Below are positions 1-28,065 of a stretch of 28,065 nucleotides of DNA, one piece after another (within the stretch, counting starts at the first letter, position 1; every line of letters begins with the position of its first letter). The notes under the pieces are model-generated. The model saw only the letters and a list, made by a program, of their open reading frames with translations. It ran no database searches and had not been told where the DNA came from. Origin of the DNA: a bacterium (GTDB lineage: Bacteria; Bacteroidota; Ignavibacteria; UBA10030); the NCBI GenBank assembly GCA_043803945.1, contig JAZDJN010000096.1:1-28065 (forward strand), read 5' to 3'. Position numbers and translations under genes: made by a program.

Positions 1-1
1 T

Positions 2-1318
2 GCGCAAAAGATTTCGAGTACTGGGCAGGTTCAATGGCAGGAGAATGGAGTGAAGGCTTCTGTCCTGGGTGGATTATTTCTGCGCCCTGCCACCGATGGA
101 GAAGGAGGAGTAATTGTAGCGTGGTGGGGAAAAGATTTTAAGACAGATTATGATCTGGTCATCTGTCAGCGGATCAATCGGCGAGGTGAGAAGATGTGGG
201 GAGATAGTGGAGTTGTTGTGAGTAATAGGAAAGGGATAATTCCCAGCAACGATGTGGCTATTGCATCAGATAGGACTGGAGGAGCAGTTGTTAGCTGGGT
301 TCAAGATACTATTGTCTATATCCAAAGAATTGATAAAGACGGTAAAACAAGATGGACACCTAATGGAATCGTCATTTCAAACCGCGGAAGTGGCCTCGTT
401 TCTCAGATCACATCTCAATCGGGAGATAATGGTATGAGCTTTGTCTCGTGGTATGATGATAGTGCGAGTATCTATATTCAAAAAATTGATAGAGAAGGAA
501 TATCATATTGGCAGAAGAATGGGTTACTTATTGCAAAGCTTCCATTAACGGGCGGCGGCGGCGCACGGAGAATACTCTATGATGGCAACGGTGGAGCCTT
601 TTTAGGATACGGCTTGCGTGTTCAACACCTTGATTCAACAGGTAAAAAAACATGGGTCTCGTCTGGAGTTGTTTTCACGACTCTTCCTTCAACAAACTCT
701 AATATGGTCTCCGATTTGAATGGAGGGATTATCAACATCTGTGAGGCAACCATCAAGCAAACCAGTGGCAGCAATTTAGATATTTACGCGCAAAGGATTG
801 ACAGGAGTGGTCAAGTATCCTGGTCCGTGCAAGGCATTGCCTTAGTAGATGCACCCTTTCTCCAACGCAATCCGAAATCAATCAGCGATGGCAGCGGAGG
901 AGCGATTGCCGTCTGGGATGATTTACGCTCTGCAGAGGATACGACGATTCCTTTTCGTGTAGGAATCTATGCCCAACGAATTACTCGCGAGGGAGTCATT
1001 ACCTCTGTCGAGAAACAAAACGCTGGAACAATTCCCAAAAGCCCATTTTTACAACAATCATATCCCAATCCCTTCAATCCCCGGACGACGATCGAGTATG
1101 AAATCCCCTCACAGGGAAATGTCGAGTTGACGATTTATGATACTTTAGGAAAAGTTGTTCGAAAGATGATTGAGAAGGAACAGAAAGCCGGGTCGTATCG
1201 AGTGGTATGGGATGGAAGAGACGGAAAAGGAAACACTGTCGCATCGGGATTATATTACTATCAGCTTTTATTCAACAGGAATATTCAATTGACCAGAAAA
1301 AGCATCTTGCTGCGGTAA
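2..1318 (+). CDS. Secreted repeat (probable beta-propeller) protein with C-terminal T9SS/FlgD-like sorting domain; 5'-partial
   Basis: Frame is open from base 2 (AQKISSTGQVQWQENGVKA...). Recurrent 'xQRIDxxGxxxWxxxG' and 'SDGxGGAIxxW' repeats. C-terminus 'QSYPNPFNPRTTIEYEIP...WDGRDGKGNTVASGLYYYQL'. Confidence 0.85.
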   Translation, partial: AQKISSTGQVQWQENGVKASVLGGLFLRPATDGEGGVIVAWWGKDFKTDYDLVICQRINRRGEKMWGDSGVVVSNRKGIIPSNDVAIASDRTGGAVVSWVQDTIVYIQRIDKDGKTRWTPNGIVISNRGSGLVSQITSQSGDNGMSFVSWYDDSASIYIQKIDREGISYWQKNGLLIAKLPLTGGGGARRILYDGNGGAFLGYGLRVQHLDSTGKKTWVSSGVVFTTLPSTNSNMVSDLNGGIINICEATIKQTSGSNLDIYAQRIDRSGQVSWSVQGIALVDAPFLQRNPKSISDGSGGAIAVWDDLRSAEDTTIPFRVGIYAQRITREGVITSVEKQNAGTIPKSPFLQQSYPNPFNPRTTIEYEIPSQGNVELTIYDTLGKVVRKMIEKEQKAGSYRVVWDGRDGKGNTVASGLYYYQLLFNRNIQLTRKSILLR

Positions 1319-1372
1319 AGAATTATTCCAGGGAGGTGGTTTCTATGAGATGAAGTAAAACGAAGCCCTCGC

Positions 1373-1397
1373 TCCCGTCCATCAAAAACGGACGGGA
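1373..1397. terminator. Intergenic hairpin (possible terminator or processing stem)
   Basis: TCCCGTCC-N9-GGACGGGA, a perfect 8-bp stem. No clean + strand U-tract. Confidence 0.35.
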
Positions 1398-1528
1398 TGA
1401 AAAATACTCTCTGCCAGGAGAAATAGTTTTTCAGTCCCATTGCTATGGAGACGACAAGGGCTTCCTGTTTTCATGATACGACTAAACACAAAACTACTCA
1501 AGCACGACTTTTCAGAAAGGATGTCGAT

Positions 1529-4500
1529 ATGAAACGGTATATTCGTTATATATCCGTTTTGCTGGCACTCCTATCACTGTTCCGATACGAAGCTTTCAGC
1601 CAGCAATCGGATACATCGAGCTATTTCCCACTCGGCTTTTGGGGAATTTGGATTAATCCTGATCGCCCGCCGTATAATCCACAGACGTTCTATATTTCTG
1701 AATGGAATAAAGAGAAGGAAAATTGGAATAATGCCAAAGGGAATTTTTTGGTCTATCATATTCCCCAATGGGTAGAAAATCAGGTAATGGATTATGTCGA
1801 AACCGCCGGATATCGGATGGACATTAATCGTGGGCATTACAATGGTAGCGCATTGGATAGCAGTCTTGTGAAGTGGATTCGAGAGGCAGAAATCAGCATG
1901 CCCTGGAGCACCTGGACAGCCGGAGCGGATGCAAGGATTTCTGCTGTCGTAAGTGCGTTTGGAAGTCGAACTGGATTATACACCTATTCCCTTGCCCATG
2001 AAGAGCCGATAGTGAATATAGCACCAGAGAACGATTCACTCTTTAATGCAACCTATTGCTGGCCTCGGGTGCAGTATGTAGCCAATAGGATTAAGCAATT
2101 GGATCCCAATCCCCTGCATAAAACTTATGTTGTATCCGGAGGCGCACCGAGTTATGGATTTGTTATGAGTTGTCCGAGTGTAGACATCATACAAATGGAT
2201 GTGTACTTTTTCAAAGAAGACGTACCCAATATTTATTCTGCACAGCAATCTGCCTTAGATAATTTTCTGTCGCACTACGATGCGACAATGACTCGTGTCA
2301 GGGGCAGAAGCACAGAATGGCAAGCCATTATTCAATCCCAGCGAGAATACAGAACAGTGGGAGATATTGCTCCGCGCAGACCAACAATCGAAGAGATGCG
2401 GGTTCAAGCGTATCTTGCTCTATCAAGGGGTTCAAGAGGGATTACTTCGTTTGTCTATGGATCAGATATGAGGCCTTCTGGTGGTGCACAAGGTTCGGGA
2501 GGTCAGAATCAAAGCGGCGTCTCGGGCCCTGTTTATCCATTATTGAATGGCGGAGTCCTTCCAGAGCAACAATCAATCAATGGATATGATGGACTTGTGG
2601 ATATAGATCGAACTCCCTTCAATGAGACATCGGATATCGATAACATCCCTGCATTTGAAAACAATAAGAATCTGTTTATAGAACTCGCGTCAATAGGCTC
2701 AACAATCCGCAAGCTCAAACATTATCAAGCTTTTCCCGGTTGGAATGTTCCAGCCAATAACAGCGCTGGCATTGTCAGTGTAAGCCATAATTACAATGGC
2801 GATAATCGAATCGAAGTCGGTACCTTTAAGCGAATGGATCAAGGCCTTGACTCGACAAGCTACTTCATCCTGGCTAATCGGGTCTGCAATGACTCAATTG
2901 GCACAGTGTCGGATTTTCAGAGCGTTTCTGTGGTGTTGCAGGGTAATCACTCGCTTGAAGAACAGCGATCCAAACAGATCTATACCGGAAGCTACGATAT
3001 TGCTAACGATAGATCTTCCTTCTTGCTAAGACTTGCTCCCGGTGAAGGGAAGTTGTTTAAAATCGGACCGCAATATATGAAGCTCCATCAAGCCTTCAAT
3101 GGCAATGCAAATGACCAGAGTGGTTCAGGCAACAATGGCTCGATTTATGGTGCGTCATTTACACCAGCCGCATCCAACCTGGGGCTCAATTTCGACGGTA
3201 TCACTGATTATGTTTCCATCCCGAACTCATCATCACTTAATCCATCTGCAATAACGCTTGCAGCATGGATTCAACCAAACACTCTGTTCCAGGATTTCGG
3301 AGCCGGCGTAATTTGCAAAGGGTATGGATGTGGGGATGAAATTTATTCTATTGATATCGTTGATTCAAAGCTAAGATTCTATTTTTGGACAAACAACGCT
3401 CATGGCATTGTGGCCCCAAATCCAATTAGTGGGCTTGCCTGGATCAGTGTTGTGGCAACGTACGACGGTCAAACGATGATTCTCTATCTAAATGGCAACG
3501 AAGTAGCCCGAGGCACGCCAGGAGTTAGTGAGTTGGCAGGCAACACCCATGAATTAACAATAGGTTCGCGTCAATCTGGTAATGGTGAATATGATTTGAG
3601 CTTTAACGGATTGATTGATGAAGTGAGAATGTGGGATCGAGCGCTCTCGGCATCCGAGATATTAGAATTCTACAATCCCCAAAACGCCCCGCCTTTAACC
3701 CTGACTTCACCCAATGGAATGCAAAACATGATCGTCAACAGCTCACATACTATAACATGGACAAGCACGGGAATTGCATCCATTAATCTCTTCTATACAA
3801 CAAATGGCGGCTCGAGCTGGCTATCAATTGCTTCAAATCTAGCTGCAAGCAGTGGCTCCTACATTTGGACCGTTCCCAACACTCCCTCCGGCAATTGCCT
3901 GGTGAAAATTGTCGACGTAAATAATCAGGCCAAATATGATGAAAGTAATTGTCCATTCCTAATCAGTACACCTCCAGCCAGCATAGTTGTGACACAACCT
4001 AATGGTGGTGAGACGTGGTGGATCGGAAATTCATATTGGATCACGTGGACATCCGAAAATGTCAGCAGCAATGTTAAAATTGAGCTCTCCACAGATAACG
4101 GTATTACCATCTCTTATCTGATAGCGCAAAATGAAGCAAATGATGGAGCATTCTTCTGGCCTATCCCGAGTGGAATTGCTTCCTCTCAATGTCGGATTCT
4201 TATTACAGCGATAGATGAATCGGCTTACGATTTCAGCGATAATTCATTTACAATTGCTCAATCTGGAGGAGTAAAAATTGCCCAGTACAGCTTTGATGGT
4301 AATACTCTCGATGAGAGCGGCAATGGTAATAACGGTACGATTGTTGGTAATGCACCGTACGTTACCGGACGGTGGGGACAAGCATTGTTGTTTGGAAATT
4401 ACAATCAATATGTCTCGGTTCCCAATACTTCTCTTCTTAATCCAGGCTCTATATCGATTGCAGTCTGTGTCAATCCCTCAAACCCTATTGTGAATTTTGG

Positions 4501-5203
4501 TGCGGGGGTGATCTGTAAGGGGAATGGAATGGGGGGCGAAATCTACTGCATAGATGTAGTAAATTGCTATCGGTTCTATTTTTGGAAAGGAGACGCTCCG
4601 AGTGTATTAGGCCCATCGCCTCAACCTGGTTGGTCTAGTATCGTGGTAACGTATGATGGCTCGACAATGCGATTCTATTACAATGGGTCATTGTATGCAT
4701 CGACCAGTACAAACCTTGGAAATTTAAACACAAATGACCATGTGGTTAGCATCGGTGCTCGCCAGTCCGGATCATCGACTTACAATTTCACATTCAATGG
4801 AGCAATAGACGCCGTACGGCTGTATGATTATCCATTGACAAGTGCGCAGGTGCTTGAGTATCACAATGGTACGCTGGCAAAACGTGGTGTGTATGAACCG
4901 GATCCGAAGGAGAATGTAGAAGTCGAATTGCCTCGTGAGTACCAACTGTTGCAGAATTATCCCAATCCCTTTAATGGATCGACAGTCATTGCATATGCCC
5001 TTCCACATGATTCTTATGTACGTCTTAGCATTATGGATCTCCTCGGTCGAGAGGTGGCGATACTTCTCGATGCTCACGTCAAGGCAGGCTACCATAGGGT
5101 AGCCTTCGATGCCGACCTGGCGCACCTGCCAAGCGGTGTTTATTTGTGTCGAATGCAGGCAAATGCGTTCGTCGAAACGCGCAAACTATTATACACGAAG
5201 TAA
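1529..5203 (+). CDS. Large secreted multidomain protein: glycoside-hydrolase-like TIM barrel, 2 LamG domains, 2 'PNG' Ig-like repeats, T9SS-type CTD
   Basis: Start moved to ATG 1529 (AAGGA upstream, signal peptide MKRYIRYISVLLALLSL). N-terminal motifs 'YSLAHEEP' and 'RRPTIEEMRVQAYLALSRGSRGI'. LamG ends 'FNGLIDEVRMWDRALS' and 'FNGAIDAVRLYDYPLT'. 'TSPNG/TQPNGGE' repeats. 'QNYPNPFNGST...LPSGVYLCRM'. Confidence 0.85.
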   Translation: MKRYIRYISVLLALLSLFRYEAFSQQSDTSSYFPLGFWGIWINPDRPPYNPQTFYISEWNKEKENWNNAKGNFLVYHIPQWVENQVMDYVETAGYRMDINRGHYNGSALDSSLVKWIREAEISMPWSTWTAGADARISAVVSAFGSRTGLYTYSLAHEEPIVNIAPENDSLFNATYCWPRVQYVANRIKQLDPNPLHKTYVVSGGAPSYGFVMSCPSVDIIQMDVYFFKEDVPNIYSAQQSALDNFLSHYDATMTRVRGRSTEWQAIIQSQREYRTVGDIAPRRPTIEEMRVQAYLALSRGSRGITSFVYGSDMRPSGGAQGSGGQNQSGVSGPVYPLLNGGVLPEQQSINGYDGLVDIDRTPFNETSDIDNIPAFENNKNLFIELASIGSTIRKLKHYQAFPGWNVPANNSAGIVSVSHNYNGDNRIEVGTFKRMDQGLDSTSYFILANRVCNDSIGTVSDFQSVSVVLQGNHSLEEQRSKQIYTGSYDIANDRSSFLLRLAPGEGKLFKIGPQYMKLHQAFNGNANDQSGSGNNGSIYGASFTPAASNLGLNFDGITDYVSIPNSSSLNPSAITLAAWIQPNTLFQDFGAGVICKGYGCGDEIYSIDIVDSKLRFYFWTNNAHGIVAPNPISGLAWISVVATYDGQTMILYLNGNEVARGTPGVSELAGNTHELTIGSRQSGNGEYDLSFNGLIDEVRMWDRALSASEILEFYNPQNAPPLTLTSPNGMQNMIVNSSHTITWTSTGIASINLFYTTNGGSSWLSIASNLAASSGSYIWTVPNTPSGNCLVKIVDVNNQAKYDESNCPFLISTPPASIVVTQPNGGETWWIGNSYWITWTSENVSSNVKIELSTDNGITISYLIAQNEANDGAFFWPIPSGIASSQCRILITAIDESAYDFSDNSFTIAQSGGVKIAQYSFDGNTLDESGNGNNGTIVGNAPYVTGRWGQALLFGNYNQYVSVPNTSLLNPGSISIAVCVNPSNPIVNFGAGVICKGNGMGGEIYCIDVVNCYRFYFWKGDAPSVLGPSPQPGWSSIVVTYDGSTMRFYYNGSLYASTSTNLGNLNTNDHVVSIGARQSGSSTYNFTFNGAIDAVRLYDYPLTSAQVLEYHNGTLAKRGVYEPDPKENVEVELPREYQLLQNYPNPFNGSTVIAYALPHDSYVRLSIMDLLGREVAILLDAHVKAGYHRVAFDADLAHLPSGVYLCRMQANAFVETRKLLYTK

Positions 5204-5227
5204 TAAATTTACTTGGAGGATTCAGTC

Positions 5228-5863
5228 ATGCGTAACTACACTGTCAATTTCCTGTTGCTGTGTTGCGTTTTCCTGAGCGCGATAGTGCAAGCACAAATCA
5301 AGCAAATGGAAGTCAGGAACGTCAAACTCTCACTCATCGAACATCCGTCAAAGGATGGCGAAATGCAAATGGTAATTGATTGTACCCTTCCACAGCTTCG
5401 CGATTTTTCGTGGATCAAATATGCCACTCTGGAATTGAAGGAGAAATCGTCAGTGAAGCTTGTCAAAAAAGATTCACTTACTCAACCAGTTAGCGAAGGC
5501 TTGCAAAATTCAGGCGCTAAAGCCGTTTCGTTTGCTTTATATGCCTATAACGGTAAAGAATCTCAGAGATGGGTCAATATCTCAAAGGATAGCTTGGTAC
5601 ATGATAATTGCATTCCGCTTGGAAAGACAGACCTGCCAAATGAGTTTGAAAAATATTCGATGCTCAATAAAAATAAAAAGGAATTCTTCAGCATGATATT
5701 CGATATTACAAACTCTTTGAGTAGAAGTATTAAAAGAGGTTCTTTAAAACAAACGTTTCTCCTGGCAGGGTTGGAGGAAAGCAGGATGGAATTTACATCG
5801 AAGCGAATCAATTTTGATCCATCAAAGCTTGATGCCATCATCAATATTTATTATGTGAATTAG
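5228..5863 (+). CDS. Secreted hypothetical protein
   Basis: GGAGGA RBS before ATG 5228. Signal peptide ending AIVQA-Q. Follows the upstream gene by 24 bp. Confidence 0.75.
   Translation: MRNYTVNFLLLCCVFLSAIVQAQIKQMEVRNVKLSLIEHPSKDGEMQMVIDCTLPQLRDFSWIKYATLELKEKSSVKLVKKDSLTQPVSEGLQNSGAKAVSFALYAYNGKESQRWVNISKDSLVHDNCIPLGKTDLPNEFEKYSMLNKNKKEFFSMIFDITNSLSRSIKRGSLKQTFLLAGLEESRMEFTSKRINFDPSKLDAIINIYYVN
5615..5784 (+). repeat. 170-bp direct repeat, copy 1 (inside 5228..5863)
   Basis: Ungapped match to 21751..21920, with 17 mismatches by hand count (~90%). Confidence 0.95.
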
Positions 5864-5882
5864 AATGCTTGCATTCCTTAAG

Positions 5883-5923
5883 GTAAGGCGGATGAGTGAT
5901 AGCTCATTCGCCTTGCTGTTTTT
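5883..5923 (+). terminator. Rho-independent terminator
   Basis: GTAAGGCGGATGAG-N6-CTCATTCGCCTTGC stem (with G-U pairs) followed by TGTTTT, 20 bp after the stop at 5863. Confidence 0.75.
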
Positions 5924-6019
5924 GGGTAGTGCGAGAATATATTTAATTCCTTCTCGCTCCCCGCTCAAACCATTCATAGATGACCTTCCATTCCTCTTCC
6001 GTCATTTTTTTCCTGCTCC

Positions 6020-6375
6020 TGGGCATTTGCTGTGCGGCATGCGTCCTCGCTCAGGAGGTCGGTGCAAAAGCAATTGTGGTGATTACCCATTCCGGTTCGA
6101 CAGCGATGCAGGTGGCGAAATATCGCCCATGTGCCAGAGTGATCGCAGCTACGGACCGTGAAAAAATCCTGCGCCGGCTAAATTTGATCTGGGGTATCCG
6201 GGGCATTGTGCTGCCCGATCTTGTCGGTGAGACTGATCATGCCTTTATCAAAGTAACGGAAGCGTTGAAGGGGATAGAGTATCTTGAAAGCGGGGACTAT
6301 GTGGTGTATACAGCCGGTATCCCGCTGCTGACACGCGGCACAACGAATACGGTGAAGGTAGAGAAAGTCATCTAG
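6020..6375 (+). pseudogene. pyk: Pyruvate kinase C-terminal (alpha/beta) domain remnant
   Basis: 'AACVLAQEVGAKAIVVITHSGSTAMQVAKYRP...RRLNLIWGI...GDYVVYTAGIP...GTTNTVKV' is the PK_C pattern. The barrel domain is absent. The 5' boundary is approximate. Confidence 0.85.
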
Positions 6376-6520
6376 TGAATACAGTTGAATTCAAGTTGAC
6401 CGCTTGAATAGTTTGACTCCTTATATTGACTGACTCATCTTTGTGGGATTCAATGGAGTGAGCTCTTTTTCTCAAGCTAAACACTAAACCTCCCTCGTCT
6501 ATGCAGAGAGCGAGTGTTCA

Positions 6521-6541
6521 CCCCGACGTTTTCCGTCGGGG
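6521..6541. repeat. GC hairpin between convergent genes (REP-like or terminator)
   Basis: CCCCGACG-TTTTC-CGTCGGGG. Confidence 0.55.
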
Positions 6542-6576
6542 CCGTTTTGCCGTTTGATATGCGCTGCGCAGCAGCA

Positions 6577-7129
6577 TCATTGGATGAGCAGCATCTTTCG
6601 ATGAAGTGAAGACTTCGCAGTCTCTAGTCTGTAGATATAAATACCTGATGGTAGAGCCGATCCGTCAAAAGTAACATGATGAATTCCTGGATTGGAAACA
6701 GAGCGAGCTTCCCTGAAGACAAGATGGCCGAGCAAATCAAAAACGGACAGGCGGACATCCTGCGGTGTCGGAACTTCGAATTCAATTCGGCAAACCCAAT
6801 CGAGATACATCGAGTTGGAAGACTGAGCTGCGAGACGTGTGCGGTCCGAACACGTATGGGAGTTCCGTTGGCAAGAGAATCCACGATAAGCGAACATTGT
6901 CGAAGAACACCTGAGTGACAGGGCCTTGATATGGCTGAGTGACTGTGACAGCGGAATCCGCCTGGTTCGTGACCGTACCCGTAAGCATGCTTGCCTCGCC
7001 GTAGCCATAGGTTCTTTTGTCAGTCGTGATGGAGATCGTCAATTGCGCGAGTCCTTGCGGGCAGAAAAGCAAGGTCACGCAGACCAACACGGCTGCAGCC
7101 CTCGTCAGATTTCGTGAATCGTATGTCAT
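6577..7129 (-). pseudogene. Disrupted secreted protein with T9SS-type CTD
   Basis: The signal-peptide ORF (MTYDSRN...LLFCPQGLAQ) stops at 6782. A CTD fragment 'IEFEVPTPQDVRLSVFDLLG...LPSGIYIYRL...RKMLLIQ' continues in another frame and lacks the YPNPFNP motif. Confidence 0.75.
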
Positions 7130-7164
7130 CTGATCGTCCACAATTTTTGTTGCGGCTACGTGGT

Positions 7165-7315
7165 GTAAAATGTGTGCGGTAACAGCGCAGTGCTTTTACG
7201 AACTACAAATAACGAGTGTTGGAAAACAGAGCATACCAACACGTGAGCAGAAGCGTTGAGCGACCACAATAATTCTCTATCAACAAAGGGAGCGTCGTTG
7301 TTACCGCTGTTGTGC
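7165..7315 (-). repeat. attC-like imperfect palindrome downstream of the MotB/ZorB-like gene
   Basis: Minus strand reads GCACAAC-A-GCGGTAACAACG...CGCTGTTACCGC (11/12 inverted repeat; 7296-7307 vs 7176-7187). Internal GTGTTGG/CCAACAC stem. The R' box is degenerate. Confidence 0.4.
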
Positions 7316-7338
7316 ACCGTTTCTCGCATCGGTCATCT

Positions 7339-8025
7339 TTAGTTACGATAGAATAACAACACCTCGACACGTCGGTTTTTTGCTTTGCGGTAGACGCTAG
7401 TATTGGCTTCCACTAACTTGCTTTGATTGTAAGTTGAATCTTCGGCCGAGCGCCCAGAGGGTTTGTATTCACCAAATGAAGTCGCGGACATTAGACAGAT
7501 CGAGGGGTCAACACAGACGGTGTCTTTAAAAAACTGGAATACCTCAATTGCCCTTGCTGCCGCTAATTCGAGGTTTGAGGGAAATCGCGATGATGGATCC
7601 GTGTCTGCGTGGCCTTGAATTTGAATTTCTTTAAGAGAAACCAATTGTTTTTTTATCACATTGCCTACTATGGAAAGCAGGTGCCTACCGCTCGGACTTA
7701 AAACAGCCACATCAGGCGGAAAAAGAACGTGGTCGCTGAACATTAACAGCTGTTTGTCAAGATCGTTGCGGATAACCATATCTCGATCTCGTCCATCGGA
7801 AAATGAGATAATAAAATCATCGCCGATCTTTTTGTGTTTTATATTGTAGGCGTCCTCGAGGCCTCGAATCATTGCTTCTTGTTTTTGCCTGATTGGGCCA
7901 ATGTCCACTCCAACAGCGAGCACAGCTGCGATGAGAAAAAGAACGAGAACAAGTACCAACACAATTGATAACATTATGTCAGCAAAAGAAGGCCAGAAGT
8001 TAAAATCGAGAGAAGATTCATCCAT
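7339..8025 (-). CDS. MotB/ZorB-like protein: one TM helix with conserved Asp plus OmpA-type peptidoglycan-binding domain
   Basis: 'FWPSFADIM' plus TM helix; 'IQIQGHAD', 'SNLELAAARAIEV', 'FGEYKP', 'NRRVEV'. Confidence 0.9.
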   Translation of the reverse strand: MDESSLDFNFWPSFADIMLSIVLVLVLVLFLIAAVLAVGVDIGPIRQKQEAMIRGLEDAYNIKHKKIGDDFIISFSDGRDRDMVIRNDLDKQLLMFSDHVLFPPDVAVLSPSGRHLLSIVGNVIKKQLVSLKEIQIQGHADTDPSSRFPSNLELAAARAIEVFQFFKDTVCVDPSICLMSATSFGEYKPSGRSAEDSTYNQSKLVEANTSVYRKAKNRRVEVLLFYRN

Positions 8026-8052
8026 AATTGATGCCTATTGGATTTTCACCTG

Positions 8053-9780
8053 TTAATCCCGGGTGAATGCTCTTGCAATGCGCGCTATTATTCGTTTTGG
8101 CCACCGCTCTTCTTCCTGCCTCTGTTTCTGAATTTCCTTTACCGGGATTTGGTCAAATTTACTGTGTTTTGTTGATTTAACGGTGTCCTGTAAATTGTTG
8201 ATTGATTGTGCAAGGTATTGCATTCTTTCGGATTGTGTTTGTGCTGTCGATGTCATCTGTGTCAGTAATGTGACAAGCGTGGAAGCGAGATCGTTAAAAA
8301 CAGTTAACTGTATATCAACCTGTTTTTCTCTCTGCATGAACAATCGTTGTAATTCCTCCTTGAGCGCAGTTGTGCGTTTATCAACAGCGTCAAGAGCTCC
8401 CGCGACCTTCTGTGCAGCATCGTTTATCGGAGTGTCAAATCGCTGGAATTGTTGAACGATTGCATTGAGCTGAACTCTTAGGGTGTTCTCCACGCTAGAC
8501 AATTCATCGTGGAGCTTTTGAATTAAGGGATTGCCAAAATTCTCAATTAGTTCTTTGTTCTTAGAATCAATTTGTGATAGGGTTTGATTAACAGACTCCA
8601 GGAGTTTTTGCAAAGCTTGATCAATTTGTTGGCGTTGAGCTAGGTAAGCTGTTTCATAACTCTTCAGGCTTGCTACAATTAGTTGCAGTTGTTGACCTTG
8701 ATCACAAAGAGTGGTGGAAATTGTTGATTGAAAAGCCTGAGCCTCCTTTAATGCTATCCCGACGTTTTCTTTGAGAGTCGATGAATTTTCCAAGGATTGC
8801 TTGTATAGGGAATGTAGTTCTTCTTGAAACGAAACTATCTTAGCTGTTCCTTGCTCAAATTTAGTTGCAAAGCCTGATAGGGAAGTTCCAATTTCGGAAA
8901 GTTGCTTAAGGACTTTGTTGGATGATTTAAGATTTGTGTTGAATTCGCTTGCTTCGTTCTGAATTTCTTTTGCAAACTCAGCAACTTTTTCTGCTGCTTG
9001 GAAACTCTGTCTCATTTGTTCCTCGCTACGCTTGAGAGTTTCGACAAGCCTCAATGGAGTTGTTGGTATTAACTGAGGTATCCAAACGTTAATTGTAAGA
9101 TGATCGAGCAGATGTTGTGCGGGTGCACAGATAAACCTAATGTAAAGAGTATACAGTAAAACTCCGATAATGGTCAGGGCGACCCCTGATATGCTTGGAG
9201 CGAACGCACCCCTTAATTGGAGCAAAAGATTAGAGATGGAAGAGCGAATCTGTTCGTTAGACCAAGCACGTGTGCTTGTTTGGATGGGTTCAGAGAATTG
9301 GATAAGACTATCTGCAAGGCCGATGAGTGTACCTAACAAGCCAAGCACAATAAAAGAGCCGAGAAGTCCTCGAAGAAAAGAAGTGTATGAAAATAGCCTT
9401 TGACTTGTATGTCTAAGTAACTCGCTGACATCCAGGCGTGTTTCAAAGTAACCAGCATCGAAAATGGATTTCAAATGAACCGATATAGGATCATCTTCTG
9501 GTAAAGTGTTACTTTTGGCGTACTTGGTGAAATATTCTTTGGTGGAAATATTTCCGAGGTTCAGGTCAGTGTGTTCATCCGAAATTCTTGCCCGTGATTT
9601 AGCGATAATGGAGCGAAGATAAGTAATATCGCTGCAGGAGGACAACCTACGCGTTCTGATGAAAATGGTTCTCGTGGTAAAAAAAAGAATCAGAAGCCAA
9701 ACGATAAAGGCTATACCTAGGATTACGACAATTGCTGATGCAATTGAATTTGTCGGATGCAAGTAATGTTCAAGGTTCAT
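8053..9780 (-). CDS. MotA/ZorA-like ion-channel subunit: 3 TM helices plus ~350-aa helical tail
   Basis: TM1 ~aa15-35. 'IVLGLLGTLIGL' and 'GAFAPSISGVALTII' match the MotA/TolQ/ExbB/ZorA helices. Long Q/E/L/K-rich heptad-like tail. Adjacent to the MotB-like gene. Confidence 0.85.
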   Translation of the reverse strand: MNLEHYLHPTNSIASAIVVILGIAFIVWLLILFFTTRTIFIRTRRLSSCSDITYLRSIIAKSRARISDEHTDLNLGNISTKEYFTKYAKSNTLPEDDPISVHLKSIFDAGYFETRLDVSELLRHTSQRLFSYTSFLRGLLGSFIVLGLLGTLIGLADSLIQFSEPIQTSTRAWSNEQIRSSISNLLLQLRGAFAPSISGVALTIIGVLLYTLYIRFICAPAQHLLDHLTINVWIPQLIPTTPLRLVETLKRSEEQMRQSFQAAEKVAEFAKEIQNEASEFNTNLKSSNKVLKQLSEIGTSLSGFATKFEQGTAKIVSFQEELHSLYKQSLENSSTLKENVGIALKEAQAFQSTISTTLCDQGQQLQLIVASLKSYETAYLAQRQQIDQALQKLLESVNQTLSQIDSKNKELIENFGNPLIQKLHDELSSVENTLRVQLNAIVQQFQRFDTPINDAAQKVAGALDAVDKRTTALKEELQRLFMQREKQVDIQLTVFNDLASTLVTLLTQMTSTAQTQSERMQYLAQSINNLQDTVKSTKHSKFDQIPVKEIQKQRQEEERWPKRIIARIARAFTRD

Positions 9781-9804
9781 AGGTAATCCCGTCCGTCAGA
9801 TGTT

Positions 9805-10854
9805 TTATTCTCCTTCGCCCACCTGAAGCTCGCCGGGGTCAACAAGATTCCAAGTTTCACCTGTTGAGTGTGTGAAATAAGCTGGTCGAATCAGTGCGAA
9901 GCTCCTGTATCGCAAATTGGAATCAAATCCTAAGCAACGGAAAACTAAGCCGATGGCACCGGGACCATAATTTAATTCTTGCAAAGTCAGGTCGAAGCGT
10001 GGAACCACCGCAAACTTGTTGCTGGATTGGGCTCTTAAATCAATTGCGTAGTAGTCACCATCAGAAGCGGACTGGAAAACTGGCTTAAGATTTGAGTCTG
10101 TGCGACGCTCCATCGCATTTTGCACTCTGATGCGCGACATTCGGAAAGCATTTCGAAAACTTGATCGGTCATTCTCATTTCGCAAGGCAGCGTTGTAAGA
10201 AGAGATAAGTTCTTGTATAGGTAAGGATTCAATGGTTGTTGGTTTTGATAAGCTTGTCTCGAACATTTCTGTTGGAGGTGTCAGTGCAACTCTCGATTGT
10301 GTAGCAAATGGCACCCTAATGTGCTGCAATTCACTTTCAATAAGTTTAAGAGTCTCGTCTATCTGACGTTGCTTATCTTCGATACGCGTGAATCTTGAGT
10401 ACAGTCCATCCAGACGGTGGCTAATTTCGTAGTTTGAGGTCTGAGGTGAGTATGCCCTGTGTTGTCTTAATCGTCTTCTCTTTCCAAGTAAATACAGACT
10501 TGCTCCACTAACTGCCATGATTAGCACAACAGCAAGAGAAATTATTTGTATCAAAGAAATTGAATTTGTGTTAGAGCTCGATGGGTCTGCTTTTGTTACT
10601 GAACGAAATTCTTCGAGTTTTTCCGAGAGCTCAAGATTTTGTCTCTTGAGCTTTCTAATTTCTTCTAGTGTATTAGAAAGCTTTTCACTAAGACTGTCCA
10701 CTTTGGTGATGAGGGATTTGTCTTGTGTTGCGCCAGACTTGACACTTCGTTTATTCTTGTCAGACTGAGCGATGGATGAATGTTGTATCAGTAAAAAGAG
10801 AGAAAATAAAGCTGCAATTTTGACGAATCGCGATCTGGCCACGGCGGAAACCAA
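9805..10854 (-). CDS. Bitopic membrane protein: signal peptide, coiled coil, TM helix, coiled coil, C-terminal globular domain
   Basis: Signal peptide (...HSSIA-Q). 'LSEKLSNTLEEIRKLKRQNLELSEKLEE'. TM 'LIQIISLAVVLIMAVSGASLYLL' followed by KRRRLR. Start is TTG 10854 or GTG 10842. Confidence 0.8.
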   Translation of the reverse strand: MVSAVARSRFVKIAALFSLFLLIQHSSIAQSDKNKRSVKSGATQDKSLITKVDSLSEKLSNTLEEIRKLKRQNLELSEKLEEFRSVTKADPSSSNTNSISLIQIISLAVVLIMAVSGASLYLLGKRRRLRQHRAYSPQTSNYEISHRLDGLYSRFTRIEDKQRQIDETLKLIESELQHIRVPFATQSRVALTPPTEMFETSLSKPTTIESLPIQELISSYNAALRNENDRSSFRNAFRMSRIRVQNAMERRTDSNLKPVFQSASDGDYYAIDLRAQSSNKFAVVPRFDLTLQELNYGPGAIGLVFRCLGFDSNLRYRSFALIRPAYFTHSTGETWNLVDPGELQVGEGE

Positions 10855-10890
10855 TCTCCTTTCGTGCAGAGATTAAAATTAACCTAGGTT

Positions 10891-13800
10891 TTACAGACTC
10901 TTCCATTCTTCTGAGCAGATTTCAAGCAACGTCTTGAGAGCCAGTATGAATAACGGTTCTACTGAGATTTTCTTTTCTTCAAGGCGAGCAATGTCACTGA
11001 GTTTGTCCCCGAGCCTTTTATGAACCTTCAGTATAATATCATTGCTTAGTGGTGGGAATCCAGAGTCCTTTCTTGCTGCAAAGGTGTTAAATATTGCGGC
11101 AAAGCTTTCCATTTGCTCAAGGTGAGCAGCCGGCGTCAGGTTATTTTTGAATGATTCGACAGACAATGGTGCTGACCACTCCATTCGCTTGCCTTGGATC
11201 AGAAAGCACTCGCCTGAGATAACCTGCGATATTGTTTCTGGTATGTCTAGAATTTTTTTACCGACAAGGCCACTAGCTGCTTCCTCCTTCGGTTTTTGAC
11301 TAAGAATAATCTTAAATGATGCTTTTGCGCATTGCTCCAAACCAGAAGATCGCGAAATCGAATCTCGAAAGAGGATATTGGCTGAGCTTTGAGGAGTAAA
11401 GGATCCTTCTGAGATCCAATGGAACAATTTTGAACCATTTCCACCCATGTAAATGTCAGGTAACTGGGGGTCATATTCACCCTTCTTTGCAAGGTGCTTA
11501 AGAATGAGTCCGACGTAGTAAAAGATACCAGATAGGCCGACTGCGATGATCTGAACGAATTTCTTCATATTGGCTTTTCCAGATTTCTTGTTAAGCAATT
11601 TGAGCCACGCTTCTCCTCGCACAGCGATGATTGCATCGGCGTGAGCACAGAATTCAAGTTCTCTTGCTTTCAACGCGATTAGTCGAGAGATGTCACTTTC
11701 GAACTCTTTGAGAAAGTCAGGATTTGTGCGTAGTGTATTCAAGAAGATTTCCCTACCTGCTAAGCGGAACGATACTTGATGACGGAGCGCGTTATTTTGC
11801 CAGATTGCGACGTCTGATGTGCCACCACCGACGTCGATACAGACTGTGCCGCTTTTTGTGGAAGCCTTTAGATTGTCAGCGAAGTAGATTGCCGAAGCAG
11901 CGCTTTCGGTCATCGCAATCGCCATATCCTCTGTTTGGGGAATTCCTAATAAGTTAGAATATTTTGAGATAATTTGTTGCCAGTTGACTTTCAAGCTTTG
12001 ATATTCTGAGAATGCTGTTGGATACGAATACCGCCAACCAACTTGCGCAACTCCTTTTGATGCAGCTTCGGCAAGAGCTTGTAAGTAAACCTGTTCTAGA
12101 AACGCAGTAGCTCGATATCGATCAATTTCATCCTCTGACCATTTAAGGTTCGTTGCAACGTTTTTTGGTATCTCATTTTGGACCTTGGTTGGGTCAAGAA
12201 AGAATATGTGGCCATCACAGAATGGATTCAATGTGTTCTCTTTTCCTGGCTCGCGGAATTGTTGGTAAAAACTAAGGAACGGAGTGCGCTGAGGATCTCT
12301 TGGGATGAATTCATCCCGCATTTGTAATCTTGCGTAGGTAGATTCTGTGACGTGGGCTGTTAGTTCCTCCCGGAAAAGTAAGGGCTCGCCCTCATTGTCT
12401 TCTTCGGAAGTATACAGAGTTGTACTGGTTGTCCCGAAGTCAATACCGATTTTCCAAGTGTTGCGGGTTGGATCAGCTTTTTCAGGTGCTTTCAGTATTA
12501 TTAATCCCGCGTAAAACTCGTCCATTCGATTAAGTTGAAGATTAAGGCCTAGCGCGAAACACTTGACTGCACTTGGGAAAGAATCCGTTTGCGTGATTTC
12601 ACTTTCTGTTCGATTCCTATCCAACTTGATAGTGTATTCTGTCTTCACACCGTCAAGAACAAACGGCTTAGCATAGAAGGTGCTTTCCCTGCCAGTCTTT
12701 GAGTAATAAGTAAAGTATAGTTGCCAACCTTCTTTTCTGAAGTTTGGCCAAATCTCGAGGACTGGGACTCCTTCTAGTACTAGAATCGTATCTTTGTGAT
12801 ACTCCCGTCGAAATTCTACCAATTTACCTTTACCGTCTGGTCCGGAAAGTCGCAGCCGTAGACGAACTTGAATAGGCCCTCCTTCAGAGGATTGCTCGAA
12901 CACGATGTTCTTTTGGAGGTCATCATTGCTGATGTGGGACAAAACCTTGTCAGTGAATGGAAGCAAAGGTGTTACAATTTGACCTTGAACTGTCAGAGAA
13001 CCAGAGCCAGCACTTAACATCGCACCCGGTAGTGCGTTTGCTTGATAAATTACGCAAAGCTTAGTAGTGAATATGTCTTCAGGGAGACAAATCTCTTCCT
13101 TGTCTTGCTGCAAATGAATACCACCGATCTGGCTGCGTTCTGTCCCGAATCCACTGGGGGGAATATCCGCCAGGGTTGCACCTTTGTAGACGACAATGTT
13201 TGTTTCGGGCATATTCCATTGCTGAGCGATTGATCTGTCGATAACAAAGATTGTTTTTGCAGGAGTTCGTCCTTCGGACGGCAAAAGTTGCAGGTGTGAA
13301 TTTGGCAATCCATTGCCATCACCCTTTAGCGGTTTGTCTAAATATTGGAAGATCCCTCTGGTTAAACCGAATCCTCTTGTGCTTAGGATTACCTTCACAC
13401 TTGCCACACCACCAAGATCGGCGATGTAATTGGATAGGTGACGAAGCAACTTATTCAAACGGGGATTAGGATGATTTGGATTAGACAAAGAACTCAAAGC
13501 AGAGAGTAGATTATCTATCCATGCTGCAAGTAATCTTCTCTCGTTTTGGTTAAGCTTGTTTGTCTTTTCCCCATCAGTTTCCTTTATCTTGCCGGATGGG
13601 TCTTTCAGGAATCGTCCGTCAGACCAGTTTACCCCATTCAGTCGATTAAAACAGTCTGTAGCGGTACAAACCAAGGTAGTAGGAGAAAGTATACCAATCG
13701 GTTTATCGTTATTTAGGACAACAAACGGGAAAAATTTTGTTTGTGCATCTATCCAGAGAGTCGATTGCTCCAAGGTATTTGTGTTGGAGGCCATCTTTGC

Positions 13801-14235
13801 CACAGTCGAGAGGAATCGTGGCCATTGTTCGTTGCCTTGGGCATCCTTTGGAATCACCTCGATTAGATTTCCATTCTCATCGGTCCGCTTCACTCTCGGG
13901 TGTGCCTCGATGATCCTCAAACTAAATCCCTTGATTTCCTTGAAAGCCAACAAAGCTAGCAAACCCCGCCATTCTGCTACAGTGCGATAATGAAGAAGAT
14001 GGTCGGAATCGAAAAATGCCATTTCGAAGAGAAGTGGCCGAGCCCAAACATCCGGAATAGAGTTTATCTGAGATGCAACACGCTCCACCTTCAAACTATC
14101 ACTTAATTTGTCCAGTTCACTAAAGTCTCTTTTGTCCCAAACTCCGTTTTCCTTAAAGTTACCAATCCTGTTTTCTGACCCTTGTTTGAGTTTAGGAAGC
14201 AGAGGATGATAAATGATTTCATTGCTGGTAGGCAT
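10891..14235 (-). CDS. Large protein (1114 aa) with C-terminal actin/Hsp70/FtsA-superfamily ATPase domain
   Basis: Phosphate-1 'IGIDFGTTST', connect-1 'MTESAASA', phosphate-2 'CIDVGGGTSD', adenosine 'YMGGNGSK', connect-2 'PKEEAASGL'. Start moved to ATG 14235 (AAAGGAG RBS, 5 bp after the tubulin stop). Confidence 0.85.
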   Translation of the reverse strand: MPTSNEIIYHPLLPKLKQGSENRIGNFKENGVWDKRDFSELDKLSDSLKVERVASQINSIPDVWARPLLFEMAFFDSDHLLHYRTVAEWRGLLALLAFKEIKGFSLRIIEAHPRVKRTDENGNLIEVIPKDAQGNEQWPRFLSTVAKMASNTNTLEQSTLWIDAQTKFFPFVVLNNDKPIGILSPTTLVCTATDCFNRLNGVNWSDGRFLKDPSGKIKETDGEKTNKLNQNERRLLAAWIDNLLSALSSLSNPNHPNPRLNKLLRHLSNYIADLGGVASVKVILSTRGFGLTRGIFQYLDKPLKGDGNGLPNSHLQLLPSEGRTPAKTIFVIDRSIAQQWNMPETNIVVYKGATLADIPPSGFGTERSQIGGIHLQQDKEEICLPEDIFTTKLCVIYQANALPGAMLSAGSGSLTVQGQIVTPLLPFTDKVLSHISNDDLQKNIVFEQSSEGGPIQVRLRLRLSGPDGKGKLVEFRREYHKDTILVLEGVPVLEIWPNFRKEGWQLYFTYYSKTGRESTFYAKPFVLDGVKTEYTIKLDRNRTESEITQTDSFPSAVKCFALGLNLQLNRMDEFYAGLIILKAPEKADPTRNTWKIGIDFGTTSTTLYTSEEDNEGEPLLFREELTAHVTESTYARLQMRDEFIPRDPQRTPFLSFYQQFREPGKENTLNPFCDGHIFFLDPTKVQNEIPKNVATNLKWSEDEIDRYRATAFLEQVYLQALAEAASKGVAQVGWRYSYPTAFSEYQSLKVNWQQIISKYSNLLGIPQTEDMAIAMTESAASAIYFADNLKASTKSGTVCIDVGGGTSDVAIWQNNALRHQVSFRLAGREIFLNTLRTNPDFLKEFESDISRLIALKARELEFCAHADAIIAVRGEAWLKLLNKKSGKANMKKFVQIIAVGLSGIFYYVGLILKHLAKKGEYDPQLPDIYMGGNGSKLFHWISEGSFTPQSSANILFRDSISRSSGLEQCAKASFKIILSQKPKEEAASGLVGKKILDIPETISQVISGECFLIQGKRMEWSAPLSVESFKNNLTPAAHLEQMESFAAIFNTFAARKDSGFPPLSNDIILKVHKRLGDKLSDIARLEEKKISVEPLFILALKTLLEICSEEWKSL

Positions 14236-14240
14236 AAGAG

Positions 14241-15788
14241 TTACTCCTTTCCGACCGTATACATTTGTGCAAATTTTTCTGTCTTGCATTGGGTATACAA
14301 AGCATTGATGAATCGCCCCGATGCCCTAGCTTGAGCGTCACTAACGTTTGAATCGCTCATTCTTTCCCACAGATGGTCGAGAGCATTTGCTTTCTCAGAC
14401 TCGCAGGGAAGCAACAGATCCGCAAACTCTTGGACAAAATAGGTCTTGGGGTCCTTTAGTATGATAGTCTGTTTTCCGTTCTCTTTTTTTGAGGTTGCGA
14501 AAGTGTTGTGGTTGAAGAGCTGCATATCTACTTCCTTGGCACTTGCTTGCACATTGGCGGCCCATAGGAGAAAAGTCTGACAGTAATCTCGGACCTTCAA
14601 CAATTCTGCGTCAAGCACTTTTGACAATTGGACATCACGAGACCGTTCGAAGAGATTGATATACCAGGGAGAGCGGTAACCTCTTCCATTCCTAGCAATG
14701 CTTTGGAGAGTTGGATAGTACGTGCAATCATAGGCAAAGGCGAAACGAACCAATTGATCAAGCTTGGCAAGCAGGTAACGTCTATCGTTCACAAAGGGTA
14801 TGTCGTACCAAGATTGCACATTTGTCTGTTTGCGAGCTATCATCATACAATTGTCGGGTTTCTCCGTTTTGAAGAAGTCGATGGCTGCAAGTGCTGCATA
14901 TATTTCGAGAAAATGTGGTTCATTCCTTTGGTCTTTACCTCCCTTTGGATCTTTTCCACTGGTTAATGAAGGTCCTAGGGGTGTTAATACGTGATCACCC
15001 AATACATACAGTGAGTTGAAGGCATCCAGATAGTCTGTGCCTGCATAGTATTTGAGCGCCGCTTGTGTATTGATCAAGAAGTTCTCAGCTTGGGCTCGCA
15101 TCTCGTTGTCATCAGTTCGATCAAAAGAAAAATATGGTAACATAGCGACAGCCGAAATATGGTAATTCTCGATGATTTTGTTCTTTTTCAATTCTTCTTT
15201 GATTAAGCGTGCAATGGTAGGTAATCCGGATGCACCTGTTCCGCCGAAAATTGAACCGAACAATATTATTTTTGCCGGTTCGCCAGTCTTTGCATCTCGG
15301 GCAATCTTATCTCGGAAAGTCTTCCACGGCTCTCCTGACCCAAGATCGATTGTGCTCGTTAGTACGGCCGCACCAATCGCTGGATGCCCTCTAAAACCTT
15401 CGTCAAGTCGTGTGCCCTTTTCTTCAGTGCTAAAGAGAACGTCAAAAAGGTGAACCACATTTGGTGTGTTGGACTTCATCTCGTCATAGGTGAAAAACTC
15501 CTCAAGATTTGGCTTTGTTTCTTGACCGAAGGGTGACCATACATCCGGAATGGCAACTGAGATTGGAGTTTTGAACAAGTCAATAGAACCTAACTTCAAC
15601 TCCCGGCAAGTTGAATAGAGTTGAAGCGTTAACTCAGCGCGTTCAAGTGTGCCGTTGGATTTGTCCGGATCTACAAACAATACATACATTTCTTTGTTCG
15701 TGGGCATAAGACCTGCTGAACATAGATGTATAAGTGATTCGATACATTTGGCTCCTGTACCGCCAATACCGATTGCATAATAGGCCAT
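14241..15788 (-). CDS. Divergent tubulin/FtsZ-superfamily GTPase (Tubulin_2/FtsZ-like)
   Basis: T1 'IGIGGTGAK', T3-like 'GFRGHPAIG', signature loop 'GSIFGGTGASG', 'MLPYF'. GAAGGAG RBS. Confidence 0.9.
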   Translation of the reverse strand: MAYYAIGIGGTGAKCIESLIHLCSAGLMPTNKEMYVLFVDPDKSNGTLERAELTLQLYSTCRELKLGSIDLFKTPISVAIPDVWSPFGQETKPNLEEFFTYDEMKSNTPNVVHLFDVLFSTEEKGTRLDEGFRGHPAIGAAVLTSTIDLGSGEPWKTFRDKIARDAKTGEPAKIILFGSIFGGTGASGLPTIARLIKEELKKNKIIENYHISAVAMLPYFSFDRTDDNEMRAQAENFLINTQAALKYYAGTDYLDAFNSLYVLGDHVLTPLGPSLTSGKDPKGGKDQRNEPHFLEIYAALAAIDFFKTEKPDNCMMIARKQTNVQSWYDIPFVNDRRYLLAKLDQLVRFAFAYDCTYYPTLQSIARNGRGYRSPWYINLFERSRDVQLSKVLDAELLKVRDYCQTFLLWAANVQASAKEVDMQLFNHNTFATSKKENGKQTIILKDPKTYFVQEFADLLLPCESEKANALDHLWERMSDSNVSDAQARASGRFINALYTQCKTEKFAQMYTVGKE

Positions 15789-15823
15789 TGTTATTCTCCT
15801 TCTTTTGTCATGTCAAATGATTT

Positions 15824-16285
15824 TTACCACCATCGTCGAAGACTCTGAGCACCTAATGGAGTGTACTTGAATGACGAAGGTGAGAATAGGACTGTGCCGA
15901 CGTAGTACGGGGCTATTGCACTAATAAGGTAAAAGAAGTAAGCCCACCACATACCTTCCTGCACTGCTGGAGTCAATAAAATTGCTACAATAGTTGTTAC
16001 TGCAGGCAGAGAAATGAGGATTAACCAAGCGAGCCTTTTGCCTGCACTTGTCCAGTCATTCAGTCGAAACAACCATTGAGCAAGGATGTACCAGAGAAGT
16101 CCGCTTACGGTTGAAGCAATAATAATGTAGACAGACCAATCCTTAAAAGTACTGAGCCACTCTTCGATTGAAGATGGTGTACCTGAGACGACATTATAGA
16201 GATGCTTAGATTCGACAAGCACGGCAAGTGAAACCATTGCAAGAGCGATGATGGGCATAGCGATAACGAGTAAAAAGCGTTTCAT
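15824..16285 (-). CDS. Four-TM membrane protein
   Basis: Four hydrophobic segments. C-terminus 'LFSPSSFKYTPLGA'. AAAGGAG RBS before ATG 16285. Confidence 0.8.
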   Translation of the reverse strand: MKRFLLVIAMPIIALAMVSLAVLVESKHLYNVVSGTPSSIEEWLSTFKDWSVYIIIASTVSGLLWYILAQWLFRLNDWTSAGKRLAWLILISLPAVTTIVAILLTPAVQEGMWWAYFFYLISAIAPYYVGTVLFSPSSFKYTPLGAQSLRRWW

Positions 16286-16302
16286 ATGAGCTCCTTTCTG
16301 GT

Positions 16303-17637
16303 TCATTCTTTCCTGATGTAATAGAATAGGTGCGCAATCTCTGGTTTCTGGGTTTGAACAATTGCTTGAAAAAGGTCGAGCGAGAACTTCCTCAGATTAA
16401 GAGTTGTGTTCCCCTCAAAAGTTGTTGGCTCATGTTTCCAATCAGGCAGTTTTGTGAGATTCATATCCCAAGAAGATACCCACTTGGGTAATAAGTCTAT
16501 GTTATCCTTGAGGTGTATTGTTTGTTCAATAATGTATACTCCAGTTGCCAGCAGGTTACTCTCGTCTATTTTTAATCGAAGTTCTATCAATGAATCGTTG
16601 ACCTCTGATGTTGTCGTGATAACGTTGCTCCAGTCCGGATAGGTAACAAGTGTATCTCGGTTACCGACAAGTTCCGCAGCTTGTACTTTGTGTGGTGTAA
16701 TTTTAATCTCAAATGCAGATGGATCAAGATCGAGAGTGTAGGGCAGACGGACTCTCGGTAATAGAAGGGTCAATTGGGATTGAGACCGGCCACTTTTTAT
16801 TCTAAGTTGTTTTACCCTTGAATCCTTTGAGTCGTGCGGTAAGATGTTTGTAATCTCATCTGTGTTAACTTTCGAATGCACCTTTGCTTTTTCAAATGAG
16901 GGCAACGGGTATGAGAAGTGACGGGACAGTATAACGAAATTCTTGGTAGGCAGTTCATTGAGAATTCTGATATCAAGGCTTCTGTGTAAGTGCTCAATAT
17001 CTCGATGTTTTCCAATCATAAGAATGTAGAATGGTCGCTGACCGTCATAGTCAAAGCGGTCTCGGTTGATACCTACGTCAAAGACGGTACCGCGAAATTC
17101 ACTTTTTATACCAAGCAAACCAACTGACAAGTCCTTTGGGAGAAATCTATCTTTGAGCTTGTTCACCAATTGAGTGACGTCAGCGTCATCTTGAAAAAGA
17201 TCTGCCACAATAATCGTAAGGCGTTCGGTGCTTGCACCATCAATAACTTTCTCCATTGACGTGACACCACGAAGATCCGGCTCATTGTAGAAGGCTGGCT
17301 TGACTACGTTCTTCTGTTCACGCCCGGTCAGTTCTCTTATCGTTGTGCCGAATCTGTAGAATGTAACCGTTGCATTCGGCCATCCGGTTGTGATTGAACC
17401 CTCAATTCTGTCGACAGTCCGTGCATAGTCTGTAGTGATGCCTAGATTAACAAAACCTTGCATAGAAAGGGTGGCATCGTAAAACACATCGACGTTGATT
17501 TCGGTTGATTTGTCTTCAAGTTTCTCGTACTGATGTATAGCTGGAGGTGGCCACTTCTTGGGAGTTGAGCAAGATCCGAGGATGAATGCACCTCCGAGTA
17601 TCAGGGTTGGCAAGAGTAAACTCTTTAAGATTCTCAT
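16303..17637 (-). CDS. Lipoprotein with vWA-like domain
   Basis: Lipobox 'ILGSC'. MIDAS-like 'VFYDATLSMQGF' and later 'IIVADLFQD'. AAGGA RBS before ATG 17637. Confidence 0.75.
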   Translation of the reverse strand: MRILKSLLLPTLILGGAFILGSCSTPKKWPPPAIHQYEKLEDKSTEINVDVFYDATLSMQGFVNLGITTDYARTVDRIEGSITTGWPNATVTFYRFGTTIRELTGREQKNVVKPAFYNEPDLRGVTSMEKVIDGASTERLTIIVADLFQDDADVTQLVNKLKDRFLPKDLSVGLLGIKSEFRGTVFDVGINRDRFDYDGQRPFYILMIGKHRDIEHLHRSLDIRILNELPTKNFVILSRHFSYPLPSFEKAKVHSKVNTDEITNILPHDSKDSRVKQLRIKSGRSQSQLTLLLPRVRLPYTLDLDPSAFEIKITPHKVQAAELVGNRDTLVTYPDWSNVITTTSEVNDSLIELRLKIDESNLLATGVYIIEQTIHLKDNIDLLPKWVSSWDMNLTKLPDWKHEPTTFEGNTTLNLRKFSLDLFQAIVQTQKPEIAHLFYYIRKE

Positions 17638-17815
17638 ACTGTGATCCTTATGTAGTATATTCAATTCTTATATACGAGAAATGGCGCCTAACTATCGGCT
17701 AATTGCCATACCTGTCTACCGTCTTACTTGTGAGATGGCGATTATTTTCTCTCTGGGCAGAACTTCATTCGATGGCTTTCTCTCTCTAGTCGGTTGAAAA
17801 GTGACTTTAAACACA

Positions 17816-17903
17816 AACCACAAAGGTCACAAAGGAAAAACCGTGGAATTATTTTGATTTTCTATAGTTTATTTTCCTTTAGTTCTTCGTGTCCTTTGTG
17901 GTT
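17816..17903. repeat. REP/MITE-like element with 21-bp imperfect terminal inverted repeats
   Basis: AACCACAAAGGTCACAAAGGA ... TTCTTCGTGTCCTTTGTGGTT (3 mismatches). Confidence 0.7.
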
Positions 17904-17966
17904 GGACTTTTCGTCTATGCTTCTAGAAGATGCTCCTCGCAGTATTAGCTTTCCGATCGAAGATCG

Positions 17967-18587
17967 TCAACAGAGGTGCTCCTCCATTGCTTTCGCAACG
18001 GCAATTCCCCTGCTATGGACGTTAAGTTTCTTATAGATATTTTTGCAGTGTGAAGTGATGGTGTAGTAGCTCGACGACGATCTTCGTGCTATCTCCGCCA
18101 TTTTCATCCCGGAGATAAGGCAGCGTAATATTTCCTTCTCCCGTAATGTCAAATGGTACTCGTCACTGTTATCGATTGCGAGATGTTCCAACTGGGGACA
18201 ATAATATCGATGACCCTTGTGAAGAGCGTGAATTGCCCGGAGCAATTCTTCCGGCGGTGCATCTTTGAGCACATACCCGCTCGCTCCGGCGCGAATGGCT
18301 TCTCTCACAAATCCCTTCTGAAGATGCATCGAGTGCACCAGATATTTTGTTTGAGGCAGCGCTTTGCCGAGGTGTCTGATAAGTTCAAGCCCATTCTCGT
18401 CGGCCAAACTGATATCGAGAATTATGATCTCAGGAGAATACAGCGGCGCCTTTGCGATCGCCTCTTTTAAGGAGAGCGCCTCTCCAACAACGCTGATCCC
18501 GCTCTGCTCTTCAAGGAAATCTTTTACCCCTTTGACCGTCAAAGGGTGATCTTCAACGATAAATATCTTAATTGGTTTTCTGCTCAT
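17967..18587 (-). CDS. NarL/LuxR-family response regulator (REC plus HTH)
   Basis: 'IVEDH', 'ILDISL', 'GASGYVLK', 'LTLREKEIL...HCKNIYKKLNV'. Start is probably ATG 18587 and overlaps the kinase end. Confidence 0.92.
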   Translation of the reverse strand: MSRKPIKIFIVEDHPLTVKGVKDFLEEQSGISVVGEALSLKEAIAKAPLYSPEIIILDISLADENGLELIRHLGKALPQTKYLVHSMHLQKGFVREAIRAGASGYVLKDAPPEELLRAIHALHKGHRYYCPQLEHLAIDNSDEYHLTLREKEILRCLISGMKMAEIARRSSSSYYTITSHCKNIYKKLNVHSRGIAVAKAMEEHLC

Positions 18588-19752
18588 GGAACGTTTCGGC
18601 GCCATTAAAAGGCGACTGAAAAAATATTTCTGTCCCCTTCTGCAGCTCAGAATGAATCCTCAGCGATCCCCCAAGGCTTTTTGCCCGCTCTTTCATCCCG
18701 ACTATGCCTAAGGGAAAGTGACCGTCCTGCGATTGATGATTGGTATGATCGAACCCCCGGCCATTGTCGGCAATACTCATTGTGAGGGTTTTATTTTCGA
18801 TGAGCAGTGTAATGGTCACTTCTTTTGCGTCGGCATGTTGTTCGACATTGTGGAGGGCCTCTTGAACGATCCTGAAAAGGACAATTTCCATCTGTTGCGG
18901 CAGTCGGGCGATCAAACCGGCATCTTCAAGAAGAATGTTGATTCCGGTTTTCTCCTGGAACTCTTCACAAAAATTCTCTAACGCCTTCTTGAATCCGAAT
19001 CGATCCAGGACAAGAGGTCGGAGCTTACCGAGAATCCGGCGTACTTCGATGATGGTTTGCCCCAGCAGCTTTTCAGCTTCATTCAATGAACCTCTTATGG
19101 CTTTGAATTTAGCAGGTTTCGACTTGTAGATCGTCCTGTTGATTTCAAGCTTAGCCGCATTGATGAGCGCGCCGATACTGTCATGCAATTCCCGTGAGAT
19201 ATACCTGTTCTCCTCTTCGCGAGCCAACATCACTCTTCTCGCAAGTTGCTTGAGATCTTCCTGCGCTGTATAGTGCGCGGTTATATCACGGAAATTTACA
19301 ACCACGGCCCGGACGGCAGGCTCCTGAAGAAGGTTATTCGCAGAGAACTCGATCCATCTCCAACTCCCATCCTTGTGCCGGATTCGAGATTGGGAACAAA
19401 TGAGTTGTGCGCTGGAATTTATGAGATGTTGACGAAACACCTCCATTCCCGCAGTATCGTCGGCATGGACAATATTCCATACCGAGAGGACGTTGAGATC
19501 CTCCATCGAATAACCGAGTATGAGCTGCAGCGATGGGCTCGCGAATATTATTCTCCCTTGTTCATTGAATAACAGCACGACATCGCTGCAGTGTTCGATG
19601 AGGGCACGAAACCGCTTCTCACTCTCTTCAATGATGGCGAGACGTTTCCGTTGCGATTTGGTGATATTCCACACAACTGTAACTGCCGATGCAATCAATA
19701 CAACGGTACCGGCAGCAAACATCACAAAAAGTTCTATCGGCGATAAAAACAC
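18568..19752 (-). CDS. PAS-domain sensor histidine kinase (HisKA_3, NarX/UhpB type) with one N-terminal TM helix
   Basis: PAS 'RFRALIEHCSD...RIRHKDGSWRW'. H-box 'ISRELHDSIG'. 'FRIVQEALHNVEQHA', 'IADNGRGF', 'LGIVGMKERA'. Start is probably GTG 19752 or ATG 19722, not 19914. Confidence 0.92.
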   Translation of the reverse strand: MFLSPIELFVMFAAGTVVLIASAVTVVWNITKSQRKRLAIIEESEKRFRALIEHCSDVVLLFNEQGRIIFASPSLQLILGYSMEDLNVLSVWNIVHADDTAGMEVFRQHLINSSAQLICSQSRIRHKDGSWRWIEFSANNLLQEPAVRAVVVNFRDITAHYTAQEDLKQLARRVMLAREEENRYISRELHDSIGALINAAKLEINRTIYKSKPAKFKAIRGSLNEAEKLLGQTIIEVRRILGKLRPLVLDRFGFKKALENFCEEFQEKTGINILLEDAGLIARLPQQMEIVLFRIVQEALHNVEQHADAKEVTITLLIENKTLTMSIADNGRGFDHTNHQSQDGHFPLGIVGMKERAKSLGGSLRIHSELQKGTEIFFQSPFNGAETFHEQKTN

Positions 19753-20369
19753 ACGAATCCCATGCTGTAAGAGATGTTCGTCAGTATCGTAATGAACGCT
19801 TGAACGCTGAATGCAAGCCGGAGTGTCTCCAGGGACACCTCGAGGAACGAGTTGCTCAATGCATACAGGAATACCATGCTCGAAAAGTATACGGTTGCCG
19901 TGGAGGAGATCCAAAACTCCGGTTGATGAATCAATTTGCCCTGTACTCTATCGGCGACCACGCCAAGTGTTTGTCCGGCAATGATTGCCAGGAGAATACA
20001 CTCCGTGCTTTTTGTGATGCTGTTGAATAATATCTTGTCCTCAACAAAGAAAAACATCAGCAGGCAAAACAGGGTGAAAAGCATAATAGAAAGATGAAGC
20101 ACCCTCTTTGCCCTAGTTGATACTTGCCAGGTGGCAAACAGCCACGCAAAGACTCCATATTGAATTGGGGTGAATAGATGAATAGTCCAGAGATTATTCA
20201 CGTCGTGTAGCGCAAACCAGAGCTGGATCAAAGTGAAACAGCAAGAGCACGATATATACACCAGGAATATTTTAAATCCTTTATTTAAGTGCCTGAACAA
20301 TAACAAACCGCTTGCCAGTACTACAAAATGCGAAAAGGCGGCAATGTGTATGTGGAGCGGTATAGACAT
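19734..20369 (-). CDS. Polytopic (~6-7 TM) membrane protein, possible receptor
   Basis: Hydrophobic throughout. 'NNLWTIHLF', 'PEFWISS...YFS'. AGGTG RBS. Overlaps or abuts the kinase start. Confidence 0.8.
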   Translation of the reverse strand: MSIPLHIHIAAFSHFVVLASGLLLFRHLNKGFKIFLVYISCSCCFTLIQLWFALHDVNNLWTIHLFTPIQYGVFAWLFATWQVSTRAKRVLHLSIMLFTLFCLLMFFFVEDKILFNSITKSTECILLAIIAGQTLGVVADRVQGKLIHQPEFWISSTATVYFSSMVFLYALSNSFLEVSLETLRLAFSVQAFITILTNISYSMGFVCFYRR

Positions 20370-20374
20370 TTCAC

Positions 20375-20689
20375 CTATCTACCGAGCGCACTTGCATCGT
20401 CGCACCACGGTGGGCAAGGATATGCCTCTTCAAGCAGGATTCCATCATTGATGTCATCTCCTTTTTCATTGATGCCGACCAACACAAACGATGAAGCGCC
20501 GTCATCCTTCCGGGCGTAATATATTCGCATTGCGACGCAGCCGGATTGATCGAGTAACTTCTGTAGGTATTCTTTCCAGAACCCCCCGGCCCTGACGGTC
20601 TCCTTGGGTGATGCATCACGATAATTCCTGGTAAGCTTACTCGCGATGGAGAGGGAAACAATTTGATCGGTCTTCTGTGGGAGTGCCAT
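20375..20689 (-). CDS. Small protein (104 aa) with C-terminal PCPPWC motif
   Basis: GGAGGA RBS before ATG 20689. 'LLDQSGCVAMRIYYA...FVLVGINEKGDD...AYPCPPWC'. Ends 5 bp before the next start. Confidence 0.8.
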   Translation of the reverse strand: MALPQKTDQIVSLSIASKLTRNYRDASPKETVRAGGFWKEYLQKLLDQSGCVAMRIYYARKDDGASSFVLVGINEKGDDINDGILLEEAYPCPPWCDDASALGR

Positions 20690-20779
20690 AGGATCCTCCA
20701 TTGGGAAATGAGTGAATGAAGCATGGGAAATGAAAATAGCTATTTACTTTGTTAACCTAAGTCTTTCTCCTCGCCTTCA

Positions 20780-20799
20780 CAATCCCAAGAACTTGGTAT
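20780..20799. promoter_or_regulatory. Palindromic operator, copy 1 (candidate NarL-type site)
   Basis: CAATCCCAAGAACTTGGTAT contains ATCCCAAG-AA-CTTGGTAT (7/8 inverted repeat). Minus-strand TAGGTT lies 20 nt downstream. Confidence 0.55.
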
Positions 20800-21078
20800 A
20801 TTTTGCTTATGTAATAGGTATGCTCTCGATGCAATCCTTCCATAAGAACAATCGATGCGGTTTCTGAGATATGGTCATAGAATCGTTCGAAGTTTATAGA
20901 TATCTGGCATAAAAATCAACGAATATTATGAGCAATTATACACGTAGGAGAAGCGCAGGATTCTCAATGGAAGTTGTTCATCGCAGGCATGAGCTGAATA
21001 ACGATGTATTATCAATGAAGAAATTCTTGGCATAAGGATTTTGAATACTGTTCATTGCGTAGTGATCTTTTTTACTCC

Positions 21079-21465
21079 TTACTCCTTTCCAGCTCTTGTG
21101 CTGCCAATGACACGGAACCTCTTCTCCAAATCCGCTTTGAGCGATCTTTTCAATATATAGTCATCTGCTTTCACTTCTGTTGCTTGAAACTTGTAGATAG
21201 GGTATTCGAAGGTTGTTGTGATAATAACTTTCACATTGGGCCACTTCTGTTTTATCAGCCGCGTAGCTTCAAGACCGCTGCAATGAGGCATCGCGATATC
21301 CATAAGCACAATATCCGGCATCAATGATTCCACCTTCTGTATCGCCTCCTCACCGTCAGATGCTTCACCCACGACTTCCACTGTCGGAAATTTCTTTAGA
21401 AATCCTTCAACGGTTTTGCGAAAATCCTCGTGATCATCGACGATAAGAATTCTGTTTATATTCAT
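21079..21465 (-). CDS. Stand-alone receiver-domain response regulator
   Basis: 'ILIVDDH', 'VLMDIAMP', 'DDYILK'. No output domain. Confidence 0.9.
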   Translation of the reverse strand: MNINRILIVDDHEDFRKTVEGFLKKFPTVEVVGEASDGEEAIQKVESLMPDIVLMDIAMPHCSGLEATRLIKQKWPNVKVIITTTFEYPIYKFQATEVKADDYILKRSLKADLEKRFRVIGSTRAGKE

Positions 21466-21664
21466 TCTCTTCACCACTCATTCCACCACGCTTGGCATTT
21501 CCAGTGATACCCCGGTGATCGAAGAAGGTTAGCGTAGAATCCGGGATATCTTGCTCATCAACCATATCCATTCCCTTCTTGAGCAGGGAAACACTCGATT
21601 CGATCATAGGGTCTCTGAAGAGGCAGCTAACCTGTTTCAATTTATTGAGCCATTGAAACGGATG

Positions 21665-21684
21665 CAATCCCCAGAATGTGGTAT
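21665..21684. promoter_or_regulatory. Palindromic operator, copy 2
   Basis: CAATCCCCAGAATGTGGTAT, 17/20 identical to 20780..20799. Minus-strand TAAATT lies 20 nt downstream. Confidence 0.5.
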
Positions 21685-21750
21685 TTATTTTTGAATGAGA
21701 AATTTATTAATTTTTATAAGCGAGGATACCCAAGAGAAAAACTCGACTAG

Positions 21751-21920
21751 CCGTTAGGAAAGGCAGACCTGCCAAACGAGTTTGAAAAATATTTGATGCT
21801 CAGAAAAAATAAAAAGGAATTCTTCAGCATGATGTTCGACATTACCAACCATCTGAGCCGAAGTATTAAAAGAGGTTCTTTAAAACAAACGTTTCTCCTG
21901 GCAGGATTGGAGGAAAGTAG
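21751..21920 (+). pseudogene. 170-bp direct repeat, copy 2: orphan fragment of a paralog of 5228..5863
   Basis: Encodes PLGKADLPNEFEKYLMLRKNKKEFFSMMFDITNHLSRSIKRGSLKQTFLLAGLEES. Preceded by an in-frame TAG, and homology ends abruptly on both sides. Confidence 0.9.
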
Positions 21921-22008
21921 ACTCTTCTTTTTGCGTAATATTACTTTGTAGTTAAACGATTTGATTCTTGATTTTATAGTTCTCACCGAGTTTAGCAGTA
22001 GCAAGGGA

Positions 22009-23136
22009 TTATATGAACAGATGAAACAAAATTTGAACATCAGTTGTATTCTTATCCAACACGTTATCCTTAGTGTATCGCACCATTGGCCGTACTTCCA
22101 TACCCGAAAGAGGCATAAACTCCACTCCTCCGGAATACCGTGAGATATATCCTGTTCGATACTCTGTATCCGGATCGAAGAAATCGTAAACAAATTTCAG
22201 GTCGAGACCTGGTGTCAGGAGGTAATCCACTTCAATCATGAACGCAAGCTGTTTTAACGACGCACCGTTCGTGTTGCGTTGCTTGCGCTCGGCATTTAAA
22301 CTCATCAACGCGGCGTTGCCCTGGATTCGTTCTACATCAGCGATCAAAGTGAGTCGATCGAACATGGTGATGGATCCAAATCCTCCGAGAAGATTTATTT
22401 TTTCCGCACCGGCAATATCGTTATAATGTGATACACCGAGACTGACATTAGTACCGGCGATATTAAACCGCGCATCAGCCCTGCCGAGGACTGCCTTCGC
22501 CATATCAGTATCACGATCGCCGGACACTCCATTCGTTACGGCACCGGTCAGTGAGAAAGGCCCTGTTGCATATCCGGCTTCGATACCAACTTGCTGGCCT
22601 TCGTTATTGCGAAATGGGGTAGCTTCTCGGATAGCGGAAGTATGATCATCGTATCGCAAACCGTAAGAAGGCGTGAATCTTCCGACTTTGAGATAGCCCC
22701 CCTCGATGATCTTCGCAATTCCAAAAACCTCATAGCGATTAGCTTGTCCAAATGCAGGATTAATATAGAGGTTCACCTTCTTTGAGACTGTAAGATTCAG
22801 ATAGACATCAGCCTGCATTGGAAAAAAAGAACTCCGTGAAGCGTCAGGATTGTTCTTCGTTTGGTAGAACGCCAGGAATCTGAAATCTACTCCATAGGAG
22901 AAGAAGTCACTCAATTTGGGAGAGAAACCCTGGAGCCCGGATGCTTCAGCAGTAGATTTCGAAATCAGATCTTCCTGACCGTACGATACACCAAATGGTG
23001 TCCGCATGCCACCGCCGGTGGGATTGACATGGCAGGACTGACAAGAATACCCTGTGCGGCTGGCAAACCGTGGTAGTGAATATCCGGATTGAAACAGAAG
23101 CAATCCCAATACGAGAGTTATTACCGATCGTTTCAT
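22009..23136 (-). CDS. Monoheme cytochrome c fused to outer-membrane beta-barrel (Cyc2-like architecture)
   Basis: Signal peptide, then 'LPRFASRTGYSCQSCH', then alternating amphipathic strands ending 'VQILFHLFI'. Start moved to ATG 23136. Confidence 0.75.
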   Translation of the reverse strand: MKRSVITLVLGLLLFQSGYSLPRFASRTGYSCQSCHVNPTGGGMRTPFGVSYGQEDLISKSTAEASGLQGFSPKLSDFFSYGVDFRFLAFYQTKNNPDASRSSFFPMQADVYLNLTVSKKVNLYINPAFGQANRYEVFGIAKIIEGGYLKVGRFTPSYGLRYDDHTSAIREATPFRNNEGQQVGIEAGYATGPFSLTGAVTNGVSGDRDTDMAKAVLGRADARFNIAGTNVSLGVSHYNDIAGAEKINLLGGFGSITMFDRLTLIADVERIQGNAALMSLNAERKQRNTNGASLKQLAFMIEVDYLLTPGLDLKFVYDFFDPDTEYRTGYISRYSGGVEFMPLSGMEVRPMVRYTKDNVLDKNTTDVQILFHLFI

Positions 23137-23316
23137 AATTCTACCTTTGAGAAAATGAACTGATTCAGGAAATGAATATCTCAGTCTAACGAAAAGCGCC
23201 ATGATATTCAACTTCGGAAATCCCGGGATGGTTCCTCTGAGAATGATCCATGAATTACTCTCTTATGTTACGCATCGAGCATCGTATAAATGGATAAAGA
23301 GAAAGATTCGCCGCCC

Positions 23317-23332
23317 TGCCTGCCGGCAGGCA
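23317..23332. repeat. Perfect 16-bp palindrome (REP-like)
   Basis: TGCCTGCCGGCAGGCA. Confidence 0.7.
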
Positions 23333-23514
23333 AGTGCGCCAATAATAGGATCTATATATGTTCTTAGATAGGATCAGAAAATAATTCCCAATGCAACCTT
23401 GGAGTTTTGGCGTTCTTGGCGGCCATGATTTTCTCTTCTCTTTGGCTTGCTTCTTCCCGCTTCATCCTCTACATTGACAACGTTTTTACTGAATGTTGAA
23501 CAGTGGAGTTCGCC

Positions 23515-24684
23515 ATGACCTATCTTACTCATCTAGAATGCAGTGTTTGTGGTGATCGACATTCGCCGCATGAAATCCAGACCGTTTGCCGCTCCTGTGG
23601 GAAATCACTGCTTGCCCGATATGATCTTCAGGCTGCACGAAAAGCGTTAACGAGAGAATCCTTCCAAGGAAAGCCCTATTCGATGTGGAAATATTTTCCG
23701 TTACTGCCTATAGAGAAGGAGGAGCATATCCTCTCGCTTGGAGAACAAATCACTCCGTTGCTTGCTCTAAAGCGTCTCGGCCAGGATTATGGGATTAAAC
23801 ATCTCTGGGTGAAAGATGAAGGCCAGCTTCCGACGGGATCATTCAAAGCGCGAGGACTGGTCATGGCACTTTCAAAGGCGTACGAGCTGGGGATTAAAAA
23901 ACTCTGTATACCTTCTGCCGGCAACGCTGCAGGTGCCCTCGCGGCCTATGCAGCGAAAGCCGGTATGGAAGCAAATATTTTTATCCCGGAAGATACTCCT
24001 GAAATTAATATCAAAGAGTGCACGGCGTACGGTGCCCGTGTGGTTCTGGTTAAAGGTACAATCTCTGATGCGGCAAAGAAGATGAATGAAGAGCGGAAAT
24101 CGAATCCCGCTTGGTTTGATGTGTCGACGCTCAAAGAACCGTACCGGCTTGAAGGGAAGAAGACCATGGGATATGAACTTGCCGAACAGTTTGCCTACAC
24201 ACTGCCCGATGCGATTCTCTACCCGACAGGCGGCGGCACCGGATTGATCGGCATGTGGAAGGCATTTGATGAGATGGAACAGCTCGGATGGATTGATAGC
24301 AAGAGGCCGAAGATGATCTCGGTTCAATCAAACGGCTGCGCTCCGGTTGTGCGTGCGTTCAGAGAGGGAAAGAAAGAATCACAGTTCTGGGAGGGAGCCT
24401 CAACCTGTGCTTCAGGGTTGCGTGTGCCAAAGGCATTTGCCGATCATCTTATTCTTGATGCTGTCTATTCAAGCGGTGGTTGTGCAATCAGCGTTAGTGA
24501 TGAGGAACTTGTTGCCGCGGTGTATGAAGTATCTCAAAAAGAAGGATTGTTCATCTGTCCGGAAGGAGGTGCCGCGTTTGCTGCGCTCAAGTATTTATTA
24601 AACGACAAAGTAATCAGCGCTTTTGATACTGTTCTGGTTTTTAATACAGCATCGGGATTGAAGTACCCGGAGATAATAAAATAA
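23515..24684 (+). CDS. thrC: Threonine synthase (PLP fold type II)
   Basis: N-terminal CxxC/CxxC. 'KDEGQLPTGSFKARG', 'PSAGNAA', 'YRLEGKKT', 'YPTGGGTG', 'NTASGLKY'. Confidence 0.88.
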   Translation: MTYLTHLECSVCGDRHSPHEIQTVCRSCGKSLLARYDLQAARKALTRESFQGKPYSMWKYFPLLPIEKEEHILSLGEQITPLLALKRLGQDYGIKHLWVKDEGQLPTGSFKARGLVMALSKAYELGIKKLCIPSAGNAAGALAAYAAKAGMEANIFIPEDTPEINIKECTAYGARVVLVKGTISDAAKKMNEERKSNPAWFDVSTLKEPYRLEGKKTMGYELAEQFAYTLPDAILYPTGGGTGLIGMWKAFDEMEQLGWIDSKRPKMISVQSNGCAPVVRAFREGKKESQFWEGASTCASGLRVPKAFADHLILDAVYSSGGCAISVSDEELVAAVYEVSQKEGLFICPEGGAAFAALKYLLNDKVISAFDTVLVFNTASGLKYPEIIK

Positions 24685-24702
24685 TTGAATTAATGAACCA
24701 TT

Positions 24703-24732
24703 TGCGCCGTAGGCGCATGCGCCTCTGGCGCA
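24703..24732. repeat. REP-like palindrome
   Basis: TGCGCC-GT-AGGCGCATGCGCCT-CT-GGCGCA. Confidence 0.7.
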
Positions 24733-24794
24733 GAATCATTGGATCATTGTTCAAATCTAGTAATTTCTTAACATTTCATTTTTACGGAGTTGAG

Positions 24795-26147
24795 ATGAAA
24801 CGTATACTATTCGCATTGATGCTGGTAGCAATTTTCTTCGGGAGCCTCTTCTCTCAGAAGGCTCAAGTGAAAAATCCGCTAGTGGCAAAAATGATCAACG
24901 AGGTCTCGGAAAAGAATCTCCGGCAAATTATCGAGAAGCTTGTTTCTTTTGGAACAAGGCATACCTTGTCGGATACGATCAGCACGAGCCGCGGGATCGG
25001 TGCGGCACGGCGTTGGATTAAATCGGAGTATGAGCGCTATGCGGCACAAAGCAGCGGAAGAATGACTGTCGAGTTTCACGAGACTGTCATACCGCCCTCC
25101 GCACGCGTTCCGAACCCCGCAAAAGTAGTCAATGTCGTTGCCACACTAAAAGGAAGGGACGCCGGGACGCCGCGCGAACGGATTCTCGTCGTAGGCGGAC
25201 ATTATGACACACGCGCAAGCGGAGCGAATGATGTGGAAGCGGATGCACCGGGAGCCAATGATGACGGCAGTGGTACTGCTTTGGCAATGGAACTTGCCCG
25301 TGTCCTGAGCAAATACGAATTCGATGCGACGATTGTCTTCATTGCTTTTGCGGCGGAAGAACAGGGATTATTGGGAGCTCAGGCTTGGGCAGAAATGGCC
25401 AAGCGGAACAAATGGAATGTGGAAGCCGTTTTGAATAATGATATGGTCAGCAGTACTGTCGCCGGCGATGGGACAAAAGAAAATAAGTACATCAGAGTTT
25501 TCTCCGAAGCATTTGCCCCGCAGGATACGGGAGCGGTTTTACGACAAAAGATTTCTCAAGGATTGGAGAACGATGGCGGCTCGAGGTCGCTGGCACGCTA
25601 TATCAAAGAGGTTGGCGAGCGCTATGTACCCAAGTTTGAAGTGAAGCTTGTCTACCGTCTGGATCGATTTGGGCGGGGAGGCGATCACCGGCCATTTCAC
25701 GAGCGTGGTTTTGCAGCGGTGCGTTTCTGTGAACCTAAGGAGAACTACGATCACCAGCATCAAAACATCCGGACAGAAAACGAGAAGGAGTATGGGGATC
25801 TGGTGAAGTTTATTGATTTCCAGTACTTCACCAAGGTCACGAAAGTGAATGGTGCGGTGCTGGCAACACTTGCCCTTGCTCCGGCTCCTCCGGTCAATGT
25901 CAGAATGAGCACGCAGCAGAGCTACGATACCAACCTGCGATGGAATCATGTTCCAAGCTCGAATCCTGCTGGCTATCTGGTTCGTTACCGGGAAACATCG
26001 TCAGCTTTCTGGCAGCATGCTCTCTTCACAACTGATACCACATTGACTGTGAAAGCACACAAAGATGACTTTCTGTTCGGGGTGCAGGCGATTGACGGAA
26101 AAGGGAATGGAAGCCTAATTGTTGTTCCCAAGGTCGGAGCAAGATGA
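24795..26147 (+). CDS. Secreted M28-family metallo-aminopeptidase with C-terminal FN3-like domain
   Basis: 'GHYD', 'GANDDGSG', 'AEEQGLLG', 'LNNDM', 'GDHRPF'. Signal peptide from ATG 24795 with GGAG RBS. Confidence 0.9.
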   Translation: MKRILFALMLVAIFFGSLFSQKAQVKNPLVAKMINEVSEKNLRQIIEKLVSFGTRHTLSDTISTSRGIGAARRWIKSEYERYAAQSSGRMTVEFHETVIPPSARVPNPAKVVNVVATLKGRDAGTPRERILVVGGHYDTRASGANDVEADAPGANDDGSGTALAMELARVLSKYEFDATIVFIAFAAEEQGLLGAQAWAEMAKRNKWNVEAVLNNDMVSSTVAGDGTKENKYIRVFSEAFAPQDTGAVLRQKISQGLENDGGSRSLARYIKEVGERYVPKFEVKLVYRLDRFGRGGDHRPFHERGFAAVRFCEPKENYDHQHQNIRTENEKEYGDLVKFIDFQYFTKVTKVNGAVLATLALAPAPPVNVRMSTQQSYDTNLRWNHVPSSNPAGYLVRYRETSSAFWQHALFTTDTTLTVKAHKDDFLFGVQAIDGKGNGSLIVVPKVGAR

Positions 26148-26249
26148 TCTTCTGAAGTATCATAGTTGATTAAGGAGGATCTTTTTGAGTGATAACATTC
26201 TTGAGGAAAATATTGTATTTTGTTGATGGTTTGTAAGGAGAAGGATGCA

Positions 26250-26492
26250 ATGTTAACGAAAACTAAGACACACATTAAAATACCAAAACGAGAGTGGGAA
26301 AAGATGAGACACAATCCCTTTCTGTTTGATATTGTTGAGTTGTTGGAGGATGCATCAGACTTGCGCGCTGCAATGAACGTCCGTGGTAAAGACCTTTCCC
26401 TTAAGCAATATCTTGAGAAACGTGGAATACGAAGTAATCATCTATCGCATTTAACATCGAAGAGAGGTATATCGATAACGAGCAAAGTATGA
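26250..26492 (+). CDS. Probable type II antitoxin-like small protein
   Basis: AAGGAG upstream of ATG 26250. 'ELLEDASDLRAA...LSLKQYLEKRG' resembles antitoxin C-termini. Overlaps a RelE remnant. Confidence 0.6.
   Translation: MLTKTKTHIKIPKREWEKMRHNPFLFDIVELLEDASDLRAAMNVRGKDLSLKQYLEKRGIRSNHLSHLTSKRGISITSKV
26422..26478 (+). pseudogene. RelE/ParE toxin remnant (N- and C-termini fused, internal stop)
   Basis: GTG-start frame reads VEYEVIIYRI*HRREVYR*. Confidence 0.65.
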
Positions 26493-26529
26493 AGTGAGAT
26501 AATTTATTAACCATCAAGAAAGAGAATTG

Positions 26530-27018
26530 ATGAAGAATTATTATATGATTGCTTTACTTCTCATCATAATTCAATTGAGCGGAGTTTCTCAGGATAAAAA
26601 AGAACCGCTACCTCAGGAAAAGGAAACTCGCGTTAAATTCGATCCCGCCAAGGATCCGGAAAAAGATCTTCAGGAGGCAATCGGAACCGCCAGCAAGGAT
26701 GGTAAGCGCATTATACTCGATGTTGGCGGCGAGTGGTGTATCTGGTGCCATCGGCTCGATCAACTGTTTGCGGAAAACAAAGATTTAGCCGACTTCCTCA
26801 AAGAGAACTATGTTGTGGTCAAGGTGAACTACAGCCAGGAGAACAAGAACGAGAAGTTTTTATCGAAGTACCCGAAGATTCCCGGGTATCCTCATCTCTT
26901 CGTGCTCGACCGGCAGGGAAAACTGCTTCAATCGCAAGACACCGGTGAGTTGGAATCAGGGAAGAAGCATGATCTGTTCAAGGTGTTGACATTCCTGAAG
27001 AAGTGGGCGAAGCCGTAA
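26530..27018 (+). CDS. Exported thioredoxin-family protein
   Basis: Signal peptide. 'GGEWCIWC'. cis-Pro motif 'GYPHL'. Confidence 0.9.
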   Translation: MKNYYMIALLLIIIQLSGVSQDKKEPLPQEKETRVKFDPAKDPEKDLQEAIGTASKDGKRIILDVGGEWCIWCHRLDQLFAENKDLADFLKENYVVVKVNYSQENKNEKFLSKYPKIPGYPHLFVLDRQGKLLQSQDTGELESGKKHDLFKVLTFLKKWAKP

Positions 27019-27033
27019 ATGTTTCCTCATTTT

Positions 27034-27133
27034 AGAAGTCTGTCTTTTTGCTAAGATCAATCTCTGATAAAAGACAGACTTCTGCCTCTCTGTCTTTTTG
27101 CTGAGATGAATCTTGGATAAAAGACAGACTTCT
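27034..27133. repeat. Two tandem 50-bp hairpin units between convergent genes
   Basis: Unit 1 (27034-27083) has a perfect 15-bp inverted repeat AGAAGTCTGTCTTTT...AAAAGACAGACTTCT. Unit 2 (27084-27133) is a diverged copy. Confidence 0.85.
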
Positions 27134-27141
27134 TATTTAGT

Positions 27142-27753
27142 TTACTTCCTCTGCCAATATCCATTCTGGTACTTTAACAACTCGCTGACAGTCTTCAGCC
27201 CTTCTTTCTTCTGAACGTAGGAAAGATATTTTACCAGCACAAGTGCTGTTGCGTAAGCATCGCCGGATGCACGATGCCGATCCGGTATCGTGATCTGAAG
27301 ATGTTTGGCGACAGGTCCGAGGGATTTGCTGGGAAGCTGCGGGAGAATCCTTCTCGACAATTTGACCGTACAGAGTTGAGGATTCCTGAGTTCCAACGCA
27401 CTTTCTCTTCGTACCGTGTGGGTAATAAATCCCCAGTCGAAAGGGGCATTGTGGGCGACGAAGATTGCATTGCCAAGAAACTCGGCGATGTACGGTGCAA
27501 CCTCGCGTGCGGTTGGAGCATCATGAACCATCAGATTGTCAATCCCAGTCATTGAAGTGATAAACGCAGGGATGGTCATCAATGGATTCATAAGTGTTGA
27601 AAATTCATCGACGAGTGCTCCGCTCTGTACCTTCATCATCGCGATTTCTGTAATTCTATCCTGAACAGGATCCATGCCGGTCGTCTCAACGTCGACAACA
27701 ACAAACAACGCCTGATCAAGGAGTTGATCTTTTTTTTGACTGGATGCTCTCAA
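27142..27753 (-). CDS. DEDDh 3'-5' exonuclease (DNA Pol III epsilon/DnaQ-like)
   Basis: 'VVDVETTG', 'VAHNAPFD', 'HRASGDA'. Confidence 0.9.
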   Translation of the reverse strand: MRASSQKKDQLLDQALFVVVDVETTGMDPVQDRITEIAMMKVQSGALVDEFSTLMNPLMTIPAFITSMTGIDNLMVHDAPTAREVAPYIAEFLGNAIFVAHNAPFDWGFITHTVRRESALELRNPQLCTVKLSRRILPQLPSKSLGPVAKHLQITIPDRHRASGDAYATALVLVKYLSYVQKKEGLKTVSELLKYQNGYWQRK

Positions 27754-27810
27754 GAGTTTCTCTGCCGATAGTTACTCAGCTCGTTTAGTACTCCATTCAC
27801 TTATCTTTCT

Positions 27811-27950
27811 CCCCCTTTCTCAAAGGGGGCCGGCCCGCTCCGCCGCAGCGTGAGCGAGGCTGGAGGGGGATTTCTCGGGAAGTTGCAGTTAAATCTCATT
27901 GAGAACTTTATCGACATTGCCAAACAAATCCCCCTTCCCCCCTTTACGAA
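27811..27950. repeat. CCCCCTTT-N-AAAGGGGG REP-like pair, right copy truncated
   Basis: CCCCCTTTCTCAAAGGGGG...GGAGGGGGATTT on the left. AAATCCCCCTTCCCCCCTTTACGAA on the right is cut at 27950. Confidence 0.65.
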
Positions 27951-28065
27951 CTTATCATTACCCATATCTTTGAAAAATGAGATAGGCTTGAGCAATATCA
28001 TCGAGACGTCTCAAGCCGCGCCACAATACTTTCACACCCGGATATCCATCACCCTTGCGTCCTAA
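27951..28065 (-). mobile_element. 3' end of an IS4-family (IS50/Tn5-like) element; transposase C-terminus at 27958..28065, partial
   Basis: Minus frame, not in the ORF track, reads LGRKGDGYPGVKVLWRGLRRLDDIAQAYLIFQRYG*, matching the Tn5-type dimerisation motif G-RK-DG-PG-x-LW-G. Candidate terminal repeat CTTATCATTACCCAT. Confidence 0.85.

What the first reader, a model, noticed from the sequence alone, without database searches (positions are those of the whole stretch)
7339..17637. Seven-gene operon joining a tubulin, an actin-fold ATPase and a Zorya-like ion motor
Seen: seven co-oriented genes with 5-36 bp gaps, most with clear RBSs. In order they are a vWA-like lipoprotein, a 4-TM protein, a tubulin/FtsZ GTPase, a giant actin/Hsp70-fold ATPase, a bitopic coiled-coil protein, a MotA-like protein with a long tail, and a MotB/OmpA protein. 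Known: the ZorAB pair of the Zorya anti-phage system has this 3-TM-plus-tail and OmpA architecture, but its partners are ZorC/D, ZorE or ZorF/G. Divergent FtsZ-like families have been noted bioinformatically beside vWA and OmpA genes, without a demonstrated function that I know of. No ZorC/D/E-like nuclease or helicase, and no flagellar or dcw gene, is recognisable here. Inference: an envelope-spanning machine in which the lipoprotein senses, the peptidoglycan-anchored motor transduces, and both cytoskeletal NTPase folds act as effector or scaffold. It could serve defence or membrane remodelling.
Basis: partly seen in the sequence, partly recalled or inferred. Interest (0 to 1): 0.93.

Follow-up and report, generated by a model that had tools for sequence, protein, structure and literature searches.

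The report
Tubulin–Hsp70-like machine with ZorAB-type motor
A rare, horizontally transferred seven-gene cluster pairs a tubulin-like GTPase and a giant actin/Hsp70-fold ATPase with a cell-wall-anchored ion motor like that of the Zorya phage defence; its job is still unknown.

Summary
Seven co-oriented minus-strand genes lie at 7339-17637 with 5-36 nt gaps.

- **Gene content:** a lipoprotein with a vWA-like fold, a 3-4-TM protein, a Tubulin_2/FtsZl1 GTPase, an 1114-aa protein whose C-terminal half has the actin/Hsp70 (ASKHA) fold, a bitopic protein, a 3-TM MotA/ZorA-like protein with a 335-aa tail, and a MotB/OmpA protein.
- **Synteny:** all seven genes recur in the same order in 16 of 53 fully flanked loci from other phyla.
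- **Core and modules:** genes 1-4 form the core. The motor is one of several alternative downstream modules, present in 19 of 38 complete core loci. Other lineages carry a true Hsp70 plus an SH3 protein instead.
- **Predicted complex:** the giant protein's conserved N-terminus is predicted to clamp the tubulin's GTP face (ipSAE 0.85, best control 0.00).
- **Distribution:** the cluster was not found in 40 relatives and sits on cyanobacterial plasmids.
- **Not Zorya:** no ZorC/D/E-type partner was found, and curated cut-offs are not met.
- **Prior work:** the FtsZl1-vWA-OmpA link was predicted in 2010. I found no functional study.

Function is unproven; a defence or envelope-surveillance role is my leading guess.

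The parts
16303..17637 (-). g1: lipoprotein with an N-terminal vWA-like domain and a C-terminal beta-sandwich (444 aa from ATG 17637)
   Evidence: The lipobox Cys is invariant in 23 homologues. A MIDAS-like D54-x-T-x-S58 and D146 are invariant (A2). AF2 model: pLDDT 86, pTM 0.85. Residues ~40-222 align to vWA/MIDAS domains at VIA Z 5.5-7.2, and most of the 50 listed rows are vWA proteins. Foldseek gave nothing at E<=1e-3. There is no Pfam hit for the window protein, and 1 of 23 homologues gives a weak VWA_CoxE match.
15824..16285 (-). g2: small polytopic membrane protein (3 clear hydrophobic segments plus a weaker fourth)
   Evidence: Hydropathy scan. No Pfam, NCBIfam or PADLOC match. tblastn finds it between g1 and g3 in 28 of 61 upstream-complete loci, and a same-sized 150-170-aa ORF sits there in others.
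14241..15788 (-). g3: tubulin/FtsZ-superfamily GTPase of the Tubulin_2 (FtsZl1) family, 515 aa
   Evidence: Pfam PF13809 scores 37.3 bits against a cut-off of 27, over residues 6-246. 22 of 25 homologues match PF13809 at E<=1e-3. GIGGTG and FGGTGAxG motifs are invariant (A5). A plasmid homologue is annotated by NCBI as a tubulin-like domain protein.
10891..14235 (-). g4: 1114-aa protein. It has a conserved N-terminal peptide, an uncharacterised N-terminal region (1-590), and a C-terminal ASKHA (actin/Hsp70-fold) ATPase domain (~590-1000)
   Evidence: AF2 model: pLDDT 82, pTM 0.72. Foldseek ranks Hsp70 NBDs first at E 3e-9. VIA-align: MreB Z 12.8, FtsA 11.7, BiP 11.6 over 591-997. DFGTT, DxGGGTxD and GGNG motifs are invariant (A1). 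The family has 1199 representatives at E<=1e-30. Residues 9-69 and 109-196 are predicted to bind g3.
9805..10854 (-). g5: bitopic protein. It has a signal-like segment, a short coiled coil, a TM at ~99-117, and a conserved ~130-aa cytoplasmic C-terminal domain
   Evidence: Hydropathy scan. The C-terminal domain is conserved in 20 homologues (A6). By eye, the same C-terminal motif ends long coiled-coil proteins downstream of g4 in a Pelagibacteraceae and a Microcystis locus. No family match.
8053..9780 (-). g6: MotA/ExbB/ZorA-like channel subunit, with 3 TM segments and a 335-aa helical cytoplasmic tail
   Evidence: PADLOC ZorA3 1.7e-5 on the TM region. Pfam MotA_ExbB 16.9 bits, below the 22.9 cut-off. 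15 of 19 homologues match PADLOC ZorA1 models and 15 of 19 match Pfam MotA_ExbB at E<0.01. GxxGTLxG and AxxPSxxGxxxT are invariant (A3).
7339..8025 (-). g7: MotB/ZorB-like subunit, with one TM carrying an invariant Asp and an OmpA-type peptidoglycan-binding domain
   Evidence: Pfam OmpA 36.1 bits against 27.2. PADLOC ZorB1 9.5e-14 over residues 5-223. NCBIfam MotD, MotS and PG-binding models score 1e-10 to 1e-14, all below their cut-offs. D16, N151/L154/R158 and N217-R219 are invariant in 19 homologues (A4).

Best explanation
This is one horizontally mobile, envelope-spanning multi-protein system, not a chance neighbourhood.

Core (g1-g4):
- An extracytoplasmic vWA-like lipoprotein (g1) and a small polytopic membrane protein (g2) are coupled to a cytoplasmic heterocomplex.
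- In that heterocomplex, the conserved N-terminal peptide and first domain of a giant ASKHA (Hsp70/actin-fold) ATPase (g4) cover the nucleotide face of a Tubulin_2/FtsZl1 GTPase (g3).
- So the two 'cytoskeletal' folds most likely act together as a GTP/ATP-controlled switch or assembly unit, not as two separate filaments.

Motor module (g5-g7), added in the window's clade:
- g7 has an invariant TM aspartate and an OmpA-type peptidoglycan anchor. It should form the axle.
- g6 is MotA/ZorA-like, with 3 TM segments and a ~335-residue helical tail. It should form the wheel of a proton-driven 5:2 motor.
- g5 is a bitopic protein with a conserved cytoplasmic domain. It is the likely adaptor between the membrane and the g3:g4 complex.

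By analogy with ZorAB, a disturbance of the envelope would engage the motor and pass the signal to the NTPase complex.

Shown by computation: gene identities, conserved synteny, modularity, patchy distribution, and the predicted g3:g4 interface.

Inferred: the 5:2 stoichiometry, the direction of signalling, the roles of g1, g2 and g5, and the biological purpose. My leading guess for the purpose is an anti-phage or other conflict/envelope-surveillance function (about 0.4). No effector activity is recognisable.
For: Synteny:
- Of 53 g4-homologue loci with >=3.6 kb upstream and >=4 kb downstream, 19 have core plus motor, 19 have core without motor, 14 have g4 alone and 1 has g3 only.
- All seven genes occur in window order in 16 loci, from Acidobacteriota, Poribacteria and a Clostridia-labelled MAG.
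- Of 61 upstream-complete loci, 46 have g3 next to g4.

Phylogeny: in a FastTree of 65 g4 proteins, the 18 motor-type rows including the window form one clade (SH-like 96). The motor label needs 2 changes, against a shuffled mean of 17.4 (0 of 500 shuffles as low).

Predicted g3:g4 complex:
- g4(1-480) with g3 gives ipSAE 0.85, 0.86 and 0.84. The best of 3 controls is 0.00.
- That mark was reached by 58 of 80 solved complexes and 2 of 110 mismatched pairs.
- The runs share >=89% of contacts, and the partner's pLDDT is >=81. My own alignments were used, so the calibration holds only roughly.
- Contacts include g4 9-69. That stretch has pLDDT <50 when g4 is folded alone, yet it holds invariant P61, W64 and F70.
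- Contacts also include g3 135-141, 180-191 and 217-219. These overlap the conserved GFRGHPxxG, FGGTGAxG and LPYF motifs.

Active-site conservation: g3 GTP motifs, g4 phosphate-1, phosphate-2 and adenosine motifs, the g7 Asp and PG-binding residues, and the g6 TM Gly/Thr/Pro motifs are all invariant.

ZorAB-like features: 3-TM plus tail architecture, and PADLOC ZorA/ZorB matches.

Accessory, mobile character:
- g4 was not found in 0 of 40 relatives (24 same family, 16 same order) at E<=1e-10.
- Full-length homologues lie on 5 cyanobacterial plasmids, one of them a 47.5-kb mobilizable plasmid carrying g1-g4-like genes.
- Alternative downstream modules are all envelope-related: Hsp70 plus a TM-SH3 protein, GH3, a transglutaminase-like protein, and a PDZ protein.
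Against: - No nuclease, protease, NADase, pore-former or other recognisable effector appears in any of the seven genes.
- g1-g5 match nothing useful in PADLOC-DB v2, which includes defence candidates.
- The window's own flanks are housekeeping: T9SS cargo, a two-component system, a porin, a PLP enzyme and a peptidase.
- Among 117 ORFs flanking 50 core loci, most are housekeeping. Only a minority are defence- or mobile-like: one GmrSD, SNase x4, Uma2 x3, PIN x2, and one each of TnpB-like, MTase and GajB-like. No control set was scanned.
- Half of the complete core loci lack the motor, so the motor cannot be essential to the core's activity.
- A clade of 18 Selenomonadaceae g4 genes stands without a tubulin within 10 kb.
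- The g6 window protein is below the Pfam MotA_ExbB cut-off. g7 scores 19.6 bits against the 400-bit cut-off of NCBIfam ZorB1. By tblastn its nearest annotated plasmid relatives are flagellar MotB/MotD, not ZorB.
- The vWA assignment rests on Z 5.5-7.2, below the level the tool calls distinctive.
- The g3:g4 interface is a model, not a measurement.
- There is no expression data.
Confidence: 0.45

Rival explanations
1. Envelope or membrane remodelling machine, the 2010 hypothesis for FtsZl1 systems. The tubulin-like GTPase and the ASKHA ATPase polymerise under the inner membrane. With the PG-anchored motor and the periplasmic lipoprotein, they reshape membrane or wall, for example in vesicle formation, local wall repair or a surface structure, as a niche-specific accessory trait.
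For: Makarova & Koonin proposed this for FtsZl1-vWA-OmpA operons (PMC2875224, sections 6-7). Every accessory module is envelope- or peptidoglycan-related: OmpA-like, SH3_3, a GH3 NagZ-like enzyme, transglutaminase-like and PDZ. Both NTPase folds are those of cytomotive filaments. Flanks are mostly housekeeping.
Against: The system was not found in 40 of 40 relatives. It is spread patchily over many phyla and lies on plasmids, which is unusual for a basic remodelling function. In the predicted complex, g4 occupies the tubulin's nucleotide face, which in FtsZ/tubulin forms the longitudinal polymer contact (the polymer-contact point is recalled knowledge). No lipid- or PG-synthesis enzyme is conserved in the core.
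Confidence: 0.27
2. Surface adhesion, motility or secretion apparatus built like the myxobacterial Agl-Glt gliding machine. A proton motor in the inner membrane, cytoplasmic GTPase and actin-fold partners, and a vWA lipoprotein acting as a surface adhesin or exported ligand-binder.
For: The part list is parallel: a vWA lipoprotein, a MotA/TolQ-type motor, an actin-fold protein and a GTPase. For the CglB vWA lipoprotein of the gliding machinery I saw only the search listing and abstract of PMC9946355. vWA proteins coupled to TolQR-like motors were proposed as force transducers in PMC12204202 (passages).
Against: No Glt/Agl, pilus or secretion-system gene is conserved in the loci. The system occurs in a Pelagibacteraceae single-cell genome, in planktonic cyanobacteria and in rumen Selenomonadaceae. 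The motor is missing from half of the complete core loci. Nothing ties g1 to the cell surface.
Confidence: 0.1
3. DNA or plasmid segregation module of the TubZ/ParM kind that happens to sit beside an unrelated stator pair.
For: Tubulin-fold and actin-fold NTPases are the motors of type III and type II plasmid partition. Homologous clusters lie on cyanobacterial plasmids.
Against: There is no centromere-binding or DNA-binding protein in the cluster. The obligatory partners are a lipoprotein and membrane proteins. Most loci are chromosomal. g3 belongs to Tubulin_2, not TubZ. The motor pair is syntenic with the core in 19 loci and forms one clade with it.
Confidence: 0.03

Closest known systems
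FtsZl1 (Pfam Tubulin_2) - vWA - OmpA predicted 'membrane remodelling' operons (Makarova & Koonin 2010, PMC2875224)
   Same: g3 passes the Pfam Tubulin_2 cut-off. A vWA-like gene and an OmpA-domain gene sit in the same operon. Membrane-associated partners have no recognisable domains. The distribution is patchy and runs alongside a normal FtsZ. No function has been demonstrated.
   Different: The main text of the paper never mentions a MotA-like or an Hsp70/actin-fold partner (0 occurrences of MotA and HSP70). It treats the OmpA proteins as outer-membrane barrels. Here the OmpA protein is a MotB-type inner-membrane stator subunit. g3 is 515 aa, whereas most FtsZl1 proteins are described as ~1000 aa with a coiled coil. 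No protein kinase or P-loop GTPase gene is present. The paper's partner families B1-B9 are listed only in Additional file 6, which I could not open, so some of g2, g4, g5 and g6 may be listed there unnamed.
ZorAB of the Zorya anti-phage system (Hu et al. 2024/2025, PMC11946911; Mariano et al. 2025, PMC11890865)
   Same: A MotA-like subunit with 3 TM segments and a long helical cytoplasmic tail, encoded just before a MotB-like subunit with a TM aspartate and a PG-binding domain. PADLOC ZorA and ZorB models match.
   Different: No ZorC/D, ZorE or ZorF/G partner is present. Scores are far below the curated ZorB1 cut-off (19.6 against 400 bits). The tail is 335 aa in the window protein. The partners are a tubulin-like GTPase, an ASKHA giant, a vWA-like lipoprotein and two membrane proteins. 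Neither Zorya paper mentions tubulin or FtsZ.
Hsp70 / Hsp110 nucleotide-binding domains and bacterial actins (MreB, FtsA, ParM)
   Same: g4 residues ~590-1000 have the two-lobed ASKHA fold with intact phosphate-1, phosphate-2 and adenosine motifs. In a sister type of the system, a genuine Hsp70 (PF00012, 2.9e-90) is encoded right after g4.
   Different: The window protein has no Pfam HSP70 or MreB match above threshold. It has no substrate-binding domain. It carries a 590-residue N-terminal region of unassigned fold that is predicted to bind the tubulin-like protein.
vWA proteins coupled to TolQR/ExbBD-like motors (Origin and Evolution of Bacterial Periplasmic Force Transducers, PMC12204202) and the Agl-Glt gliding machine with the vWA lipoprotein CglB (PMC9946355)
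   Same: An ion-driven 5:2-type motor is encoded together with a periplasmic or outer-membrane vWA protein.
   Different: Those vWA proteins are TM-tethered TolA/TonB-like or TolR-like subunits, or an outer-membrane adhesin. Here the vWA-like protein is a lipoprotein encoded four genes away from the motor. It is linked primarily to the tubulin/ASKHA core, with or without a motor.

Membership tests
Zorya anti-phage system | ZorA: MotA/ExbB-type channel subunit with a long cytoplasmic coiled-coil tail | tested here: inconclusive
   3 TM segments plus a 335-aa tail. PADLOC ZorA3 1.7e-5 for the window protein. 15 of 19 homologues match ZorA1 models, but coiled-coil models (LmuB, JetC) match too. 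PDB ZorA chains score only E 0.014.
Zorya anti-phage system | ZorB: MotB-like subunit with a TM Asp and a PG-binding domain, passing a curated ZorB model | tested here: not met
   The architecture is present (D16, OmpA domain) and PADLOC ZorB1 scores 9.5e-14. However, NCBIfam anti-phage_ZorB1 scores 19.6 bits against a 400-bit cut-off. The nearest annotated plasmid relatives are MotB/MotD.
Zorya anti-phage system | Adjacent subtype effector genes (ZorC+ZorD, ZorE, or ZorF+ZorG) | tested here: not met
   No PADLOC Zor effector model matches any of the seven proteins. The window flanks carry none by Pfam.
FtsZl1 / Pfam Tubulin_2 (PF13809) | Match to PF13809 above the gathering score | tested here: met
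   37.3 bits against 27, over residues 6-246. 22 of 25 homologues match at E<=1e-3.
FtsZl1 / Pfam Tubulin_2 (PF13809) | Tubulin/FtsZ signature GTP loop (GGGTG(S/T)G-like) and T1 glycine loop | tested here: met
   GIGGTG (residues 8-12) and FGGTGAxG (181-188) are invariant in 25 sequences. Pfam Tubulin PF00091 aligns residues 159-207.
FtsZl1 / Pfam Tubulin_2 (PF13809) | Majority architecture of the family as described in 2010: N-terminal GTPase, extended coiled coil, helical C-domain, ~1000 aa | tested here: not met
   g3 is 515 aa and its homologues are 479-583 aa. No coiled-coil-type family match appears. No dedicated coiled-coil predictor was run. The paper presents this as the common organisation, not a strict criterion.
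FtsZl1-centred operon (Makarova & Koonin 2010) | vWA-domain gene and OmpA-domain gene in the same predicted operon | tested here: met
   g7 OmpA is above the Pfam cut-off. g1 is vWA-like by fold only, at Z 5.5-7.2, with a conserved MIDAS-like DxTxS...D.
ASKHA superfamily (actin / Hsp70 / sugar kinase) | Two-lobed fold with phosphate-1, phosphate-2 and adenosine motifs | tested here: met
   Foldseek Hsp70 NBD E 3e-9. VIA MreB Z 12.8, rmsd 4.0, 285 aligned. D599-F-G-T, D801-x-G-G-G-T-x-D808 and G932-N-G are invariant.
Hsp70 family (PF00012) | Pfam HSP70 match; NBD followed by a substrate-binding domain | tested here: not met
   No PF00012 match for g4 at E<=0.1. A separate gene in sister loci does match, at 2.9e-90.
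MreB/FtsA/ParM bacterial actins | Family model above cut-off; filament formation | tested here: not met
   MreB_Mbl scores 19.3 bits against 27, and FtsA 18.4 against 31.8, over the phosphate-2 stretch only. Filament formation is not testable with these tools.
MotA/TolQ/ExbB channel family (PF01618) | Pfam match above the gathering score; conserved TM Gly/Thr/Pro residues | tested here: inconclusive
   The window protein scores 16.9 bits against 22.9. 15 of 19 homologues match at E<0.01. GxxGTLxG and PSxxGxxxT are invariant.
5:2 ion-driven rotary motors | A5B2 stoichiometry and ion-dependent rotation | not testable with these tools
The stoichiometry is inferred from homology.
von Willebrand A domain | Sequence-model match and MIDAS motif DxSxS...T...D | tested here: inconclusive
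   No Pfam match for g1, and 1 of 23 homologues matches VWA_CoxE at 0.0018. There are 0 PDB sequence hits. Fold Z is 5.5-7.2 against many vWA/MIDAS domains. D54, S58 and D146 are invariant. T145 is nearly invariant but is Ala in the window protein.

The most novel reading that the evidence does not exclude
This would be a previously unrecognised class of prokaryotic surveillance machine. A proton-driven, cell-wall-anchored ZorAB-type rotary motor would control an obligate heterocomplex of a tubulin-fold GTPase and an Hsp70/actin-fold ATPase. The giant ATPase's N-terminus would take the place of the 'next subunit' on the tubulin's GTP face and gate its hydrolysis or assembly. It would be the first case in which members of the two great cytoskeletal NTPase superfamilies work as a single switch. 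The ZorAB module would then be a portable envelope sensor that evolution has plugged into non-nuclease effectors.
Probability: 0.3. Interest if true: 0.92.

Novelty: new variant of a known kind. Interest (0 to 1): 0.8.

Why it matters
FtsZl1/Tubulin_2 proteins have been an orphan branch of the tubulin superfamily since 2010. A 2023 phylogenetic study used them only as an uncharacterised outgroup (PMC9871819, passages). This locus gives that branch a concrete, testable anatomy.

- **A fixed partner.** The giant ASKHA ATPase is predicted with high confidence to bind the GTP face of the tubulin-like protein.
- **A defined core.** The core is four genes.
- **Swappable envelope modules.** One of them is a ZorAB-type motor.

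If the motor module does feed the NTPase complex, ZorAB-like 5:2 motors are general-purpose envelope sensors and not a Zorya-specific device.

Cultured or clonable carriers make direct experiments feasible. Examples are Mitsuokella jalaludinii (L034), the Gloeothece PCC 7822 plasmid and Janthinobacterium lividum (L064).

Tried and rejected

- Sequence searches of PDB chains with profiles gave 0 hits for g1 (A2) and 0 for g3 (A5). For g6 the results were mostly coiled-coil noise.
- Foldseek on the g1 model gave nothing at E<=1e-3.
- The ESM Atlas gave only sub-0.9 hits to unnamed clusters for g5 and for g4 residues 60-590.
- The promoter/terminator scan found no more sites than shuffles: 19 against 16.3, and 10 against 10.3. 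It says nothing about transcription units.
- No RNA holder was listed for the operon, so co-transcription is untested and read laying was not used.
- The phage collection gave no match to g4.

**SrfB lead, dropped**
- One weak Atlas row (score 0.82, SrfB in 19% of members) suggested a link.
- PF07520 did not hit g4 in the window's genome, nor in 5 carrier genomes. It was not found in 81 sampled genomes of one class.
- The one sub-threshold hit was a 1037-aa open-ended ORF in a cyanobacterium. It aligns to the g4 profile only over the generic phosphate-2 stretch (hhalign probability 74%).

**Fold of g4 residues 1-590**
- This is untested.

**Defence-island test**
- Only a census of 117 flanking ORFs without a control set was possible. 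I treat it as inconclusive.

**Readings rejected**
- The plasmid-partition reading and the chance-juxtaposition reading were rejected on synteny and partner content.

**Tree**
- The treekit maximum-likelihood search did not finish in 300 s. The tree used is FastTree with SH-like supports. It includes all 65 g4 ORFs longer than 950 aa, and shorter or truncated g4 ORFs were left out.

**Literature**
- I ran eight full-text searches.
- I read passages of seven papers. None describes a tubulin-like/ASKHA/ZorAB-like operon.
- This does not cover subscription journals or the closed supplements of PMC2875224 (Additional files 5 and 6).

Full report
**Observation**

The window carries seven co-oriented ORFs on the minus strand between 7339 and 17664. 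Shine-Dalgarno-like AGGAG motifs lie 6-13 nt before the ATG or TTG of g2 (16285), g3 (15788), g4 (14235) and g5 (10854). A weaker AAGGA precedes g1 (17637). g6 and g7 have none.

The gene above is a LuxR-type response regulator, 302 nt away. The ORF below is 330 nt away.

A consensus promoter/terminator scan found no more sites than shuffled sequence. No RNA run was listed. Co-transcription therefore rests on spacing and synteny only.

**What each gene is**

- **g3** passes the Pfam Tubulin_2 model (37.3 bits, cut-off 27) and weakly matches Tubulin/FtsZ over the signature loop. In 25 homologues the GIGGTG and FGGTGAxG loops are invariant, and 22 of 25 match Tubulin_2.
- **g4** (1114 aa as called) gave only sub-threshold MreB, FtsA and EutA hits over one short stretch.
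  - An AlphaFold2 model built on 19 homologues reached pLDDT 82 and pTM 0.72.
  - Residues ~590-1000 are a clear ASKHA fold. Foldseek ranks Hsp70 nucleotide-binding domains first (E 3e-9).
  - VIA-align gives MreB Z 12.8, BeeR 11.9, ParM, FtsA and EutJ 11.7, and BiP 11.6. Actin-like and Hsp70-like cannot be separated.
  - The phosphate-1 (DFGTT), phosphate-2 (DxGGGTxD) and adenosine (GGNG) motifs are invariant.
  - The first 590 residues have no assigned fold, because the ASKHA domain filled the result lists.
- **g1** has an invariant lipobox cysteine.
  - Its model (pLDDT 86, pTM 0.85) aligns over residues 40-222 with many vWA/MIDAS domains at Z 5.5-7.2.
  - A DxTxS...D pattern is conserved.
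  - Sequence models do not see a vWA domain, and Foldseek found nothing at E<=1e-3. 'vWA-like' is reasonable but not firm.
- **g2** is a small polytopic membrane protein.
- **g5** is bitopic, with a conserved ~130-residue cytoplasmic C-terminal domain of no known family.
- **g6** has three hydrophobic segments and a 335-residue helical tail.
  - It keeps the Gly/Thr/Pro motifs of MotA/ExbB channels.
  - It matches PADLOC ZorA models, and 15 of 19 homologues do so.
  - The window protein is below the Pfam MotA_ExbB cut-off.
- **g7** has one TM with an invariant Asp in FNFWPSFADxML and an OmpA-type domain with the N..L..R and NRR peptidoglycan-binding residues.
  - It matches PADLOC ZorB1 over its full length (9.5e-14).
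  - It also matches MotD, MotS and other PG-binding models equally well, all below their cut-offs.
  - By tblastn its closest annotated plasmid relatives are flagellar MotB/MotD.

**Is it one system?**

The g4 family is distinctive: 1199 representatives at E<=1e-30 among 1.84 billion, nearly all ~1050-1150 aa. I used it as the marker.

A scan of one genome per species returned 79 loci with up to 10 kb on each side. I laid the seven window proteins on them by tblastn and clustered all ORFs.

- Of 61 loci with enough upstream sequence, 46 have g3 directly before g4, and 45 also have g1.
- Of 53 loci complete on both sides, 19 have core plus motor (g6 and g7), 19 have the core without the motor, 14 have g4 alone and 1 has g3 only.
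- All seven genes in window order occur in 16 loci, from Acidobacteriota, Poribacteria and a Clostridia-labelled MAG.
- The motor pair never appeared without the core, apart from one locus cut inside g4.

In a FastTree of 65 full-length g4 proteins, 18 motor-type rows including the window form one clade (SH-like 96). Two Negativicutes motor-type rows branch apart. The label needs 2 changes, against 17.4 in shuffles.

The motor is a clade-specific addition, not a universal part.

**Other modules**

- In Bacteroidota, Ignavibacteriota and a Janthinobacterium, g4 is followed by a genuine Hsp70 (PF00012, 2.9e-90, ~517 aa). Then come a ~700-aa protein with two C-terminal TM segments and a 3-4-TM protein ending in an SH3_3 domain.
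- In Anaerovibrio and Selenomonas, g5 is followed by zinc-ribbon/TM proteins and a GH3 (NagZ-like) enzyme.
- In a Pelagibacteraceae genome and in Microcystis, long bitopic coiled-coil proteins end in what looks by eye like the g5 C-terminal domain.
- Acidobacteria add an ion-channel-like protein after g7. Poribacteria add a weakly transglutaminase-like protein.
- The common theme is the envelope and peptidoglycan.
- One derived Selenomonadaceae clade (18 rows) has g4 with no tubulin within 10 kb.

**How the two NTPases relate**

It holds invariant P61, W64 and F70, and its pLDDT is below 50 up to residue 65.

- The three runs scored ipSAE 0.85, 0.86 and 0.84. The three controls scored 0.00.
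- The mark is reached by 58 of 80 solved complexes and 2 of 110 mismatched pairs.
- The runs share >=89% of contacts, and the partner's pLDDT is >=81. My own alignments were used, so these counts hold only roughly.
- No similar complex is known to me, so a pass from memory seems unlikely.
- The contact list covers g4 9-69 and 109-196.
- On g3 it covers 113-123, 135-141, 180-191, 217-219, 235-267 and 294-331.
- By analogy with FtsZ (recalled knowledge), I read the conserved GFRGHPxxG, FGGTGAxG and LPYF motifs as loops T3, T4 and T5. That would place g4 on the nucleotide face, which in FtsZ and tubulin receives the next subunit.
- I therefore favour a heterocomplex that works as a nucleotide-controlled switch over two independent filaments. 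This is a model-based inference.

**Distribution**

- g4 was not found at E<=1e-10 in 40 relatives of the window's genome (24 of the same family, 16 of the same order). 38 of these 40 are at least 90% complete and at most 5% contaminated.
- Full-length homologues lie on five cyanobacterial plasmids. One is a 47.5-kb mobilizable Gloeothece plasmid, where NCBI annotates the g3 homologue as tubulin-like and everything else as hypothetical.
- No phage record matched.
- The system is therefore an accessory trait moved by horizontal transfer.

**Defence or not?**

- The seven proteins match no PADLOC model except ZorA and ZorB.
- The window's flanks are T9SS cargo, a two-component system, a porin and metabolic genes.
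- A census of 117 ORFs flanking 50 core loci shows mostly housekeeping functions. A minority are defence or mobile genes: GmrSD, SNase, Uma2, PIN, TnpB-like, a methyltransferase and a GajB-like helicase.
- No control set was scanned, so the census is inconclusive.
- No effector domain is recognisable.
- In favour of a conflict role are the patchiness, mobility, modularity and the ZorAB-type module. Against it are the missing effector and the ordinary flanks.
- I put defence or envelope surveillance at about 0.4, envelope remodelling (the 2010 proposal) at about 0.27, and an adhesion/motility/secretion device at about 0.1.

**Comparison with what is known**

- Makarova & Koonin (PMC2875224; outline, sections 3 part 1, 6 and 7, and passages) defined FtsZl1. 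They noted vWA, OmpA, kinase and GTPase neighbours plus uncharacterised families B1-B9.
  - They proposed membrane remodelling.
  - Their main text has no mention of MotA or Hsp70, and it reads the OmpA proteins as outer-membrane barrels.
- A 2023 study used Tubulin_2 proteins only as an outgroup (PMC9871819, passages).
- The two Zorya structure papers do not mention tubulin or FtsZ (PMC11946911 and PMC11890865, passages).
- Surveys of MotAB relatives and of periplasmic force transducers do not describe this cluster (PMC12505986 and PMC12204202, passages).
- Hsp70-like domains with vWA and GTPase partners occur in CoCoNuT restriction systems (PMC11090510, passages). Those have a different gene content.
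- The only three papers holding both 'Zorya' and 'tubulin' are two reviews and a plant paper, judged by their listings.
- The cluster is not a Zorya system, because effectors are absent and curated cut-offs are not met. It is a member of the FtsZl1-centred class predicted in 2010.
- As far as my searches reach, three features are not in print: the ASKHA partner, its predicted grip on the tubulin, and the ZorAB-type motor module.

**Verdict**

The finding is real, conserved and uncharacterised. The motor is optional to a four-gene core. I rate it a new variant of a bioinformatically known kind, with high interest.

Noticed in passing
window 50-1318 (+), 1445-5203 (+), 6577-7008 (-): Three ORFs carry Por_Secre_tail / CHU_C type IX secretion sorting domains. 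One is a 1252-aa Laminin_G_3 protein. This suggests the host belongs to a T9SS-bearing lineage (my inference). The 143-aa ORF just below g7 looks like only the sorting-domain end of such a protein.
   Followed up: partly
window 17967-19914 (-): A LuxR-type response regulator and a PAS histidine kinase lie directly upstream on the same strand, 302 nt from g1. Such a pair is not conserved beside the system in the other loci.
   Followed up: partly
L058:13587-17916, L061, L068, L072, L074 (and fused form L071:14878-18564): A sister type of the system replaces g5-g7. It has a genuine but short Hsp70 (PF00012, 2.9e-90), a ~700-aa protein with two C-terminal TM segments, and a 3-4-TM protein ending in SH3_3. 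The g4 ASKHA domain beside a true Hsp70 recalls Hsp110-Hsp70 pairs (my speculation).
   Followed up: partly
L022, L026-L031, L035, L036, L039-L043, L047, L052, L054, L057, L070: A derived Selenomonadaceae/Quinella clade of 18 g4 genes has no tubulin, lipoprotein or motor gene within 10 kb. I did not check whether the partners lie elsewhere in those genomes.
   Followed up: no
L037:~10800-12660; L019:8314-9871; L055:8455-9974: These look like decayed copies. In one Poribacteria locus g4 is split by an insert carrying two reverse-strand ORFs. In two loci g3 is split into two ORFs.
   Followed up: no
L002:17208-19121, L003, L008, L009 (after g7); L006:12653-13618 and other Poribacteria loci: Acidobacterial loci add a multi-TM protein with an Ion_trans_2 pore (1.7e-12) right after g7. 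By eye it also holds an OmpA-like GHAD...N..LS..RA stretch. Poribacteria add a secreted protein with a weak transglutaminase-core match, E 0.0081.
   Followed up: partly
L083 (NC_014503.1 32323-47550), L084 (NZ_CP014003.1): g1-g4-like clusters sit on cyanobacterial plasmids, one of them mobilizable with a MOBP relaxase. Only the tubulin-like gene has a name in the annotation.
   Followed up: partly
L002:4232-5677: A GmrSD-type restriction endonuclease gene (Pfam GmrSD_N 4.1e-9; PADLOC PDC-M55C 2e-20) lies just upstream of the system in one acidobacterial locus.
   Followed up: no
L082 (G005:C1:2765768-2768977): Westiellopsis encodes a second giant ORF (>1037 aa, open-ended). It gives a sub-threshold SrfB (PF07520) match and shares only the ASKHA phosphate-2 stretch with g4.
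   Followed up: partly

Follow-up and report, generated by a model that had tools for sequence, protein, structure and literature searches.

Organization of the seven-gene cassette

The window (the whole stretch of DNA analysed, 28,065 nt) contains a cassette of seven genes, all on its minus strand, in the order lipoprotein, 4-TM protein, tubulin, ATPase, coiled-coil membrane protein, ZorA-like protein and ZorB-like protein, with intergenic gaps of -4 to 36 nt. The occurrence of each gene was followed in a sample of 80 loci that span at least five phyla. Gene 1 (16303..17664) encodes a predicted lipoprotein of 453 aa with a signal peptide, an N-terminal hydrophobic stretch at residues 10-34 and a lipobox cysteine; in an alignment of 51 sequences, Cys32 and the D, S, M and G columns reach a conservation of 95% or more, and the D..SM.G motif is reminiscent of a MIDAS site. 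No Pfam, NCBIfam or PADLOC family matches this protein, the Atlas gives hypothetical proteins only, and a homologue is present in 50/80 loci. Gene 2 (15824..16306), which overlaps gene 1 by 4 nt, encodes a 160-aa membrane protein with 3-4 hydrophobic spans, and its homologue lies immediately 5' of the tubulin-like gene in 57 of the 80 loci. On the other side of the central pair, gene 5 (9805..10854; homologue in 27/80 loci) encodes a 349-aa membrane protein with an N-terminal hydrophobic segment, a coiled coil, a second span at 95-125 and a C-terminal domain without a Pfam or NCBIfam family.

The last two genes resemble a proton-channel stator. Gene 6 (8053..9780) encodes a ZorA/MotA-like protein of 575 aa that crosses the membrane three times and carries a helical tail of ~340 aa; its match to PADLOC ZorA3 is weak (E 1.7e-5) and its match to Pfam MotA_ExbB falls under the cut-off, while a homologue at another locus (L039) exceeds that cut-off (28.0 vs 22.9 bits). 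Gene 7 (7339..8025) encodes a ZorB/MotB-like protein of 228 aa with one span containing an aspartate (FADIM) and an OmpA-type peptidoglycan-binding domain (Pfam OmpA, E 8.3e-9; PADLOC ZorB1, E 9.5e-14). The complete seven-gene set is also found in Acidobacteriota, Poribacteria, a Bacteroidaceae genome and Mitsuokella. Because homologues of genes 6 and 7 are present in only 15 and 16 of the 80 loci, respectively, and the cyanobacterial cassettes have no ZorAB-like pair, the stator is an add-on and not part of the core. The other five operon proteins show no PADLOC match at E<=0.01, and no Zorya effector (ZorC/D, ZorE or ZorF/G) was found among them.

At the centre of the cassette lie gene 3 (14241..15788), which encodes a tubulin-like GTPase of 515 aa, and gene 4 (10891..14235), which encodes an ATPase of 1114 aa. 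The TAA stop codon of the tubulin-like ORF occupies 14243-14241 and the ATG of the ATPase is at 14235, leaving a 5-nt spacer (CTCTT). A Shine-Dalgarno-like hexamer, AAGGAG (14244..14249, minus strand), spans the final two sense codons (K-E) of the tubulin-like gene with its 3' end 8 nt upstream of the ATPase ATG, where it may serve as the ribosome-binding site of the ATPase gene. The ATG at 14235 and not the in-frame ATG at 14289 is taken as the correct start because in homologues only about 10 residues precede the conserved LLPKL. The ORF coordinates thus confirm both the 5-bp junction and the position of the putative ribosome-binding site within the last tubulin codons that the original prediction had described, and the two genes are probably translationally coupled. 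Since the pair is conserved across loci, chance is excluded as the cause of its adjacency.

Features of the tubulin-like GTPase and the actin-fold ATPase

The gene 3 product has a tubulin/FtsZ fold, with a Rossmann-like GTPase domain containing the T1 (GGxG) and T4 loops, and matches Pfam Tubulin_2 (PF13809) over residues 6-246 at 37.3 bits (cut-off 27). PF13809 is present in most of its homologues, which are 484-538 aa long; the protein represents a short version of the Tubulin_2 (FtsZl1) family. Its T4 signature loop (15225..15248, residues 181-188) reads FGGTGASG instead of GGGTG(T/S)G, as had been predicted, and the pattern F-G-G-T-G-A-[SA]-G-x-P-T occurs in 81/81 aligned family members. 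An hhalign comparison, at low probability, pairs FGGTGASG with FtsZ T4 and GFRGHPAIG with FtsZ T3. Alignment with tubulin and FtsZ structures covers residues 1 to about 343, and the remaining ~170 residues form a family-specific C-terminal domain, compact and helical in the model, which is the C-terminal extension originally put at ~200 aa. The protein has no Pfam match to FtsZ_C (PF12327).

The T7 motif NxDFAD (NxDxxD/E) is absent from the sequence, in agreement with the original prediction, which had also placed GGKDQRNEPH (residues 283-292) at about the T7 position. The second part of that claim is probably not right. The family signature QRNEPHFLE (14904..14930, residues 287-295), in which Q287, N289 and H292 are each found in 80/81 members and position 295 is E in 76 and D in 4, lies between strand 259-263 and an H7-like helix (294-307) in the structure model, and the motifs PYFSF, RAQAEN and SLYVLGD are collinear with PFxFEG, RRxxQAExG and TLIxIPND of the FtsZ consensus. 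Because strand order and this collinearity put the segment after S6 and before the H7-like helix, T6/H7 is a likelier assignment than T7, and in the model QRNEPHFLE probably represents T6 and the start of H7, with a role in guanine recognition. Downstream of the helix, R319, W327 and D329 are invariant in a 34-sequence alignment. Given how well QxNxxHxxE, R319 and D329 are conserved, the protein might still self-assemble in the ordinary way.

The ATPase consists of an N-terminal region (residues 1-589) that matches no Pfam or NCBIfam family, in keeping with the ~590 aa of unassigned N-terminus noted originally, an ASKHA (actin/Hsp70/MreB-fold) nucleotide-binding domain (11248..12468, residues 590-996) and 118 residues (997-1114) that are helical in the model. 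The ASKHA domain has two RNase-H-like lobes with invariant phosphate-1 (IGIDFGTT; D599, G601), phosphate-2 (IDVGGGTSD; D801, G803, T806, D808) and adenosine (GGNGS; G932) motifs and a connect-1 TES (E777, S778) with an invariant E777. Of the five actin-fold motifs originally reported, these four were found, while connect-2 was not separately located. In Foldseek the best matches of the domain are Hsp70 nucleotide-binding domains (E 1.3e-9), and in structure comparison MreB, ParM and FtsA match it as well as Hsp70. Pfam HSP70 (PF00012) matches none of the 36 members scanned (36/36 negative), the ATPase has no Hsp70 substrate-binding domain, and neither an SHS2 (1C) insert nor a family-level match to SHS2_FTSA, as expected of an FtsA, was found in the family. 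The family comprises 1293 cluster representatives at E<=1e-30, and RefSeq labels it only as 'hypothetical protein'. At the extreme N-terminus, residues 7-69 (14029..14217) form an arm with conserved LLPK, GxW and IPDxWARP motifs; it has low confidence (pLDDT 36-63) in the ATPase monomer model and is predicted to wrap the tubulin-like protein.

Partnership of the two proteins

An ATPase homologue is present in 62/80 loci, and in 59 of those it is on the same strand and at most 400 nt downstream of the tubulin-like gene. Eighteen loci have no ATPase gene; five of these genomes were tested, and the ATPase is encoded elsewhere in 5/5 (E 1e-87 to 1e-232). All six plasmid records that carry either gene carry both. 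A search for longer proteins returned six matches, and the two that were checked are tubulin-then-ATPase fusions of about 1600 aa; in one (P0246), residues 1-441 are tubulin-like (E 7e-56) and residues 510-1586 correspond to ATPase residues 12-1106 (E 5e-87), and in the other (P0242) the check covered the ATPase part only. Some cyanobacteria encode tubulin and ATPase as a single chain. Pairwise distances of the two proteins are strongly correlated (r 0.965 over 56 pairs), and 0/1000 permutations gave a value as high.

Complex prediction with the full-length tubulin-like protein and ATPase residues 1-440, modelled without nucleotide, gave ipSAE values of 0.86, 0.85 and 0.86, which express model confidence and are no measurement, and the best of three controls gave 0.00. 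In a calibration that is rough for our own alignments, the ipSAE mark was reached by 58/80 solved complexes and by 2/110 mismatched pairs. The predicted complex contains 260 contacts, with a partner pLDDT of at least 78 and at least 92% of the contacts common to the runs. A profile search of PDB sequences found no homologue of the tubulin-like family, and it is therefore unlikely that the prediction merely reproduces a known structure. Together with adjacency in 59/80 loci, the elsewhere-encoded partners and the fusions, the passed prediction gives good support to the original proposal of a complex, and the tubulin-like GTPase and the ATPase very probably work as one complex.

In the predicted interface, the N-terminus of the ATPase sits on the T3/T4/T5 nucleotide loops of the tubulin-like protein, including the FGGTGASG signature, and tubulin-like residues 312-331 are also buried; residues 287-292 lie outside. 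Conserved positions are enriched in the interface of both proteins (28/80 inside vs 47/435 outside for the tubulin-like protein, p 3e-7; 16/77 vs 32/363 for ATPase 1-440, p 0.004). All 25 conserved interface positions (25/25) are also kept in the 16 tubulins whose locus has no ATPase, and this conservation is partly that of nucleotide loops and not due to the partner, although the partner is encoded elsewhere in the five of those genomes that were tested. Coverage of the nucleotide-face loops in the model is compatible with the original suggestion that the tubulin-like protein may be activated by its partner and not by itself.

The extensive predicted interface wrapping the GTPase, together with the Hsp70 matches of the ASKHA domain, might also be read as a chaperone-client or assembly-factor pair, in which an Hsp70-like ATPase holds, folds or recycles the GTPase, like tubulin cofactors, and is not a co-effector. 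We regard this as improbable, since the substrate-binding domain and Pfam HSP70 matches are missing, MreB, ParM and FtsA match equally well, and stable 1:1 fusions are not needed by a turnover chaperone.

The model also bears on a membrane-remodelling cytoskeleton, in which filaments of the tubulin-like protein by itself, or copolymers of it with the actin-fold protein, would shape vesicles or other membrane structures at the inner membrane, with the MotAB-like and OmpA-type proteins as envelope anchors. Both folds are classical filament formers, and QxNxxHxxE, R319 and D329 could make longitudinal contacts. However, the predicted heterodimer covers the T3/T4/T5 face and 312-331, where the next tubulin subunit would dock, and the tubulin-like protein lacks the canonical C-terminal activation domain (FtsZ_C without a match; a helical C-terminus in the model). 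Makarova and Koonin proposed this role for FtsZl1 operons (PMC2875224), and the tubulin-like protein belongs to Tubulin_2/FtsZl1; the absence of its gene from 60/60 relatives and the plasmid-borne copies are more in keeping with an accessory trait than with a housekeeping cytoskeleton. On this evidence we judge the cytoskeleton to be rather unlikely.

Distribution, relatives and proposed role of the cassette

The tubulin-like gene was found in 0/60 relatives (36 of the same family and 24 of the same order) at E<=1e-10. Cyanobacterial plasmids carry copies, one of them a 47.5-kb mobilizable Gloeothece plasmid, and most copies are chromosomal. The source genome carries a canonical ftsA-ftsZ pair on another contig, with an FtsZ that contains FtsZ_C (E 8e-33), and an FtsZ_C-bearing FtsZ is present in 5/5 other carrier genomes tested, supporting the non-division role that had been predicted. 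The cassette is widespread, mobile, membrane-linked and apart from cell division.

FtsA binds a short C-terminal peptide of FtsZ. Like FtsZ-FtsA, the present pair combines a tubulin-fold GTPase and an actin-fold ATPase from neighbouring genes in a membrane-associated setting, but the resemblance to FtsZ-FtsA suggested originally holds at the superfamily level only: the gene order is reversed, FtsZ_C, the NxDFAD T7 motif and SHS2 have no match, and the predicted interface of 260 contacts is globular and formed through the ATPase N-terminal region. An additional, specialised system of the FtsZ-FtsA type for division or septation, to which the adjacency and probable coupling of the genes could point, is the least probable of the readings considered, given the ftsA-ftsZ pair already in the genome, the missing division domains, the reversed order and the absence of the gene from all 60 relatives. 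A DNA or plasmid segregation device is scarcely more probable: TubZ and PhuZ are among the structural matches of the tubulin-like protein, ParM and AlfA among those of the ATPase, and the pair is on six plasmid records, but family searches found no DNA-binding adaptor in the operon, the genes conserved alongside encode a lipoprotein and membrane proteins, and the majority of copies are chromosomal.

Among known systems, the FtsZl1/Tubulin_2 cassettes that Makarova and Koonin described in 2010 (PMC2875224) come closest. The likeness includes a Tubulin_2 match above cut-off, a divergent N-domain in which the T1 and T4 loops are present, the lack of an FtsZ/tubulin C-terminal domain and a patchy distribution. 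The operons follow the same plan, with an upstream vWA or unnamed periplasmic protein, a small membrane protein, FtsZl1, a MotA-like protein and an OmpA/MotB-like protein, which favours the cytoskeleton proposed for them. Unlike the FtsZl1 proteins as first described (~760-1200 aa; 763-1208 aa among the entries examined), which have an extended coiled coil and a helical C-domain, the present protein has 515 aa and no coiled coil, and the upstream lipoprotein has no Pfam-detectable vWA domain. The part of the text used gives no description of the 1100-aa ASKHA ATPase that accompanies or is fused to the present tubulin. A further likeness is Magnetospirillum amb2958, an FtsZl1 in their list next to which a 1626-aa DnaK-like protein is encoded. 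No description of a short Tubulin_2 form with an obligate actin-fold partner, and no paper on the cassette, was found in the literature searched.

The cassette also resembles Zorya in its MotA-like protein with three spans and a long helical cytoplasmic tail, its MotB-like protein with the span aspartate and the peptidoglycan-binding domain, and the way a mobile cassette joins the stator genes to genes for cytoplasmic partners. It differs in the weak ZorA match, in ZorC, D, E, F and G not being found, and in the restriction of the stator to 15-16/80 loci. Kaur, Burroughs, Iyer and Aravind 2020 (PMC7159879) count homologues of tubulin and members of the HSP70 family among the components of prokaryotic conflict systems, often with a location near the membrane; in the part of that paper used, their neighbourhoods are separate, non-overlapping themes, mainly in Firmicutes and Actinobacteria, and no other print treatment of the two as conflict components was found in the literature searched. 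The DO-GTPase/GAP1 systems of that paper are defined by DO-GTPases and GAP1, whereas none of the seven operon proteins has a Walker A motif or a GTPase family match. A PADLOC scan of 88 flanking ORFs at 12 loci gave mostly no match, and many matches were generic (helicases, kinases, ABC-type ATPases). Specific defence candidates adjoin the cassette in two loci only, PDC-S37 (E 1e-289) and HEC-06/Orf5 at L005 and a ThsA-like protein (E 6e-15) at L011, so the defence-island signal is weak.

On balance, we consider it somewhat probable that the GTPase and ATPase form a two-subunit machine in a mobile membrane cassette that is likely a Zorya-like envelope sensing or conflict system, or an envelope-stress system. 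The divergent tubulin-fold GTPase and the giant ATPase would be subunits of a single cytoplasmic machine, in which the N-terminal arm and first domain of the ATPase are predicted to clamp the nucleotide-binding face of the tubulin-like protein and may regulate its GTP turnover. The pair would be the conserved core of a membrane-associated cassette that moves horizontally and also encodes the periplasmic lipoprotein and the small polytopic membrane protein. In the window it further includes the coiled-coil membrane protein and a putative ZorA/ZorB-like stator, a proton channel anchored to peptidoglycan whose cytoplasmic tail is long. The stator and envelope proteins could report or power an event at the envelope, and the heteromer could act on the cytoplasmic side as a nucleotide-gated switch or effector assembly of a trans-envelope system. 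The folds, the motifs, the conserved linkage, the fusions, the patchy distribution and the plasmid copies are observed and the interface is predicted, whereas we infer the direction of signalling, the defence role and any polymerisation. A bolder version, which we hold only tentatively, is an obligate tubulin-actin heteromer in which the ATPase N-module replaces the 'next protofilament subunit' on the GTP face and controls GTP hydrolysis, as the cytoplasmic switch or effector of a new and widespread envelope-sensing conflict/defence family; a Zorya-like proton-driven stator would have been recruited by some of its members.

The two great families of cytomotive proteins have the tubulin fold and the actin fold. 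To our knowledge, the two folds in bacteria were known to meet only loosely, as with FtsA on the short FtsZ tail. Here they appear as fixed partners: adjacent, co-inherited, sometimes fused, and with a very large predicted interface at the GTP-binding loops. If true, this would be the first machine that locks a tubulin-fold GTPase and an actin-fold ATPase together via globular domains. The cassette is concrete and clonable, and with it the workings of the divergent Tubulin_2/FtsZl1 proteins, a question standing since 2010, can be addressed; it also permits a test of whether Zorya-type stators signal to non-nuclease partners.

Composition and distribution of the cassette

The cassette comprises seven open reading frames arranged head to tail on the minus strand, from position 17664 to 7339, and separated by gaps of -4, 35, 5, 36, 24 and 27 nt. 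Gene 1 (16303-17664) encodes a 453-aa protein in which a lipobox Cys and a D..SM.G motif are conserved, and gene 2 (15824-16306) encodes a 160-aa protein with three to four membrane spans. They are followed by the genes for the 515-aa tubulin-like protein (14241-15788) and the 1114-aa ATPase (10891-14235). Gene 5 (9805-10854) encodes a 349-aa protein with two hydrophobic segments and a coiled coil, gene 6 (8053-9780) a 575-aa ZorA/MotA-like protein that spans the membrane three times and has a helical tail of ~340 aa, and gene 7 (7339-8025) a 228-aa ZorB/MotB-like protein with a membrane-span Asp and an OmpA domain. A vWA identity for the 453-aa lipoprotein was rejected, as none of 15 homologues has a Pfam match and the Atlas returns hypothetical proteins only. 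A scan for promoters and terminators stays at chance level (19 sites versus 16.3 expected, and 10 versus 10.3 expected).

As in the original prediction, the stop codon of the tubulin-like gene (TAA, 14243-14241) is followed by 5 nt and then by the ATG of the ATPase gene at 14235 on the minus strand, and an AAGGAG lies within the last two sense codons of the tubulin-like gene. Homologues of the ATPase begin ~10 residues ahead of the conserved LLPKL motif, which identifies the ATG at 14235, rather than the in-frame one at 14289, as the start. Because Bacteroidota hosts rarely use Shine-Dalgarno sites, the AAGGAG before this start is worthy of note.

The tubulin-like gene occurs in 0 of 60 relatives (36 of the same family and 24 of the same order) at E ≤ 1e-10. 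The complete set of seven genes is also found in Acidobacteriota (Pyrinomonadaceae and others), Poribacteria, Mitsuokella and one Bacteroidaceae genome. Cyanobacteria lack the stator and have a shorter version, which consists of the tubulin and ATPase genes, the 160-aa gene and a divergently transcribed 453-aa gene. The four-gene core is also carried by the 47.5-kb MOBP mobilizable plasmid Cy782204 of Gloeothece verrucosa PCC 7822 (NC_014503.1), as a divergent 467-aa gene and genes of 156, 511 (tubulin-like) and 1118 aa, together with two further unnamed genes. The source genome has an ordinary ftsA-ftsZ pair on another contig (C12), and FtsZ is also present in all five other carrier genomes tested.

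Several neighboring genes were also recorded. Directly upstream of the cassette and on its strand (17967-19914, minus) are genes for a 212-aa LuxR-type response regulator and a 448-aa PAS histidine kinase; similar genes are found near the cassette in just 4 and 3 of the 80 loci, respectively, so their link to the cassette is probably local. Seven of the eight Poribacteria loci have an additional, eighth ORF (~312-321 aa) after the ZorB-like gene and in its orientation (L004:19687-20649, L007:18678-19613, L008:19061-20014, L010:18844-19806, L011:18445-19407, L012:19063-20022 and L063:19364-20320), and none of the seven has a PADLOC match. One locus from Pyrinomonadaceae has, directly downstream of the cassette, an ORF (L005:18079-21489) that extends to the end of the fetched sequence, is at least 1137 aa long and matches the PADLOC candidate PDC-S37 (E 1.2e-289). 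On the plus strand of the window, a 131-aa ORF (5980-6375) consists of the C-terminal alpha/beta domain of pyruvate kinase alone (PK_C, E 1.8e-31), and the ORFs just before it (5213-5863 and 5865-6161) have no family match; this ORF could be what is left of a gene, or part of one that was split. Type IX secretion sorting domains (Por_Secre_tail) form the C-termini of two further proteins, one of 1252 aa with Laminin_G_3 domains (1445-5203, plus) and a small one (6577-7008, minus), and point to a Bacteroidota host.

The tubulin-like protein and the ATPase

The tubulin-like protein scores above the cut-off of Pfam Tubulin_2 (PF13809; 37.3 versus 27 bits), and its AlphaFold2 model, built on 34 homologues, has a pLDDT of 79.8 and a pTM of 0.86. 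The F-G-G-T-G-A-[SA]-G-x-P-T motif is invariant in all 81 family members compared, which come from at least five phyla. Searching the family profile against PDB sequences gives a chance match only (E 0.53). Foldseek on the model gives no match that reaches E ≤ 0.001, and its list intersperses CetZ and FtsZ with short-chain dehydrogenases; VIA-align was needed to recognise the tubulin fold. When hhalign was run against the genome's FtsZ and a seven-member FtsZ alignment, only T3 and T4 were aligned, at a probability of about 1%. The protein has no FtsZ_C domain and, as noted originally, no NxDFAD motif.

That prediction had also placed the segment GGKDQRNEPH at about the T7 loop, a position that the model does not favor. 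Its strands and helices run in the order S4 (172-179), T4, H4, S5 (209-216), T5 (LPYFSF), H5 (234-250) and S6 (259-263), and local likeness to the FtsZ consensus stretches PFxFEG, RRxxQAExG and TLIxIPND agrees with this count. QRNEPH is thus placed between S6 and an H7-like helix (294-307). An assignment of helix 234-250 as H7 and QRNEPH as T7 was dropped, since this order makes them H5 and T6/H7. FtsZ and tubulin read the guanine base between S6 and H7, not at T7. QRNEPH would then be the guanine-reading T6/H7 region; Q287, N289 and H292 are each kept in 80 of the 81 family members, and 80 have an acidic residue (E or D) at position 295. If the protein has a T7 equivalent at all, it would lie within residues 308-331, a stretch in which the alignment of 34 sequences shows R319, W327 and D329 to be invariant. 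In the model, residues 336-508 fold into a domain of helices and beta strands that is particular to this family.

The ATPase model has a pLDDT of 84.9 and a pTM of 0.75. Residues 590-996 have the actin/Hsp70 (ASKHA) fold, for which Foldseek retrieves Hsp70 nucleotide-binding domains (E 1.3e-9), and the phosphate-1, connect-1, phosphate-2 and adenosine motifs are invariant. Matches in whole-model fold searches are taken up by this domain. Residues 1-589 and 997-1114 have no family match, and the first 61 residues are of low confidence in the monomer model, yet contain conserved motifs. For the N-terminal 589 residues, the Atlas returns hypothetical clusters, the only named lead being SrfB, which stays below threshold (score 0.81; 19% of members); none of 36 ATPase members has an SrfB Pfam match. 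With a profile of the ATPase, 1293 proteins are found at E ≤ 1e-30 among 1.84 billion representatives; where relatives carry a source name, it is 'hypothetical protein'.

Linkage, fusion and predicted binding

The 80 related loci were fetched with an alignment of the tubulin family as the query; the single-protein query gave no relative. The ATPase is found in 62 of them and starts less than 400 nt downstream on the same strand in 59 of the 62. The 18 loci without it are mostly from Selenomonadales, and in each of the five genomes tested from these loci, a complete or partial ATPase gene lies elsewhere (E 1e-87 to 1e-232). On plasmids, the two genes occur together in all six records that have either of them. 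A search among longer proteins gives six matches of 1341-1657 aa, two of which were checked individually. In the 1595-aa fusion P0246, residues 1-441 align to the tubulin (E 7e-56) and residues 510-1586 align to ATPase residues 12-1106 (E 5e-87); P0242 also has an ATPase part. Pairwise distances of the two proteins correlate with an r of 0.965, a value reached in none of 1000 permutations, and this correlation shows co-inheritance, not binding. In four Selenomonadales genomes (L084-L087, from the genomes of L058, L028, L064 and L077), the ATPase gene lies away from the tubulin-like gene and is longer, with open frames of 1237-1255 aa. Two of these four frames also weakly match the 349-aa protein (E about 4e-5), a sign that genes 4 and 5 may have fused.

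Binding was examined by complex prediction, the check proposed originally, with full-length tubulin and ATPase residues 1-440. The ipSAE values are 0.86, 0.85 and 0.86, while the best of three controls gives 0.00. The predicted complex has 260 contacts and partner pLDDT values of at least 78, and at least 92% of the contacts are common to the runs. In the calibration set, 58 of 80 solved complexes attained the ipSAE mark, as did 2 of 110 mismatched pairs; both counts apply only roughly here because our own alignments were used. The models support binding of the tubulin to the ATPase as a prediction. The predicted interface involves residues 99-123, T3 (134-141), T4 (183 and 186-191), T5 (217-219), H5, S6, the H7-like helix and residues 312-331 of the tubulin, and residues 7-69, 109-115, 139-153 and 170-196 of the ATPase. 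Interface positions are enriched for conserved residues; all 25 conserved positions are also kept in 16 tubulins without an adjacent ATPase, and part of the conservation signal is therefore due to the nucleotide loops.

Relation to known systems and possible role

The nearest described kind is the operons of the FtsZl1/Tubulin_2 family (Makarova and Koonin, 2010; PMC2875224). The supplementary table of that study, as far as available, lists the order vWA-FtsZl1-B7-MotB in cyanobacteria and unnamed-unnamed-FtsZl1-MotA-OmpA in Deinococcus, and one FtsZl1 that adjoins a DnaK-like giant. FtsZl1 proteins are described there as 763-1208 aa long with coiled coils, compared to 515 aa here, and the available part of the text has no form of 515 aa that is paired obligatorily with an ASKHA protein. 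Tubulin and HSP70 components also occur in DO-GTPase conflict systems (Kaur et al., 2020; PMC7159879), but in the available part of that paper they are separate themes, always with P-loop GTPases, whereas the proteins of the present operon contain no Walker A motif. The stator pair resembles Zorya ZorAB, but unlike Zorya, the cassette has no match to any Zorya effector. In a literature search with subscription journals outside its coverage, no paper was found on a cassette combining tubulin-like, ASKHA and ZorAB-like proteins. The tubulin-ATPase cassette is a new variant inside the Tubulin_2/FtsZl1 world.

The two nucleotide-binding folds have intact motifs, and the two genes show conserved linkage, are in some cases fused, are mobile and lie in a membrane context. 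The modeled heterodimer has a large predicted interface over the GTP face. The N-terminal module of the ATPase could take the place of the next protofilament subunit and so gate GTP turnover. The small membrane protein may tether the heteromer to the inner membrane. The envelope proteins, together with the ZorAB-like stator in loci that have one, would either drive the heteromer or elicit its response. Such a cassette may be a conflict, defence or envelope-stress device. Specific defence candidates are beside it in only 2 of 12 loci (88 flanking ORFs), and the defence context is weak. The main rival is a filament-based membrane-remodelling role for the tubulin-ATPase system. The finding itself is real and conserved, and its interest goes beyond that of a paralogous FtsZ-FtsA pair.
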